Below are positions 1 to 64,000 of a stretch of 64,000 nt of DNA, one piece after another. Made by a program: the position numbers and the translations under genes. The first letter of the stretch is position 1, and each line of letters starts with the position of its first letter. This DNA comes from Candidatus Krumholzibacteriota bacterium. GTDB lineage: Bacteria > Krumholzibacteriota > Krumholzibacteriia > JAJRXK01. The DNA lies in the NCBI GenBank assembly GCA_024276305.1, contig JAJRXK010000108.1, positions 8,172-72,171 on the forward strand, written 5' to 3'. The notes beneath the pieces are model-generated. The model had not been told where the DNA came from. It did not search any database and was given only the letters and a program-made list of their open reading frames with translations.

Positions 1-1461
1 CAACCAGTTGTTCGTCTGGCGCACGTCCTCGGCATCCATGTCTTCGCGCAGGACCACCAAGAGATCGAAGTGTCGCGCGGCCCTCGTGTTGACGCTCACT
101 CTCAGCAGCCGAAAGTTTCCTCGGGCCTGGACCCGCGAAATCCACAGACCCGCCGCCGCGATGTGTTGGACCCGGAATTCCTCTTCCTCGTGGGCGAGGA
201 TGACGGCCTGTTCGAGAAAGGAGGTCTCGCACACCAGGACTCGCATTCGCTCGCGGGTCGGGAGATCCACGTCGTCGTCGAAACGTGCGATGCGCTGCCA
301 CTGTTCGGCTTCGAGGTCCACGTGCTGGCGGTCGAGTCTCTCTTCGAACCACAGGAAGTTGCGGGCCAATTGGGTCTGGGCGAAGGCCGCGAGTTCCTCG
401 TCCTCCCCCAGCAGGATCCAACTCGCCAGCTCCGCCCGGACCGACTTGTAGTAGATCTCCTGGTGACGGACGAAGTCGCCCAAGAGGGTCAGGATGTGCT
501 GAATCTGTTGCCTCACCACCGGCCGCGCCGGCCATTCGATGCGTCGGCGGTATTCGGAGAGTCGACGACGCAGGGCGGTCAACCGACGGGGACCCACCGA
601 GGCCCGGGCCAGGATCTGGATGCTCTCCTCGTTGAGAAAACTCAGACCCGAGTCGAGGAAGTGCCCGAAACCGGGGTCCTCTTCGGCGGCTCGGCGATCG
701 AGGAGGAGAATCCGGTAGGCGAGACAGCGGAGCTCTTCACTCGGGTGACGCGCCAGAGTGGCGAGTCGGCTCCGGAGGACGGAGGCCAGGCGCTCGTCCA
801 ATTCGGGCAGGTCCCGCCCCAATTCCTTCAATTCGGTGCGGCAGCGTTGGTCCTCCCCCAGAAGCGCCTCCGCCAGGCGGCGGTGGAAGCGGCGCAGCTC
901 GGGAGGGAGGCCCGAGCCCAGATCATCGACTCCCCGATCCCTCCGGGGGGCGTGGTCATCGGGCAGCAGCAGGATCGAATCCCAGGGGTCGGATCGGACG
1001 TCCCATCCCGCACGACAGGGGACCGCAGCGAAGAGCTGGGCGTTGCCCAGCCAGAGCCGAGGTTGCCGGGCCAGCACCCCGAGGTCGACGACCCATGCTC
1101 CCTCTTCGGGGGGTCTTCTGCAGGAGTAGACGAAGTCGCCGATCTGCACTGCCCGGTCGGAGGTCCGGGAGATCCGGAGAAAACGGGCGTGCCGCAGATC
1201 CTTCAGGCCGTCGGGGAGCGCCACCCAATCGCTCTCGAGCGAACCCAGATCGCGGAGGATCCACCGGGGCAGTCTCACTCGGATCCCGTCGATCTCGTGC
1301 TCGAGCTGGGGACTGCGGTAGAGCTCGGCGATGAGCTCGGCGAAGTGCTCCTGGATCACTTTTCGCCGGTAGGTCTGCTTCGGCGTCAGCTCCCCGAGCT
1401 GCGGATCGAAGTCCCGGCGGAGCAGTGCGAAGTCGATGACTCTCTCGAAGGGGGCGAGAGA
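1..1461 (-). CDS. Continuation of acyl-CoA ligase reading frame past in-frame TAA (conserved ligase C-terminal motif, then >=430 aa uncharacterised extension); partial, runs off left edge
   Basis: Minus-strand frame immediately after the TAA at 1462-1464 reads SLAPFERVIDFALLRRDFDPQLGELTPKQTYRRKVIQEHFAELIAELY..., which matches the extreme C-terminus of ACSL/FadD-type ligases. The frame stays open with GC3-rich codons and protein-like composition to position 1. It is absent from the ORF track only because no stop lies inside the window. Confidence 0.6.
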
Positions 1462-3210
1462 TTAGTTCGCCGCGGCGATGATGCGTTGGAAGTACTCTCG
1501 TTCTCGGTCAGGAGTGCCGAGCTGCGCCAGCACCGCGTCCTCCCGGTCGGGAACGATCAACAGCACATTCCACGAACGGTGGTCTCCGACGAGGAAGGCC
1601 CGTCGCACTCCGGCCGTCTCCTCCAGGATGCGCTCGATCTTTCGAGGGGCGATGGTCTGGCCTCGGTCGTTCTTGTAGATGTCCTTGATGCGATCGACGA
1701 TCTGGAGCTGCCCGTTCTCCAATTCGCGGAAGAGATCGCCGGTTCGGAGCCAGGTCTTGGGAGAAGCTTCGGGGCGGGGCAGACAGACCAATCCCTCGGC
1801 GTCGGGATCGAGGTAGTCGGCGACATAGGGCCCTCCGATGCTCATCTCTCCCTGGGCATCGAGGACGAGGTCGATCCCCGGCAAGGGCCTTCCCACGCTG
1901 TCGTCGACATAGTCGCCCGCCGGACTCATGGTGATTCCCCCCGTCGCCTCGGTCATGCCGAAGCCGCTGCAGAGCTCCACTCCATGGCGGTGGAAGAAGC
2001 GGAAGATGCGGGGGTCGAGGTAGCCCGCGGCGGAGAGTCCCCACCGCAGGCCCGAGCCCACGACCTGCCGCAACGCGGCCTCCTTCTCCTCTCCCGACGA
2101 GACCCGGTCCATGGCCTCGAGGCAGCGGTCCCGCATCTGTTTCCACCGCAGCGGAATGCCGATCAGGCCGGTGGGTTCGACTTCGGGGAGCGCACTCAGA
2201 AAGGTCTCGGCCGAAGTGTTGCCCACGAAGACATAACGTCCTCTCCAGTAGAGCATGGCCAGGAGTTCGAGGAAGCGACCGAAGGTGTGGTAGAGCGGAA
2301 GGTAGCAGAGCAGGATCTCGTCGCGTCCGACCGCCGGAAGCGCCGCGGCCCGACAGAAGCGCTTGGTCACGAGGTGGAGGTCGGTGAAGGCCACTCCCTT
2401 GGGGCGGCCAGTGCTTCCGGAGGTGAACATCACCGTGGAAATGGCCCGGGGATCGACTTCGCGGCGATCGGCCAGGAGCGATTCGACCTGTTGAGGAGAG
2501 AGGGCCGCGGCCAGATCGTCCAGACGTTCGACATCCCCGGTTCGGACCCAGGCACTGTCCTCGAGAGAGAGGATTCCGAAGGTCGACTTCCCCTTGCGCC
2601 GCAGATCGCAGAGCCTCTGCTGCCGTTCCTCGGTATCGGTGACCACGAGGTCGATGTCGAGGCGGCGGAGAATCCAGTGGAGGTGGTCGAGGGGGGTGTG
2701 CACGCTCAGCGGGGTGACGACGATGCCCTCGGTGAGGCATCCCAAGTCGCAGCAGGCGCCGGCCACGGAGTTGTCCAGGTAGAGAGCCACCCGGGGGCGG
2801 TCTGAGGGTCCCTCCTCGTGCCGACCACGAGCGATGAAGGTGGCGGCATAGCGGCGGGCCCGTTGACGCAGGGGTCCCACCCCCCAGCTGCGCCGGCCGG
2901 TCGCGGTCGCTTCCACCAGGTAGACCCTCTCGGGATCTTCCTCCGCTCGTCGCTCCAAGAGGGTGCCCAAGGTGTAGCGACTCCGCTCGATGAGGCGGAT
3001 GCAGAGCGGCGCCCACACCTCATCCCGCGATTCGCGGTCGAGAGCCCCGAGGAAGTCGGGATCGCTGGTGAGGTCGAGAAAATCGTGGGCCAGGTCGCGG
3101 GGAAGGGACGCGGGCTCGGCGCGAGAGAAGGCGCGCAGGAGGGACCGCGCGAGGTCGCGGTCGCGACTCTGCGACCACTCGCTCAGTCGGCGTCGAAGGG
3201 CATCGTCCAT
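1462..3210 (-). CDS. Long-chain-fatty-acid--CoA ligase (AMP-forming), terminated prematurely by in-frame TAA
   Basis: 582-aa ORF with the AMP-binding signature TSGSTGRPKGV, a TGD motif (WLRTGDL) and IVDRIKDIYKNDRGQTIAPRKIE. It stops about 50 aa before the expected end of the family. Confidence 0.85.
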   Translation of the reverse strand: MDDALRRRLSEWSQSRDRDLARSLLRAFSRAEPASLPRDLAHDFLDLTSDPDFLGALDRESRDEVWAPLCIRLIERSRYTLGTLLERRAEEDPERVYLVEATATGRRSWGVGPLRQRARRYAATFIARGRHEEGPSDRPRVALYLDNSVAGACCDLGCLTEGIVVTPLSVHTPLDHLHWILRRLDIDLVVTDTEERQQRLCDLRRKGKSTFGILSLEDSAWVRTGDVERLDDLAAALSPQQVESLLADRREVDPRAISTVMFTSGSTGRPKGVAFTDLHLVTKRFCRAAALPAVGRDEILLCYLPLYHTFGRFLELLAMLYWRGRYVFVGNTSAETFLSALPEVEPTGLIGIPLRWKQMRDRCLEAMDRVSSGEEKEAALRQVVGSGLRWGLSAAGYLDPRIFRFFHRHGVELCSGFGMTEATGGITMSPAGDYVDDSVGRPLPGIDLVLDAQGEMSIGGPYVADYLDPDAEGLVCLPRPEASPKTWLRTGDLFRELENGQLQIVDRIKDIYKNDRGQTIAPRKIERILEETAGVRRAFLVGDHRSWNVLLIVPDREDAVLAQLGTPDREREYFQRIIAAAN

Positions 3211-3363
3211 CGTGACCTTGGCATTCCTCGCGGTGGGATCCGCCCCGTACTCTGCGGCAAATCGCAGGCCGCGTACACGCCAAAACTTCCCTTGCCAAGG
3301 GTCGAGGGCGGGTGGGAGATTGCTTCTCGCACCCCGTCTTGGACCTCACCGGAAGGAATCGAC

Positions 3364-3711
3364 ATGCGCAGTCTCCACGCCGCGTTCTTCCTGTCCTTCG
3401 TCGCCTCGACCGTGGTGCAGTGGAACGATCCGGATTGGTTGCCATGGATGGCGATCTACGCGGTGGCCGCCTGGGAGAGCGGACATGCGGTCTTCGGACG
3501 ACAGGAGCGAGCCCGGGCCCTGGTGGTGGCCTTGGTCGCCCTCGCCTGGCTCACGAAGATCGGACCCGAAGCTCTGCACGGAGATTGGGTCTTCAACGAG
3601 GTGCAGCGCGAGAGCGGAGGCCTGCTCCTGGTCAGTCTCTCGATGATGGCGGTCTGGCACAGTCCGGTCGAGGTCTCGGATCGACTCGCGGATCAGTCCT
3701 CGAGAAACTGA
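3364..3711 (+). CDS. Small hydrophobic membrane protein, hypothetical
   Basis: ATG preceded by GGAAGGA. 115 aa with 3-4 predicted TM segments (FFLSFVASTVV, ALVVALVALAWL, LLLVSLSMMAVW). Confidence 0.5.
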   Translation: MRSLHAAFFLSFVASTVVQWNDPDWLPWMAIYAVAAWESGHAVFGRQERARALVVALVALAWLTKIGPEALHGDWVFNEVQRESGGLLLVSLSMMAVWHSPVEVSDRLADQSSRN

Positions 3712-4388
3712 TCGAGGAGTTCCTCGAGGACTTCGTGGGACCGAGCAAAACGGTCTGGGCGAGCCAGGATCTCGGTGGGAGATTGGACGTAGGGGCCCTC
3801 TCCGTCGAGATCGTCGGGGCACATCTGGATCAACTGTTCCGCGCCTTCGGGAGTCATCTCCAAGTGGAATTGGATGCCCAGGACGCGGTCGCCCAGACGG
3901 AAGGCCTGGTGGGCACAGCCCCGGCTGCGGACGAGTCCGACCGCCTCTTCGGGGAGGGTGAAGGCCTCGCGGTGCCAATGGAAGACCTCTTCGCTGCGGA
4001 CCAGGATTCGGCCCAGAGTCTCCATGGCGTGACCTTCGGCGGCCTAGATGCCGAACCAGCCGATCTCGGCCTGTTCCGCGGGCCGAATCTCCGCTCCCAC
4101 GGCCTCCGCCAGAAGCTGGGCTCCGAGGCAGATGCCCAGGATGCGGGCCTGGGTTCGCAGGGCTTCGGTCAGGAACTCCTTTTCGGCGGCCAGCCAGGGG
4201 TGGTCCTCGAGGTCGTGGACGCTCATGGGCCCGCCCATCACCACCAGCAGATCGACCTCGTGGGGATCGGGAAAGACCGCGCTCTCCCAGCTCCGGGTGG
4301 CGGAGATCTGGGAGGCCCGGCCCGCGAGGAGGGGCCGGAGGTGACCCAGTCCTTCGAAGGGTGCGTGCTGGATCCAGTGAACGCGCAA
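3693..4388 (-). CDS. Class I glutamine amidotransferase (GATase1-like) interrupted by an in-frame TAG at 4044-4046
   Basis: The N-terminal fragment carries VMGGPMSVHD...ILGICLGAQLLA (catalytic Cys motif). The C-terminal fragment carries VFHWHREAF...GIQFHLEMTPE (His/Glu region). Both are in one frame, separated only by TAG. TTG start at 4388. Confidence 0.75.
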
Positions 4389-4566
4389 GCTTCTACCTCG
4401 GGCCCGAGAGTGCAGCGCCAGAATGCAACGGACCGGGGAGGGAAGTCCAGTCCGGAGAGGCCATCGGGGCCTTCCTTTCCTATCCTCTGGTCTGCAACCA
4501 TGGGGGTCCCCACATCCCTCTCCGGGAGGGGGATCCCGCAGTCCGGCTTCGCCCAGGAGGGTTCTG

Positions 4567-4767
4567 ATGCCACTCTATGACTATCACTGCCCCGACTGCG
4601 GTCATCGATTCGAAGAGTTTCGGCCGATGGCGGAACGCGACCACGCTCCCTGCCCGAAGTGCGGGAAAGAGGCGGACAAGCAGTTGTCCGGCTTCTTCAG
4701 TCCCCGTTCGACATCGTCCTCATCGACCCCCCCGCCCTGTGGCGGAGGTGGGCTCCCCGGGGGCTGA
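4567..4767 (+). CDS. FmdB-family zinc-ribbon protein
   Basis: MPLYDYHCPDCGHRFEEF...CPKCG, two CxxC pairs, 66 aa. Confidence 0.8.
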   Translation: MPLYDYHCPDCGHRFEEFRPMAERDHAPCPKCGKEADKQLSGFFSPRSTSSSSTPPPCGGGGLPGG

Positions 4768-4800
4768 GGCATCTGATCCCGCGCGCCCGGCGGGCGCGCA

Positions 4801-5427
4801 TCAAGTCGAGAGGCGGGGATTGAGAGTGTAGGTGCCGACCCACTGGGCTTCGGCCAGAACGTGCCCCTCCATGGCGTCGCGGACCTCCACCCCGCCGAAT
4901 TCCCCTCGAAGGTCCAGGGTGGGCAGATCGAGGGCGTAGAGGCAGAAATGATAGTGGTGGAGGATCGAGTCGTTCCAAGGGGGACAGGGTCCGTCATAGC
5001 CCCCGTAGCTGCCGCTCATCTCTGGATCGTCGGCGAACCACTGGGTGTAGTTGTTGATGCCCTGCACCCCGAATTCGCAACTCCCGGGTTCTTTCCCCCG
5101 AGGGGTCACCCCGTCGCTGGCCGCCGCTTCGGCGATTCGGCTCCGCTGGGGCGAGATGTCCACGAGAACCCAGTGAAAGAAATCGATCCGAGGTAGGTCG
5201 GGCGGAATCTCCCTCCCCTCCTGATTCACGTCTTCGGCCGAACTCGGGACGTCACGGTCGTAGCAGAGCAGGACCAGTGACTTCGTGGCGGAGGGGAGAT
5301 CATCCCAGCGAATCTCCGGATTGCGATTGGCACTCCACTTCACGTGGCTCTCCGGGTCGGGGGCCCCGAAGGCGAAGCGGGGGTCCATGGCCTCACCATT
5401 GGCGAAGGCCGGAATCTCCATGCGCAT
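4801..5427 (-). CDS. YbhB/YbcL-family phosphatidylethanolamine-binding (Raf kinase inhibitor-like) protein
   Basis: FFHWVLVDI and GYDGPCPP...HHYHFCLYALD motifs. ATG at 5427 is preceded by GAGAGAGGAG. The longer upstream ORF extension has no ribosome-binding site. Confidence 0.8.
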   Translation of the reverse strand: MRMEIPAFANGEAMDPRFAFGAPDPESHVKWSANRNPEIRWDDLPSATKSLVLLCYDRDVPSSAEDVNQEGREIPPDLPRIDFFHWVLVDISPQRSRIAEAAASDGVTPRGKEPGSCEFGVQGINNYTQWFADDPEMSGSYGGYDGPCPPWNDSILHHYHFCLYALDLPTLDLRGEFGGVEVRDAMEGHVLAEAQWVGTYTLNPRLST

Positions 5428-5646
5428 CGTTTTCTCCTCTCTCGCAGAAGCCCGATCGGGGCGGCATTGCAGACTCCATGGTCGCCCATTGAACCCCGCC
5501 TGGGGCCATTCCACAAGGGCGACACTTCTCCCCGCCTCCATGGACTTCCAGCCGCCGATCCTGCTACACTGGGGAGTCTCGTCTCGCCAGCAGCGCGCCC
5601 TGCGCGTTTGCGCACTTTTTCTGCCTTCAACCTCTGGAAGTCCACC

Positions 5647-7419
5647 GTGCGCTCCCGATTCATCTCCGCATTGAGCATCGCTTCACTCCTGCTTCTCTCA
5701 CTGCCCGTGATGGCGGGCACCCTCGCTCCGATCCTTCCCGACGGGGACTTCGCCGAGTGGTCCACCGTTCCCACCCTGGGGGTCGACCCCGCCGGCGATG
5801 GTGGCACCGTGGATTTCGGCACGGTCTGGGCCGCCAACGACCAGGATTGGTTCTACCTCCGCTTCGAGGTCGGGGGAGAGATCCAGCCCGACGAAGGGCA
5901 GGATGTGGTCCTGTACCTCGACACCGATCTGAACAGTTCCACCGGACAGTCCATCCAGGGGATCGGGGCGGATCTGGTGTGGGAGTTGGGGCTCCGCAAT
6001 GGGACCTTCTACACTCCCTCGGCCAAATCCGTCGGTCACGCCGACGTGGGCCTTCGCATCTCTCCCACGGTGAGCAGTACCGAATTCGAGATGGCCTTCG
6101 ACCGCAATGCGCTTCCCGCTTCGGGGAAGAGTCTCTTCCCCGGGAACTCGGTGCGCGTGGTCCTCGAGGATCGAAACGGAGGGGATACCGCACCCGATAG
6201 CGGAAGCTATCTCTACGACTTTGCGGCCGGAACCCTCACTCCGGCCACCCTCCCCACCAGTCGGGCGGGCGCGAGCCACCTCCGTATGGTCACCTGGAAC
6301 ATCCAGAGCGACGGCCTCTTCAGCGGAGGATCGACCGAGGCGGCCCAGCAGCGCATGTCCCAGGTGATGGATCCCGACATCTTCCTCTTCGAAGAGGTCT
6401 GGAACCACAACGCCAATGATGTGGCTGCGCAGGTCGAAGTCCTTCTTCCCAGCGGAGCGGGTCAGACCTGGAATGCGATCAAGATCGACAGCGGCAATGT
6501 CATCTGCACTCGGCTGCCGATCCTCAACAGTTGGGAGATCTATCCTGCGCACCGCCTCACCGCCGCTCTCCTCGACGCCAGCAGTAGCCTGGGCCAGGAC
6601 GTGCTGGTGATCGCCAATCACTGGCGTTGTTGCACCGCCGATGCCGAACGTCAGAACGAAGCCGACGCCCTGGTGGCCTTCTTGCGCGACGCTCGGACGC
6701 CGGGCGGAGTCATCGACCTGGCCCCCAACACCCCGGTGATCATCGGGGGAGACTTCAATCTGGTGGGGTGGGCGGCCCAACTCACGACCGCCATCACCGG
6801 CAACATCGCCGACAATGGAACCTGGGGTCCGGACAGTCCTCCCGACTGGGATGGATCCACTCTGGACGTGGTGCCGGCCCGACATGTGGACGCACGGGAG
6901 TCCTATACCTGGCGGCGGGACAGCAGCTCCTTCTACGCCGGGCTCCTCGATTGGATGTTCTACACCGCGAGTGCCGTGGAATTGGGCAATCACTACGTTC
7001 TCGAGACGCGGACGATGAAGTCCAGCACCCTCGGTGCGCTGGGTTTGAATGCCGATGACACCATCGTCGCCAGCGACCATGCGCCCCGGGTCGCGGACTT
7101 CTTCATCGCCCAGAGCACCGGAGCCGATCCCACGCCTCGGGCCCCGCATCTGGGCTTGGAGATCTATCCGAATCCGGCCAATCCCCGGGCTCGCATCCGC
7201 TTCGAACTCGGACAGAGCTCGGAAGTGGAATTGAGCATCTACGATGCCGCGGGCCGCTTCGTACGGACTCTCCACCAGGGCGCCCTCGGAGTCGGGACTC
7301 ATGAATACGTGTGGGACGGCACCGATGCCGCCGGCCGTGAAGTCGCTTCCGGAGTCTACTTCGTCCAGGTGCGTGGAGATCGGGCCCATCAGACCAAGTC
7401 GCTGGCGCTGGTGCGCTGA
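5647..7419 (+). CDS. Secreted endonuclease/exonuclease/phosphatase (EEP) family protein with T9SS-type C-terminal sorting domain
   Basis: Signal peptide FISALSIASLLLLSLPVMAG after a GTG start. EEP core (MVTWNIQSD..., VIGGDFN, ASDHAP). Last ~85 aa LEIYPNPANP...VELSIYDAAGR...ASGVYFVQV match the Por-secretion/FlgD-Ig-like C-terminal domain. Confidence 0.75.
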   Translation: MRSRFISALSIASLLLLSLPVMAGTLAPILPDGDFAEWSTVPTLGVDPAGDGGTVDFGTVWAANDQDWFYLRFEVGGEIQPDEGQDVVLYLDTDLNSSTGQSIQGIGADLVWELGLRNGTFYTPSAKSVGHADVGLRISPTVSSTEFEMAFDRNALPASGKSLFPGNSVRVVLEDRNGGDTAPDSGSYLYDFAAGTLTPATLPTSRAGASHLRMVTWNIQSDGLFSGGSTEAAQQRMSQVMDPDIFLFEEVWNHNANDVAAQVEVLLPSGAGQTWNAIKIDSGNVICTRLPILNSWEIYPAHRLTAALLDASSSLGQDVLVIANHWRCCTADAERQNEADALVAFLRDARTPGGVIDLAPNTPVIIGGDFNLVGWAAQLTTAITGNIADNGTWGPDSPPDWDGSTLDVVPARHVDARESYTWRRDSSSFYAGLLDWMFYTASAVELGNHYVLETRTMKSSTLGALGLNADDTIVASDHAPRVADFFIAQSTGADPTPRAPHLGLEIYPNPANPRARIRFELGQSSEVELSIYDAAGRFVRTLHQGALGVGTHEYVWDGTDAAGREVASGVYFVQVRGDRAHQTKSLALVR

Positions 7420-7475
7420 ACCGAAAAGCGGTGGCAGGGCGTCGTCGAGGACGAGCCCTGCACTCTGTCTGTCCA

Positions 7476-7513
7476 CAGAGAGAAGGGGCGCCCGAGGGCG
7501 CCCCTTCTCTCTG
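7476..7513. terminator. GC-rich 18-bp stem hairpin between convergent genes (putative bidirectional terminator, no U-tract)
   Basis: cagagagaaggggcgccc-ga-gggcgccccttctctctg, a perfect inverted repeat. Confidence 0.45.
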
Positions 7514-7560
7514 GTCTGCATCACGACCCGGCGGAGGGTCCGCCGTTGGTCGCGACAATT

Positions 7561-8259
7561 CTACTCGTCGTAGCTGGCCTTGACCGAAGTCCAGGAAGCA
7601 TCATCGACCGGAACGGTGATCAGATCGAAGTCCGTCGTGCGACGGGGCAGGATCTCACCGGTGCCATTGAAGCACTTGGTCGCACCCACGATGGCGACCA
7701 CGTCGCCGAGCATACCGTCGACCACGGCGGTATCGATGCCGGTGGTTCCGTCGACGAAGACGGTGACCGCACCGCTGCCGTCATCGATGCTGTAGATGCT
7801 GTTGAAGCCGGCGCTCACCAGGCTCAACACACCCTGAACATGCATGAAGTCGGCGAGCTGATCGGTCCCGGCCGCGAGTGCACCGGTGGTGATGTGATTC
7901 GCCACGGGCACGTTGCCACTGCTGTTGATGACGAAGGTGGTGCCATTGAGCTGAATCTCGCTGCCGAAGGCACCGACGGTTCCGGTCATCGTGATGTTGT
8001 CACCCTCGAAGATCACGCCCTGGGTGGCGGAATCGAAGAACGTGATGCCGCCATTGGGGCACTGCACATAGACTGCACCGCTGTTGTAGGTGCCGGCCTG
8101 CACGTAGACCGTACCGGTCAGGGTCACCAGGGTCCCGGCCAGCGGAGACGGCGCACAGCCGTTGGTTCCGATGCCGTGGATGTCGGCGGCGGTCTGCGCC
8201 ATGGCGCTTCCGGCGACGAAGACGAGGACGAGAGAGAGAAGCATGATCCTCTTGATCAT
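7561..8259 (-). CDS. Secreted hypothetical protein (Gly/Thr-rich beta-type domain)
   Basis: ATG preceded by AGAAGGG. Signal peptide MIKRIMLLSLVLVFVAGSAMA. No catalytic motifs recognised. Confidence 0.6.
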   Translation of the reverse strand: MIKRIMLLSLVLVFVAGSAMAQTAADIHGIGTNGCAPSPLAGTLVTLTGTVYVQAGTYNSGAVYVQCPNGGITFFDSATQGVIFEGDNITMTGTVGAFGSEIQLNGTTFVINSSGNVPVANHITTGALAAGTDQLADFMHVQGVLSLVSAGFNSIYSIDDGSGAVTVFVDGTTGIDTAVVDGMLGDVVAIVGATKCFNGTGEILPRRTTDFDLITVPVDDASWTSVKASYDE

Positions 8260-8595
8260 TGGGCCCTTCTTTCATGGAGTGAATCTGGTGTCGACATGCC
8301 CGCACCCGGGATGGACCCATCCGCCTCCGCCGAGGGGCAGCGCAGAGGGCCGTTACGAGGACCCGGGAGGGCCTTCACAGTCTCGATGGTAACAATTCGG
8401 CCACCTTTCTTCTACTGCCATTCCTCCGGACTGGATGAAGATCAGGCAGTACTTTCACCAAATGTACGATTTTGGAGCCTTGGCTTCGGCTCCCCTCTGC
8501 GCTGCGGAGTTGGTGGTTCGACGAAGGGAGCTCCCGCGAGTATTCTTGACCCCGTTCTCCACTTCCCTCCCCACCGTTCTCTGGAAAGGCCTTCC

Positions 8596-10677
8596 ATGCA
8601 TCGACGCCTACTCTCCGTCGTCGTTCTCCTGCTGCTGCCGGGCGTGGCCGCGGCCGATTCTCACCCCTTCGACGTGCACGACCTGCTGGCGATGCAGCGG
8701 GTGTCTGCGATGGCCGTGTCACCGGATGCTTCCCGGGTGGTGTACACGCTGCGCACCACGGACTTGGAAGCGGACCGGGGAAGGACCGATCTCTGGATGG
8801 TCGATGTGGAGAGTGGCCGGACTCGTCAGCTCACCTCGCATCCGGCCTCGGACGGCAGCGCCACCTTCGCGAGGGACGGCAAGAGCCTCTACTTCCTCTC
8901 TTCGCGGTCGGGGACTTCGCAGGTGTGGTGGCTTTCGCTCGAAGGCGGAGAGGCCCTTCCGGTGACCGACCTCCCCCTCGACGTGGGCACCTTCCGAATC
9001 TCTCGGGACGGCACCCGGATCGCGGTCAGCCTGGAGGTCTTCGTCGATGCGGCCACCCTCGAGGAAACGGTCGACCGTCTCGGCGCCGGCAGTGAGGACG
9101 CGGGAATCGTCTACGACTCGATCTTCGTTCGCCACTGGGACCAGTGGAAGGACGGACGCCGCCGCCACCTCTTCGTCGCGCCCCTGCGCGGCCGTGAGGT
9201 GGTCGGGGATTTCGTGGACATCATGCCGGGAATGGATGCCGATTGCCCCAACCAGCCCTTCGGCGGGAGGAGCGATTACACCTTCACTCCCGAAGGAGAC
9301 CGGCTGGTGTTCTCGGCCCGGGAGGTGGGAGCTTCCGAGGCCTGGAGCACGGATTTCGACCTCTATCTCGGGTGGTCCGACGGCGAGAAGGCACCCCAGT
9401 GCCTCACCTCCGAGAACGAAGCCTGGGATGCCCATCCGGTCTTCTCCCCCGACGGATCCCGCTTGGCCTACCTGGCCATGCGAGAGCCGGGCTACGAGGC
9501 GGATCGCTATCGTGTCGTCCTGCGCTCGTGGTCGGGGGTCGACCATGAATTCGGGGAGGCAGAGTGGGTGACCGAGGAGTGGGATCGTTCTCCCTCTTCT
9601 CTGAGCTGGGCCCCCGATGGGGGAAGTCTCTTGGCCCATGCCTCCAATCTGGGACGTCGTAGCCTCTTCCGCATCGATCTGGCCAAGGGAGGGGCCACGG
9701 AGTTGGTGGCGGGGGGGAGCGTCGCCGCCGAAGCGGAGGTCGGTGACAAGTTGTTCTATGCGGTGAGCGGTTTCGGGGGGCCCACCGAGCTCTACCACGC
9801 CCGCCGAGATGGTTCGCGGGCCGAGCGGCTCACCCACGTCAACGACGCGCGGGTGGCCGAGGCGGAGATGGGAACCTCCGAGCAATTCCACTTCGTGGGA
9901 GCCAACGGCGATACCGTCTACGGTTGGTTGGTGCGTCCGGTACCTTTCGACCCGGCCCACAAAGCCCCGGTGGCCTTTCTCATCCACGGCGGTCCTCAGG
10001 GGAGCTTCGGCACCAACTTCCACTATCGATGGAATCCTCAGGTCTACGCCGGTCGGGGCTATGCGGTGGTCATGATCGACTTTCACGGTTCGTCCGGCTA
10101 CGGCGAGGACTTCCAGAATGCCATCCAGAAGAATTGGGGTGGATGGCCCCTCGAAGATCTGCAGAAGGGGCTGGCCTACGTCCTCGAGCAGAACCCCTGG
10201 ATGGATGGCGACCGGGTGGCGGCCCTGGGGGCGAGCTACGGCGGCTACATGATCAACTGGATCGCCGGAAACTGGCCCGATCGCTTCACTTGTTTGGTCA
10301 ACCACGACGGCCTCTTCGACACCCGAGCCGGATACTATGCCACTGAGGAGTTGTGGTTCCCCGAGCGGGACTTCGGGGGAACCCCCTGGGCTCGTCCCGA
10401 ATTCTACGAGAAATGGAATCCGGCCAACTTCGTGGGCAACTGGAGGACTCCGATGCTGGTGGTTCATGGTGGCCGGGACTACCGGGTCCCTCTGTTCCAT
10501 GGCTTGGCGGCCTTCAACGCTCTGCAGCGACGGGGAATCGAGAGCCGACTGCTCTACTTTCCGAAGGAGAACCACTGGGTGCTACGACCGCAGAACAGCA
10601 TCCAGTGGCACGAGGAAGTGCTCGACTGGTTGGATCGATTCAACCAGGGCGAGGCGCAGCCGGCCTCCACTCGTTGA
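8596..10677 (+). CDS. S9-family serine peptidase (prolyl oligopeptidase / acylaminoacyl-peptidase-like)
   Basis: Signal peptide. Beta-propeller-like N-terminal half. C-terminal hydrolase domain with GASYGGY nucleophile elbow, plus HGGRD and His near the C-terminus. Confidence 0.85.
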   Translation: MHRRLLSVVVLLLLPGVAAADSHPFDVHDLLAMQRVSAMAVSPDASRVVYTLRTTDLEADRGRTDLWMVDVESGRTRQLTSHPASDGSATFARDGKSLYFLSSRSGTSQVWWLSLEGGEALPVTDLPLDVGTFRISRDGTRIAVSLEVFVDAATLEETVDRLGAGSEDAGIVYDSIFVRHWDQWKDGRRRHLFVAPLRGREVVGDFVDIMPGMDADCPNQPFGGRSDYTFTPEGDRLVFSAREVGASEAWSTDFDLYLGWSDGEKAPQCLTSENEAWDAHPVFSPDGSRLAYLAMREPGYEADRYRVVLRSWSGVDHEFGEAEWVTEEWDRSPSSLSWAPDGGSLLAHASNLGRRSLFRIDLAKGGATELVAGGSVAAEAEVGDKLFYAVSGFGGPTELYHARRDGSRAERLTHVNDARVAEAEMGTSEQFHFVGANGDTVYGWLVRPVPFDPAHKAPVAFLIHGGPQGSFGTNFHYRWNPQVYAGRGYAVVMIDFHGSSGYGEDFQNAIQKNWGGWPLEDLQKGLAYVLEQNPWMDGDRVAALGASYGGYMINWIAGNWPDRFTCLVNHDGLFDTRAGYYATEELWFPERDFGGTPWARPEFYEKWNPANFVGNWRTPMLVVHGGRDYRVPLFHGLAAFNALQRRGIESRLLYFPKENHWVLRPQNSIQWHEEVLDWLDRFNQGEAQPASTR

Positions 10678-10678
10678 G

Positions 10679-11098
10679 ATGAGACAGGCTTCGACCACCT
10701 TTTGCATCGGCACTCCGGGACCGGGAACGATCGAGTTCACGGACCGGGTGCGCCAGTGGCTCGAGCAGGAGTCGGTGGTGGAGGGACTGTTGACCCTCCA
10801 CATTCGTCACACCTCGGCGTCGCTCTTGTTGCAGGAGAATGCCGACCCTCAGGTGCAGCGAGATCTCGAGCGATTCTTTCGGCGCTTGGTCCCCCCGGGG
10901 GATCCCCTCTTCGAACACGTGGCCGAGGGTCCCGACGACATGCCGGCCCATGTGCGTTGCGCTCTCACCACCACCCAACTCTCGATCCCGGTGGTCAGGA
11001 GTCGTATGGTGTTGGGGACTTGGCAGGGGATCTTCCTCTTCGAACATCGCGACCATCCCCATCGGCGGGAGGTCGCAGCCCACTTTCTGGGAGAGTAA
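10679..11098 (+). CDS. yjbQ: YjbQ/UPF0047-family protein (secondary thiamine-phosphate synthase-like)
   Basis: LLTLHIRHTSASLLLQENADP...DDMPAHV...GTWQGIFLFEHR. Start is 1 nt after the upstream stop (TGAgATG). Confidence 0.8.
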   Translation: MRQASTTFCIGTPGPGTIEFTDRVRQWLEQESVVEGLLTLHIRHTSASLLLQENADPQVQRDLERFFRRLVPPGDPLFEHVAEGPDDMPAHVRCALTTTQLSIPVVRSRMVLGTWQGIFLFEHRDHPHRREVAAHFLGE

Positions 11099-11101
11099 GA
11101 G

Positions 11102-11608
11102 ATGTCGCAGAAACTCCGCCGGGGATTCCTGGTTCTCATCGGAATCTTCGCCGTGGCCCAAGTCTTTCAGCCCGATCGTCAGCCTCCTTCTCCTTCGGCC
11201 TCCTCGATCTGGGACGAGCCGACTCTGCCGACGGAGGTCTCGGCGATCCTGTCCCGCGCCTGCTCGGATTGCCACAGCAACCGGACCGAGTGGCCGTGGT
11301 ATTCTCGGATCTCTCCCATCTCCTGGCTGGTGGCTCACGATGTCGACGAGGGGCGCGGCCATTTCAACTTCTCGCAGTGGAGTGACTACGAGCCCTACCG
11401 TCGCTACAAGATTCTCGAGGAGATCTGCGAAGAAGTGGAGGAGGGAGAGATGCCGCTGGCGATCTACCTCCCGCTGCATCCCGAGGCCAAGCTCGATGCG
11501 GAGGATCTGAGGACTCTCTGCACCTGGACCCGGACCTGGATGGACGAACTCCGGCCGCAGATCGGGGATTCACCGGACCGGTCCGAGGATCACGATCACG
11601 ACGATTGA
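11102..11608 (+). CDS. Haem-binding-domain protein
   Basis: N-terminal TM, CSDCHSNRTEWPWYSRISPISWLVAHDVDEGR signature. Confidence 0.7.
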   Translation: MSQKLRRGFLVLIGIFAVAQVFQPDRQPPSPSASSIWDEPTLPTEVSAILSRACSDCHSNRTEWPWYSRISPISWLVAHDVDEGRGHFNFSQWSDYEPYRRYKILEEICEEVEEGEMPLAIYLPLHPEAKLDAEDLRTLCTWTRTWMDELRPQIGDSPDRSEDHDHDD

Positions 11609-11707
11609 GTCCTCTACCCCTCGAGCCCAAGACCTTCGAGCCAAAGATGAAGAGGGCGCCCACCCCACGGTGAGCGCCCTCTCTCTTGGGGTCTCTGCCG
11701 TCGCCAG

Positions 11708-13081
11708 CTAGAAGCCCGCCGGACCGCCTTCGAGCAACTTGGCCTCGATGCGGCGGTTCTGCTCGCGACCCTCTTCGGTGTTGTTCTCCGCGATGGGATT
11801 CGCTTCGCCGTAGCCCACCGAGACGATCCGGTCGGGGGTGATCCATTCGAAGCGTTCGATCATGAAGTCCCGAACCGCGTCGGCGCGAGCCTGGGAGAGT
11901 TGCAGGTTGGTCGCGTCGCTTCCGTAGCTGTCGGTGTAGCCGCCGATCTCCACCTTCATGGAGGGCCACTTCTGGAGAATGCGCGCGAGGGTACGGATCG
12001 TCGAGGTGATCCCCGAATCGATCTTGGTCTTTCCGGGGCGGAAGCGAACGTCGTCGAGGACGAGGAGCTTGTCGGTGTAGAAGCCTCGCTCCATGTCGGA
12101 CTCGATCCGCGGGCAACCCTTCAGGTCCACCCCAATGCCCAGGGGCGTATCGGGACAGTCATCGAGTCCGTCGTAGACTCCATCGCGGTCCGAATCGATC
12201 GGGCAGCCCTCCTCGTCGATCACCGCTCCTTCGGGAGTCTTGGAGCAGCGGTCGAGGCCGTCGTAGACGCCGTCTCCATCGGAATCGGAGGGGCAACCCA
12301 GCGAATCCACCACCGCTCCCACCGGAGTGCCGGGGCACTCGTCGATTCCGTCGAACACTCCGTCTTGGTCGGTGTCGACCGGGCAGCCCTTCGAGTCCAC
12401 GACCACTCGATCGGCGGTGCCGAGGCAGTCGTCGAAGCGGTCGATTACTCCATCGCCGTCGAGGTCCTTGTGCCAGTCGTCCCCGAATTCGAGCTGCACG
12501 CCGACCGAGGTCATGAAGTTGTGGTGGAGCCCGTCGTCGAGGACCCCGATCTCGTCGAATTTGACCAGGGCGTCCTTGAAGTCCAGGCGGAGGGACCAAC
12601 GGTGGAAGGGCCCGTCGCCCATCGGCACCAGCACTCCCGCCCCGTAGGACCAGCCTCGGGCGCGTCCGCTGCCGCCGAGTCCTTTGGGGTCGAGGTGGAT
12701 CTCCGACCATCCCGCGGTCAGATAGGGAACCAACCGCGAATCCGGGAGGAATTGGTATTTGAAGTCGGCGCTGAGGTGACGGACGATCACCTCGCGACCT
12801 CCGCTGCGTTCGATGGTGGGCACGTAGCCCAGAGTCCCTTCGATGCCGAAGTTCCGGGTGAATTGGAAGCCCAGGGCTCCTCCGAAGTAGATGTCGTCGT
12901 GGACCCCGGAGAACTCCGACATCACTCCCGCCCCGGCCAGGGGAGAGAAGGTCACGCGGGCACCATTGGGCTTGGCCTCCACCGCGCTCGCCATCCACGA
13001 CAGACTGACGAAGAGGACCCAGGCGAGTCCGGTAGCGCGGCGGAAGAACGACGAAGGGGTGAACGCGGGTGTCGACGACAC
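11708..13081 (-). CDS. OmpA-family outer membrane protein with thrombospondin type-3 repeats
   Basis: N-terminal beta-barrel region, five DxDxDGVxDxxDxC repeats, and a C-terminal OmpA peptidoglycan-binding domain. GTG start at 13081 is preceded by AGGGAGG and followed by a signal peptide. An alternative ATG lies at 13183. Confidence 0.8.
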   Translation of the reverse strand: MSSTPAFTPSSFFRRATGLAWVLFVSLSWMASAVEAKPNGARVTFSPLAGAGVMSEFSGVHDDIYFGGALGFQFTRNFGIEGTLGYVPTIERSGGREVIVRHLSADFKYQFLPDSRLVPYLTAGWSEIHLDPKGLGGSGRARGWSYGAGVLVPMGDGPFHRWSLRLDFKDALVKFDEIGVLDDGLHHNFMTSVGVQLEFGDDWHKDLDGDGVIDRFDDCLGTADRVVVDSKGCPVDTDQDGVFDGIDECPGTPVGAVVDSLGCPSDSDGDGVYDGLDRCSKTPEGAVIDEEGCPIDSDRDGVYDGLDDCPDTPLGIGVDLKGCPRIESDMERGFYTDKLLVLDDVRFRPGKTKIDSGITSTIRTLARILQKWPSMKVEIGGYTDSYGSDATNLQLSQARADAVRDFMIERFEWITPDRIVSVGYGEANPIAENNTEEGREQNRRIEAKLLEGGPAGF

Positions 13082-13220
13082 GGGGGATACCTCCCTGGGC
13101 CCAGAGGGCCATGAAACGACGAAAGCAAGCGCCCCAGCGAGGGGCGCCTGCTCTATGGAACAGCCTCGAAGCGGATCGCGCAAGGGCTTCTGCGCCGGAG
13201 AGGTGGCGATCCCCTCCGGC

Positions 13221-14309
13221 TCAGTTCTTTTCGGGTCGGATCCAGTGGCAGGTGTAGCCGCCGGGATGCTTTTCCAGATAGTCCTGATGGTAGTCCTCGG
13301 CGTCGGTCCAGGGCCCCGCGGCTTCGATCTGGGTCACGATGGGGTCGTCCCACTGACCGGAGGCTGCGACCTCGGCCTTGATGGCCTCCGCGATCTCTCT
13401 CTGCCGCTCGTCGTGGGTGAAGATGGCCGAGCGGTATTGCGTTCCCCGGTCATTGCCCTGGCGGTCGACGGTCGTGGGGTCGTGAATCCGGAAGAAGAAA
13501 CGGAGGAGGTCGGCGTAGCTCAGTCGGCGGGGATCGAAGACCACCCGAATGCTCTCGGCATGGCCCGTCCGGCCGGTCCGCACCTGTTCGTAGACCGGAT
13601 TCTCCACCTTTCCTCCGGCATATCCGACCTGGGTATCGAGGACCCCATCGAGATCCCGGATCAGGTCTTCCATTCCCCAGAAGCAGCCTCCCGCCAGGGT
13701 GGCCACCTCCCGTCGTTGGTTCGTGGACACCGCGAGGTCCTCCTCCCTCAGAATCCCAGCTTTCACGAAATCCGCCGCATAGTCGCCATAGCCCTCTGCG
13801 ACCAGCTCCTCGGCCGGAATGAAGCGCAGTGCCGCAGAATTGATGCAATAGCGCAGGCCGGTGGGCTGCGGGCCATCGGGGAAGACGTGGCCGAGGTGGG
13901 AATCGGAATGCCTGGCCCGGACCTCGGTGCGGACCATCCCCGCGGTCTCGTCGCGGAGCTCGACGATGTTCTGGCGGTCGAGGGGGCGGAGGAAGGCCGG
14001 CCATCCGCTCCCCGAATCGTATTTGTCGATCGACGAGAAGAGGGCTTCTCCCGAGACCACATCCACGTAGATGCCCGGGGCATCGTGGTGGTAGTAGCGG
14101 TTCTGGAAGGGACGCTCGGTGCCGTTCTCCTGGGTGACCTGGTATTCGAGGGGATCGAGGCGAGCTCGCAGCTCGGCCGGAGTGGGCTTTTGGAAATTCG
14201 TCACGTCGGGACCTCGTTGGGCCCATGCGAGACCGAAGGTCCCGCCAGTGCAGACCATGCAGAGCCAGCACATCCACACGAGCTTGGGGTCGGGTCGGAA
14301 TCGTCTCAT
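13221..14309 (-). CDS. msrAB: Bifunctional peptide-methionine sulfoxide reductase MsrB-MsrA, secreted
   Basis: Signal peptide. MsrB motif RYCINSAAL. MsrA motif [11 protein letters not shown] is preceded by AGGAG. The upstream 580 codons of the listed ORF are non-coding shadow. Confidence 0.85.
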
Positions 14310-14347
14310 GAGCGCTCCTGGGGGAAGCCGCAGATGGTGCACATAGA

Positions 14348-17300
14348 CTAGACTCTGCCGTCCCCGGAGGCAATGGCCCCGCGTCCGAGTCTCCGCCGCA
14401 GGCGGCTGGGGAGGTCGAGGAGATCCTCGAGGATCAAGTAGCCGGAGGGCACCAGGAGAAGGGTCACCACGGTGGAGAAGAGCACCCCGAAGGCCAGACT
14501 CACCGCCAGCGGAATCAGGAATCGGGCCTGCAGGCTGCGTTCGAGCAGGATCGGAGTGAGTCCGGCGAAGGTCGTGACCGAGGTCAGCAGGATGGCCCGG
14601 AAACGGGCCGCTCCGGCGCGGCGCACGGCTTCGTGCATGTCGACTCCCTCGCGGCGCCGGCGATTGACATAGTCGACGAGGACCAGGCTGTCGTTCACCA
14701 CCACGCCGGTCAGGGCCACCATTCCCACCACGCTCAACACGCTCAAGGACATGCCCATCAGGATGTGTCCCCAGATCGCGCCGACCAGTCCGAAGGGGAC
14801 TGCAGTCATGACCACCAGGGCGTGGAGGTAGGAGCGGAAGGGAATGGCCATCATGGCGTAGATCACCATCAGGATGACCGCAAATCCCCGGATCAGCCCG
14901 TGCATGGACTCGCGCTGCTCCTTCTGCTCGCCTTCGATGGTCCAGTTCACCCCCGGATGCCGAGCCAGGATTTCGGGGAGGTCCTTCGAGGTGAGCGATG
15001 CGATCACTTCGGTGGCATTGGCCACTGCGTCGTCGACGTCGGCGGTGACATTGATCACTCGCTGCCGCTGCACCCGGTGGATGGTGGAGAATCCCCGGCC
15101 GAGCTCCGCGCGGGCGACGCGGTACAGGGGGGCTTCGATGCCGCCGGGGAGACGGATGCGCAGCCCCCGCAAGTCCTCGAGACTTCGTCGTCGGGATTGG
15201 GGATAGCGCACCATGACCTTCACTTCGTCTCGTCCCCGCTGAATGCGCTGGGCTTCCGCTCCGTAGAACGCCTGCCGCACCTGGCGGGCCAGATCCGCTT
15301 GGGTCAGTCCCAGGAGTTCCCCCTCGGGCAGGATGTGGAGTTGGACCTCTTGCTTGCCCTGGCGGTAGTTGTCGCGGATGTCCTGCACGCCGGCATAGCC
15401 CGCGAGACGATCCTCGAGTTCCGTGGTCACCGCGGCCAGGGCGTCGAGGTCGTGGGAGGCGAGTTGAATGTCGATGGCCTCGCCGGCCCGGAAGAGCGAG
15501 GATCGGAAGGAGAGGGCGCTGGCTCCCGGAATCTCTCCGCAGCCTTCTCTCCACCGTCGGGCGATTTCGGCCGCGCTCACTTCTCGATCGGCAGAAGGCA
15601 CGAGTTCGAGAGTGACTTCGCCGAGATGCGACCCTTTGAAGTTCCCCTCGGGAGTTCCCATGGGCCCTCCGCTCTCGAGGGCGCTGGGTTGGTCGCCGAC
15701 CGCGGCGTAGGAGTGGAGGATCACCGCCTGGCCTCCGGCCTCCTCGGACAAGCTTCTCTGGAGGTCGGCGGCGACCTTCTCGAGCCGCTCGATGGCCGCG
15801 TTGGTGGCCGCCACCGGAGTCCCGAGGGGCATCTCCAGCGAAGCGGTGATCGATTCGGACTCGACCTCGGGCATGAAGGTGAACTTCAGGAATCCGCCCG
15901 CGACAGAGCCGGCGGTGAGCAGCACGGTGGCGACGCCCGCCGCCACCGCGGTGTAGCGCCATCGCAGACAGAGATCGAGGAAGGGCTGGTAGCGCTCGGC
16001 CACGAAGCGTTCGAGACCTCGGGCCACGGCCTCTTGAATCCGGTACCACCACTGCGTCAGGCCCCGGTGCGAGGGCTGGGTTGGGGACTTCATGTGCTTG
16101 AGATGGGCGGGCAGGATGAGTTGCGATTCGACCAAGGAGAAGATCAACACCGGAATCACGATCAGGGGAATCACTTTCCAGATCTTCCCGGTATTCCCGG
16201 GGATCATGGTCAGCGGGACGAAGGCGGCGACGGTGGTCAGCACTCCGAAGATCACCGGGGTGGCGACCTCTTGAGTTCCCTCGACGGCGGCGCGCACCGC
16301 GTCGCCGTGGCGGCGGTAGTGGGTATAGATGTTTTCGCCCACGACGATGGCATCATCGACCACGATTCCCAACACCAGGATGAAGGCGAAGAGGGTGATC
16401 AGATTGATGGTGACCCCGAGCACCGGCATCAGCCAGATCGCTCCCAAGAAGGACACCGGGATTCCCAGACTCACCCACAGGGCGAGGCGGAAGCGCAGGA
16501 AGAGAGCCAGTACCAGGAACACCAGTACGAGACCGGTCATTCCGTTGCGCAGGAGCAGATCCCGACGGCCCTTGAGGTGGACCGACATGTCGTTCCACAC
16601 CGTCATCTGGATGCCCTCGGGCAACCAGGTCGAGGCCTGGTCGATGTAGTCGTAGACCTTCGACGCGATGTCGATGGCATCTTCGTCGCCGACTCGGTAG
16701 ACCTGCACCATGACCGCACTCTGGTGGTCGAAGCGTGACGACTGATCGGTCTCAGCGAATCCATCGATGACCGTGGCGACCTCCGACAACCCCAGACGGC
16801 TGCCATCCGTCTCCTGCCGCACCGCGATTCGGTCGAAGTCCCGGCCCACGTAGGCTTGGCCCACGCTCCGCACCAAGATCTCGCCCCCTTCGGTCTTGAT
16901 GCTGCCGCCGGGGAGGTCCAAGGAAGAACTCCGCACCGCCTGGACCACTTCGTCGAAGCTCAGGCCCAGACGACGCATCTGACTTTCGCTCAGGGCGATG
17001 GTGATCTCGTAGGGCCGGGCGCTCACGAGGTCGACTTGGGAGATCCCGTCGATGAGAGCCAGCTCGTCACGGACCCTCTCGCCCAACTTCTTGATCGAGA
17101 CTTCGTCCGCCGGGCCGGAGATCGCGACGCTGAGCACCTGGCGTCGCACGACCAACTCGCCGATCACCGGCTTTTCGGCTTCCTCGGGAAAGGTGATGAT
17201 GGCGTCGACCCGGGTCTTCACGTCGTCGAGGACTCGGCGCAGGTCCTCGCCGGGTTTGACCTCGATGGTCACCACCCCGCGGCCCTCGTCGCTGCTCGAC

Positions 17301-17545
17301 CGGATCTCGTCGATGCCGTCCACCCCTTGGACCTGTTCTTCGATCTTGATGCAGATCGACTCCTCGACCTCCGAGGGAGTTGCCCCGGGATAGGGGACGG
17401 TGACCACCACCGCGTCGGCGGAGAATTCGGGGAAGATCTCCTGCCGCAGGGTGAACACCGTGGTCAGCCCCCCCGACAGGACCAGAATCATGAGCACATT
17501 GGCCGCGACGGAATTCTCGGCGAACCAGCGAACCACGCCCTTCAT
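14348..17545 (-). CDS. RND efflux permease (AcrB/HAE1-like)
   Basis: 12-TM RND architecture, about 1065 aa. ATG overlaps the upstream adaptor's stop (ATGA). Confidence 0.9.
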
Positions 17546-18705
17546 CGTTCCGACTCCCCGACCGGCTGAACTCGCATCGCTTCGACCACCGCGGAGAGGG
17601 GGGAGAGGCAAATGCGTTCGCCGTCTTCCAGCCCGCCGGCCAGGATCGTGTCCCTGCGGCCTCGCTGCAGGACTTCGACTTCGCGGATGTCGATGCGGTC
17701 CTGCGCATCCACGACCAGGACCGTGGAGTCGGGTCGAAGGGCGGCGGTGGGAATCCGGATCCCTTCGACCTCTCGTCCCAGGATCTCCGCTTGGACGAAC
17801 ATCCCCACCGCCAGGGGAGTGGTGGTGCCGGTGTTGCGCCCGTAGGGGTCGGCCACTCGCGCCACGAGGTGTACCATTCGGGTGCGGGAGTCGATTTCCG
17901 CTTCACTCCGCTCGATGAATCCTTCCCACTGCCCTTCCCGCTGGGCGAAGTTGCAGCGGAGCACCACTCTCGGGCCGTGGTCCCGAGGCTGGGCCCGGAA
18001 TCCCAGGGGCAGATCGAGGTAGGCCAGATCCGAGTCGGGGATCGGCAGGCGGATCTCCGCGTAGTCCACGGCGTAGACGGTCGCGGCCACCGTTCCCGGA
18101 GCCAGAACATCTCCCAGGTCGACATTCTTCGATCGGATTCGGCCGTCGTAGGGGGCCACGAGGCGACTGCGGTCGAGGTCGCGTCGGGCCTTGTCGACCA
18201 GGGTCTGGGCCGAGGCCACCGCGGCGCGGGCGGAGGCGAGCTGAGGCCGCCGGAGGACCAGATCCGAGGGAGGTCCGCCCTCGAAACTCTCCCACTCCTG
18301 TGCGGCCACGCTCCGTTCCTGGTCTTCGAGGGCCAGGCGAAGCTGGGCCGCCACCAGAGCCTCCTGGGCCTGGGCCAGGGTCACTCGCAGATCCCGATCG
18401 TCGAGGACCAGCAGAGTGTCTCCCTCTTCGAAGAAGGACCCGGGGCGGAAGTGGTCGCTCACGCGGACCACCCGTCCGCCGACTTCGGCCACCAGCCGGC
18501 TGGAGGTCCGAGGACTCACCGTGCCCTGAGTGCGAACGACCAAGCGGTGGGCTGCGAGGCGGACGGTCTGGACCTCCACTGAGGGAACCACTCGAGGACG
18601 GGGTTGGCGGTCGGGTTCGGCCCGTAGGCCGCGAAGCCCTCGCATTCCGAGCCCTCCGACCACGAGGATGAGGATGGGAAGCAGGAGAGGAAGGCGGCGT
18701 CTCAT
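17542..18705 (-). CDS. RND efflux periplasmic adaptor (membrane fusion protein)
   Basis: HlyD/MFP-like sequence. ATG preceded by GAGGTG. N-terminal anchor MRRRLPLLLPILILVV. Confidence 0.85.
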   Translation of the reverse strand: MRRRLPLLLPILILVVGGLGMRGLRGLRAEPDRQPRPRVVPSVEVQTVRLAAHRLVVRTQGTVSPRTSSRLVAEVGGRVVRVSDHFRPGSFFEEGDTLLVLDDRDLRVTLAQAQEALVAAQLRLALEDQERSVAAQEWESFEGGPPSDLVLRRPQLASARAAVASAQTLVDKARRDLDRSRLVAPYDGRIRSKNVDLGDVLAPGTVAATVYAVDYAEIRLPIPDSDLAYLDLPLGFRAQPRDHGPRVVLRCNFAQREGQWEGFIERSEAEIDSRTRMVHLVARVADPYGRNTGTTTPLAVGMFVQAEILGREVEGIRIPTAALRPDSTVLVVDAQDRIDIREVEVLQRGRRDTILAGGLEDGERICLSPLSAVVEAMRVQPVGESER

Positions 18706-18709
18706 GGAT

Positions 18710-20173
18710 TCACCTCGAAGTCGTGGAAGATGGGGAGGAAGTTGGCGGAGTCGGTGAGAGGCCTCCACCCAGGGCGACATGGAGGTCCACCCGTTGGCGG
18801 AGGCGCTGGGCTTCGAGAGAGACGAGTTGGGTCTCGGCCTCCAGGAACCGGCGCTGGGACTCCAACACCACCAGGAAATCTCCCACCCCGCGACGGTAGC
18901 GCGCTTCGGAGAGGTCGGCGGCCCGTCGGGCCGAGGCCGTGGCCCGACGGAGGGCCGCTTCCCGCGCGGCCAGGCCGGCCTCGGCGTCGAGGGCATTCTC
19001 GACTTCCTCGAAGGCCTGGAGGGCGGTGGTGGCGTATTGCTCCAGGCTCGCCCGCTGGGCCGCACGCTGAGCCTGGACTCGGGCCCGGAGACGTCCACCC
19101 TGGAAGAGGGGTTGGACCAGGTTTCCGGCGATCGACCAGATGGAGAAGTTGCCGTCGAGGAGGTCGGAGAGTTGGTCGCTGGTGGTTCCCACGCTGCTGC
19201 TCAGACTGAGGCGGGGCAGCAGGTCTCGGCGGGCCGCAGTCAGGAGGGCTCCACTGGCGGTCAGACGTCGTTCGGCCGCCACCAGATCCGGGCGCCGCAG
19301 GAGAAGATCCCCGGGCAACCCCGCGGGAGGAAGGGGCCGGAGGGGGGGAAGATCGCCATGCTCTTCGAGAGCGGCGCGAGGATAGCGGCCCAGCAGAATC
19401 TCCAGCTGCCGACGACTGCGGTCTTCGGCGGTCTGACGCTCCTCGAGGAGGGCCTGAGCCGAGGCCCATTGGGTGCGGGCCAGATGGAGGTCGAGGGAAG
19501 AGGTCAAGCCCCGTTCGTAACGAGACTGGGTGTGGCGAAGGGTCTGGGCGTAGGTCTCGACCGTGCGCTCTGCGAGTTCCCGCAGGCGACGACTCTCGAT
19601 CACCGCGGACCAGGCCCGGATGGACTGGGCCGCCACACTCAGACGCGCTCCTTCGAGGTCGGCCTGGCTGGCCTGCCACTGGGCGACCGAGGCCCGAGCC
19701 TGCTGGCCGAGCCGATTCCACAGGTCGATCTCCCAGGAGCTCTGCAATCCGAGGGAGTAGGAATTCGAAAGCGAAGATGCGGGACCCGGTCCCGGAAAGG
19801 GCAGACCCACGAAGATCTGCTTGCGCCGCGAGACCCCGGAGGTGGCCTCGAGTTGGGGCCAACGGCCGGCTCCGGCGATGGTCACATTGGCGCGGGCGGC
19901 CTCGACATTCGCGAGGGCGATGCCCACGCTGGGATTGTGAGCCAGAGCTTCCTCCACCACCGAATCGATGCGGGCATCGGCGAAGGCGGTCCACCAGGCT
20001 TCGGTCGGAGGAGGCAGAGGGAGGTCCCCCTCGGTGGAGGTCTCCCAGGCTTCGGGAATCTCCACTCGGTCTTGCAGGGTTGTGGGCCGCCCGGGTCCGG
20101 GTGCGGTCGCGCATCCCATTCCCACCGAGAGCAGAAGGGCTGCGACTACCCCTCGTGATAGGAGTCGTCTCAT
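18710..20173 (-). CDS. TolC/NodT-family efflux outer membrane factor
   Basis: Signal peptide, tandem TolC repeats. ATG preceded by GAGGTG. Confidence 0.85.
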   Translation of the reverse strand: MRRLLSRGVVAALLLSVGMGCATAPGPGRPTTLQDRVEIPEAWETSTEGDLPLPPPTEAWWTAFADARIDSVVEEALAHNPSVGIALANVEAARANVTIAGAGRWPQLEATSGVSRRKQIFVGLPFPGPGPASSLSNSYSLGLQSSWEIDLWNRLGQQARASVAQWQASQADLEGARLSVAAQSIRAWSAVIESRRLRELAERTVETYAQTLRHTQSRYERGLTSSLDLHLARTQWASAQALLEERQTAEDRSRRQLEILLGRYPRAALEEHGDLPPLRPLPPAGLPGDLLLRRPDLVAAERRLTASGALLTAARRDLLPRLSLSSSVGTTSDQLSDLLDGNFSIWSIAGNLVQPLFQGGRLRARVQAQRAAQRASLEQYATTALQAFEEVENALDAEAGLAAREAALRRATASARRAADLSEARYRRGVGDFLVVLESQRRFLEAETQLVSLEAQRLRQRVDLHVALGGGLSPTPPTSSPSSTTSR

Positions 20174-20796
20174 GCTTTCACCTCATCGGTGGCGGGAGCC
20201 TCGAATCCCGCCTCTACGAAGGCCAGAAGTCGCCGCAACTGTCGTTCGGGATCGGTGTCCCGAGAGCGGAGCTCCTCTGGTCCGGAGGGGACGGTGGAGT
20301 GCAGCATCGCGCCGATCATGAATCGAAAGCGCGCCTGGATCTCCTCGGGAGAGAGTTCGGGGCAGATGGGCAGGAGAATGCGGTAGCGCTCGATGACGGG
20401 GCCGAAGAGCCGGTCGAAGTGGCGGGTGGTGATGGCGCCGTCCTCGTGAAGGATGCGCGCCAGTCCCATCAGAATCCACGCGTCGACCCGGCGCAGTTGC
20501 TCCACGGCCGGTCGAAGGAAGGACTCCAGGACTCGGCGCAGGCTGGGAAGGGCCGGGGCCGCCTCTGCGATGGCCAAGTCCAGGCGGCGGATCCGCTCCT
20601 CGTTGATGGGGCCGATGCGTCGCTGGAACACCGCCTCGAGGAGATGTTCCTTCGAACCGAAGTGATAGTGGACGGCGGCCAGATTCACTTCCGCCGCCTC
20701 GGTGATCGCGCGCAGGGAGGCCCGATCGTATCCGTGCTCGGCGAAGAGTCGCTCGGCGTGGTCGAGGATCCTCTCGCGGGTATCGGGTCGGGGCAT
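20170..20796 (-). CDS. TetR/AcrR-family transcriptional regulator
   Basis: N-terminal HTH (ILDHAERLFAEHGYDRASLRAITEAAEVNLAAVHYHF). Its stop overlaps the downstream outer membrane factor's start. Confidence 0.85.
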   Translation of the reverse strand: MPRPDTRERILDHAERLFAEHGYDRASLRAITEAAEVNLAAVHYHFGSKEHLLEAVFQRRIGPINEERIRRLDLAIAEAAPALPSLRRVLESFLRPAVEQLRRVDAWILMGLARILHEDGAITTRHFDRLFGPVIERYRILLPICPELSPEEIQARFRFMIGAMLHSTVPSGPEELRSRDTDPERQLRRLLAFVEAGFEAPATDEVKA

Positions 20797-20825
20797 CGCA
20801 GGTCCTGGGTCAGAGGAATCGGATG

Positions 20826-20866
20826 CAGGATTCGAACGAGTGTTTCAAACGGACGTTTGAATCCTG
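20826..20866. promoter_or_regulatory. Nested palindromes, candidate TetR operator upstream of efflux operon 1
   Basis: CAGGATTCgaacgagtgtTTCAAACGgaCGTTTGAATCCTG. The inner 18-bp perfect palindrome TTCAAACG-GA-CGTTTGAA is flanked by CAGGATTC/GAATCCTG arms. Confidence 0.5.
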
Positions 20867-20934
20867 ACCCCCAAGATCGGAGTGGAAGCTCTCGCCCGCA
20901 ACGGCTTGGGGATCTCTTGGGCGCCCACCCTCCT

Positions 20935-23900
20935 TCAGGGAGATCCGTCCTCCAACGGAAGCCCAAGAGCCCAAAGGAGTTGTGCTCGCCTTGACTGGAG
21001 TTGGGCCTGGGCCCGGACCCAGCGGCTCTCGGCCCGGGTGCGGGCCGTCTCGGCGTCGAGGAGGCGAGTCAGAGTGGCCCGGCCTTCGCGGTAACGGAGT
21101 TGGATCACCCGATAGGCTTCGGCCGCGGCCCGTCGGCCCTCAGAAGCCGCGGTCAGCTGGGCTTCGGCCGTCGAGAGGGCGGAACGGGCGACTTCGATCT
21201 GTCGGCGGATCTCGCGATCGCGGCGGCTTCGCTCGTACTCGGCCTGCCGGGCCCGGGCTCGGGCTCGGGCACTGCGGGCGGAGATCTCTCCCCCCGACCA
21301 CGGGGTCCAATGCAAACCGGCGGCGAGGTCCACCGAATCGTCCCGGAGTTGCGGGTCGGCCTCCGGCCAGAAGGTGCTCCATCGGGCATAGGCCACGACT
21401 TCGGGCCAACGCTCCCGGTGGGCGGCTTCGGCCTGGGCCTGGGCCCCGGCCAGTCGGTGGGTCGCGGCCTCGAGTTCCGGACGCCGCGGCGCCTTCACCC
21501 CGAGGGGCTCGGGGGGGACCATCACTTCGGAAGCTTCGGCCAGGGGGGGCAGCTCCTCGAGGGGGATCCCCAGGAGTTCGGCCAGGAAGGACCTCGCTTC
21601 CGTCCAGGCTCCGTGGGCCGCCACCCGAGCGGCGCGGACTTCGGCCGCCCGTGCTTCGAGCTGGAGGAGGTCGGCCTCGAGAGCTCTTCCGGCTTCGGCC
21701 CGCAGGCGGGCGTCGTCCACTTCGCCTTGGACCAGGGTCAACGCCGATTCCTGGACCCGCACTTCGGCCCGGGCCGACTGGACGAGGAAGTAGACTCGGG
21801 CCAGATCGACTTCGAGCTGTCGAGTGCGGGCTCGATGCAGAGCCTCTTCCGACTTCCATTGGAGGCGGGCCGCGCGAATCGAGGACTCGCGGGAAGCGCT
21901 GAAGATCTGCCAATCCGCTCGGGCCTCGCCGGTGATCAGATTCACGCTGGCATCGGGATCGAAGGCCAACAGATCCTCGGGGCCGCGGATGTCGCGGAGT
22001 TGCACTCCGAAACTCTGAGCGGGATCACTGGTGCGCAGGAAGTTTCCCGACACCGACAGGCGTGGCCAACGCGCGGCGCGAGCCAGCCCGTAGTCCGCCG
22101 ATGAGGCCTCGACCGCAGACTCGGAGATCGCCCACTGGGCGTTGTTCGCGCGCAGGTGCCCGAGGGCATCGTCCAGGCTCAGCTCGGTCGCCGTGGCCGG
22201 CACCGTCCCCCCCAAGGTCCACAGCCCGAGCAGTACTCCTGCGGTGGTGAGGCCTCCGAGCCGGCGTCGACGCCCGCGGCCGGCGACTTCGCGCCGCATG
22301 AATTCGAGGGTGAGTGCGGGCACCAGAACCAGCGTGACCACCGTCGAAGCTCCGAGCCCGCCGATGACCACCCAACCCAGGGGTCCCCACATCGATCCGC
22401 CGAAGAGGGTCAGGGGCAAGAGCCCCGCTTGCGTGGTGAGGGTGGTGAGAAGAATGGGCTGCAGTCGGGTCTGGGCTCCGCGGCGGACGGCCTCGGACAG
22501 TTCCATTCCCTCGCGCAGGTTCCGGCTGATGCGGTCCACGAGCACGATGGCGTCGTTGACCACGATGCCGGTCAACGCGAGGAGCCCGATGAAGGCGGTG
22601 AATCCGAACGGCCAGCCACTCACCAGCAGTCCGACCACCGCTCCCGCCAGCGCCACCGGGATGCTGGTGAAGATCACGAAGGGCAACTTGAAGGACGAGA
22701 ACTGCAGCACCAAAATGCCGTAGATGAGCCCCAGGGCGATGAGCACATTCTGGAGCATGCTCAGAAAGGCGCGATCGCGTTCCTCGTCTTCGCCGATCAC
22801 TTCCCAGGATTCGCGGCCGTCGAGGGGGAGCCCTTTGACGGTGGGCATGAGGTCGGCCACGATCTCCGTGGCCAACCGGCCATCGAGATCGGCCCCTACG
22901 ACCACCGATCGTTCGAGGTCGGTGTGCATGATCCGCGCATAGGTCGGCGCCAGCCGCGGGGAGCTCAGTGACGAGAGGGGAACCGGAGCCGAACCTGCCA
23001 CCGGAATCCGGATGCGGGCGAGGTCGTCGAAGCTCTCCCGACCCTCGGGGGCGACGCGGACCACGACGTCGATGTCCTCGTCCTGACGGCGCAGGGTCGT
23101 CGCCGTCGCCCCGGCCATGGCCACCCGGATCTCCGCCGCCACCATTGCGGTTTCCAACCCGGCGCGTTGGACCTTGACCGGGTCCAAGCGGAGGTCGAGG
23201 CGTGGCGGACCGGGTTTGAGATCGTGCGACACATTGATGGCGCCGGGAATCTCGTGTAGCGCGGCGGCGAGCTGGTCGGCGTGGGCCCGCAGGCGTTCGA
23301 GGTCGGGGCCCTTGAGGCGAATCGAGACCGGCATTCCCACCGGGGGACCCTGCACGAAGAGCTTGGTCTCGAGGTCCAGTTTCGGGTGCTGAGCGAAGGC
23401 GCGGCGGATCTCCCGGGCGAAGTCGGGGATCTCTTTCGACCGGGATCGGGGGACGGTGACCAGCAATTCGGCAAAGTTCGCCTGCTCGAAACTCCGAATG
23501 ATGTTGTAGTAGGTAAGGGGATTTCCCTTGCCCACGTTGGTGGTCACGTGCACCGCCATGTCCTGGGCGCGGACAAAGTTCTCGACTTCGATGGCGGCGG
23601 CTTCGGTGGCTTGGAAGTTCGTCGCCTGGGGAGTCTTCACTCGAATCAACAGCTGCGGTTTGTCGTCGGCCCTCGGGAAGAAATTGAATCCAACCTGAGT
23701 GCTGAGGGTCATCACCAGGGCCGACGCAACGAAGATGGTGAGAATGGTGGTCCGCGGCTTGCGGTCCAAGGTCTCCAGCACTCGAGCGTAGAAGCCCTGG
23801 GAGGCGAAGCGATTCAGCGCGGGTTGGAGCCCCTGCGGTCGGGCGGCCGCGTCGGTGGCGAAGAGGCGTGAGGCGATGAGTGGGGTCGCGAAGAGGGCCA

Positions 23901-25320
23901 CCGCCAGGCTGACGAGGAGCACCACCGAGACCACCGAGGGAATGTCGCGGGTGAAGTCTCCAACGGACCCGGCCATGAAGAGCATGGGCACGAAGGCCGC
24001 AATCGTGGTGGCCGTGCTGCTGGTGATGGCCGAGGCCACCTGCCCCGTGCCTTCGATGGCGGCGTCGCGGGCGCTGCGTCCCCGATGTCGTTCGTAGAGA
24101 ATCGCTTCGAAGACCACCACCGCATTGTCGACCAAGAGGCCCAGCACCACCACCAGACCGGCGATGGACATCTGCTGGAGAGAGATGCCGCAGGATTCGA
24201 GGAGCCAGAAGCTGATCCCGACGGCGAGGAACATGGCCGTGGAGGCTACCACCGCGGCGCGCCATCCCACGAGAAGGACGACGAAGAAGACGATGATCCC
24301 CGCGCCCTGGAAGAGGCTCATCCCGAAGGTCGACAGGCGGGCGTGCACGTCCTCGCTCTGATCGAGGACGATCTCGGCCTGGATGTGAGAGGGAAGACTC
24401 TTTCGAAAGTCGTCGAAGCGGTCGCGGGCGGACTCGGTCAGCGCGAAGACATTGCGGCCTTCCTTCAGAGTGGCAGTGACGAGAGTGGCCGGTCGGCCGT
24501 CTTGCCGGACCAAGTAGGTCGCATCTTCATATCCCCAGCTCACGGTGGCAAAGTCGCCGAGGCGCACCGGTCTTCCGTCCACGCTCCGCAGAACGGTGTC
24601 GCGAATCTGGTCGAGCGTCTCGAAACGCGAATTGGGCCGGATGCTCAACTTTCGGGGACCGGTCACCAGAGTGCCGCCGGGGAGGTCTCCGTTGGCCGAC
24701 GCGAGCGCGGCCATCACTCGTTGCAGGGTCAGCCCGGCGCTGGCCATTCGGGCGGGATTCACCAGCACTTGCACTTGGGTGTCCAATTCTCCTTCGACTC
24801 GGACTTCCTTGACGTCGGGCAGAGTGTTCCAACGGTCCTGGAGTTCTTCGGCCCAATCCCTGAGCTCTTCGGCGGTGGCGGTGGAGGAGGAGATCGCCGC
24901 CTGCAACACGGTGACCGAAGAGGGCTGGATCGAGCGCAGGGAGAGTTCGACCACTCCCTGCGGGAGGTCCGCCTGGACCGCGTTCACGCGCTGGACGAAT
25001 TCGTCGTAGGCATTCTCCTTGTCGGAATCATCCACCCATTCCGCGGTGATCACCGCTACACCGTCCGCCGCAATGGACTCGATGATCTCCACGTCCTCGA
25101 GTTCGTGGATGGATTCTTCGAGGGGCTCGAGCACGCGATTCTCGAGCTCCTCGGGGGTGGCTGCGGGATAGATCACGGTGACGATCCCGCCGAAGGAAGG
25201 CAGCTCCGGGTCTTCTTGCCGAGGCATCTTCAGAAAGCTCACCGCGCCCAGGACGACCGCGGCCAGGGTCAGGACGATGACGAAGCGGTAGTTGGCGAAA
25301 GCAAACCGGGTGGGATTCAT
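20935..25320 (-). CDS. Single 1461-codon ORF: RND permease (25320..22300) fused in-frame, with no stop, to a TolC-family outer membrane factor (22299..20935) that retains its own ATG and signal peptide
   Basis: The RND part ends ...LVPALTLEF. It is followed immediately by MRREVAGRGRRRRLGGLTTAGVLLGLWTLGGTVPATA|TELSLDD and TolC repeats to the stop at 20935. Confidence 0.8.
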   Translation of the reverse strand: MNPTRFAFANYRFVIVLTLAAVVLGAVSFLKMPRQEDPELPSFGGIVTVIYPAATPEELENRVLEPLEESIHELEDVEIIESIAADGVAVITAEWVDDSDKENAYDEFVQRVNAVQADLPQGVVELSLRSIQPSSVTVLQAAISSSTATAEELRDWAEELQDRWNTLPDVKEVRVEGELDTQVQVLVNPARMASAGLTLQRVMAALASANGDLPGGTLVTGPRKLSIRPNSRFETLDQIRDTVLRSVDGRPVRLGDFATVSWGYEDATYLVRQDGRPATLVTATLKEGRNVFALTESARDRFDDFRKSLPSHIQAEIVLDQSEDVHARLSTFGMSLFQGAGIIVFFVVLLVGWRAAVVASTAMFLAVGISFWLLESCGISLQQMSIAGLVVVLGLLVDNAVVVFEAILYERHRGRSARDAAIEGTGQVASAITSSTATTIAAFVPMLFMAGSVGDFTRDIPSVVSVVLLVSLAVALFATPLIASRLFATDAAARPQGLQPALNRFASQGFYARVLETLDRKPRTTILTIFVASALVMTLSTQVGFNFFPRADDKPQLLIRVKTPQATNFQATEAAAIEVENFVRAQDMAVHVTTNVGKGNPLTYYNIIRSFEQANFAELLVTVPRSRSKEIPDFAREIRRAFAQHPKLDLETKLFVQGPPVGMPVSIRLKGPDLERLRAHADQLAAALHEIPGAINVSHDLKPGPPRLDLRLDPVKVQRAGLETAMVAAEIRVAMAGATATTLRRQDEDIDVVVRVAPEGRESFDDLARIRIPVAGSAPVPLSSLSSPRLAPTYARIMHTDLERSVVVGADLDGRLATEIVADLMPTVKGLPLDGRESWEVIGEDEERDRAFLSMLQNVLIALGLIYGILVLQFSSFKLPFVIFTSIPVALAGAVVGLLVSGWPFGFTAFIGLLALTGIVVNDAIVLVDRISRNLREGMELSEAVRRGAQTRLQPILLTTLTTQAGLLPLTLFGGSMWGPLGWVVIGGLGASTVVTLVLVPALTLEFMRREVAGRGRRRRLGGLTTAGVLLGLWTLGGTVPATATELSLDDALGHLRANNAQWAISESAVEASSADYGLARAARWPRLSVSGNFLRTSDPAQSFGVQLRDIRGPEDLLAFDPDASVNLITGEARADWQIFSASRESSIRAARLQWKSEEALHRARTRQLEVDLARVYFLVQSARAEVRVQESALTLVQGEVDDARLRAEAGRALEADLLQLEARAAEVRAARVAAHGAWTEARSFLAELLGIPLEELPPLAEASEVMVPPEPLGVKAPRRPELEAATHRLAGAQAQAEAAHRERWPEVVAYARWSTFWPEADPQLRDDSVDLAAGLHWTPWSGGEISARSARARARARQAEYERSRRDREIRRQIEVARSALSTAEAQLTAASEGRRAAAEAYRVIQLRYREGRATLTRLLDAETARTRAESRWVRAQAQLQSRRAQLLWALGLPLEDGSP

Positions 25321-26414
25321 CGCTGCACCTCGTCGACGATCCGAAGTGCATCGCCCTCTCGGAGAGTGTCGGGAGCGTGGTCGACGACCCGGTCGCCGGC
25401 CCGGATTCCCGCGAGGATCTCGACCCAGTCACCGCGGACGGGTCCGGTCTGGACCTTCAGGCGGTGGATTCGACCCCCCTCGATTCTCCACACGCTCGCT
25501 CCGTCGTCTCCGATGCGGAGGGCGGAGAGGGGCAGGACCACCCGGGAGGCTTCGGCCGAGGTAGGGGAGGTGAATTCGACTTGGGCCACCAAGCCGGGGA
25601 GGAGGGATCGCTGCGCATTGTCGACCACCACTCGCAGGAGAACGGCCCCCGACCGCGGATCGCTCTCGAGGGGCGGATGGTCCACGCGGCCGGTGGCGGC
25701 GCCGACCCCCGGAACCACGACCTGGACCGCCGCATCGAGGTCGATGCTTCCGAGGTCGCCGGCGGCCACCGCCAGGTCGACTTCGAGCTCGTCGGTGGCG
25801 ATGACTTCGAAGGCCACCGCGCCCGGAGCGACCACCTCGCCGCTCTCCACCAGGCGCCGGCGGACCCATCCGCCGAAGGGAGCGCGGAGTTGGGACCGAT
25901 CGATCCTCCACTGGGCCAGACGAAGGGTGGCCCGTGCGGCCCGCACTTCGGCCTCCTGCCCGTCGAATTCTTCGTCGGAGAGGGCCTTCTGGTCCTTGAG
26001 ACGGCGGCTGCGTTGGAGACTCTTCTCCAGATAGTCGGTACGCGCCTTTGCCCGGGCGACCGCCGTTTCGAAGGGCACCGGGTCCAGCCGAGCCAGCACC
26101 TCTCCGGCTCCGACCTCTTGGCCCTCGTCGAAGGTCCATTCGGCGATCACCCCGTCGACGGCGAAGGAGAGCGTGGCCCGTCGGCGCGCACGCAGAGTCC
26201 CGTCGGCGGTGAGTGGGGAGGTCGAGGCTCTGTCTCTGAGAGCCTCGGCTCGGACGACTCGAAGGGCTCGGGGGGCCGGGGACTGATCCGGGGAGGCCGC
26301 GGCGGAGGGCATTCCACCGCAGGCGCCGAGGCTCAGGAGGAGGAGAGTCGAGACGGTCAGGCCGGCCTGCCTTCGGATTCCGGGGCGGATCGGAGTTGGG
26401 TCGAATGTGGACAT
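25317..26414 (-). CDS. RND efflux periplasmic adaptor (lipoprotein MFP)
   Basis: MSTFD...LLLLSLGACGG lipobox. HlyD-like sequence. Its stop overlaps the RND start. Confidence 0.85.
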   Translation of the reverse strand: MSTFDPTPIRPGIRRQAGLTVSTLLLLSLGACGGMPSAAASPDQSPAPRALRVVRAEALRDRASTSPLTADGTLRARRRATLSFAVDGVIAEWTFDEGQEVGAGEVLARLDPVPFETAVARAKARTDYLEKSLQRSRRLKDQKALSDEEFDGQEAEVRAARATLRLAQWRIDRSQLRAPFGGWVRRRLVESGEVVAPGAVAFEVIATDELEVDLAVAAGDLGSIDLDAAVQVVVPGVGAATGRVDHPPLESDPRSGAVLLRVVVDNAQRSLLPGLVAQVEFTSPTSAEASRVVLPLSALRIGDDGASVWRIEGGRIHRLKVQTGPVRGDWVEILAGIRAGDRVVDHAPDTLREGDALRIVDEVQR

Positions 26415-26456
26415 CGGAGAAATTCCTTGGGGAGGGGAGTGGGACGACAAGTGTCT

Positions 26457-26470
26457 ACTGAACGTTCAGT
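26457..26470. promoter_or_regulatory. Perfect 14-bp palindrome ACTGAACGTTCAGT, candidate TetR operator
   Basis: Lies between the TetR stop and the adaptor start. Its sequence partner is at 27233-27246. Confidence 0.5.
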
Positions 26471-26529
26471 CAGTAGCTTGGGTGGCAAGAGGGGGGAAGG
26501 CGAGGTGTCCATGGGATCCTTCGCGCGAA

Positions 26530-27195
26530 TCAGGAAGAAGGGGGGGAGGTCGCGATGCCTCGCATGAAGACCTCGATGGCGTGCTCGAGGTATTCGAGGT
26601 CACGGTCTTCGCAGCCCTCCACGAGTCCACACTCGAGGAGGTGGGAGCCCTTGCTCATGTGCCACATGAGGCAGATGTCAACGAAGGTCTTGACCACGAA
26701 TCCGGGATCGAGCTCGGGACGGATGAAACCCGCCGCCTGCCCTTCGGCGATGCGTTGGGCGCCGAGGACCTCGAGTTCCGCACCGAGCTCTCGCTTGTGG
26801 ACGAGAGGCTTGTCCTTCCATCCCTGATTCGCCATCCACCAGGCCAGAAGGCGGGGGACGTGGGGGTTCTCCTTCAGGAAGTGGAAGTAGAGCCGGATGG
26901 CCTGTTCGAGCAAATCGGGGCCCACCTCCTGGGCCCCCGACAGCATCGCCATCATCCCATCGAAGTAGGGAGCGAAGACCTCTTCCATGACCGCGTCGAA
27001 GAGATCCTGCTTGCCTTCGAAGTAGTGGTAGATGAGTCCCTGAGGGACTTCGGCCTTGGTGGCGATGATCCCGGTCCGAGCTCCAGTGAAACCGTGCTCG
27101 ACGAACTCGGCCCGGGCTGCCGACAGGATCGCGGCGCGGGTCCGCTCGGGATCCCGACTTCGGTTCCTGGAGGGGTGGGGTTTCGTCAAGGCCAT
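26530..27195 (-). CDS. TetR-family transcriptional regulator
   Basis: HTH (ILSAARAEFVEHGFTGARTGIIATKAEVPQGLIYHYF). ATG at 27195. Confidence 0.85.
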   Translation of the reverse strand: MALTKPHPSRNRSRDPERTRAAILSAARAEFVEHGFTGARTGIIATKAEVPQGLIYHYFEGKQDLFDAVMEEVFAPYFDGMMAMLSGAQEVGPDLLEQAIRLYFHFLKENPHVPRLLAWWMANQGWKDKPLVHKRELGAELEVLGAQRIAEGQAAGFIRPELDPGFVVKTFVDICLMWHMSKGSHLLECGLVEGCEDRDLEYLEHAIEVFMRGIATSPPSS

Positions 27196-27232
27196 CTCCT
27201 GGGGTTCTGCGGACGGGGCCAAGGTAGCGTTA

Positions 27233-27246
27233 ACTGAACGATCAGT
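27233..27246. promoter_or_regulatory. Near-palindrome ACTGAACGATCAGT, candidate TetR operator in divergent promoter
   Basis: 12/14 symmetric. Half-sites are identical to the 26457 site. Confidence 0.45.
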
Positions 27247-27359
27247 CAATACCTCTGGTTGCATTTTGGGGGGCGGCGGGTGGAGTCTCCGTCCTTCTCA
27301 GTCCTGGAGGGCTGCCGTATCTTGCCGCCGGAGCAGGATCGCCCCGGCCGGAGACCCGC

Positions 27360-28448
27360 ATGCGCCTTTTTCGTGACCTGTTGAACTTGGCCAGTGCGGC
27401 AGCGGTGGCGGGGATGCTTCTCTGGGTCTTCGGCGCCGAATTCGCGAATTCGGTGGCTCCCTATCCCTTCGATGAAACGATCGGACGTCACCTGCCCGCC
27501 CCGGGATCGAGCCTTCGTTTCCGGACCGAAGGTTGGGCGACCACCCACTATGCCGAGCACGGCTTGTTGGCGGTGGACGTCGAGGCCCTCGCCTCTCGGC
27601 CCGACACCCTTCCGCCCCCGATCCTCGTCGGAGTGTGGGGAGACTCCTTCGTGCAGGGGGTCCACGTCGACGACGGGATGAAGTTCAGTAGCCAGTTCCG
27701 TCGGCTCCTGGGCGACGACTCGGAGGTCGCGTTGGTTGCGATCGGCCAGCCGGGTTGGGATGTCACCGATGTGGTCGACCTCGTCGACCGATACGAGGCC
27801 CTCTACGACTTCGAGGCTCAGCTCCTCGTGCTTCACGACCTCTTCGACTTCTCCCCCAACGAAGAGACCTTCGTGACCGATCCCGCCTTTCGCTTCGTGT
27901 CCCGCGAGCGCCACCCTCCGGCCCCGCGCCTGCGGTCGCGGTTGGCCGCGCTGCGCTTGGACTTCGTGTGGGTCTCCTGGGAACGCCTGTTCCTGGCCCA
28001 CCGCAATCCCGTCGGGGGCGCGCCCCTGCGTTGGAGGCCCGGTCCGGTCCCGTCGACCGCCAAGACCTGGCCGAGTTGGACCCAACTCGAGGAGGTGTCG
28101 CCTGCGGCCTGGGACTTTGCCCTCGACCGTCTCGTCGGCAGTTCGCAACGACGGTGGACCATCGTCTACATCCCGAGAATCCCCTTCTTCGACGGAGGTC
28201 GGGTGCAGCTTGAAGAGCCTGCGGTGGGGATCGTGCGACGCTTCGCCGAACACTGCTCGGCGCGCGGCGTGGAGTTCGTCGATCTCTCGGACCGACTGAA
28301 AGCCTTCTACCTCGACCGCGGACGCTCCGCCTTCGGCTTCGACAACGGCCAGGTGGGTCGCGGCCACCTCAATGCCGATGGCCATCGCATTCTGGCCGAG
28401 GCCCTGGTCGAGTGGAGCCGTGAGCAGGGCTTCGGGGTGGACGACTAG
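27360..28448 (+). CDS. Membrane-anchored SGNH/GDSL-type esterase-acyltransferase domain protein (DltD/AlgJ/PatB-like)
   Basis: N-terminal TM. VGVWGDSFVQG (GDS motif). Located immediately upstream of an MBOAT gene. Confidence 0.65.
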   Translation: MRLFRDLLNLASAAAVAGMLLWVFGAEFANSVAPYPFDETIGRHLPAPGSSLRFRTEGWATTHYAEHGLLAVDVEALASRPDTLPPPILVGVWGDSFVQGVHVDDGMKFSSQFRRLLGDDSEVALVAIGQPGWDVTDVVDLVDRYEALYDFEAQLLVLHDLFDFSPNEETFVTDPAFRFVSRERHPPAPRLRSRLAALRLDFVWVSWERLFLAHRNPVGGAPLRWRPGPVPSTAKTWPSWTQLEEVSPAAWDFALDRLVGSSQRRWTIVYIPRIPFFDGGRVQLEEPAVGIVRRFAEHCSARGVEFVDLSDRLKAFYLDRGRSAFGFDNGQVGRGHLNADGHRILAEALVEWSREQGFGVDD

Positions 28449-28452
28449 CGCC

Positions 28453-29868
28453 ATGCTCTTCACTCGACTCGAATTCTTCGGGCTCCTGGCCTTCACCCTC
28501 GTCTTCTTGTACCGGGTCGGGTCGGCCCGCCTGCGAAAGCTCTACCTCCTCGCCGCCAGCTACTACTTCTACGCCTTCTGGGATTGGCGATTCTTGGCTC
28601 TGCTGATGGCTTCCACCCTCTGCGATTTCGGAGTGGGTCGCGCCCTCTCTCGCTGCGACCGGTCTCGGGTGCGGCGGGCCTGGTTGACCCTCAGTCTGGT
28701 CGCGAACCTGGGCATCCTGGGTTTCTACAAGTACTTCGACTTCTTCGTGGTCGAGCTTTCGCGCCTGACCGGCGGGTGGGATCCGGGCTCTCACCTCCTG
28801 GGACTCGTGTTGCCGATCGGCATTTCCTTCTACACCTTCCAAACCCTCAGCTACACCATCGATGTGTATCGAGGGCGATTGCAACCCACGTCCTCCTTCA
28901 CGGATTTTGCACTCTACGTGGCGTTCTTTCCCCAGCTCGTCGCCGGACCGATCGTGCGTGCGCGGGAGTTGCTGCCTCAACTCGCCGAGAATCGTCACCC
29001 CTCCCGTGATCGCCTCTTCGCCGGGGCGCAGACTTTCGTGTTCGGATTCTTCAAGAAGGTCTTCATCGCCGATCGGGTGGCGGTATTCGTCGACGGAGTC
29101 TTCGCCGACGCGGGAGCCTTCGACGCGGTGACCACCTGGCTCGCGGTCCTCGCCTATGCGGTACAGATCTACTGCGATTTCTCCGGCTACTCGGACATGG
29201 CGATCGGGACCGCTCGGATGCTCGGCTACGACTTCGCCGAGAACTTCCGTCACCCCTACCTCGCACGGAGCCTGTCCGAGTTCTGGCGCCGGTGGCACAT
29301 CTCTCTCTCCACGTGGTTGCGCGACTATCTCTACCTTCCCCTGGGGGGCAGTCGCGGGGGTCGCCTCTTCACCTTTCGGAATCTGGGAATCACCATGGTG
29401 TTGGGAGGACTGTGGCACGGGGCGGCTCTGCACTTCATGGCCTGGGGCGTGTGGCACGGGGTGGCTCTCGCGGTCGAACGTGCGGTCGCACCGCGACTCC
29501 TCGGGGGGGCTTCGATGTCGCGACGAATTCCACCCCGGCTGATCTCGGTCGCGAGTTGGGGAGTGACGACTCTGGTGGTGGTCGTGGGGTGGGTCTTCTT
29601 CCGCGCGACGGATTTTCCCGCCGCGGGACGCCTTCTCTCGGCCATGGTCGGCCACAGTGGGGGTGGGTTGCGATGGATTCATCCCTTCGCGGCCGCCGCG
29701 CTTCTGATGGTGGCGATGTGGCACCTGTGGTGGGCGATGGGTCCCGAGCGCTGGCGTCCTCCCCTGGCGCAGAATTGGGCGACCGCGCTATGGCTCTGCT
29801 TCTTGGTGGGTCTGTGCTTCGCCTATCCTCCTCGAGATCCCAATCCCTTCCTCTATTTTCAGTTCTAG
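28453..29868 (+). CDS. MBOAT-family membrane-bound O-acyltransferase (AlgI/DltB/PatA-like)
   Basis: Multi-TM. Conserved His region (WHISLSTWLRDYLYLPLGG, WHGA). Confidence 0.85.
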   Translation: MLFTRLEFFGLLAFTLVFLYRVGSARLRKLYLLAASYYFYAFWDWRFLALLMASTLCDFGVGRALSRCDRSRVRRAWLTLSLVANLGILGFYKYFDFFVVELSRLTGGWDPGSHLLGLVLPIGISFYTFQTLSYTIDVYRGRLQPTSSFTDFALYVAFFPQLVAGPIVRARELLPQLAENRHPSRDRLFAGAQTFVFGFFKKVFIADRVAVFVDGVFADAGAFDAVTTWLAVLAYAVQIYCDFSGYSDMAIGTARMLGYDFAENFRHPYLARSLSEFWRRWHISLSTWLRDYLYLPLGGSRGGRLFTFRNLGITMVLGGLWHGAALHFMAWGVWHGVALAVERAVAPRLLGGASMSRRIPPRLISVASWGVTTLVVVVGWVFFRATDFPAAGRLLSAMVGHSGGGLRWIHPFAAAALLMVAMWHLWWAMGPERWRPPLAQNWATALWLCFLVGLCFAYPPRDPNPFLYFQF

Positions 29869-29986
29869 GTGCCGAATTCCCGGCGAGACTCTACACTGAG
29901 GAATCGACTGGTGGATTCGCAGCGGGCGATGATGACCGGCGCAGGCCCCAGGATCGTGGCCTGGGCCAAGAGGTGAATGAGAGTCC

Positions 29987-30649
29987 ATGTCCTCCGAAAA
30001 GGACCCGACACACTCGGACGGGGTGGTCGTACCAGGGAATGGAGGTTCCGCGCCGCAGGCGGCGAGGAGCTCCGCGTCGGAGTTGGCCCCGCCCAGCCGC
30101 GAGGAACTGCTCCGGGTACGAGACCGCGAAGAGGCTGCCCTCGGTCGATTCTTCGATCGCTACTTCTCGCACGTCTACGGCTTGGTCCGTCGACTCCTGC
30201 GCGATGAGACGCTCGCCGAAGATGCCACCCAGGAAGTCTTCCTCAAGGTCCACCGAGCCATCGACCGCCTGGATCCCGAGAGAGATCCTGCGCCCTGGTT
30301 GACCACGATTGCCTACAACGTGTGTCGTGATCGCTGGCGCTCGTCGGCCGACAAGATGGATCGGCAGTCCTCGTCCATCGAGGACCAGCCCGGACTCTCC
30401 AATCGTCTCGGGGACAGCCGGTCGACTCCGGAAGAGGACGCGTTGGCCCACGAGCGGCAGCGATTGGTCCAAGAGGCCATCTCGCGCCTGCCCGAGCCCC
30501 AGCGCGAAGTGGTGGTGTTGCATGACTACGAGGGAATGACCCACGACGAGATCGCGCAGATGGTGGGGGCGAGCCACGCGGCGATCCGCAAACGATACTC
30601 GCGCGCGTTGAACGCGCTGGCCGACCTCCTGAAGGAAACGCTGGGATGA
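29987..30649 (+). CDS. RNA polymerase sigma-70 factor, ECF subfamily
   Basis: Sigma-2 region (FFDRYFSHVYGLVRRLL...DATQEVFLKV) and sigma-4 region (VVVLHDYEGMTHDEIAQMVG). Confidence 0.85.
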   Translation: MSSEKDPTHSDGVVVPGNGGSAPQAARSSASELAPPSREELLRVRDREEAALGRFFDRYFSHVYGLVRRLLRDETLAEDATQEVFLKVHRAIDRLDPERDPAPWLTTIAYNVCRDRWRSSADKMDRQSSSIEDQPGLSNRLGDSRSTPEEDALAHERQRLVQEAISRLPEPQREVVVLHDYEGMTHDEIAQMVGASHAAIRKRYSRALNALADLLKETLG

Positions 30650-31503
30650 GCTCACAAGATCCGATCCGCAACGACCCCGACTCTGCGTTGAGCCCAGCGC
30701 AGCTTCGGGTGCAGGCGCTTCTGCGGTCTACCGAGGCACCGGCGGCGCGCGAAGATTTCCGCATTCGACTTCGCCAACGTTTTTCGAGTGGAGACTTCGA
30801 GGTCGGGGAGGATCTCCGATCGTCCGGCGCAGCTCGGCCTTCCCCGGCTCCTCGGAGTCGGTGGAAACTGCGATACGGGGTGCCCCTGGCGGCTGCGGCA
30901 GCCGTGGTCCTCATGTTCTCCCTCTGGAATCCAGGGACGACCTGGGAGGTCATGAGCGTGGCCGCGAATACCGCGCACGTGAACCTCGACGGAGAAGAAT
31001 TCTCCTGCGACGACCTCAGCCTCATTCAGGCGGCTCTGCATCCAGGCTGCAAGATCGAGGTTCCCGAAGGTGGGCAGATAGAGATCCTCGATCAGGGGAA
31101 ACTCGTCCTCCAGCTCAATGGCTCGGTGGCGGTCACCCTTCCTTCGCTTCCGTTTCGCTGGTTCGGGAGCACCCTCGAGTCGGTCTTCACCGGGCGGGGC
31201 ACTCTGCGGGTGGCGACCGCGGAGCAATTCGCCGGGACCCGCTATCGTCTGCGGTCGGCGGGAGTCGATCTCGAGGTCACGGGAACGACCTTCGCGGTGA
31301 TCCAGACCGAAGACGAGACCTGCATTTGTGTCCTCGATGGTGAAGTCGTGGCGACCCTGCCGGACGGATCCAAACGCTCCGTCTCCGGCGGGCGGCGCCT
31401 GACCATCCGGCGTGCCAGCGGACAGATCGAGGAGGGCGAGATGCATCCGGAGGAGCGGAGCCAGCTCCGCGAGCTGCGAATGCGGACGGACCACATCAGC
31501 TGA
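30646..31503 (+). CDS. Anti-sigma factor (single-pass, FecR-like periplasmic domain)
   Basis: ATGA overlap with the sigma-factor gene. One TM (LAAAAAVVLMFSLW). FecR-like C-terminal domain. Confidence 0.65.
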   Translation: MSSQDPIRNDPDSALSPAQLRVQALLRSTEAPAAREDFRIRLRQRFSSGDFEVGEDLRSSGAARPSPAPRSRWKLRYGVPLAAAAAVVLMFSLWNPGTTWEVMSVAANTAHVNLDGEEFSCDDLSLIQAALHPGCKIEVPEGGQIEILDQGKLVLQLNGSVAVTLPSLPFRWFGSTLESVFTGRGTLRVATAEQFAGTRYRLRSAGVDLEVTGTTFAVIQTEDETCICVLDGEVVATLPDGSKRSVSGGRRLTIRRASGQIEEGEMHPEERSQLRELRMRTDHIS

Positions 31504-32266
31504 GGCGGGCCTGGGTCGAATCGGGACGGCGGGCGATCAGCACCAGGCGGGAGCTTCCCACTCCGAAGTCCTCGAGTTCCATGCTCCCGTAGGATTCGAA
31601 GTCGCCGAATCCGATCTCCGAGAGCATGGACTCCAACTCCCGGTAGGAATAGATGCGGATGGAGCTTTCGACTTGGTCGAAGCAGTCCGGTCCCGCGAAG
31701 GTCCACATGCTCAGGACCCGTGAACTCACCGGGTCGAATTGGCGCTCCTCGGCCACCACGATCTCTCCGGCCGGATACCACTGCCGCTCTTCGAATTCGG
31801 GAAGCAGGGTCTCCAGGCACTGGGTGTCCACGACCAGGCTTCCCCCGGGCCGCAGCGCCTCGAAGATCCGCGAGAAGTAGCGGCGATCTTCGTCCTCTCC
31901 CGCGTAGCCGATGCTCGACCAGATCGAGAAGGCCGCATCGAAGGGACCCGAGAGCTGGAGGTCCCACATGTCGCCCTGCCGGTAGTCGATGGTCAGGCCC
32001 CGGGCCGCGGCTCGTTGCCGGGCGAATTCCAGGAAGTCCGCACTGCGGTCCACGCCGGTGATCGAATGCCCCCACTGGGCAAAGTGCTCGGTGATCCGTC
32101 CCTCGCCGCAGGGCACGTCGAGGAGGCGGGATCCGCTCTCGAGCTGGAGCATCTCTCTCAAGGCCTCCGCGCTGCGGCGGCTTTGGTCGGCGGAGAAGGA
32201 CTGTGGCTGGACCTGGCGCCAGGCACTGGCGAAGAAGCGCTCGTGCCAGGGGCTCTCTTCGAACAT
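31496..32266 (-). CDS. Class I SAM-dependent methyltransferase
   Basis: LLDVPCGEGRIT (motif I) and RPGGSLVV. Confidence 0.8.
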   Translation of the reverse strand: MFEESPWHERFFASAWRQVQPQSFSADQSRRSAEALREMLQLESGSRLLDVPCGEGRITEHFAQWGHSITGVDRSADFLEFARQRAAARGLTIDYRQGDMWDLQLSGPFDAAFSIWSSIGYAGEDEDRRYFSRIFEALRPGGSLVVDTQCLETLLPEFEERQWYPAGEIVVAEERQFDPVSSRVLSMWTFAGPDCFDQVESSIRIYSYRELESMLSEIGFGDFESYGSMELEDFGVGSSRLVLIARRPDSTQARLS

Positions 32267-32426
32267 CGCATCCCTTTCGAGGTGGGGAATCCGGAATCTA
32301 CGCGGGACTCTGCGAGGGGCGCAGTCCGGTCCAGCTTAGGTCGATCCCGGGGCGGGGGCCACCGCACCCTTGCTTGACCCGGAGCTCGGCCTCGGGCAGG
32401 CTCGGGTCCCAAAACGGAGGTCTACC

Positions 32427-34397
32427 TTGCCCGACGCAAAGAGTGGACTCGATCCGCGAGCCTACCTTCCCCTGGCTCCGGGCGAGACCTACCCGTCCTA
32501 CGTCCCTGCCGACGAGAGCCCGCCCGAGTTCACGCTCAAGGCCATCCTCTTCGGCATCCTCTTCGGGATCGTTTTCGGAGCCGCCAACGCCTATCTCGGG
32601 TTGAGGGCGGGGCTCACCATCAGCACTTCGATTCCGGTGGCAGTGATGACCGTGGCCGCCTTCCGGGCCCTGGCCGCGGCCGGGGGAAGGTCTTCGATCC
32701 TGGAGGCCAACACTTCGCAGACCATCGGATCGGCCTCGAGTTCGGTGGCCAGCGGGATCATTTTCACGCTCCCGGCTCTCTTCCTCTGGGGCGTGGCCCC
32801 GTCCTTGGCCCAGATGACCGCACTGGCGGTGGCCGGAGGCTGTCTGGGGATCCTCTTCATGGTGCCGCTGCGCCGTTTCCTCATTCATCGGGAACACGGA
32901 CACCTGCCCTATCCCGAGGGCACCGCCTGCGCGGAGGTTCTCGTGGCCAGCGAAGAGGGCGGAGGAAAGGCACACTATGTGTTCTGGGGAATCGGCGGAG
33001 GGGCCTTCTTCAAGCTCCTCACCTCGTGGTTGCACCTGATCCCCGGCGAGTCCGTCGCCCGCATTCCCGGCCTTCGCAAGGGAGAAATCGGGACCGAGCT
33101 CTCCGCGGCCCTCTTCGGAGTGGGGTACATCCTGGGTCGCCGCGTCTCGCTCATCATGGTCGGGGGAGGGCTGCTCTCCTCCTTGGTCTTGATTCCCGGT
33201 CTCGCCATCTGGGGTGGGGAACGCGAGCTGCCTCTCTTTCCGGAGACTTCGATGCTGCTGCGGGACATGTCTCCCTCGCTCCTCTGGACTCGGTACATTC
33301 GCTACATCGGAGCCGGAGCGGTGGCCACGGCCGGACTGATCACCCTGGCGCGGAGCATCCCGCTCATGGTGGAGAGCTTCCGGAGGGGTGCCTCCCAGTT
33401 GCGGAGCTCTCTCGGGAGTGGCGAAGAGGCGGCGGTCGACCGGACCCAGACCGATCTGAGTCTGAAGACGGTGGGCATTGGGGTGCTTCTGGTGACGGCC
33501 TTTCTGGCCGTGGTTCCCTTGGCCTTCTCCGGAGTGGGGGGCATCTTTCCTCGGCTGGTGGCTTCGGTCTGCGTGGTGGTCTTCTCCTTCTTCTTCGTGA
33601 CCGTGGCTTCGCGCATCGTGGGATTGGTGGGGGTCACCTCCAACCCGACGAGCGGGATGACCATCGCCGCTCTGCTCGGAACCTCGGTGATCTTCCTCGC
33701 ATTGGGGTGGACCGATCTGCTGGGCAAGGCGACCGCCCTGACTGTGGGTTGTGTGGTGGCGATCGCGGCGTCGATCTCCGGAGACACTTCCCAGGATCTG
33801 AAGACGGGATATCTCCTGGGCGCCACGCCCCGTCGTCAGCAGATCGGCGAGTTGGTGGGGGTGCTGACCTCGGCGGTCTTCGTCTGCCTCTCGGTCATCC
33901 TCCTGGAGAAGTCCTTCGGCTTCGGCGGAGCAGATCTTCCTGCGCCGCAGGCGGCCCTCATGAAGATCGTGATCGAGGGAGTGCTCGACCAAGAGTTGCC
34001 CTGGGTCCTGGTGGGCATCGGCGCGGTGATCGCGGTGGTCTGCGAACTTCTGCGCATCCCCTCTCTGGCCTTCGCGGTGGGCGTCTATCTCCCGGTGGCG
34101 ACCATGGTCCCGGTCTTCTTCGGAGGCATGCTGCGGTGGTTTCTGGAACGCAGTGCGGCGGATGAGACCCAGGCCGGAGAGCGTCGAGAACGAGGGATTC
34201 TGCTCGGGAGTGGATTCGTGGGAGGAGAGGGCCTGCTGGGGGTCGCCATCGCGGGGGTCGCCTTCGTGCAATCGCGCAAACCCGCCGGAATCGGGACCGA
34301 TTGGCTCGGCCCGGAGTGGGTGGCGCAGCTCGTGGGCCTGGTGGCCTTCCTCGGACTGATCTATGCCTTCGCACGCTTGGCGCGGGCCGAAGAGTAG
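32427..34397 (+). CDS. OPT-family oligopeptide transporter
   Basis: Multi-TM with OPT signatures. TTG at 32427 is preceded by GGAGG. An upstream alternative start lies at 32370. Confidence 0.8.
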   Translation: MPDAKSGLDPRAYLPLAPGETYPSYVPADESPPEFTLKAILFGILFGIVFGAANAYLGLRAGLTISTSIPVAVMTVAAFRALAAAGGRSSILEANTSQTIGSASSSVASGIIFTLPALFLWGVAPSLAQMTALAVAGGCLGILFMVPLRRFLIHREHGHLPYPEGTACAEVLVASEEGGGKAHYVFWGIGGGAFFKLLTSWLHLIPGESVARIPGLRKGEIGTELSAALFGVGYILGRRVSLIMVGGGLLSSLVLIPGLAIWGGERELPLFPETSMLLRDMSPSLLWTRYIRYIGAGAVATAGLITLARSIPLMVESFRRGASQLRSSLGSGEEAAVDRTQTDLSLKTVGIGVLLVTAFLAVVPLAFSGVGGIFPRLVASVCVVVFSFFFVTVASRIVGLVGVTSNPTSGMTIAALLGTSVIFLALGWTDLLGKATALTVGCVVAIAASISGDTSQDLKTGYLLGATPRRQQIGELVGVLTSAVFVCLSVILLEKSFGFGGADLPAPQAALMKIVIEGVLDQELPWVLVGIGAVIAVVCELLRIPSLAFAVGVYLPVATMVPVFFGGMLRWFLERSAADETQAGERRERGILLGSGFVGGEGLLGVAIAGVAFVQSRKPAGIGTDWLGPEWVAQLVGLVAFLGLIYAFARLARAEE

Positions 34398-34415
34398 CCC
34401 GAACTCCGCCTTCGA

Positions 34416-36650
34416 TCAGCGCAGCGTCGCGCGCTGAACTTCGGTGCGGGTTCCGTCGCTCAATTCGAGTTGGACTTCGGTCAATCCGCTGCGAAGGGTC
34501 ATGTCTCCACCCCGGGCAAAGGAGAGAACTTCGCCACTGCGGGGATCGCGAACGATGATCACCGGATGCAGCGTGGGATCCCACTGGAGTCGAAGTTCGT
34601 TGTGGCCCTGGCGTTCGATCGAGTAGGGAAGGCGCCGGGCCGATCGGCCGACGTCCCGATTGCGGCTGCGTTGCAGAGCGCGGCTTCGGGGGCTCCGCGC
34701 CTCGACTTCGTAGAGAGCGGCGGCCTGGGCCGCGGTCACCGGCACCGTCCAGGCGAAGGCGCCCTCTTCGAGATTCGGGTGATCGGCGAGACGCGGGAGC
34801 TCGAAGCTCAGATCGAAGAGGGTGCGCCCCGCTTCGTCGCGGGCGTCGATCCGAAGGTCCCCTCGCCGCAGGGGCAGGTGAGGCCGCGCCTGGACCAGGA
34901 AGGCGGGTTCGAGAATCAGCTCCCCGTCGTGAACGCGGCCCCACACCAGGATACACGAGCTGGGACGGCCCGACAGCGTCTTCGATGCCGCGCCCATGAA
35001 GTCGAGAATCCGAGTGTAGGTGTAGTCCGAGATCCACTGCGGATTGCAGTAGCCCATGATGTCGGTGTAGGAAGCGGGATCCTTGATCGCGGGGATCGTC
35101 AGGTCGATGCCGCGGACTCCGATGGAGGCGCCGGAGTAGGGATAGTTGGGATCGGGATTCGCGGGTCCTCCGCAGGGAGAATGGGGTCGGCCCAAGTTGT
35201 GCCCGATCTCGTGCGCAGCCACTCCGGCCCGTGAATTGGATCGGTCCCATCCCATGGCCACATTGTAGCCCTGACTCTTGGAGAAGGGCACGTAGCCCAG
35301 TCCGGCGACACCAGAGGTGTAGGTGGTCTTCACCACTCCGAAGTAGTAGCGGCTGCTGACGTCCGTCGTATTTCGCAGAGCCAGGAGTTCCTGAAGGATC
35401 TGAGTCCAGGCGCCGTTGCCGTCGTTCGATTCGAGCGGAGGGGCGGCGGTGGTGTAGGTGGTGCGCAGATCCACGTCGATGCTGGGGAAGGGGAGGAGTT
35501 TCGTGGCCAGCGCCACGTAGTCTCCCTTGTTGGCCAGGGTCGCATCTCCGCTGAGTCCGTTCGCAGATTGGAGCACGGGGACCAGACGCACCTGAAGGGG
35601 GGTGCGCGAGACGACATTCACCGGTCGCGTCGATCCATCGATGGGATAGCGGTTGTTGGTCTCGAAGCCCTCGAGCACAGTGTTCTGGGGATCGATTTCG
35701 AAGCGCACTTCGAGGTTGGGCTGGATCAGTCCGGCGGGCACCACCGTATTCCAGCTGCTGCTCAGGTCCAGAGGAGTGGGGGCGGTGGGGGTGCTGATGC
35801 CGCTGCGGGAGAGGGTCTCGCTCTGCTGGAATTGACCGTTGATGAAGTAATCCACGCGGATGTCCGGGACTTCGGCATTCACTTCGTTGGCCACTCCGAA
35901 GACTCGGAGGAAGGCATCCCGATCCCGGATCAGGGGAACGTTGAGGCTGTCGTTCTGGGTGACCTGGGAGATCTCGTAGCCGGAGATGTAGAGGTCGAGA
36001 CTGGCCCCGGTCCGCTGCCCGTAAGCGATGTAGGATCCTCCCATCCCTCCGGCGACGATGTCGAAGTTCTCCACCGCGGGGAAGGGCGCGTACTCGACCC
36101 CACCGTCGCTGATCACCGCCGCGGTCACCACATAGGTTCCGGGGGTGAGACTCCTCAAGGTGTCGGACTGGGTCACGGACTGCGAGTAGGAGCCCGGTCC
36201 GGTCACCAGCACCGAGGCCGAGGCTCCCGCGGGAACTCCGCTCAGGGAGATGAGCAGGCTGCCCTTGGTGATCGCTCCGGTGTAGTTCACGCTGGCCGGG
36301 CGAGGGTCGCCGGTGCCGATCATGAGGTTCTGGGTGGGAGTGTTCGGCGTGTACTCCCAATCTCCGGAACTCACCACCGAACTCGTCAGGTTGTAGGAGC
36401 CGGGCGCGAGGTCGGTCATGACTTCACTCGTGCTCACGTGGTGGGAGTATCCCCCCGGCCCGGTCACCAGGATGTCGGCATTCACCCCACTGGGTAGCCC
36501 TTGCACGCTCAAGTCCAGACCTCCGGTGGTGGGAGGAGCCGGTGCGGTGTTCTGGGAACTCTTGGAGCAGGCTCCCAAGCCCAGGGCCAGGACCGTGAGG
36601 GCGCAGATCTCGAGTCGGGAGCGGAGGCGACCGCAAGACAGGGAAGGCAT
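34416..36650 (-). CDS. Metzincin-type zinc metalloprotease lipoprotein with Ig-like/beta-sandwich repeats
   Basis: Lipoprotein signal (LALGLGACSK). HEIGHNLGRPH matches the extended metzincin motif HExxHxxGxxH. ATG at 36650. Confidence 0.7.
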   Translation of the reverse strand: MPSLSCGRLRSRLEICALTVLALGLGACSKSSQNTAPAPPTTGGLDLSVQGLPSGVNADILVTGPGGYSHHVSTSEVMTDLAPGSYNLTSSVVSSGDWEYTPNTPTQNLMIGTGDPRPASVNYTGAITKGSLLISLSGVPAGASASVLVTGPGSYSQSVTQSDTLRSLTPGTYVVTAAVISDGGVEYAPFPAVENFDIVAGGMGGSYIAYGQRTGASLDLYISGYEISQVTQNDSLNVPLIRDRDAFLRVFGVANEVNAEVPDIRVDYFINGQFQQSETLSRSGISTPTAPTPLDLSSSWNTVVPAGLIQPNLEVRFEIDPQNTVLEGFETNNRYPIDGSTRPVNVVSRTPLQVRLVPVLQSANGLSGDATLANKGDYVALATKLLPFPSIDVDLRTTYTTAAPPLESNDGNGAWTQILQELLALRNTTDVSSRYYFGVVKTTYTSGVAGLGYVPFSKSQGYNVAMGWDRSNSRAGVAAHEIGHNLGRPHSPCGGPANPDPNYPYSGASIGVRGIDLTIPAIKDPASYTDIMGYCNPQWISDYTYTRILDFMGAASKTLSGRPSSCILVWGRVHDGELILEPAFLVQARPHLPLRRGDLRIDARDEAGRTLFDLSFELPRLADHPNLEEGAFAWTVPVTAAQAAALYEVEARSPRSRALQRSRNRDVGRSARRLPYSIERQGHNELRLQWDPTLHPVIIVRDPRSGEVLSFARGGDMTLRSGLTEVQLELSDGTRTEVQRATLR

Positions 36651-36831
36651 GACAGAACTCCGGTGCGGGGTCGAGGGGGTGGACTTCCCGCGGCCCTTGC
36701 AACCGGAGTTCCCGCAGCTTCCCCCTCCTGTTGGGGGCGCGACCTTCCCTCTGAGGGCGCAAAGGTCCTCGGGCGGGGTCAGAGTCTTTGCGAATGGAGT
36801 CAGGCGTCTTGCAAAGTGGGAGGGGGGCAGA

Positions 36832-38121
36832 TCAGAGAAGGCGCCTCGGCAGTACCACCAGATTGGCCAGGAAGAGTCCACTCACCAGCCCCACCGCGAT
36901 CAGAGCCACCGCGGAAGCGGTCTCGACCCCGGTCAGAACGTCGTTGGTCAGAAGGGATTGAAGACTGGCCAAGCCCAAGCTCCCCGGCACCAGAGGCAGG
37001 AGTCCCGGGACCAGGGGAATGGCGGTGGGGACGTCCTGCCACCGGGCCAGGCCGTTGCTGCACACTCCCAGGACCAGCGCCCCGAGGGCGGCCCCGAGCT
37101 CGGGCCCCAGCCACGAGCTCCCGAGTCGAGTTCCCAAGTAGCTCACGACCAGGACCGGAAGGATCAGTCCCAGGTCCCGCCACCGAGCCTGGAAGAGCAT
37201 GACCAAGGAGATGGCCATGGGCACCACCGCCAGGGGCAGGGTCCAATCCGGCAGGGCCACCGGGGGGTGCGGGATGGGCGGCCCGACCAGGAGTGCGGCC
37301 AGCCGGGCTCCGAGAGCCACCCCGAAGCCGAGTTGGAGGAAGGTCACCATCGAACTCGAGAGGCGCGCGGTGCCGCTGACCACGTGACCACTCGCCAATT
37401 CGTTCATGGCCACGGTCATGGAGAGCCCGGGCACGAGGACGATGAGGCTCGAGAGGACCACGATGGGAGAGTAGAGGTCGAAGAGACCGGCTCCCGCGGC
37501 CGAGGCCCCCGACGCCACCAGGCCCGCCACCGCAGGGAGCAACTGTCGGACTCGCGGATTGGGTCCGGTCAGCACCGCGAGAAATCCGACCGCCAGGCCC
37601 AGGGCGGCCGAGGCCACGATCTCGTGAGTGCCACCGTCGAAGATTCGGGCCACCGAGGCCGAGGAGAGGGCGAAGCCCAGGATGACCGCCGGTCCGGGAA
37701 AGCGCGACGGGGCCTCGACCACCGCTTCGACTCGGTCTCGCGCGGTGGCCGCGGGCATGCGTCCTTCGACCACTTCCTTGATCACCGAGTGGAGCTCGGC
37801 CAGCTTGCCCAGGTCGCTCTCCCCCGCATCCACCCGCAGCAGGCGGGTGCGTTGGCGGTCGAGGTCGCCGAAGGAGGCCAGAATCGAGGTGGGAGAGATC
37901 AGGAACTTGGCTTCGACCCCCAGGAGCTCCGCGATCGAAGAGAGAGCTTCTTCGAGGCGGTGCGCGGGAGTGCCGTAGACGTGGAGGCCCCGGGCGAGAC
38001 GCAAGAGGAAGGCTTCGGCCGCTTCGTGGTCGACTTCGGCGATCCGGGGAGTGACCGATGAATCGGAGCGGGGCGCCCACAGCCGCCCCGGTCGCAGAGA
38101 ATGTCGCCAGAGTGCCTTCAT
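36832..38121 (-). CDS. Threonine/serine exporter (ThrE) family membrane protein
   Basis: DUF1212-like N-terminal half plus 5-TM C-terminal half. ATG at 38121. Confidence 0.75.
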   Translation of the reverse strand: MKALWRHSLRPGRLWAPRSDSSVTPRIAEVDHEAAEAFLLRLARGLHVYGTPAHRLEEALSSIAELLGVEAKFLISPTSILASFGDLDRQRTRLLRVDAGESDLGKLAELHSVIKEVVEGRMPAATARDRVEAVVEAPSRFPGPAVILGFALSSASVARIFDGGTHEIVASAALGLAVGFLAVLTGPNPRVRQLLPAVAGLVASGASAAGAGLFDLYSPIVVLSSLIVLVPGLSMTVAMNELASGHVVSGTARLSSSMVTFLQLGFGVALGARLAALLVGPPIPHPPVALPDWTLPLAVVPMAISLVMLFQARWRDLGLILPVLVVSYLGTRLGSSWLGPELGAALGALVLGVCSNGLARWQDVPTAIPLVPGLLPLVPGSLGLASLQSLLTNDVLTGVETASAVALIAVGLVSGLFLANLVVLPRRLL

Positions 38122-38360
38122 CGCAGCAACCGAAGTCGAGAGTCGGAGAGGAGTCGCGCGGCGGAGTGGCCGGAGGTCGAGAGCGGAGTCCGAGGACCGG
38201 TCTGCGACCAAGACTAGTGGCGCGGATTGCGATCCGCACGGGATCTTTGGGAAGCGGAGTGGTAGGGTAGGTGCTGAGCGCGACCAGTCGTGGCGCGCCC
38301 AGCGAGCCTTCCGCCGGTGCCACCTCTCGGGCACCCGCGACGGGATGGGGGTTGAGGTCG

Positions 38361-39641
38361 ATGGGACGACGGAATCACAATGTAGTCAGTGCGATTCTGG
38401 GAGGGGGGCGAGGAACTCGACTCTATCCTTTGACTCGTGATCGTTCCAAGCCGGCAGTTCCGTTGGGAGGGCGTTTTCGGCTCATCGACGTTCCGCTGAG
38501 CAACAGTCTCCATGCGGGATTCGACCGGATCTACGTGCTGACCCAATTCAACACCGCGAGTCTGCACCGGCACATCACCCGCACCTACCGCTTCGACACC
38601 TTCTCTCAGGGCTTCGTGAACATTCTCGCGGCCGAACAGACTCGTTCGAACGACGACTGGTACCAGGGAACGGCCGATGCGGTGCGCCAGAATCTCGAGC
38701 GTCTCTCCGACGGGGATCCCTCCGAGGTCTTGGTGCTGGCCGGAGACCATCTATATCTCATGAATCTCGGCCGCTTCTTGCGCTTTCACCGCGAGCGCAA
38801 TGCCGACGTGAGCATCGCCGTCCACCCTGTCTCCCGCGAGGAGGCTCCGGACCTGGGCATCATGCGTCTCGATGACGCGGGCCGCATCGTCGCCTTCGTG
38901 GAGAAGCCGCAGGATCCGGCGCAGCTCGACGAGCTCACCCCGAGCCCCGATGTCTTTCGTCGCCTCGGATTGCGGGCCGCCCCGGGATCCCTGCTCGCGA
39001 GCATGGGGATCTATACCTTCGCGATGGGAGTGCTGCGCCACCTCCTGACCAATGACACAGAGGCGACGGACTTCGGTCGCGAGATCATTCCTCAGGCCAT
39101 CGAGACCCATCGGGTCTTCGGCTTTCCCTACGACGGCTATTGGGAGGACATCGGGACCATTCCCTCCTTCCACCGCGCGAACCTCCAACTGACCGAGCCG
39201 GTGCCCCCCCTCAATCTCTACGACTCGGTGCGCCCCATTTACACCCGTCCTCGTTTCCTGCCGGGGAGCAAGGTTCAGAATTGCCGGGTGGAGCAGGCCG
39301 TCCTCTGTGCGGGGAGCATCCTCGAAGGAAGCGAGATCCGTCATTCCATCGCGGGGATTCGTTCGGTGATCCGTCGAGACTCGATCATCGAAGACGCGGT
39401 GATCATGGGGGCCAGCAGCTACGAGAAGCGCAACGAAAGGGTTCAGGGGGTCAAGATCGGAGTGGGAGAGGGATGTGTGATCCGCAATGCAATCGTCGAC
39501 CTCGACGCTCGCATCGGGCGTGGATCGAAATTGATGAATGCAGCCGAAGTCCAGGAATTCGATGCAGAGAATTACAGTATTCGGGAGGGGATCATCGTGG
39601 TGCCCAAAGGAGCGGTGATTCCTCCGGGCACCACGATCTGA
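38361..39641 (+). CDS. glgC: Glucose-1-phosphate adenylyltransferase
   Basis: GGGRGTRLYPLT, a left-handed beta-helix C-terminus, and FVEKP. Confidence 0.9.
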   Translation: MGRRNHNVVSAILGGGRGTRLYPLTRDRSKPAVPLGGRFRLIDVPLSNSLHAGFDRIYVLTQFNTASLHRHITRTYRFDTFSQGFVNILAAEQTRSNDDWYQGTADAVRQNLERLSDGDPSEVLVLAGDHLYLMNLGRFLRFHRERNADVSIAVHPVSREEAPDLGIMRLDDAGRIVAFVEKPQDPAQLDELTPSPDVFRRLGLRAAPGSLLASMGIYTFAMGVLRHLLTNDTEATDFGREIIPQAIETHRVFGFPYDGYWEDIGTIPSFHRANLQLTEPVPPLNLYDSVRPIYTRPRFLPGSKVQNCRVEQAVLCAGSILEGSEIRHSIAGIRSVIRRDSIIEDAVIMGASSYEKRNERVQGVKIGVGEGCVIRNAIVDLDARIGRGSKLMNAAEVQEFDAENYSIREGIIVVPKGAVIPPGTTI

Positions 39642-39646
39642 ATTCC

Positions 39647-40264
39647 TCAGTCCTGGTCTTCGGTCACCGCCGAGAGCAGTTTCTCCTTGAGACCATCGTC
39701 GACCGGCGGATCTCCATAGTAGATCGCGAAGAAGGAGCGGCCGAAGCCCGCTCCTTCGATCACCCCGCGCACTTCGCCATTCACGGAGACTTCCAAGCCC
39801 TTTCCGGGAAGGTAGAGCATGCGTAGGTCGTCACCCTTCATGAGCTTCTCATCCCCGAAGACATTGAGGAATTGCTCTCGCTCCCCTGCGATGTCGTCGT
39901 AGGGCACGACCGCGCACTTCTTCAGGGCCTCGTTCACCCCATTGGTGATCTTCTTGGAATCGACGTCGCGGAGCATGCGCAGGTGAATCTCCTTGGGAGC
40001 ATCGGCGTCGACGATCGCTTTCCCGGGGTCGTCTCCGAGTTCCACCGAGCTGTCGATGTAGCCCACCGCAGCGTAGACTTTCCAGAAGATCTTCTTGCGG
40101 AGAGCCGCCCCCGTGGCCCGCAGGGTCGAGGTACTACCGTCGTATTCGACTTCGATCGTGGCCGGGAACTCCTGCTTCGACTTCTTCTCGACGATCGTGT
40201 CGGAGAAGGCCAAGTTCGGCAGGAGCATGCCGCAGAGGACCAGGCCCAGGGCTCGACGCATCAT
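39647..40264 (-). CDS. Chalcone-isomerase-like family protein, secreted
   Basis: AAGGAG 6 nt upstream of ATG-ATG. Signal peptide MMRRALGLVLCGMLLPNLAFS. Confidence 0.6.
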   Translation of the reverse strand: MMRRALGLVLCGMLLPNLAFSDTIVEKKSKQEFPATIEVEYDGSTSTLRATGAALRKKIFWKVYAAVGYIDSSVELGDDPGKAIVDADAPKEIHLRMLRDVDSKKITNGVNEALKKCAVVPYDDIAGEREQFLNVFGDEKLMKGDDLRMLYLPGKGLEVSVNGEVRGVIEGAGFGRSFFAIYYGDPPVDDGLKEKLLSAVTEDQD

Positions 40265-40427
40265 GAGGACTCCTTGGTCGACGTGAACAATGAATCGTGG
40301 CATCGAGCCTATCCCAACTGGAGCGGAGTGCAAAGGTTTCTCCGGTGGTTTGCACCGTGGATGGTCGGCGCTACACTCTTGCCCCTGGGCCGAAGGAATG
40401 GGCCCCCTCTGTCCTCGAAAGGCTCGC

Positions 40428-41324
40428 ATGACCACCGTCATCACGACTCCTACCGGAAATATCGGGCGCACACTCACCTCCCTGCTCCTCGACGCCGGTC
40501 TCGATCTGCGACTGTTGGTTCGAGATCGGACCAAGGTGGAGGACTTCGCGTCGAGAGGAGCGGAGGTCTGCGAAGGTTCTCTCGATGACGAAGATTTCGT
40601 GGGCGAGGCGACCGAGGGCGCGGAGCAGCTCTTCTGGGTCACGCCCCCCGATTTGACGGCCGAGGACTATCGAGAGCGTCAGAACGAATTCGGTCGGGTC
40701 GCGGCCGCGGCCGTCTCGAGGCAGGCCATCGGGAGAGTGATTCACCTCTCGAGCTTGGGGGCGCAGGAAGGCCAGGGCAACGGGCCCATCGGCGGACTCC
40801 ATGACAACGAAGCTCGACTGGAGGCGGTGGCCGACCACCTTCTCCATCTGCGTCCGGCCTTCTTCATGGAGAATCTTCTGGCCCTCGTGCCGATGATCGC
40901 GACCCAGAAGACGATTCTTCAGCCCATGCCGGCGGACCATCCCCTGGCCATGGTGGCCACTCGGGACATCGCGCGGGTGGCGGCCGACGAGATCCTCGAT
41001 CCCACGTGGACCGGTCATCGCATCCGGGGGGTGCATGGCCCGGGGGACTTCACCTGGACCGAAGTTGCGGAAGTGGTGTCGCGGGTGATGGGGGAAGAAG
41101 TGACCTATGTCCCGGTCCCCGGCGATGCGGTGCGCCAGGCCCTCGCCGCGGTGGAGATCCCCTCCTCCACCGCCGCTCTCTACGTGGAGATGCTCGAGGG
41201 ATTCGGCTCCGGACGGATTCGCAGCGCGGAGCCGCGGGACCAGATGACCACCACGCCGACCTCTCTCGAGACCTTCGTCTCGGACACTCTGTTTCCGGCG
41301 GTCGCCGCATTCACGGGATTCTAG
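40428..41324 (+). CDS. NmrA-like / NAD(P)-binding Rossmann-fold protein
   Basis: ITTPTGNIGRTL glycine-rich NAD(P)-binding motif. Confidence 0.75.
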   Translation: MTTVITTPTGNIGRTLTSLLLDAGLDLRLLVRDRTKVEDFASRGAEVCEGSLDDEDFVGEATEGAEQLFWVTPPDLTAEDYRERQNEFGRVAAAAVSRQAIGRVIHLSSLGAQEGQGNGPIGGLHDNEARLEAVADHLLHLRPAFFMENLLALVPMIATQKTILQPMPADHPLAMVATRDIARVAADEILDPTWTGHRIRGVHGPGDFTWTEVAEVVSRVMGEEVTYVPVPGDAVRQALAAVEIPSSTAALYVEMLEGFGSGRIRSAEPRDQMTTTPTSLETFVSDTLFPAVAAFTGF

Positions 41325-41333
41325 GTTCCCGAA

Positions 41334-42017
41334 GTGGAGAAGGATTCGAAGTTTCGTCTCGTGCTCGCGCTGCTTCTGCCCACCGTTCTGGTGGGAGTGG
41401 GCATCCGCGGTCTGCACCACGCTGTCGCGGCCTTCGTCCTCTACATCGTGGGAGGGTGCTTGGTGGGGCCCTGGTGGATTCTGGGGGCGCGTCCCCTCCG
41501 CGGGCATCAGGGCTGGACCTTCCGCGGAGTGGGGGGCGATCGCCTGTGGATGCATGCGGGGGCGTGGTTGGTGATCGGTGCGGGTTTGGTGGGGCTCTAC
41601 CTTCTGCTCAGCCCTTGGCTCCTCGACCCCGCCGAGGTCGCCGCCCGTCTGGAGAGCTTGGGCTGGCCGCGGCAGGGTCAGGCTTTCCTTCTCGTGGGCT
41701 TCGTGTTGGTGGTTCCGGTGGCCGAAGAATGGTGGTGGAGAGGGCAGGCCCTCCCTCGATGCCGCCGGGCCTTCGGAGATCGCAAGGGCATCGGGGTCTC
41801 GGTGTTGGCCTTCAGTGCTTATCACGTGGTCGTTCTCGGGGAGCTCTACGAACCGAGCTCGGTCATGATCCGAATGATCGCGATTGCCGGAGGGGGGTGG
41901 ATCTTCTCGGGGATGGCCGCGCACACCCAGGGATGGCGATGGTCCTGGTCGAGCCACTTCGCCGCGGATCTGGCCATTGTGGCGGCCTTTCTCCTGCTGG
42001 TGGCACCCGCGATCTGA
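41334..42017 (+). CDS. CPBP-family intramembrane glutamic endopeptidase (CAAX protease-like)
   Basis: Multi-TM. EEWWWRG and FSAYHV motifs. Confidence 0.75.
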   Translation: MEKDSKFRLVLALLLPTVLVGVGIRGLHHAVAAFVLYIVGGCLVGPWWILGARPLRGHQGWTFRGVGGDRLWMHAGAWLVIGAGLVGLYLLLSPWLLDPAEVAARLESLGWPRQGQAFLLVGFVLVVPVAEEWWWRGQALPRCRRAFGDRKGIGVSVLAFSAYHVVVLGELYEPSSVMIRMIAIAGGGWIFSGMAAHTQGWRWSWSSHFAADLAIVAAFLLLVAPAI

Positions 42018-42034
42018 GACCCCCGAGCTGGGTC

Positions 42035-43372
42035 TCAGGCGCGCACGGTCCCCGGACCGTGGAGGGCGATGCGCAGGACGAAGCAGATGCTCACCACTGC
42101 CAGGCCCAGGGCGAGTCCCCACCACAGGCCGGCCAAGCCCAGCCCCCGGGGAAAGGCCAGGAACCAGGCCAGGGGCAGGGCCATCAGATAGAAGCCCACG
42201 AAATTGAAGACCGCCGCCGGCCGGGTCGAACCCATGCCTCGCAGAATCCCCGCTCCCACGACCTGGGTTCCGTCGAAGAGCTGAAAGGCCGCCGCCACCG
42301 GGAAGATGGAGGCAGCGAGGGCCAGAACTTCGGCGTCCGTGGTGTAGAGGCGGGCGATGGCATGGCGGGCCACCACGAAGGCTACCGCCGAGACGCTCAT
42401 CACCGAGGCTCCCATGACCAGGGCGATCCAGGACGCCCGCCGCGCCAGCCGGGCCTGACCCGCTCCGAGGAGGTTCCCCACCCGAGTGACCGCCGCCTGA
42501 CTGATCCCCAGGGGAACCATGAACGACACCGAGGCGACGTTGAGGACGATGGTATGGGCCGCGATGGACAATTCCCCCATGTGGCCGGCCAGGAGAGTCG
42601 CGGTCTCGAAGGCCCAGATCTCCAGCGAGAGCTGGATCCCCACCGGAGTTCCGAAGCTCAACACCTCCCGCAATCCCCTCCATTGCCAGGCCTCCCGGGA
42701 GAACCCGGTCCAGCCTTCGTGGGTCAAGCGCAGTCGCCAGATCGCCAGGATCAAGACCACGGCCATGAACACCCGAGTGGACCCGGTGGCCAGGCCCGCG
42801 CCCTGGACGCCACGGGCCTCGAAGCCGAGGTGCCCGAAGACCAAGATCCAATTCGCGAGGATGTTGAAGAGATTGGCTCCCACCGCCAGGACCATGGTTG
42901 GCCATACGATGCCCCGACCCTGGAGGTACTGGCGGAGGGCGGTGTAGACCATGAAGGCCAGCGCTCCGGGAATCTGGGCTCGGGTATAGGATTGAGTCAG
43001 AGTGCAGAGAACCTCCTCCTGACCCAGCATGCGCAGGAAGGTCGCGGAATAGGCCCAGAGCAGGGCCAAGGGAAGGCTCGCCGCCGCCCCCACGATGAGA
43101 CCGCGTTGGAGGATGAGGCTCAGTCGGTCCTGATCGCGGGCTCCGTGGGCTTGGGTCACGATGGGATCGATCCCGATGATCAGTCCCATTCCGAAGACCA
43201 TGGTGCCCATGGTCCAGACATGGCCCAGTGCGGCCGCGGCCAGAGCCTGTCGCCCCACATGACCGACCATCACCGTGTCCACCACCCCCAGCATCATGGT
43301 GGCCAATTGGGTCACCACCACCGGAAAGGCCAGGACGCCCAAGCGCCGGATCTCGTCACGAATGGGGGGCAC
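42035..43372 (-). CDS. MATE-family efflux transporter
   Basis: 12 TM with an internal repeat. Typical MATE N-terminal region. Confidence 0.85.
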   Translation of the reverse strand: MPPIRDEIRRLGVLAFPVVVTQLATMMLGVVDTVMVGHVGRQALAAAALGHVWTMGTMVFGMGLIIGIDPIVTQAHGARDQDRLSLILQRGLIVGAAASLPLALLWAYSATFLRMLGQEEVLCTLTQSYTRAQIPGALAFMVYTALRQYLQGRGIVWPTMVLAVGANLFNILANWILVFGHLGFEARGVQGAGLATGSTRVFMAVVLILAIWRLRLTHEGWTGFSREAWQWRGLREVLSFGTPVGIQLSLEIWAFETATLLAGHMGELSIAAHTIVLNVASVSFMVPLGISQAAVTRVGNLLGAGQARLARRASWIALVMGASVMSVSAVAFVVARHAIARLYTTDAEVLALAASIFPVAAAFQLFDGTQVVGAGILRGMGSTRPAAVFNFVGFYLMALPLAWFLAFPRGLGLAGLWWGLALGLAVVSICFVLRIALHGPGTVRA

Positions 43373-43530
43373 GGCTCACCTCAGGGTCCTCAGGTCGAGA
43401 AGAACGGCCCATCCTAGCGGATGGGTCCTCTGGCCGGGAAAGCGTTTCTGGGGGCTGGCCAAAAAGGTAAAATCTCGCCCTTGGGCCTTGCCGATCTCCT
43501 CGGGCGTCCTATTTTGGCTAGGATCTTGAT

Positions 43531-43549
43531 ATTGAGAACCGTTCTCAAT
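43531..43549. promoter_or_regulatory. 19-bp palindrome ATTGAGAAC-C-GTTCTCAAT in AT-richer divergent promoter
   Basis: Perfect 9-bp arms, about 45 bp upstream of the porin-like gene start. Confidence 0.45.
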
Positions 43550-43594
43550 GACTTTCCGTCACCCGCCCCCAGGGGCCCTCCCGAGGAGTTGTCG

Positions 43595-44893
43595 ATGCCA
43601 CGTCCCGTCCCTCCCTTCCAAAACTCGGGGTTGATCTGGGCCCTGGTGGCAGTCCTGGGCGTCTTCGGTCCACCGGCCGCCGAGCTCCGGACCGAAGAGC
43701 CCGACCTGAACCGGAAGGTCGAGATCCTGGCCGCGGAGCTCGCGAGCCTGCGGGAGCAGCTCACGGTGCCCGAAACCGACGAACAGATCCCTCAGGCCCG
43801 AGGCCTCGGTCCGGCGGCGGCCAAGGTCTATGGTGTGCAACAGGGTCTGTCGATCGGCGGTTACGGGGAATTCTACTTTGGTGCGCCGGTGGAGGAGAAG
43901 GCGGCCAGCGGAGCCCGGAACACCGCGGACTTCTACCGTTTCGTGGCCTACATCGGCTACAAGTTCAGCGACTCCATTCTGCTCAATACCGAATTGGAGT
44001 GGGAGCACGGGGGATCGGAAGTCTCGGTGGAATTCTCCTACTTGGATTTCCTCATCAGCCCGGCCTTCAGCATTCGGGCGGGAAGCGTGCTCGTGCCCAT
44101 GGGAATCACCAACCAACGTCACGAACCCACGGTCTATCGCGGGAACTTTCGGCCGGAGATCGAGCGCAGGATCATTCCCACCACCTGGGGAGAGATGGGG
44201 GTGGGCGCCTACGGTTCGCTGGGTGGGGTCGCCCACTACTCGGCCTATGTGCTCAACGGTTTCGACGCCGCAGGATTCGGAGCCGAAGGAGTCCGGGGGG
44301 GAAGGCAGAAGGCGCAGGAGGCCACCTTCGAGGACATCGGCGGGGTCTTGGCCCTCGAATTCTCCGGTGGGGACGACGCTTGGAATCTGGGGGCCTCGGC
44401 CTACTACGGGCAGGCGGACCAGGGTCGTTTCACCGACGCTTCCGGAGCCCTCATCGAGGTGACCAATCGCATCGCCGAGGCTCACCTCCGCCTTCACCAT
44501 CGGGGGCTCGAAGTCCGAGCCCTCTATGTCACCTCCGACCTCGATGGAGTGCGGGCCCTTCTCGACAGCCCCGAATGGAGTGGGAGTGCGGTGGTTCCCA
44601 CGGCTCAGGAGGGCTGGTACGTGGAAGCGGCCTACGACCTCGCGCCCACTCTCTGGGGCCGCGAGGATCTTCAGCTCTCCCCCTGGCTGCGCTACGAAAG
44701 TTTCGATCTCCAGGAACGGGTCCCCTCGGGCCTTGTCGCCGACGACGCCCTGGCCCAAGGCCGGCTGAGTCTGGGTCTCGAGTTCCGGCCCGATCACCAG
44801 GTGGTGCTCAAAGCCGAATACGTTCACAAGAGTCACGATGCCAGCTCCGCTCTCAGCGATGAGATCCGGGTCGGAGCGGGATTCATCTACTAG
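43595..44893 (+). CDS. Outer membrane beta-barrel (porin-like) protein
   Basis: GAGGAG 7 nt upstream of ATG. Signal peptide, alternating amphipathic beta-strands, C-terminal aromatic residue. Confidence 0.65.
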   Translation: MPRPVPPFQNSGLIWALVAVLGVFGPPAAELRTEEPDLNRKVEILAAELASLREQLTVPETDEQIPQARGLGPAAAKVYGVQQGLSIGGYGEFYFGAPVEEKAASGARNTADFYRFVAYIGYKFSDSILLNTELEWEHGGSEVSVEFSYLDFLISPAFSIRAGSVLVPMGITNQRHEPTVYRGNFRPEIERRIIPTTWGEMGVGAYGSLGGVAHYSAYVLNGFDAAGFGAEGVRGGRQKAQEATFEDIGGVLALEFSGGDDAWNLGASAYYGQADQGRFTDASGALIEVTNRIAEAHLRLHHRGLEVRALYVTSDLDGVRALLDSPEWSGSAVVPTAQEGWYVEAAYDLAPTLWGREDLQLSPWLRYESFDLQERVPSGLVADDALAQGRLSLGLEFRPDHQVVLKAEYVHKSHDASSALSDEIRVGAGFIY

Positions 44894-44905
44894 CCCGAGG
44901 AGGCG

Positions 44906-45547
44906 GTGATGGCTTGTCCCAAGTGTGCAGCAGGCGGAGAGAGCGCCTGTACTCCCCGCCAGAAGCGCCATTGGTCGAGGTGGTTCTGGGTGGCGGTGGT
45001 GTTGGGGCTCACCCTTCTGTTTCTCCGCGATGCGGCGGATGCGGCGGTCTATCAGAGCAAGGCTTCGGCCCTGGAGATGGCCTTCCCGGGGGCGGATTCG
45101 GTGGTCACCGAGAGTGTCTTTCTCGATGAGGATCTCGTGGCCCGGATCCGCACTGCGGCGGGAACCGCGCCGGACCGGCGGATCCTCAACCGTTATGTGG
45201 GCTGGAAAGACGGTGAGAAGTTGGGTTGCGCCTATTTCGAGACCCACCGGGTCCGGACTCTCCCGGAGACCCTGATGGTCGTCGTACGACCGGCGGGGGA
45301 GATTGCCGCGGTCCATCTCATTGCCTTCCACGAACCCCCCGAATACCGAGCCTCGGATCGATGGCTCGAACAGTACGCCAGCCATTCCCTGGATCGCGAC
45401 CTCGCACTCGGACGTGGCGTGGCGGGGATCGGCGGTGCTACCCTCACCGCCCATGCGGTGAATGCGGCGGTGCGGAGGGTCTTGGCTCTCGACCGACTCA
45501 GCCGAGGGCCGGCCCGGACCCTCGACTCGGCTTCCCTTTCGGAATGA
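44906..45547 (+). CDS. Membrane-anchored FMN-binding domain protein with N-terminal Cys-rich cytoplasmic motif
   Basis: CPKCAAGGESAC, then a TM. The FMN_bind domain carries GIGGATLTAHAVNAAV, a flavinylation-type T/S-GAT site. Confidence 0.7.
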   Translation: MMACPKCAAGGESACTPRQKRHWSRWFWVAVVLGLTLLFLRDAADAAVYQSKASALEMAFPGADSVVTESVFLDEDLVARIRTAAGTAPDRRILNRYVGWKDGEKLGCAYFETHRVRTLPETLMVVVRPAGEIAAVHLIAFHEPPEYRASDRWLEQYASHSLDRDLALGRGVAGIGGATLTAHAVNAAVRRVLALDRLSRGPARTLDSASLSE

Positions 45548-45556
45548 AGAGGCTCC

Positions 45557-46078
45557 ATGCGCTTCGTGGTGACTGGTGAGTGGAATCGAAACGCGCTGCT
45601 GCGCGTCATCCTCCTGCTCTTCCTGGTCTATGTGGCTCTCTTCTGGATCACCGATTGGGTGCTGTGGTTTCAGAAGATGAACCTGAGCCCGGAGTCGATT
45701 TCGGCCTACTACCTCGGAGACAGCACTTCGGAATTCGGGCGTCCGCCACGTCCACTCGGGGCCATCGCGGAGGTGAGCCACTTCCACCTCTTCGCGATGG
45801 GAATGTTGGTGATGACCCTCACCCACCTCCTGCTCTTCTTGCCCATCTCCATACCCTGGAAGGTCGGACTGGTTTGCACCACCTTCTTCTCGGCGTTGTT
45901 GAACGAGGGAAGTATCTGGCTCATCCGTTACCTTCACCCCGGCTTCGCCTGGGTCAAGCTCGGCGCATTCCTCCTCCTCCAACTCGCATTGTTGGGCATT
46001 CTGATCGCATTGGTCGTGGGGGTGGCCCGGCCGGGGCGCAATGCCTATACGGACAGCCAGGCCGGCAGGTTGGGATGA
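45557..46078 (+). CDS. Polytopic membrane protein with conserved His residues (DUF4405-like)
   Basis: 4-5 TM. HFHLFAMGMLVMTLTHLL. No signal peptide. Confidence 0.5.
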   Translation: MRFVVTGEWNRNALLRVILLLFLVYVALFWITDWVLWFQKMNLSPESISAYYLGDSTSEFGRPPRPLGAIAEVSHFHLFAMGMLVMTLTHLLLFLPISIPWKVGLVCTTFFSALLNEGSIWLIRYLHPGFAWVKLGAFLLLQLALLGILIALVVGVARPGRNAYTDSQAGRLG

Positions 46079-47028
46079 GCGTCTCGGGCCGACTCTTCGG
46101 GGGAATGCTTCTCTGGGTCGGAATCGGAATGATGTCGACGCCGGGTCCGGAGGCGGCGGTGGCCGCAGAGTCCACTCGTTGGGTGATGGGTACCGCTCTT
46201 CGGGTGGTCCGCTTCGATGCCGGAGGCGAGGAGGACGCTCGACGCACCGACCGGCTCTTCGAGGTGGCCGAGCAGTGGGACGAGTGGTTGAGTCCCTATC
46301 GGGAAGACTCTCTCCTCTCCTCCTTGCACCGGCATCCCGGGCAGCGACGCCCCGTGCCTGCACCGGTACGCGATTACTTCGAACGATCGCGTCGCGACCA
46401 CGATCGTACCGGCGGCCTCTTCGACATCCTCCACACCTCCTCGAATCCGGCGAGGGCCTGGGAGGGCTTGGATTTCTCCCCATCGGGGTCTTCCCCCTGG
46501 GTGCGCCTGGAGGTCGGGGTAGTGGTGGATCCCGGAGGCAATGGCAAGGGCGTGGCCCTGGCCGCGATGGTCGACTCGTTGCGGGCCTGGGGAGAGCGCC
46601 GCGCACTCCTGGATTTCGGTGGCAGTAGTTGGTACGCGGTCGGTCGTCCCCAGGAGAGTCCGGAGTGGAGGATCGACCTGGAGGATCCTCGGGGCCGGGT
46701 GCTCGGCACCGTGCGATGGCACGACGCCGCGTTGTCGATCTCTCAGACCCGGCTCCGAGCTGCAGAGAACGGCGGCGGGGCCGCTCACATCGTGGATCCT
46801 CGCAATGGACGGCTGGTGGTCGGGGAGCGGACCGCAGTCGTGCTCTCGCCCGACGCGGTGGATGCGGAGGTCTTGTCGACGGCGCTCCTCGTGGCCGGAA
46901 CCGCGGGCCTCTCCCTCGTGGATCACTACCCCGGGGCGACGGCGGTCATCCTCGATGCCGAGGGAGTGCACCGGAGCTCAGGAGCCGGGACTCGGTGGTT
47001 CCTTCCGGCTTCGCCTCGCTCTCCCTGA
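46075..47028 (+). CDS. apbE: FAD:protein FMN transferase
   Basis: Signal peptide. AHIVDPRNG motif. ATGA overlap with the upstream gene. Confidence 0.85.
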   Translation: MSVSGRLFGGMLLWVGIGMMSTPGPEAAVAAESTRWVMGTALRVVRFDAGGEEDARRTDRLFEVAEQWDEWLSPYREDSLLSSLHRHPGQRRPVPAPVRDYFERSRRDHDRTGGLFDILHTSSNPARAWEGLDFSPSGSSPWVRLEVGVVVDPGGNGKGVALAAMVDSLRAWGERRALLDFGGSSWYAVGRPQESPEWRIDLEDPRGRVLGTVRWHDAALSISQTRLRAAENGGGAAHIVDPRNGRLVVGERTAVVLSPDAVDAEVLSTALLVAGTAGLSLVDHYPGATAVILDAEGVHRSSGAGTRWFLPASPRSP

Positions 47029-47744
47029 TTCGCTCTCCTCCTCGGGAATCAGAGGTCGGGACTCCACCGCGTCCACGGCTTGCCACGCGATGGCGTAGCC
47101 CAGGATCACCTGGGACAGATAGTGCTTGTGGTCGTTGATCCTCGACCATCCCACCGCCGGTGAGATCGAAGTGGCGATGACCCTGGGAAGGGTCAGGCCG
47201 CATCGACGTGCGGCCACGAGCCAGGGAATGGCGCCGATGAAGCAATGACCCGAAGCGGCGTTGTCATCGGCGAAGGGACGGAAGCGGGGCCCATGGGTGT
47301 GGTCCTTGGGTCGTGCTCCCCCCAGACCGCGCTGCACCGTCCACAGGGTGGGCAGTCCCACGACCATGGCGGCGAAGCTCTGACGACCCCAGCGGGAGAG
47401 GGGAGTGCTGGCCCAGAAGCGATCCATCAACGCGAAGGCCGCCCATACTCCGAACCATCCCCGTTCGCCGAAGTGGTGCAGGGTCTTCGCGATCCGATCG
47501 GAGCGGGGCCCTTGGACCCGGCGGTGGTGCCAGGATTCCACGGCCTCGTCCGCTCCGCCATAGGCCAGCAAGGCCGCTCCGCCGATGGCGACGGCGAGGC
47601 GGAGGACATTGCGGCGGGTGTAGAGGCGGCGGTAGTCCTTCCCCGTTCTGCGGACCAAGCCCTCTCCCCGTCGGGGTCGGTTCCTCAACCCCCAGATCGC
47701 GGTCGCGAACCACAGGAGGATGACCAGGACGAAGACGGAGTTCA
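46978..47744 (-). CDS. PAP2-family phosphatase
   Basis: KDHTHGPRFRPF, SGH and SRINDHKHYLSQV (the three PAP2 motifs). GTG start overlaps the upstream stop. Confidence 0.75.
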
Positions 47745-49208
47745 CTTCAGCTCGGCCGGGAAGTCGAGGTCGAAGGCTTCGAGGCTTCCGGTTGCGGGGT
47801 CGCCCCACAGGAGTCGGTGATGGTTGGTGTCGGCGATCAGCAGGCGCTGGCCGACGGCGGTGATTCCGGCCGGTTCGTCCAGAGCCGTGGAGTCGGCCTC
47901 CGCGAAGAGATTCCGGCACCGCCGGGTTCGCAGATCGATGGCCTTGATCTTGTGATTGAAGGTGTCCGCCACGTAGAGGATCTCTCCGATGCGGGCGAGA
48001 TCCATGCAATGCTGCAGGAGAACGTCTTCGCCCTCGCCATCGACGTCTCCATAATCGAAGAGTCCTTGGCCGACCACCGTCTGTACGATTCCCTCTTCCA
48101 GATTCACCGCTCGCACGCTGCTGACTTCACTGTCCGCGACCATCAGATGGTTCCCGGCCAAGCAGAGACCGCTGGGTTGGGCAAAGGCGGCCTCTTGCAA
48201 CGAGGCGTCGATGTGGTCCTCCACTCCACTCCCCGCCCACGCTCCGATTTCGGCCTTCTCGATGTCGTAGAGCCACAGCTGATGGCTTCCGGCCATGGCG
48301 ATGACCAGGTGGTCTCCCGCTGCGACCACGTACCAGGGCGAACGCAGCGCATTCTCCAGCGGACGCTCGGGGTCGTGGTCGTCTCCACTGGTCCCGAGCT
48401 CTCCGTTGCCGGCGATCGTCTCCACCCAGAAGAGGTCGAGGTCGATGCGTCGCAATGCATGATTTCCCCGATCGGCCACGTAGAGATGGTGGTGGTGCCG
48501 GGTCATCCCCTGCGGATCCCGGAAGGTGGCGTGGTCGTGCCGTCCGTCACGGAGTCCGGGACTTCCGTCGCCGATGATCTTTTCCACCCGTCCGGCGTGG
48601 TCGCAGACCACGATGCGGTGGTGACCGCTGTCGGCGATGTAGATCCGTCGGTCGTCCGCGGCGACCTTTCCCGGATAGTAGAGTTGATGGTGGTCGGTGG
48701 TGGGGTCGGATCCGGGGTCGCGGAAGTCGGGGCGGAGGCAGCCCTTCTCGTTGCCTTCGGCCAGCAACTCTTCGATCCGGCCGGAGAGATCGTCGACCGT
48801 GGTCTCGCCGGAGATGTGCTCGCGCACATAACCCTCGGCGTCGACGAGAACGATCGTGGGCCAGGCTTTGACCAGGAATTGGGACCAGAGTTCCTGTCGC
48901 GAATCCATCACCACCGGGTGCTGGATGTGGTAGCGATGGACGGCATTCGCCACGCTCTCGTAGTCCTGCTCCTGCAGGAACTTGGGAGTATGGACACCGA
49001 CGACCTGCACCGGGGCGAGGGCGAATCGCTCTTCGATACGTGAGAGATGGGGCATCATGTGAAGACAGTTGATGCAGCAGTGGGTCCAGAAATCCAGGAC
49101 GATCACCTGCCCCTTCATCTGGGCGGTCCACTCGGCGGGGTCTTCGCAGTTCAGCCACGGGACATCGCTTGGGAGCTCAGCGGCGCGGACTTTCCCCAGG
49201 TCGGTCAT
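47742..49208 (-). CDS. Thioredoxin-like (TlpA-type) domain fused to NHL-repeat beta-propeller
   Basis: FWTHCCINCLH active-site region. Six NHL-like repeats (YVADRGNH, LIADTNHH and others). Confidence 0.8.
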   Translation of the reverse strand: MTDLGKVRAAELPSDVPWLNCEDPAEWTAQMKGQVIVLDFWTHCCINCLHMMPHLSRIEERFALAPVQVVGVHTPKFLQEQDYESVANAVHRYHIQHPVVMDSRQELWSQFLVKAWPTIVLVDAEGYVREHISGETTVDDLSGRIEELLAEGNEKGCLRPDFRDPGSDPTTDHHQLYYPGKVAADDRRIYIADSGHHRIVVCDHAGRVEKIIGDGSPGLRDGRHDHATFRDPQGMTRHHHHLYVADRGNHALRRIDLDLFWVETIAGNGELGTSGDDHDPERPLENALRSPWYVVAAGDHLVIAMAGSHQLWLYDIEKAEIGAWAGSGVEDHIDASLQEAAFAQPSGLCLAGNHLMVADSEVSSVRAVNLEEGIVQTVVGQGLFDYGDVDGEGEDVLLQHCMDLARIGEILYVADTFNHKIKAIDLRTRRCRNLFAEADSTALDEPAGITAVGQRLLIADTNHHRLLWGDPATGSLEAFDLDFPAELK

Positions 49209-49369
49209 GGATTCTCTTGGGCTCGGGGACGGAGGCGATCTGCGGGCTAGAGTGCCGTCTCGACCACATTTCGTCCAGCCGCGACTGGGCACAGCCTTGA
49301 CGAGCCCCCTCTCCGAAGAGATCTTGAGCGTTCATGGGGTCCGAGAGCCTTCGTCCTGGGGAGAGAGCC

Positions 49370-49633
49370 ATGTCACGCTTCGGCGCAGTGAGTCTGGTCT
49401 TCGGTCTTCTCGTAGTCGCCCTGGTGGTCTTTTCTCTCCGCGGAGTGGATGAGGCGACCTGCGAAGTCTGCGTGACCTTCAAGGGGCGCACCGAGTGCAG
49501 GATCGGGCAGGGACGGACCCGGGAAGATGCCATTCGCCAGGCCCAGACCTCCGCCTGCGCGGTGATGACCAATGGGATGGACGAGGTCGTGGCCTGTGGC
49601 CGCGTGGAGCCCAAGAGCGTGTCCTGCGAGTAG
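49370..49633 (+). CDS. Small membrane-anchored six-cysteine protein, hypothetical
   Basis: GGGGAGAGAG upstream of ATG. TM (VSLVFGLLVVALVVF), then CxxC plus four more Cys in 55 aa. Confidence 0.5.
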   Translation: MSRFGAVSLVFGLLVVALVVFSLRGVDEATCEVCVTFKGRTECRIGQGRTREDAIRQAQTSACAVMTNGMDEVVACGRVEPKSVSCE

Positions 49634-49649
49634 AACGCTCGCCACGCTC

Positions 49650-51416
49650 TCAGGGGGCCGGCATTCGGAGGGCCAGGATTGCTCGCAGCCGGTCGTTCCA
49701 ACTCTTCGGCTGGTCGAGTTCTTCGATGCAGATCGGCATTCGCCATCCCCAGTTCTCGTGGCTGGGAGTTCCCGGCACATTGATTCGCTCGTCGGCCGGA
49801 TCCAGCGGGCGCAGGGTTTCGTCGATGGCGAAGCAGTCGGGCAGCAGCAGCACGCAGAGCATGGAGCTCGTGCGCAGATTCCGTCGCAGAATCATCTCCA
49901 CGGTCTCTCCATCGAGTCGGTCGGGGACCTCTCGGTGACCGTGGATGGCTCGGGTGTAGTAGAGCGTGCGAGTCGCATGGTCCTCTTCTTCCCACCAACC
50001 CCGGATCGACGAGGCGTCGTGCAGTCCCGGAGCGCAGACGCTCAATTCGGGAAAGTGCGCCGGATCCCAGAAGGGCCGGTCCGCCTCGTTCTCGGCCCGA
50101 CACCATCTCTCGACTCGCAGGCCGGGAATGCCCAGATCGTCGAGGACCTCGGGAACGCAGGAGGGCACCGCTCCGAGGTCTTCGGCGCAGAGCAACATCT
50201 CCGTCTCGTGGCGCAAGGCCCCCAGTCTCTCCCTCCCCAACTCTCCCCATCGCCTTTCCCTCTCGGACTCGTTCTGCAGGAAGAGCTCCCGCAGAATCTC
50301 GCGTCGGCTGGGATCGAGGTCCAGGAAGAGGGGTTTCTGTTCCCACTCGAAGCGGAGTCCCCACTGGGTGGGGGTGGCGGGTAGGCGGAGGAGCGGCCCC
50401 TCCGGAGCGGCCAGGGCATCGAGTTCTTCGGAGCGGATCCCGCGGGCCGCGAAGCGGCGAGGATCGAGGGGGAGGGTGGGGACGTAGTGGCCATCTCTGC
50501 CACTGGTGTGGGGGAGGTCGATGCGCCAGATGCGGAAGAACCCCAGTACGTGGTCGATGCGCAGGGCTCGATAGTACTGGGAGGCATGACGAATCCTCCG
50601 GCGCCACCAGGCGTAGCCATCTTCGCGCATTCGCTCCCATCGATAGCAGGGAAATCCCCAGTACTGCCCCTCCTCGCAGTAAATGTCCGGGGGAGCGCCG
50701 GCGCGGCCTTCGAGGTCGAAGAGGTCGCGGTAGAACCAGACGTCGGCACTCTCTTCCTGGAGGAGGATGGGGACATCCCCCTTCAGAGCGACCCCCAGCT
50801 CCTTCAGGCGTTGGGCGCTCGCGAGCAGCTGACGATGGGCGTGGTACTGGACCCAGGTATGGTAGAGCCACTTCCGGTGCCTCGACTGCAGGAGATCTTC
50901 CAGGTCCTGGGGGCGGGGACGGCGGTAGTGCACCCACTCCGACCAGGGACGGCCTTCGTTCTCCTCGAGGAGGATCTTGTAGGCGGCGTAGACGTGGACC
51001 CAGTTCTGCTCGGTGGCGAAGGCCTCGAGTTGGGCCTCGAGGGCCCGGGGATCGAGACTCTCGAAGATCGAAGCCAGGACTCGGGTCTTGGCCGCCAGAA
51101 CGGCGTCGTAGTCCACCCGCGCGGTCTTGGCCAATTTCAGTTGTTCGGCCAGGTAGTCCTCGAGGAAGGTCGGATCGGGGGCGATCTCCTCGATGCAGAG
51201 GTAAATGGGATGGAGGGCCACCGCGCTGACCCCCGCATAGGGCGAGGGGTCGTCCCCGGTGTCCTGGACCGGCAGGATCTGGAGGAGATCGAAGCCCAGT
51301 CCCGCGGCCCACTGGCCGAAGGGAACGAGGTCCGGGTATTCGCCGATCCCGTGGTGACCCCGGCGGAGGGCCGAGAGAGGAGTCGCGACTCCGGTGCGGA
51401 AGGCGGAAGAGTCCAA
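49650..51416 (-). CDS. malQ: 4-alpha-glucanotransferase (amylomaltase, GH77)
   Basis: GH77 signature regions (LRIDHVLGFFR, catalytic Asp/Glu context), 588 aa. Confidence 0.9.
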   Translation of the reverse strand: MDSSAFRTGVATPLSALRRGHHGIGEYPDLVPFGQWAAGLGFDLLQILPVQDTGDDPSPYAGVSAVALHPIYLCIEEIAPDPTFLEDYLAEQLKLAKTARVDYDAVLAAKTRVLASIFESLDPRALEAQLEAFATEQNWVHVYAAYKILLEENEGRPWSEWVHYRRPRPQDLEDLLQSRHRKWLYHTWVQYHAHRQLLASAQRLKELGVALKGDVPILLQEESADVWFYRDLFDLEGRAGAPPDIYCEEGQYWGFPCYRWERMREDGYAWWRRRIRHASQYYRALRIDHVLGFFRIWRIDLPHTSGRDGHYVPTLPLDPRRFAARGIRSEELDALAAPEGPLLRLPATPTQWGLRFEWEQKPLFLDLDPSRREILRELFLQNESERERRWGELGRERLGALRHETEMLLCAEDLGAVPSCVPEVLDDLGIPGLRVERWCRAENEADRPFWDPAHFPELSVCAPGLHDASSIRGWWEEEDHATRTLYYTRAIHGHREVPDRLDGETVEMILRRNLRTSSMLCVLLLPDCFAIDETLRPLDPADERINVPGTPSHENWGWRMPICIEELDQPKSWNDRLRAILALRMPAP

Positions 51417-51424
51417 GGTCGGTC

Positions 51425-52183
51425 TCAGTTCGTGATGGGGAGCGCCTCGGCCACGTCGCCGTAGAGGTGTGCGAGGACCTCCCGCCGAGTGGGAGGAGTG
51501 GGGTATCCGAGTTCGCGGATTCGGTCGCGGATGACCTGCAGCTCTTCGATGGGCGCGTTGTCGACCTCGTCCACCAGGACCTCGTGGGTGAAGCGTCGCA
51601 CCCTCACCTGGAGGCGGCGATCGAAGGTGGCGGACCAGACGATCTTCTGGTCCCTCAGATCGAAGACATCCACGCTGAGTCCCACGTGGTGCCGACTCAA
51701 GAGCTCGATCTCGAAACGAATGCGATCTTCCTGGTCGTAGCGGGTCTGCTCGTGGGTGCGTTCGACCTCATCGATGTCGATGCGTCCGAGCAGGACATAG
51801 CGTCCGAGCGGGCGTCGTCGGGAGAGGGCGCCGAGGGCGGGTGCCGCGAGCCTCGCGCTGCGGGCATATTGGTCGAGAATCCCGGCGTACTCGTCGACAT
51901 CCCCGGCCAGCAGAGCTTGGGCCGGCCCCACCAGAGTCAGAGACGACTCCTCGCTCAGGCGCCGCCGCAGATTCTCCCCGAGGGTCAAGGGATCGTCGGT
52001 GCCGGTGGTGTCGGCGACCGAAGGTGCGACGACCACCGCGCCCACGATCAACCCGCCTTCACGGAGGGCGTGGTCGTCGAAGTCGGGGTCGGTGTAGACC
52101 GCCTTCTGCGCGCCTCCACACCCGACCAGGACGGTCCAGACCAGGAGGGTCCGAGCAGCCCAACCCATTTCCGGCCGGGACAT
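51425..52183 (-). CDS. Hypothetical lipoprotein
   Basis: Lipobox LVGCGG. No recognised domain. Start is either of two nearby ATGs. Confidence 0.5.
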   Translation of the reverse strand: MSRPEMGWAARTLLVWTVLVGCGGAQKAVYTDPDFDDHALREGGLIVGAVVVAPSVADTTGTDDPLTLGENLRRRLSEESSLTLVGPAQALLAGDVDEYAGILDQYARSARLAAPALGALSRRRPLGRYVLLGRIDIDEVERTHEQTRYDQEDRIRFEIELLSRHHVGLSVDVFDLRDQKIVWSATFDRRLQVRVRRFTHEVLVDEVDNAPIEELQVIRDRIRELGYPTPPTRREVLAHLYGDVAEALPITN

Positions 52184-52260
52184 TCGCAGGGGGAGCTTCG
52201 AATTCGGTCTCGACATCCGAGGCTTTCCTTGGAGGAGGTGCGGGCAGAAAGCGCCGAAGT

Positions 52261-53292
52261 CTAGCGTCCCCAGTTCAACAGTGGCAACACTCGTCGTCCG
52301 CGGGGATTGTCCCAGACCACATTCACCAAGCCGACCTGCACTCCGTGCAGCTCTCGGGTGAGGTTGATGAGTCCCACCGACAAGCCGCTCACCCGGGTGT
52401 CGAAACGGTTGTAGGCACTGATGGAGATCCCCTTCAAGCTCACTCCGACGTTGCGCAATCCCGAGAGCGCGATGCCCTCCACCCGGTCGCTGTCCAACCC
52501 CAGTCCCGCGATGGCGACGCCGCGGACTCTCTGGCCCACCGCCAGCCCCAGACCGGCCACCGCGAGGCCGGTGAAGTCACGGCCCACTCCCGCTCCCAGT
52601 CCGGTGACCAGAAGACCGGCGGCCCCTTCTCCGACGCTCATGCCCAGGCCGCTGACGCCGACTCCTCGCAGACGCTCTCCGACTCCCGCTCCCAATCCGG
52701 CCAGGACTACCCCGCCGAAGTCCCGTCCCACGCTCATTCCCAAACCACCGATGATCAGACCTCGGGCGTCGCGACCCACTCCGGCCCCGAGCCCCGCGAT
52801 CGCGATGCCGTCGAAGTCGGTCCCGATGCCCATGCCCACTCCCGCCACCAGAAGTCCCCGGCCGAAGGCCGGGGCCGAACTGTTCTCGGCCCAGCCGGCA
52901 TGACCTCCGCCGATGGCAATGCCCACCAGGCCGACCCCGATCCCGGAGAAACTGCGGGTGGCCTCGATGCCGACCCCCGCGAGATGAATTCCTCGAAGAG
53001 TCTCGGCCCCACTGCCCCAGAGTCCGATCCCCACTCCGTCGACCGTCCCCGACCGCATGGATCGGGACCTCCACAGAGTCAGGTTGAGCCCCCGGATGGT
53101 GTCGAGTTCGTGGTCGTGGAGATTGACGCGAAGCCCGGTCCACCGAGGGGAATTGCCCAGGCTCAGTCCGGTCTGCGAGAAGCCCAGGTCCACCGAGGAG
53201 GCGGAGGTCAGCGATGCCCCCAAGAGCAGGGCCAAGGCCACCGTGACTCCCACCGCTCTCCTCGAGCACCGGGCGGGAATGCGTGGCCTCAC
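52261..53292 (-). CDS. Secreted glycine-rich tandem-repeat protein (about ten 16-residue repeats), family not recognised
   Basis: GTG at 53292 is preceded by GGAG and followed by a signal peptide. Repeats of the form GRDFGGVVLAGLGAGV / GERLRGVGVSGLGMSV / GRDFTGLAVAGLGLAV. Confidence 0.6.
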   Translation of the reverse strand: MRPRIPARCSRRAVGVTVALALLLGASLTSASSVDLGFSQTGLSLGNSPRWTGLRVNLHDHELDTIRGLNLTLWRSRSMRSGTVDGVGIGLWGSGAETLRGIHLAGVGIEATRSFSGIGVGLVGIAIGGGHAGWAENSSAPAFGRGLLVAGVGMGIGTDFDGIAIAGLGAGVGRDARGLIIGGLGMSVGRDFGGVVLAGLGAGVGERLRGVGVSGLGMSVGEGAAGLLVTGLGAGVGRDFTGLAVAGLGLAVGQRVRGVAIAGLGLDSDRVEGIALSGLRNVGVSLKGISISAYNRFDTRVSGLSVGLINLTRELHGVQVGLVNVVWDNPRGRRVLPLLNWGR

Positions 53293-53345
53293 CAGAGGCT
53301 CCGGTCCTATCACGGGCGATCTCCAGGGTGCGGCGGGGGAAGAAT

Positions 53346-55175
53346 TCACAGGATTCCCAATTCCCTCAAGCTCGATTCGAGTTGGGTGACCAGCTGATCG
53401 CAGCGTTGGACCACGTCTTCGATGGGACCTGCTTCGCGTAGATTCACTCCCGCGCGTTGGAGCTGATCGATGGGATGGGAGGAGCTTCCCGATGCCAGGA
53501 GCTCGAGATAGCGTGGGACCACCACCTCGCGATTCTCTCCCTGCATGGCCTTGGCGATCGCCGCGGCCGAGGCGAAGCAAGTCGCGTACTGGTACACGTA
53601 GTAGGGTGTTCGGTAGAGATGGGGAATGCGGGCCCAGGTGAGAGCATAGGCCTCGTCGTGGACGATGGCATCTCCGTAGTAGTCGACCATCAGTTCTCGA
53701 TAGATCTCCGACAGGCTGTCCGCGGTCATGGCCTTCCCCGCTTCGATGTCTCGATGGGCGCGGAGTTCGAAGTCGGCGAAGAGAACCTGGGTGTAGAAGG
53801 TTCCCACCATGCTGTCGATGGCGTGCTGCAAGAGCAGGGTTCGTTCGCCGGGGTCACGGCTCTCGGCGAGGAGATGATCGAGGAGCAGACCCTCGTTCAA
53901 GGTCGATGCCACTTCGGCCACGAAGATGGTGTAGTCGGAGTAGACATAGGGTTGGGCGGCATGAGCGAGGACGGTGTGCATGCTGTGGCCCATCTCATGG
54001 GCCAGGGTGAACATGTCTCCCCGGGTGTCCTTGTAGTTCATCAGGACGTAGGGATGAACGCCGTAGACCGGGGCGCTATAAGCTCCCGACCTCTTCCCGG
54101 CATTCTCGTAGACGTCGATCCAGCCCGACCCGAAGGCCTCCTGCAGGCGGGACTGGTACTGTTCTCCCAAGGGGCGCACCGAGGCCACGATGTGTTCGAC
54201 GGCTTCCTCGTAGGGATAGGAGAGATCGCGGCGGACCAGGGGAACCTGAGAGTCGTAGAGGTGCATCTGCTCGAGGCCGAGGGCCTGTTGGCGCAGCCGG
54301 AGATAGCGCCGGAGAGGTGCGACCGCACTGCGGGTCGTCTCGATCAGGTTCTCGACCACCGCGGTGGGGATGGCATCGCCGTCGAGTGAGGCCTCGAGGG
54401 TCGACGCATAGCCTCGACTGCGGGCGAAGAACCAGTCCCGATGACATACTGCGCTGTAGAGGGCCGCATAGGTGTTCCGGTGATTCTCGAAGACCCCGTA
54501 GAGGGCTTCGAAGGCGGCGCGGCGATCCTTCTGGGAGGCACTGGTGCTCAGCAAGTGGTGGTAGGTCGAATAGGTGAGGGTGATTTCTTCCCCACTCTCG
54601 AGGACGATCCGGGGCCACTTGATGTCGGCACCACTCAGCATCGAGTAGGCTTCCCGGGGGGCGTTCGCGAGTTGAGAGGTGTAGCTGAGGAGGGTCTCTC
54701 GGGCTTCGTCGAGGACGTGTCGCTGTTGACGGAAGAGATCCGAGAGATAGAAGCGGTAGGGACCGAGCCGAGGATCTTCGGTGCACCAACGATCGACGCA
54801 CTCTTCCCCGAGGGCGAGGAGTTGGGGACGAAACCAGGCGGTCGCCGTTCCGGCCCGGGCCAGAAGCTCGGTCACCCGTTGTTTGTGGGCGGCGATCTCG
54901 TTGCGTCGGAGGTCCTCGTCGTGCATGAGCGCCGGATACCACCACACCCGTTGCGCCGCTTCGTCGATGCTGTCGTTGAGGCTCAAGATCTCGACCAAGG
55001 TCGATGCCCCCTCGGCCACTCGGCCCTGGAAGGCCTGCATCCGGTCGATCTGCTCTTCCAGAGACTTCATCGCCGTGTCCCAGGCGTCGAAGTTCTCGAA
55101 GATCTGCTCCAGCTTCCATCGCCGGTCGGCTGGAATCTGCTCACGAGGGAGAGGTTTCGTCGCCGTGGACGGCAT
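53346..55175 (-). CDS. pepF: Oligoendopeptidase F (M3B family)
   Basis: HEMGH zinc motif. M3 fold-length protein. ATG at 55175. Confidence 0.85.
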   Translation of the reverse strand: MPSTATKPLPREQIPADRRWKLEQIFENFDAWDTAMKSLEEQIDRMQAFQGRVAEGASTLVEILSLNDSIDEAAQRVWWYPALMHDEDLRRNEIAAHKQRVTELLARAGTATAWFRPQLLALGEECVDRWCTEDPRLGPYRFYLSDLFRQQRHVLDEARETLLSYTSQLANAPREAYSMLSGADIKWPRIVLESGEEITLTYSTYHHLLSTSASQKDRRAAFEALYGVFENHRNTYAALYSAVCHRDWFFARSRGYASTLEASLDGDAIPTAVVENLIETTRSAVAPLRRYLRLRQQALGLEQMHLYDSQVPLVRRDLSYPYEEAVEHIVASVRPLGEQYQSRLQEAFGSGWIDVYENAGKRSGAYSAPVYGVHPYVLMNYKDTRGDMFTLAHEMGHSMHTVLAHAAQPYVYSDYTIFVAEVASTLNEGLLLDHLLAESRDPGERTLLLQHAIDSMVGTFYTQVLFADFELRAHRDIEAGKAMTADSLSEIYRELMVDYYGDAIVHDEAYALTWARIPHLYRTPYYVYQYATCFASAAAIAKAMQGENREVVVPRYLELLASGSSSHPIDQLQRAGVNLREAGPIEDVVQRCDQLVTQLESSLRELGIL

Positions 55176-55386
55176 CGTGGTGCTCCATTCTTGGGCGAGA
55201 AGGCGGTGATGGCCCCAGAATTGCAAAAACCTTCGGATGCAGCGGAAGCCCGCCGACGCCGGAGGCGCCAACCGCAACCAAAGTACTCGAAGGAGGGGGA
55301 TTCGGCTCTCGCTCCTTCGATTCGAAGGGACTAGGGTGGCGATTCGACAACCCAGTTCGTCGACGACCGGCCCGCCTCTTTCCGGG

Positions 55387-57795
55387 ATGGAGATGGCGAG
55401 AGCCCTCGCCCGAGGCTCGGGGATCGCGGAGATCATCCGCCCCATTCTCGACCACATCGCCTTCCGCTGCGGTCGGGAAGCGATCGCTCTCTACGAACTC
55501 TCCGAGTCCGGAGGGAGCCGGCGAGTGGCCGCGGTCGGAAGCCTGGCCGCGGGAGAGGGGCAGGTGCCGGTGGCCCTGTTTCCGCTCCTGCATCAGGTCC
55601 TGAAGACGGGCCAGCCCCGAAGCCTGGAGTCTTCGGTGCTCGAGGAGGAGCTGCGCGGCACGCCTTATCAGCTCCTCCGGAGTGCAACCCTCCTTCCCAT
55701 CTCGGTGACCGACGATCTCGGCGCGGTCTTGGCTCTCGGAGACCCGATCCGTTCCGAGGCCGAGGACGAGGGTCGGGATCTCGTCACCGAACTGAGCTGC
55801 GAAGTGGGAACCTTGGCCCTCGTCCTCGTGCACCAAGCCCATGCCCAGCCTCTGCATCGAGGAGTAGAAGCCGAGCCGGATCCCACCGAGCGCATGTTGG
55901 CCCTGACGACCTTGAGAGACATGATTCCCCAGGTGGTGTTGGTCAAGGACCTCGAGAACCGGGTGTTGTGGGCGAATCGCCGGGCCGAGGAGTTCTACCA
56001 TCTGCGTCGGGAGCAGATGGAAGGCGAATTCCTCTGGGAGATCGATCCTCTCAACGCGGCCCAGTCCTACCGGGCCGATCTGGCCGTTCTCGAATCGGGG
56101 GAGGCCCAGTCGGGCTCGTTGGAGTGCATCACCGGGATGCAGGGCGAAGAGGTCTGGCTCCGAGTGGATCGAGCTCCGGTCTTCGGAGATGGGGGCCGGA
56201 TCGTGGCCGTGGTCACCGCCGCCGAGGAGGTCAGCGATCAGCTGCGCTCGGCCGAAGCACTCCGGCAGCGGGAAGAGGACGCATCCCGGGCCGAACGCCG
56301 CCGGGACCAGTATCTCCTGGCCCTGGCCAGCGAAGTTCGGGAGCCCTTGGTGCAGGCCCAGCGACGCCTGGCCCAGTTGCGAAGCTCCGAAGAAGATTCC
56401 GCCCTCGCCCAGGCCCTCGACGCGATCCTCGAGATTCAACAGCAGTCCCTGTCCAACATTCAGGATCTCCTCGATTTCTCGCGGGTGGAGAATGGCAACC
56501 TGGCCATCCAGACCTACGATTTCGACCTCGAGGAGATCGTCTGGGACGTGCTTTCGGCCTGCGAGCGAAGTGCGCGGCGCCGAGGCATCGAATTGGCGAG
56601 CCGAGTCGCTCCGGAATGCCCGACCCGGGTTGCCGGCGATGCCAGCCGGGTCCGCCAGATCTTGATCCAGATCGTGGGATGTGCGCTGCGGGTGGCGCGA
56701 GGCGGAGAGGTCTTTCTGCTCTGTTCTCCTCTCGGCGAAGATCGCACCGCGCCTCTTCTGCGATTCGAAGTGCGCGCCCCGTCGTCGAATCTCAATCTCC
56801 AGGAGCTCGAGGAGTATTTCGCGGCCTACCGCAGCGACGTGGCTGCCGGCGAAGCGGTGGATTCGACCCACGAACTCCGGCTGGCCCTGGCCCGGACGCT
56901 GACCCGTCTGCTGGGAGGCGAGGTCGACGTGGAGATTGCCGCCGATCGCAGTTTCGTGTGTCGGTGTCAGATTCCTCTGCGCCGCCCCATCGATCTGGGG
57001 GTTGTCGGCGCGAGTGCTCTCCCCCGGGCGGGAGCACGAGTCCTGCTCTGCGAACCGAATGCGAATATGCGAGCCATTCACGATCAGCGTCTGCGAGATC
57101 TACAGATGGTCGTCGACACCGCCTCCCAGCCGAGGGTGGGAGCGGAGATGGTGCGGGCGGCCTTCCAATCGGGGTGGCCCTACGACGTCGTGATCTGCGA
57201 GCGCTCCGACGAGGGGCAGGATTCCCAGCTCGCGACCGCGGTGGACGAGGTCGGTCGAGGAACCATGGTCTGGATGATGGACGGTCGCCCCTCGAGGGAA
57301 GAGATCGAGAGCGGTGAAGTGCTCCGTCTCCCCTGGCGGCAGAACGATCTCCGTGAGCTCCTCTGCCGAAGTTGTGGAGCCCAATCGGGAGAGGTCGATC
57401 TGCGTTCCGGCCACGAAGGGGAGCGCAGTTTTCTGGTGGTGGACGACGATCCCGTGCGGGCCCAGGTGACGGCGTTCGCCTTGCGGCGGATCGGTGGAAG
57501 CGTGTGGGTGGCGTCGAAGCAGGAGGAGGCCCTCGACCAGATCGAGCGCAGGGACTTCGACCTGGTGATCGTGGACGAGGACTGGCTCGCGCGGGGACAC
57601 GAAAGCATCGTCGACGATCTGCGCCGTCTGGAGGGGAGTCAGCGTCGCACCCGCATCGCGGTGGGAGTCCACGAAGTGGATCCGGCGCGAGTGGAAGAGC
57701 TGGCCGCCCGCGGATTCGATGGGCTCATCGGGAAGCCCCTCGACGTCGACGCCCTCTTTCGCATCCTTGCCTGCGGTGGGATGGTGACCCTCTGA
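55387..57795 (+). CDS. Hybrid sensor protein: GAF-PAS, degenerate (pseudo) HisKA/HATPase, degenerate receiver, then intact receiver
   Basis: H-box reads ASEVREPL (no His). N, G1 and G2 boxes are replaced (CALRVA, APSSNL, ELRLAL). The first REC-like domain lacks the acidic pocket (LLCEPNA, ICERSD). The final REC is intact (LVVDDDP, DLVIVDED, GKPLD). Confidence 0.75.
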   Translation: MEMARALARGSGIAEIIRPILDHIAFRCGREAIALYELSESGGSRRVAAVGSLAAGEGQVPVALFPLLHQVLKTGQPRSLESSVLEEELRGTPYQLLRSATLLPISVTDDLGAVLALGDPIRSEAEDEGRDLVTELSCEVGTLALVLVHQAHAQPLHRGVEAEPDPTERMLALTTLRDMIPQVVLVKDLENRVLWANRRAEEFYHLRREQMEGEFLWEIDPLNAAQSYRADLAVLESGEAQSGSLECITGMQGEEVWLRVDRAPVFGDGGRIVAVVTAAEEVSDQLRSAEALRQREEDASRAERRRDQYLLALASEVREPLVQAQRRLAQLRSSEEDSALAQALDAILEIQQQSLSNIQDLLDFSRVENGNLAIQTYDFDLEEIVWDVLSACERSARRRGIELASRVAPECPTRVAGDASRVRQILIQIVGCALRVARGGEVFLLCSPLGEDRTAPLLRFEVRAPSSNLNLQELEEYFAAYRSDVAAGEAVDSTHELRLALARTLTRLLGGEVDVEIAADRSFVCRCQIPLRRPIDLGVVGASALPRAGARVLLCEPNANMRAIHDQRLRDLQMVVDTASQPRVGAEMVRAAFQSGWPYDVVICERSDEGQDSQLATAVDEVGRGTMVWMMDGRPSREEIESGEVLRLPWRQNDLRELLCRSCGAQSGEVDLRSGHEGERSFLVVDDDPVRAQVTAFALRRIGGSVWVASKQEEALDQIERRDFDLVIVDEDWLARGHESIVDDLRRLEGSQRRTRIAVGVHEVDPARVEELAARGFDGLIGKPLDVDALFRILACGGMVTL

Positions 57796-57823
57796 GTTTC
57801 GGTCCGAGACTTCGACCTTCATC

Positions 57824-57856
57824 GAGAAGCCCCGGTCCCTGAGACCGGGGCTTCTC
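57824..57856. terminator. Perfect 14-bp stem / 5-nt loop hairpin between convergent genes
   Basis: gagaagccccggtc-cctga-gaccggggcttctc, 30 nt after the sensor gene's stop. Confidence 0.5.
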
Positions 57857-57910
57857 GCCGCTACCCTTGGGGAGGGCTGGCGTGGCTCCGCCGTGCGGTG
57901 GCGAAGAGAT

Positions 57911-58894
57911 TCAATTCTCGTGCAGCTCCTCGAGTTCCGCGCGAAGTTCGCTCACCTGCTCCTGCAGCTCCTCGAGTTTCTCGCGAAGGCTCCGATCCCC
58001 GCGCATCTCTTGGTATTGGTGAAGTCGCATCCTGGGTCCCCGGAACTTGTGGAGTCCCTGGGGCGCTCTCGGGGGTCCGGGGAAGCGATCGTTCTTGCCA
58101 TCGGGAATGACCATGGTGAAGAACTGATCCTCCTGGAGTTCGACTTCGACGCTCTTCTTCTTTTTCTCGCGGAGGAAGTCGATCTTCACCCGGTCTCCGC
58201 TCTCGTAGTCCGAAAGGGCGGCCTGAAGGTCCGTAGTGTCTTCGACCTCTTCGCCGTCGACGGCCAGAATGACATCGCCCGGCTGCAGTCCCGCCTCCTC
58301 CGCTGCGGAATCCTCGGCCACGCTCAGGACCAGGGCCCCCTCCTCCGTTCCGAAGTAGCGGCCCAGCTCCTTGCCGAGGGTCTCGATCCGGGCCCCGAGG
58401 ACTCCGTGGCGGCGCCAGGAAAAACCGGGGATGTCGCCATCGAAGACTTCGATGTCGTCGTCATCCCCCGAGAAGAAGGCGAAGTTGCGGGATTGGGGGC
58501 TCTTTCCCAGGGTCACCTCGATCTTCTTGGTCTTGCCCTTGCGGAGGACTTCGACGGTGACCTCATCGCCGGCCTTCGAACGGCGGACGCGTCGCGTCAA
58601 TCCGCGCACGCTCTTGGCCGCAGTTCCGTCGAAGCTGATGATGACGTCCCCTTGTTCGATGCCGGCTTCCTCCGCCGGACTGTCTTCGACGACATCGCGC
58701 ACCAGGACGCCGTGATCGGTGCCTTCGAGGTCGAGGGCGACGAGGAGTGCATCGTCGAGGTCTTGGAGGTGAACTCCCAGATAGCCGTGGGCGGCCCCCG
58801 CGAAGGCCGGCCCGGCAAAGAGTGCCACGGCGAGGATGGTCATCAGCACGAGGCGGCGCCGAGGTCCGGACGAGGCTTGGGAATCGAGAATCAT
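57911..58894 (-). CDS. Periplasmic tandem-PDZ-domain protein with C-terminal coiled coil
   Basis: Signal peptide. Two PDZ domains (GVLVRDVVEDSPAEEAGIEQGDVI, ALVLSVAEDSAAEEAGLQPGDVI). Confidence 0.75.
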   Translation of the reverse strand: MILDSQASSGPRRRLVLMTILAVALFAGPAFAGAAHGYLGVHLQDLDDALLVALDLEGTDHGVLVRDVVEDSPAEEAGIEQGDVIISFDGTAAKSVRGLTRRVRRSKAGDEVTVEVLRKGKTKKIEVTLGKSPQSRNFAFFSGDDDDIEVFDGDIPGFSWRRHGVLGARIETLGKELGRYFGTEEGALVLSVAEDSAAEEAGLQPGDVILAVDGEEVEDTTDLQAALSDYESGDRVKIDFLREKKKKSVEVELQEDQFFTMVIPDGKNDRFPGPPRAPQGLHKFRGPRMRLHQYQEMRGDRSLREKLEELQEQVSELRAELEELHEN

Positions 58895-59079
58895 AGCAGC
58901 AGCTCCTAGCGGTCTTGAAGAGACACAGATGAAGCGACTCGCTGAGAGTCCTTCGGCTGCGGGTTCGATCGTCGTACGCGGTCCAGCCTTCCGGGTTCCA
59001 ATCGAGTCCAGAGTCCCGGCAATCGCCGTTCAAGATCTCTGGAGGGTGGCCGAAGACCCAGGAGAAGCCCTGTCCCTCG

Positions 59080-61122
59080 GTGACCGGGCGATCCTCCTCA
59101 CCAGCGTGGGAAGCCTTGGCTCCTCTATCTCTTCGTCAGCGATTCTTGGTCGCTCTGCTGCCGGTAGTGGTGGGAGGGCCTCTGGTGGTCGGCCTGGTGG
59201 CGGAGTGGTCCGCATCCCGGTCGAGAGATGCCCACTGGCGGCGCGAACTCGATGTTGGTCTGGCCGCGGTGTCGGCCCCGGTGGTCTCGCACCTGGGCGA
59301 TCTGGATTCGGCCGCTCGAGTCTTCGCCGACCGCTGGGAAGCCTTGGGAGCGGAAGCGGCGGGAGTGGAGGTGGCCCGACGCACTCCGGCTCCGGCTTGG
59401 GTGGAAGAGGCCCGGCTCCTTCTGCGCCAGTGGCCCGAAGTCGAGGAAGTCTTCGCGGTGGCGGACTCCCGCTCCGGAAAGGTCTACGCCCAGGTGCGGC
59501 GAGACTGGGTCCGCAGCTCCGTACTGCGGTCGGAGTCGGGCCCTCCGTGGGTGCGACGACGCGAAGCCCCGCCCCGCCCCGCCTTCCGCTTCACCGAGTC
59601 CGAGGGTGGTCCTCGTCTCTTCTGGACCCCGGAGTCGGGAGAGGATTCCCGTTTCGCGGTGGGTTTGGTCCTCGATCCCCGCTTTCTTCGGCGCGAGGAG
59701 GGGCCCTTCGATCTGGACCTGCCCCACTACTTTGCCCTTCTGGCCCCCGGGGGAGAGGTTCTCTTCGCCCGGAGCGTGGGCGCGGGAGCGATGTGGCCGA
59801 AAGAGCTGGCGCAGCGAGTGCGCACCATGGATCCGGCCCGCCCCGTCGATCCCCAAGCCTGGGAAGCGGAGGGTCGGAGTTGGTGGGTGGGTTGGCGCCA
59901 CGATCCCGCTTCGGGGCTGACTGCGGTTCTGGCCATGTCGCCGGACTCCCAAGGAGGACCGCAGAAATCCCTGGTGCTGGCCCTGGTCATCGCCCTGGCT
60001 GCACTCACCGGCAGCCTCTTCATCAACCACCTCGTGGGCAGGGTGACCCGTCCCCTCGAGAGGTTGGGAAAGGCCATGCGCAGGGTCGCATCAGGGGATC
60101 TCCGGCCCCGCATTCCGGTGCGGGGAAGCGACGAGATGGTCCACCTGGCGCGGTCCTTCAACTCCATGGTGACCGATCTCCACACCACCCATGAGGCCAT
60201 GCTCACCCAACGGGTGGCTCTGAGCGATGCGCTGAGGGAAGCCGAGAGCGTGGAGCGAATGAAGGACGATTTCCTGGCCCTGGTGAGCCACGAGGTGCGC
60301 ACTCCTCTGACCACCATCCTCGGAGGAATCGAATTCCTCCTCGAAGGATTTCGCGAGAGCGACAGCACTACCGAAATCGAGTTCATGACCATGGTGCAGC
60401 AGAGTGCGCAGCGCCTCGGCGATTTCATGAACGACGCCATTCTCATGGCCAACCTTCAGTCCAAGGGCGGAGAACAGGGCTTCGAGGAATTCTCCCTGAC
60501 CGGACTCGTCGACATGGAGATCGCACGGGTGCAGAAGCAGATCGAGGGCTTGGAACTCCACCTCGCTCCGAACTTTCGCCAGACCAAGGAAGTCTTCGTG
60601 GAAGGCGATTGGACTCTCTTCCAAGTCGCCGTTCAGAAGTTGCTCGACAATGCCTGGCGTCACAATCGTCCCCAGGGGAGGATCGTGGTCGACATCGTGG
60701 ACCGGATCGAGGAGGACTCGGGAGAGGATCTCGCGACGCACATGGTGGGTCTCGGACGGGGTCCGCGCCAGGAGTCCCATGTGTGGCGCGCTCTGCGCAT
60801 CGTGAACACTGGAGATTGTGTCGAGGCCCACGAGATCCCCCGACTCTTTCGCCGATTCGAACTCTCGCACGAGATCGACCACCACCAGAAAGGCTCGGGA
60901 CTGTCCTTGCCCATCGTGGCGTCCATCACCGACTACCACGGGGGAGTCCTCGAGGCCCGGCCCCGTCCGGGAGAGGGGATGGCCTTCTACCTCATTCTCT
61001 CCATGCGCGAGGCCGAGGCGCCTCGAAACCGAGTCCCGAATCAGGAGGAAGGCATCGACGATGTGGTCCGGATGGCCCGTGAACTCGGAGAGGTCCCCCG
61101 GGATCAGCCCGTCGCACTCTGA
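59080..61122 (+). CDS. Sensor histidine kinase (periplasmic sensor, HAMP, HisKA, HATPase)
   Basis: SHEVRTPL H-box. N box (LLDNAWRHN). G1 (NTGD) and G2 (GSGLSL) boxes. GTG start at 59080, with an alternative TTG about 40 nt downstream. Confidence 0.8.
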   Translation: MTGRSSSPAWEALAPLSLRQRFLVALLPVVVGGPLVVGLVAEWSASRSRDAHWRRELDVGLAAVSAPVVSHLGDLDSAARVFADRWEALGAEAAGVEVARRTPAPAWVEEARLLLRQWPEVEEVFAVADSRSGKVYAQVRRDWVRSSVLRSESGPPWVRRREAPPRPAFRFTESEGGPRLFWTPESGEDSRFAVGLVLDPRFLRREEGPFDLDLPHYFALLAPGGEVLFARSVGAGAMWPKELAQRVRTMDPARPVDPQAWEAEGRSWWVGWRHDPASGLTAVLAMSPDSQGGPQKSLVLALVIALAALTGSLFINHLVGRVTRPLERLGKAMRRVASGDLRPRIPVRGSDEMVHLARSFNSMVTDLHTTHEAMLTQRVALSDALREAESVERMKDDFLALVSHEVRTPLTTILGGIEFLLEGFRESDSTTEIEFMTMVQQSAQRLGDFMNDAILMANLQSKGGEQGFEEFSLTGLVDMEIARVQKQIEGLELHLAPNFRQTKEVFVEGDWTLFQVAVQKLLDNAWRHNRPQGRIVVDIVDRIEEDSGEDLATHMVGLGRGPRQESHVWRALRIVNTGDCVEAHEIPRLFRRFELSHEIDHHQKGSGLSLPIVASITDYHGGVLEARPRPGEGMAFYLILSMREAEAPRNRVPNQEEGIDDVVRMARELGEVPRDQPVAL

Positions 61123-61132
61123 TGGTTCGGCC

Positions 61133-62596
61133 TCAACGCCACGGAAGAGAGATGGCGGAGCTGAGCGCGATCTCCCGACTCCCGCTCGAATTGTAGGCGT
61201 GGGACTGCAGGCCCACCTCGAAGTCGAAGGCGGACCCCCGCCGGAGGAGTCCGGCCCCTCCCTGCCACCGCCGCCGCCGGTCGAATTCGATCCCCCCGCG
61301 CAAGACGAATCGGTCTCCCAGGCCCCCCTCCATGGCGGCGCGGAGGGCCGTGCCTCCCAATCCCCCGTCGGCCTGCAGGCCGATTCTCCGCGCCCCTCCT
61401 CGCCAACCCAGGTCCAGGCGCCATCGAGAGGCCGGACCCGATTCTTTCAGGCGGAGGGAACTCCCCTCTCGGCTTCGCGTGACTTCGTGGGTCAGGGGAT
61501 CGGTCTCGAAGAGGTCGACGGAGCTTCCGGGCCACCTCCATTCGGCCAGCAGGTCCGAGACTCCCGCCCCCAGTTCCCACCCTCCCATGCGGAGGGAGAC
61601 TCCCAGGTCGGCGGCCCAGGTCCCGGCTAGGCCGGAGAGCCCTCGGGCCCGAGAGAATTCTCGGCGCATTTGCGGCCGGTACTGGAGTTGCGACCCCGTG
61701 GACTCGAATTCGAGGCGTCCTCGGTAGCGCCGGTAGAAGAGACCGGTGCTCCGTCGCAGGCTCCATCCCACGGCCAGGCGCAGGGCGCGGGTCTGGGAAT
61801 TCCAGTAGGCCTCCCGCCAGTCCTCTCCGGCCCGAGGCGCGGGCCGATAGACCTCGAATTGCTTGGCCCAGCTGATGCCGCTGCTCAGATTCGCCGCGGT
61901 CCAGGTGTCCACGGTGGCGATGCCCAGGGCGCCCGGGAGCGGGGAATCTCCGTCCATCCAGGATTGCAGGCGGCGGTCGGGACGCAGATCGACCTGGACC
62001 CGCTCTTCGACCTGTGCGACCACCACCCTCAGGGTTCCCCACTGCTGGCCCAGGGGCCACTGCCTCGCCAGGGCTCCGAGGACCCGAGTGAGGCCGAGGT
62101 CACCCCCTCTTCGGGGAAGGATCTCTCTCAGGGAGGTGGGTGAGAGAAGGGCCAGGCTCGGCTCCGTCCCCGTGGGGCCGCCGAAGCCCAGTCCCTCGAA
62201 GTGCTTTCCCCCTCCGCTCAACACCAGCGGATGACGCAGACCCAGGTCCACCGCTCGGATCCACTCGAAGTCCCCGGTCTGCGGATCGAAGCTGGGCCGG
62301 TCGAAGAGCCAGGTTCCCAGCCCGAGGGGCAGTGGCAGGCGATGCCCTCGGCGATGCCCTCGGCGGGGACCTTCCTCCCAGGCCAGGTACGAAGGATTGG
62401 CCGCCAAGCTCGATGCGTCGCGGTTCCCGAAGGCAGTGCCCGCCAACGCGGCCGATCGGGGGTCGAGGCTCTGACCCTGGGCCGGAGCGAAGAGGCTGGC
62501 CCAGGAGAGGGCCACTCCGAAAAGGATCGCCACCGACCTTCTCGCCGAAGCACCCCGTTTCGGGGTCGATGGATTCGGGGATGCCAGGCGCCGCAC
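61133..62596 (-). CDS. Secreted hypothetical protein (possible outer-membrane beta-barrel)
   Basis: Signal peptide ARRSVAILFGVALSWASLFAPAQG. Gly/Arg/Trp-rich. No recognised domain. Confidence 0.5.
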   Translation of the reverse strand: MRRLASPNPSTPKRGASARRSVAILFGVALSWASLFAPAQGQSLDPRSAALAGTAFGNRDASSLAANPSYLAWEEGPRRGHRRGHRLPLPLGLGTWLFDRPSFDPQTGDFEWIRAVDLGLRHPLVLSGGGKHFEGLGFGGPTGTEPSLALLSPTSLREILPRRGGDLGLTRVLGALARQWPLGQQWGTLRVVVAQVEERVQVDLRPDRRLQSWMDGDSPLPGALGIATVDTWTAANLSSGISWAKQFEVYRPAPRAGEDWREAYWNSQTRALRLAVGWSLRRSTGLFYRRYRGRLEFESTGSQLQYRPQMRREFSRARGLSGLAGTWAADLGVSLRMGGWELGAGVSDLLAEWRWPGSSVDLFETDPLTHEVTRSREGSSLRLKESGPASRWRLDLGWRGGARRIGLQADGGLGGTALRAAMEGGLGDRFVLRGGIEFDRRRRWQGGAGLLRRGSAFDFEVGLQSHAYNSSGSREIALSSAISLPWR

Positions 62597-62661
62597 TTGG
62601 TCCCTCCGGTCCTGGCGTGGTACAAGACCCAGGAACCTTCAGTGGGAGAGGATACATATCG

Positions 62662-63648
62662 ATGACGACTCGGAGATTACGCGCCCGGCTGCATCATCAC
62701 CAGTCCGCAACTCCTTCGCCCCGCGCCATGGCGGGAGGAGTGGTCCTCTTGGTGATGGCACTGGCGTCCCTGGTTTCGGCCGAGCCCCGGCTCGAGATTC
62801 TCTCACGCGAGATGATCGACGATGTCGAGCAGGCCTACGTGCGCTACCCGTCTGGGGACCTCCAAGTCACCGGTTGGATCTTCGTCAATCCCTTCGGCGA
62901 GAACGACGTCGAGCCGGGGCTGATCTTCGCCCACGGCGGAGTGGGTGGAGTCAACGAGGCCACCCGTGCGAAGTGCCGATGGTTGGCGCAGCAGGGATAC
63001 ATCGTCTTCGCGCCGAGCTACCGCGGGGAGGACGACAGCGAAGGAGAAATCGAAATCGCCGAGGGGGAAGTCGACGACGTGGTGCATGCCATCCTCGAAC
63101 TCCGCTCCCACCCGGGGATCGAAACCGACACCTTCGTCCTGCTCGGACTGAGTCACGGCGCGCTCATCTCCGTCAAAGCGGCGGCTCGTCCCGAGCTGCG
63201 GGGAGTGGTGCGGGCGGTGGTCGCGGCTTATGGAGTCATGGACATCTACGCCTGGTATCAGTACCTCCTCGACCACGACTTCGACGTCGGTGATGCCCTC
63301 AGCCAGAGGGTCTACGGCTCCGGCCCCGAGGACCGTCCGGAGGCCTTCGCCCGCCGTCACGGTCTTGCGGTGATCGACGACCTCTCCGACGCTCCGATCC
63401 TCCTGATCCAGGGGGGGCGGGACGAGATCGTTCCTCGGTCCCAAGCGACCACCATGATCGCCGCGTTGCGCGAGAAGGGACGGCTTCAGGATCGGATCCG
63501 GATCTACCCCGATGTGGGTCATGGATTCCTCTATTGGGACGATCCCAAGCTCCACGAGCAGGTGGAGCTGCGTCAGGCGACCACCGCGTGGCAGGACATC
63601 CTCAGCTTCTTCGCGGAATTCGTGGGGCACGACGAGTACGGGGGTTAG
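62662..63648 (+). CDS. Secreted alpha/beta-hydrolase (S9/dienelactone-hydrolase-like)
   Basis: Signal peptide. GLSHGA nucleophile elbow. Asp and His (VGHGF) near the C-terminus. Confidence 0.8.
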   Translation: MTTRRLRARLHHHQSATPSPRAMAGGVVLLVMALASLVSAEPRLEILSREMIDDVEQAYVRYPSGDLQVTGWIFVNPFGENDVEPGLIFAHGGVGGVNEATRAKCRWLAQQGYIVFAPSYRGEDDSEGEIEIAEGEVDDVVHAILELRSHPGIETDTFVLLGLSHGALISVKAAARPELRGVVRAVVAAYGVMDIYAWYQYLLDHDFDVGDALSQRVYGSGPEDRPEAFARRHGLAVIDDLSDAPILLIQGGRDEIVPRSQATTMIAALREKGRLQDRIRIYPDVGHGFLYWDDPKLHEQVELRQATTAWQDILSFFAEFVGHDEYGG

Positions 63649-63653
63649 CCCGT

Positions 63654-64000
63654 GTTGCGGTGGCCTCCCCTTCTGGGCGCGGGTCGATGGGTGGCCGTGA
63701 TCTGCGGACTGGCGGCCCTTCTCTGCGTGGCGGTGTCGGCGGGTCTGGCGGCCGCAGATCCGACCCCTCTCCGACGCACTCTCCTCGATCCGCCGGGTTG
63801 GATCCGGGCCGAAGCCTCCCTGGGGACGGCGGTGGCCCGGGTGGAGGAAGTCTGGACCGAGGTCGCCGGGGACATCGCGGCGGGATTGGAGGTGGACCGC
63901 CCCGCTCCGGTGGAGATCGTTCTTCTGGAGTCGGAAACCTTCGCGCGGTGGTCGCGGGGACTGCTGCCGGAATGGGGGGTGGGCTTCGCGAACTGGCCTG
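63654..64000 (+). CDS. Partial ORF (5' end only) encoding a signal-peptide protein, runs off right edge
   Basis: GTG 3 nt after the upstream stop. VLRWPPLLGAGRWVAVICGLAALLCVAVSAGLAAA... The frame is open to the window end. It is not in the ORF track because no stop lies inside the window. Confidence 0.35.

Follow-up and report, generated by a model that had tools for sequence, protein, structure and literature searches.

Can a protein that keeps the architecture of a hybrid histidine kinase and has lost its catalytic residues still take part in signaling, and through which partner would it act? This question is raised by a gene at 55387..57795 (plus strand, as are all of its domains and motifs below) of the window, by which we mean the whole 64-kb stretch of DNA analyzed here. 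Its product has 802 residues, or 800 if translated from the ATG at 55393, and is identical to the database protein P0001 (800 aa). The ORF encodes a soluble protein, with no transmembrane segment found, in which GAF-like, PAS, pseudo-DHp, pseudo-CA, pseudo-receiver and receiver-like domains follow one another. AlphaFold2 modeled the whole chain with a mean pLDDT of 78.7.

The His is missing from about 0.9% of HisKA domains (PMC12632262). Histidine pseudokinases are thinly studied, with only a handful worked out (RetS, DivL, RcsD and PsmA). They are nevertheless an already recognized class, the pseudo-histidine kinases of Collins and Childers as cited in PMC12632262. The gene described here is a further example of that class; it establishes no new principle and leaves the current picture of two-component signaling unchanged.

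The kinase core

Profile searches matched the protein to the NCBIfam models of TorS (4.3e-38), BarA (8e-31) and RcsD (7.3e-11). Among solved kinases, the top phmmer match was the AHK-type plant kinase 7p8e (1.7e-21), with GacS 7z8n (2.9e-20), RetS 6dk8 (6.9e-18), the phytochrome B kinase-related domains (3.9e-6) and DivL (6.5e-5) also detected. On the kinase core, an HMM of active relatives reaches 102 bits, while the Pfam matches to HisKA (14.1 bits) and HATPase_c (20.7 bits) lie below threshold. By these alignments the protein is homologous to hybrid kinases of the BarA/TorS/GacS/RetS type. HMM, AlphaFold2 and Foldseek results together indicate that the DHp hairpin of the four-helix bundle and the alpha/beta CA domain are retained along with the family homology. 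Foldseek target-normalized TM-scores (TMt) for the core of the model were 0.69-0.77 against RetS, 0.70 against GacS and 0.67 against DivL; the four-domain ShkA ranked second with a TMt of 0.52.

The DHp-like two-helix hairpin (56257..56502, residues 291-372) was delimited by alignment to GacS, RetS and AHK structures, and its helices were modeled at residues 283-334 and 338-368. Its H-box reads ALASEVREPL (56320-56349, residues 312-321). Aligned to SHEIRTP, Ser315 (56329-56331) pairs with the phospho-accepting His in three independent phmmer alignments (GacS, RetS and AHK-type), in agreement with an earlier reading made from the sequence only, which had proposed this His to Ser replacement. 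An alternative His in the H-box helix, named by that reading as an observation that would refute it, was looked for and is absent; the DHp region (residues 283-372) holds no His at all. The CA-like domain of HATPase_c fold (56503..56985, residues 373-533) is equally altered. In its N-box, IVGCALRVA (56671-56697), the Asn that coordinates Mg-ATP is replaced by Cys (GCALRVA aligned to GNAIKFT). The G1 and G2 boxes of the ATP lid are gone. In the G1 region, VRAPSSNL (56770-56793), A-P-S-S-N is aligned to D-T-G-I-G (consensus D-x-G-x-G), and in the G2 region, THELRLALA (56866-56892), HELRL is aligned to G-L-G-L (consensus G-x-G-L-G). The alignments to solved kinases show the missing Asn and the destroyed G1 and G2 boxes that the sequence-only reading had described, and all of its motif strings lie where it placed them, with assignments backed by significant alignments.

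These motifs exclude conventional autokinase activity of the core. Since the protein has neither an acceptor His nor the Asn, G1 and G2 motifs for ATP binding, no autophosphorylation is expected of it. Transmitter phosphatase activity of HisKA proteins needs an H-E/D-x-x-T/N motif (PMC5992135, PMC12963549). The corresponding residues are S-E-V-R-E in the window protein, D-E-V-R-E in its orthologues P0002 and P0003 and E-E-V-Q-T in P0004, and the window protein does not match the motif.

The receiver domains

The kinase core is followed by two receiver-like domains. The first, REC1 (57019..57381, residues 545-665), was delimited by HMM and by a CheY-anchored alignment, in which the acidic pair is replaced by E-P (LLCEPNA, 57043-57063), D57 by Glu (VICERSD, 57190-57210) and K109 by Leu; the T87 position reads M (or V or R). 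None of the five receiver residues (DD, D, T/S and K) is kept in REC1. The earlier description of a first receiver devoid of its acidic pocket holds, and the Lys is lost as well. An HMM built from active relatives still scores 32 bits on this segment (E 2e-9), and AlphaFold2 predicts a (beta-alpha)5 fold with pLDDT of about 90. By profile and model, REC1 is a real receiver homologue and an aspartate-less pseudo-receiver.

A degenerate REC1 ahead of a second receiver is also seen in ShkA of Caulobacter crescentus, whose Rec1 binds c-di-GMP and has its acidic pair replaced by S255/P256, with Pro at the second acidic position as in the E-P of the window REC1 (PMC6969517). This raises the idea that the ligand of REC1 is a nucleotide second messenger such as c-di-GMP, whose binding releases or tethers REC2. 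The protein would then be a receptor for second messengers and not part of a phosphorelay. The DHp-CA-pseudoREC-REC order does align end to end with the ShkA structure 6qrj (phmmer, residues 310-790 against 6-475, E 2.5e-10), and ShkA is the second-ranked Foldseek match. Unlike the window protein, however, ShkA is an active kinase. Its c-di-GMP site (R324, Y338, R344, S347 and Q351) could not be aligned residue by residue, and REC1-REC2 alone gave no ShkA match at E<=1. REC1 is also poorly conserved among orthologues (about 50% identity, dN/dS 0.22), second only to the N-terminal domain. We consider such a switch improbable.

The second receiver, REC2 (57427..57774, residues 681-796; Pfam Response_reg, 38.9 bits), is less altered. 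Alignments to solved receivers, anchored on CheY, show that it keeps the acidic pair D686/D687 (VVDDDP, 57436-57453), the phospho-accepting D730 (57574-57576, in IVDEDW, 57568-57585) and K783 (GKPLD, 57730-57744). The sequence-only reading had called this receiver intact, which stands for DD, Asp and Lys but not for other hallmarks of the domain. The conserved Thr/Ser at the end of beta4 is missing from REC2, being Gly or Val by register (AVGVHE against IALTAHA); D+4 is Leu rather than Pro, D+8 is His/Asn rather than Gly and K-3 is Leu/Cys rather than aromatic. All four of these features (Thr/Ser87, D+4 Pro, D+8 Gly and the K-3 aromatic) are missing from REC2 in every close orthologue, whereas the 12 active relatives scored all keep T, P, G and a Y/H/F at K-3. 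By the definition in PMC12632262, REC2 is thus classed from its residues as a pseudo-receiver that retains its Asp.

Within the four close orthologues D686, D730 and K783 are invariant, and the second acidic residue (D13 in CheY, D687 here) is Ser/Ala in P0002 and P0003. In more distant family members, P0245 and P0248 have a REC2 without the Lys and with a residue other than Asp at the D57 position, and in P0242 the Lys is changed to Arg. Where the Lys, and possibly also the Asp, is gone from REC2, REC1 keeps those residues. Because these losses occur, REC2 phosphorylation cannot be a conserved function of the whole family. The invariance of D686, D730 and K783 fits a phospho-acceptor role within the window clade better than pure scaffolding.

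The N-terminal input region

The sequence-only reading had proposed sensing through GAF and PAS domains. The PAS domain (55894..56256, residues 170-290) is clear from Pfam (PAS_4 at 2.8e-12, with PAS_9 and PAS also matching), was modeled with pLDDT above 90 and has a dN/dS of 0.056. The GAF assignment is backed only through distant orthologues. Residues 1-165 (55387..55881) form an alpha/beta domain for which neither the Pfam search nor the PDB-profile search gave any match, and AlphaFold2 confidence was low, with a pLDDT of 37-74 within the whole chain and of 47 for the segment modeled by itself. At the same N-terminal position, all seven distant positional orthologues carry a Pfam GAF domain, with GAF_2 reaching 6.5e-19 in colinear distant orthologues; across the family, Pfam GAF is matched in 7 of 11 members and in none of the window clade. 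An hhalign comparison of the window-clade N-terminus with the GAF domain of the L010 orthologue was weak (E 0.02) over 146 colinear columns. This domain is the least conserved of the protein (28-33% identity, dN/dS 0.21), and it is probably a strongly diverged GAF.

Orthologues and selection

The family is small and belongs to an uncultured lineage. It was taken as the window's own cluster plus seven representatives, one per cluster at 50% identity, from a library that samples about 15 billion proteins. At the His position, where the window protein has S, its four close orthologues (47-56% identity, three of them full-length) have D, D, E and E. The N-box Asn position reads C/C/C/E across the window protein and these three full-length sequences, in which G1 and G2 are also conserved in degenerate form. 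In all four, every box open to scoring is degenerate. Intact boxes in orthologues, which the sequence-only reading had named as a sign of recent inactivation, did not appear among them, and the degeneration is not recent. The other seven positional orthologues are more distant (27-31% identity), and their catalytic residues have decayed in a mosaic pattern, with H, Q, R, D, G, Q and Q at the His position. One of them thus keeps the His, another (P0246) retains the boxes N and G1, and a complete catalytic set was found in no family member. Because this decay reaches every phospho-site somewhere in the family, phosphoryl chemistry does not appear to be what selection keeps.

The variable acceptor position bears on the suggestion that the core is another kind of enzyme, one that phosphorylates Ser315 or another residue or uses a non-canonical nucleotide site. 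Non-canonical kinase activity has been proposed for the kinase-related domains of plant phytochromes and ethylene receptors. A Ser at the His position, the match to the phytochrome B kinase-related domains and the N and G1 boxes in P0246 would agree with such an activity. The Ser is not conserved, however, its position reading D, D, E, E, Q, R and G among orthologues, and with N, G1 and G2 destroyed no Bergerat-fold nucleotide site would be left in the window clade. We find this suggestion hardly credible.

Selection was estimated for each domain at a dS of 0.40. In addition to the values given above, dN/dS was 0.08 for CA, 0.13 for DHp and 0.11 for REC2, so that all domains fall between 0.06 and 0.22. 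Between 40 and 52% of the columns are invariant in PAS, DHp, CA, REC1 and REC2, in sequences about 55% identical overall, and the counterpart of the pseudokinase in the related locus L001 is 56% identical, a divergence similar to that of the neighboring genes (56-59%). A decaying relic, a hybrid kinase gene heading for loss and with no current function, would account for the degeneration of every catalytic module, for the different residues lost in different members and for the relatives that have no pseudokinase gene at the locus. The full-length ORF is nonetheless intact in ten or more genomes or metagenome contigs that are independent of one another, every domain is constrained and the fold is confidently predicted. 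The selection data largely refute the relic reading, leaving it very improbable. As estimated from these alignments, the loss of catalysis is old and maintained, and the dead domains are under purifying selection.

Fold and homology are kept, catalytic functions are lost, and this state is conserved under purifying selection. On this sequence evidence the 55387-57795 protein is a cytoplasmic histidine pseudokinase derived from a hybrid-kinase ancestor with a DHp-CA-REC-REC core. Its family provides a clean comparative series, with different subsets of the His, ATP-lid and receiver residues lost at one conserved locus and purifying selection throughout. It should be useful for asking which surfaces of the kinase fold stay once catalysis is dispensable, and for testing kinase-to-kinase signaling with the adjacent orphan HAMP kinase as candidate partner.

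The locus and its neighboring kinase

The pseudokinase gene is flanked by pepF (53346..55175, minus strand; oligoendopeptidase F, Peptidase_M3 at 1.3e-70), a divergently transcribed syntenic anchor that is 54-72% identical among relatives and adjoins the pseudokinase gene in L001, L002, L005, L010, L012 and L013. On its other side lies a tandem-PDZ gene (57911..58894, minus strand; PDZ_2 at 1.4e-41, two domains) whose product has a C-terminal coiled coil and an N-terminal hydrophobic segment (residues 13-35), indicating an exported or membrane-anchored protein; the gene occupies the same position in L001, L003 and L012. It is followed by a membrane HAMP-HisKA-HATPase_c kinase (59080..61122, plus strand) with transmembrane segments at residues 20-45 and 295-320. 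Pfam confirmed both neighbors as first described. Convergent with the kinase is a gene for a secreted 487-aa protein (61133..62596, minus strand), with a signal-like segment at residues 21-40 and no Pfam family matched; its L001 counterpart is 56% identical, and proteins of 452-470 aa occupy its position in L009, L010 and L012.

L001 and L012 share the order pepF, pseudokinase, tandem-PDZ, HAMP kinase with the window; the pseudokinase and tandem-PDZ portion is present in L003, and in L010 the pseudokinase is followed by the HAMP kinase on one strand, 131 bp apart. In L009 the HAMP kinase stands beside pepF with no pseudokinase, and L007 lacks both, so the HAMP kinase need not have a pseudokinase at the locus. 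The 64-kb window holds no response regulator, other receiver, other kinase core or Hpt, and its only receiver domains are those of the pseudokinase. A link between the two proteins is favored by synteny over deep divergence, by their adjacency in L010 and by a kinase with no local regulator. Against it, the three window genes lie on alternating strands and are separate transcription units, and the synteny could reflect inheritance within one lineage.

The sequence-only reading had called the neighbor a bona fide kinase. Its HAMP-HisKA-HATPase_c domains are present, but bona fide activity is unproven: G1 reads N576-T-G-D-C (60805-60819, aligned to SrrB and HK853), so that Asn stands where the adenine-binding Asp is expected, and five orthologues share this N-[TS]-G-x-x pattern. 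By NCBIfam it is PhoR/PnpS-like and not an unorthodox kinase. Its DHp is 35% identical to that of the pseudokinase over 49 residues around the H-box (BLASTP), and this remote similarity means that a heterodimer of the RetS/GacS kind is not indicated.

The same reading had the neighboring kinase phosphorylate the protein in trans. In this model, equivalent to RetS mechanism 1, Asp730 makes the protein a response regulator or phosphate sink for the HAMP kinase, with the dead core and GAF/PAS as output or modulator. It draws on the residues D686, D687, D730 and K783 and the invariance of three of them in the close orthologues, on an orphan kinase in a window whose only receivers are those of the pseudokinase, on their deeply conserved synteny and on the precedent of RetS, in which D858 of REC2 receives its phosphate from the His of GacS (PMC5992135). 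Receiver changes at DD, T or K, moreover, need not abolish phosphorylation (PMC12632262). Set against these points are the missing Thr/Ser87, D+4 Pro, D+8 Gly and K-3 aromatic that active relatives keep, the changed D13, D57-column and Lys residues in the orthologues named above, and the absence of an Hpt and a downstream regulator at the locus. The autokinase activity of the HAMP kinase is also uncertain, given the G1 Asp to Asn change in all five orthologues. We regard this model as possible, not established and on balance doubtful.

Proposed function

We favor, with evenly balanced confidence, a non-catalytic adaptor that is regulated through GAF/PAS and probably works with the syntenic HAMP kinase. 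GAF/PAS would sense a ligand or the redox state and pass it on as a conformational change to the pseudo-DHp/CA/receiver core, which would then bind and modulate a partner through protein-protein contacts, much as the RetS core acts on GacS or DivL on CckA/DivK. Synteny alone points to the orphan membrane HAMP kinase (59080-61122) as the most likely partner, and this kinase may in turn sense the state of the envelope by way of the exported tandem-PDZ protein. In the window clade, Asp730 may also accept a phosphoryl group from the HAMP kinase as an auxiliary, lineage-specific feature rather than a core function.

A bolder and rather unlikely extension would make the locus a regulator-less envelope-to-cytoplasm module of tandem-PDZ protein, HAMP kinase with non-canonical G1 and pseudokinase as obligatory output or adaptor. 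If true, signals would pass by conformational coupling of kinase-fold proteins and not by His-to-Asp phosphotransfer, and the mosaic decay would record a two-component pathway abandoning phosphoryl chemistry.

Comparison with characterized systems

RetS of Pseudomonas aeruginosa (6DK7, 6DK8 and 7N0E) ranks with the best matches to the pseudokinase core in both sequence and structure. The G boxes of RetS are degenerate and it shows no autokinase activity; its core blocks GacS, its REC2 is phosphorylated from GacS, and it acts on another kinase rather than on a response regulator (PMC5992135). Both proteins have two tandem receivers after the core, with the functional Asp in the second. RetS, however, keeps the H-box His and HExxT, where the window protein has Ser for His and Glu for Thr (SEVRE), and its REC1 keeps D713, where the window REC1 has lost acidic pair, Asp and Lys. 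RetS is furthermore a membrane protein with a periplasmic 7TMR-DISM sensor, whereas the window protein is soluble with GAF-like/PAS input. A RetS-type sensor was ruled out by the missing transmembrane segment, the missing His/HExxT and a neighboring kinase that is not of the GacS unorthodox type.

ShkA (6QRJ) and the plant cytokinin receptors AHK4/CRE1 (7P8E) share the order of DHp-CA, degenerate receiver-like domain and receiver, but both are active kinases whose H/N/G boxes are intact and whose phospho-accepting receivers are canonical. DivL from Caulobacter crescentus (4Q20) and the enterobacterial RcsD resemble the window protein as kinase folds with no functional phospho-His that belong to multikinase networks. 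DivL differs in its Tyr at the His position, its nucleotide-binding CA and its lack of receivers, and RcsD in its functional Hpt, of which there is none in the window protein or the 64-kb window.

PsmA of Streptomyces venezuelae is a hybrid pseudokinase in which the His is replaced by E/D/Q/V/Y and the receiver Asp is dispensable (PMC12963549). PsmA was absent among the matches, with no detectable orthology. It has a disordered linker of about 700 residues and one receiver, where the window protein has a pseudo-receiver and a receiver, and it binds DivIVA at hyphal tips, nothing comparable being indicated here. The two proteins are alike in being soluble, with PAS input, a CA domain devoid of ATP-binding residues and a C-terminal receiver, and each is conserved within one lineage and in a conserved gene context. 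The His position is variable in both, with E/D/Q/V/Y among PsmA orthologues and S/D/E/Q/R/G/H in the window family.

Degenerate kinase core of the pseudokinase

The gene at 55387-57795 (plus strand) lies in an ORF (55237-57795, plus strand) that is the sole long reading frame at this site in the ORF listing. Its start is probably either ATG 55387, as chosen in an earlier sequence-only reading of this DNA, or ATG 55393, which agrees with an identical 800-residue database protein (P0001) and with the starts of its orthologues. No promoter or terminator was detected on scanning 55100-59200. The product, hereafter the pseudokinase, is soluble, with a Kyte-Doolittle mean below 1.6 in every 19-residue window. 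In Pfam, residues 180-285 match PAS (PAS_4, 2.8e-12) and residues 683-793 match Response_reg (38.9 bits), with HisKA (14.1 bits) and HATPase_c (20.7 bits) staying below threshold, and the NCBIfam models TorS (4.3e-38), BarA (8.1e-31), ArcB, RcsC and LuxQ also match. Phmmer searches of solved structures returned an AHK-type plant kinase (7P8E, 1.7e-21), GacS (7Z8N, 2.9e-20), RetS (6DK8, 6DK7 and 7N0E, about 7e-18) and ShkA (6QRJ, 2.5e-10), the last aligning over residues 310-790. Judged by these matches, homology to hybrid kinases is unambiguous. Because the consensus architecture of the active relatives is DHp-CA-REC-REC-Hpt, the ancestor was a hybrid or unorthodox kinase with two receivers.

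The sequence-only reading had described an H-box with Ser in place of the phospho-accepting His, an N-box without Asn and destroyed G1 and G2 boxes, and the phmmer alignments bear this out. Ser315 falls on the phospho-His (ALASEVREPL opposite MSHEIRTPL). In the N-box, QILIQIVGCALRVA pairs with QILTNLVGNAIKFT, and the Mg-ATP Asn is therefore Cys in the pseudokinase. G1 reads VRAPSSNL opposite VQDTGIGL, with A-P-S-S-N where D-x-G-x-G is expected, and G2 is lost (THELRLALA opposite T-GLGLVIS). Another His in the H-box helix, which would contradict that description, was looked for and rejected; there is no His anywhere in the DHp region (residues 283-372), which thus offers no alternative phospho-acceptor. 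The HisKA phosphatase motif H-E-x-x-T has likewise become S-E-V-R-E. These residues show that a conventional autokinase or HisKA phosphatase role would be impossible for this protein; that it is a non-canonical enzyme appears to us scarcely credible.

Receiver domains

Residues 545-665 are a genuine receiver homologue (REC1): an HMM made from the first receivers of active relatives matches them at 32 bits (E 2e-9), and AlphaFold2 predicts a (beta-alpha)5 fold with pLDDT around 90. The acidic pocket had been reported as lost from this domain, and a CheY-anchored alignment agrees: E-P occupies the D12-D13 positions, E the D57 position and L the K109 position, residues with which phosphorylation of REC1 is shown not to be possible.

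The second receiver (REC2), scored by alignment to solved receivers and, anchored on CheY, against 12 active relatives, had been called intact. The acidic pair (D686-D687), D730 and K783 are indeed present, but other hallmarks are missing. All four window-clade members (the pseudokinase and its full-length close orthologues) lack the conserved Thr/Ser (AVGVHE vs IALTAHA, Gly or Val by register), and carry His/Asn instead of Ala at T+1, Leu instead of Pro at D+4, His/Asn instead of Gly at D+8 and Leu/Cys instead of an aromatic residue at K-3. Every active relative scored retains the T, A, P and G and has Tyr, His or Phe at K-3. A pseudo-receiver has been defined as a receiver without any one of five catalytic residues (PMC12632262), so REC2 is best described as an Asp-retaining pseudo-receiver. 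Substitutions at these residues do not always abolish phosphorylation (PMC12632262), and by analogy Asp730 could still act as a slow phospho-acceptor. This bears on the main rival to the interpretation that we favour below, namely the proposal of the sequence-only reading that the protein is phosphorylated in trans, here at Asp730; the counterpart in RetS is its mechanism 1. D686, D730 and K783 do not vary within the window clade and the neighbouring kinase is an orphan (see below), both of which speak for such a transfer, but REC2 lacks the Thr/Ser and other receiver hallmarks, its second acidic residue (D13) is Ser in the close orthologue P0002 and Ala in P0003, and its Lys is lost in distant members. 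We consider trans-phosphorylation possible but doubtful.

Predicted structure and N-terminal domain

In an AlphaFold2 model built from a 45-sequence alignment (mean pLDDT 78.7), the N-terminal domain is alpha/beta and of low confidence, the PAS domain is confident, and the DHp consists of two helices (283-334 and 338-368). The CA domain (377-530) is also alpha/beta, and two domains with a (beta-alpha)5 fold follow it (551-663 and 681-796). Searching the PDB with Foldseek aligned the model with the GacS core (TMt 0.70), the RetS core (0.69-0.77), the pseudokinase DivL (0.67) and four-domain ShkA (0.52 over 515 columns). A ShkA-like ligand-gated pseudo-receiver would be compatible with both an adaptor and a trans-phosphorylated protein, and we judge it unlikely; a comparison with the ShkA c-di-GMP site gave no sequence-only alignment for REC1.

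The GAF/PAS input proposed earlier held for the PAS domain, whereas neither Pfam nor a PDB profile matched a GAF in the N-terminus of the pseudokinase itself. Modelled alone, this fastest-evolving domain of the protein reached a pLDDT of 47. Nevertheless, Pfam detects GAF at the colinear position in all seven distant orthologues (GAF_2, 6.5e-19, in the related contig L010), and hhalign placed the window-clade N-termini colinear with the L010 GAF over 146 columns, weakly (E 0.02). We read the domain as a putative, strongly diverged GAF.

Orthologues, motif decay and selection

Among 5.8 billion clustered proteins, a search turned up no more than three close orthologues (P0002-P0004, 51-55% identity), after which the next match (25% identity) falls among true hybrid kinases. 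A metagenome scan added a partial fifth window-clade sequence (L005); the GTDB species-representative genomes, also scanned, yielded none. Full HMMER with a family profile over 1.84 billion cluster representatives recovered seven further full-length colinear relatives (P0242-P0248; 320-390 bits, 27-31% identity), beyond which scores fall to generic hybrid kinases. Positional orthology was checked in L010, L012 (P0246) and L013 (P0242), and in 3/3 the gene divergently adjoins pepF, the oligoendopeptidase F gene; the 851-residue L010 product is presumably P0245. A homologue search with pepF itself returned nothing but unnamed ('bacterium') or distant matches, the latter from Vicinamibacterales and Myxococcales, at about 55% identity.

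Conservation of the degenerate state, proposed as a check by the sequence-only reading, was found throughout. The His position is S in the window protein and D, D, E and E in the close orthologues, the N-box Asn position is C, C, C and E in the window protein and the three full-length close orthologues, and G1 and G2 are degenerate in every close orthologue covering them. From P0242 to P0248 the His position reads H (P0242 only), Q, R, D, G, Q and Q, while the N-box Asn and an intact G1 (D-N-G-A-G) are retained in P0246 alone. REC1 keeps its Asp and Lys in P0243, P0245, P0246 and P0248; REC2 has lost its Lys in P0242 (R), P0245 (G) and P0248 (P) and the Thr/Ser in all members covering it. No family member has a complete catalytic set, and the remnants differ from member to member. 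Since degeneracy is general and the remnants are member-specific, autokinase loss is old, with decay continuing independently by lineage, and recent inactivation was rejected because close and distant orthologues are degenerate too. Two members carry opposite remnants: P0242 (L013:3750-6329) has His in its H-box (TLAHDVRVPL) with dead N and G1 boxes, and P0246 (L012:8001-10589) has the N-box Asn and DNGAG with Gly at the His position.

Measured on P0002/P0003, a pair short of saturation (dS 0.40), dN/dS was 0.056 for PAS, 0.08 for the CA-like domain, 0.11 for REC2, 0.13 for DHp, 0.21 for the N-terminal domain and 0.22 for the REC1-like domain. A pseudogene was rejected on this range, and we regard a decaying relic as very improbable. 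Between the window and the related contig L001, the pseudokinase shares 56% identity, the neighbouring genes 56-59% and pepF 72%. Together these data show that the folds are kept under purifying selection and that the degenerate state is ancient.

The neighbouring HAMP kinase as candidate partner

The pseudokinase gene lies between pepF (53346-55175, minus strand) and a tandem-PDZ gene (57911-58894, minus strand), followed by a HAMP-HisKA-HATPase_c kinase with two transmembrane segments (59080-61122, plus strand) and a secreted 487-residue protein of no Pfam family (61133-62596, minus strand). This order recurs in L001 and L012 and partly in L002, L003, L005 and L013; in L012 the tandem-PDZ gene and the HAMP kinase come after the pseudokinase gene just as they do here. 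L010/L011 have no PDZ gene, and there the pseudokinase and HAMP kinase genes share a strand, with 131 bp between them. The HAMP kinase adjoins pepF in L009, where the pseudokinase is missing, and L007 has neither gene. The tandem-PDZ protein has an N-terminal membrane or signal segment, no protease domain and a charged C-terminal coiled coil (ELEELQEQVSELRAELEELHEN); synteny of its gene with those of the pseudokinase and kinase extends to L001, L003 and L012, but L010 lacks it.

HMMs from active relatives detected no other receiver, kinase core or Hpt in the 64-kb window, so the HAMP kinase is an orphan whose nearest receivers are those of the pseudokinase. None of the five contexts examined (window 59080-61122, L001:6363-8447, L010:5049-7148, L009:7601-9658 and L012:11899-13092) has a response regulator adjacent to it. 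Paralogy of the two proteins was rejected, their alignment being confined to the H-box region. The HAMP kinase had been taken as bona fide, and it does have a normal H-box (SHEVRTPL), N-box (LLDNAWRHN) and G2 (GSGLSL). Its G1 (60805-60819), however, reads N576-T-G-D-C vs D-T-G-T-G in SrrB, and N-[TS]-G-x-x replaces D-x-G-x-G in 5/5 orthologues. The G1 Asp of the GHKL/Bergerat fold contacts adenine N6, and an invariant Asn in its place is unusual; bona fide activity is therefore an assumption. The L012 orthologue, at only 397 residues, is without the large periplasmic domain.

Our chief reason to think that the function conserved in the family is not phosphoryl chemistry is that every phospho-site has been lost, in a mosaic pattern, across the orthologues. 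We give about even credence to a GAF/PAS-regulated non-catalytic adaptor with the HAMP kinase as its most likely partner. Such an adaptor would work by contacting other proteins with its kinase-fold and receiver-fold modules, most likely this syntenic orphan kinase, by analogy with the RetS core, which inhibits GacS (PMC5992135), with DivL, or with PsmA, whose receiver Asp is dispensable (PMC12963549).

Comparison with known systems

RetS shares the kinase subfamily, a dead ATP lid and tandem receivers with the pseudokinase but is membrane-bound and retains the His and HExxT. PsmA, too, is a hybrid pseudokinase that is soluble, takes its input through PAS and varies in the residue at its His position, but it has a single receiver and a long disordered linker, and its sequence is unrelated. 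The DHp-CA-pseudoREC-REC order recurs in ShkA and plant AHK4, which are active; DivL and RcsD are also among the closest known systems. Because His is missing in about 0.9% of HisKA domains (PMC12632262), histidine pseudokinases are an established phenomenon. The present family is small and uncharacterised, in an uncultured lineage of roughly 65% GC, and its mosaic decay series and defined candidate partner add modest interest.

Other genes in the window and related contigs

A single 1461-residue ORF (20935-25320, minus strand) with a complete RND transporter (ACR_tran, residues 6-1003) and a C-terminal OEP (best stretch 1279-1449) is an apparent fusion of an inner-membrane pump with an outer-membrane factor, and 14348-17611 holds another RND pump gene. 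The gene at 5344-7419 (plus strand) encodes an Exo_endo_phos family protein with FlgD-Ig-like and Por_Secre_tail (T9SS C-terminal sorting) domains, which give the one clue to lineage. The gene at 47742-49292 (minus strand) joins NHL repeats to a thioredoxin-like/AhpC-TSA domain, with counterparts at L007:15717-17180, L009:17988-19445 and L010:19917-21377; in related contigs this gene lies a few genes from pepF and a 4-alpha-glucanotransferase gene, and its conserved position near pepF shows long-range synteny across the lineage. In L009 (ENA ERZ16028321), a Bac_rhodopsin gene (19519-20319, minus strand) adjoins a carotenoid-type oxidoreductase/phytoene-synthase gene.
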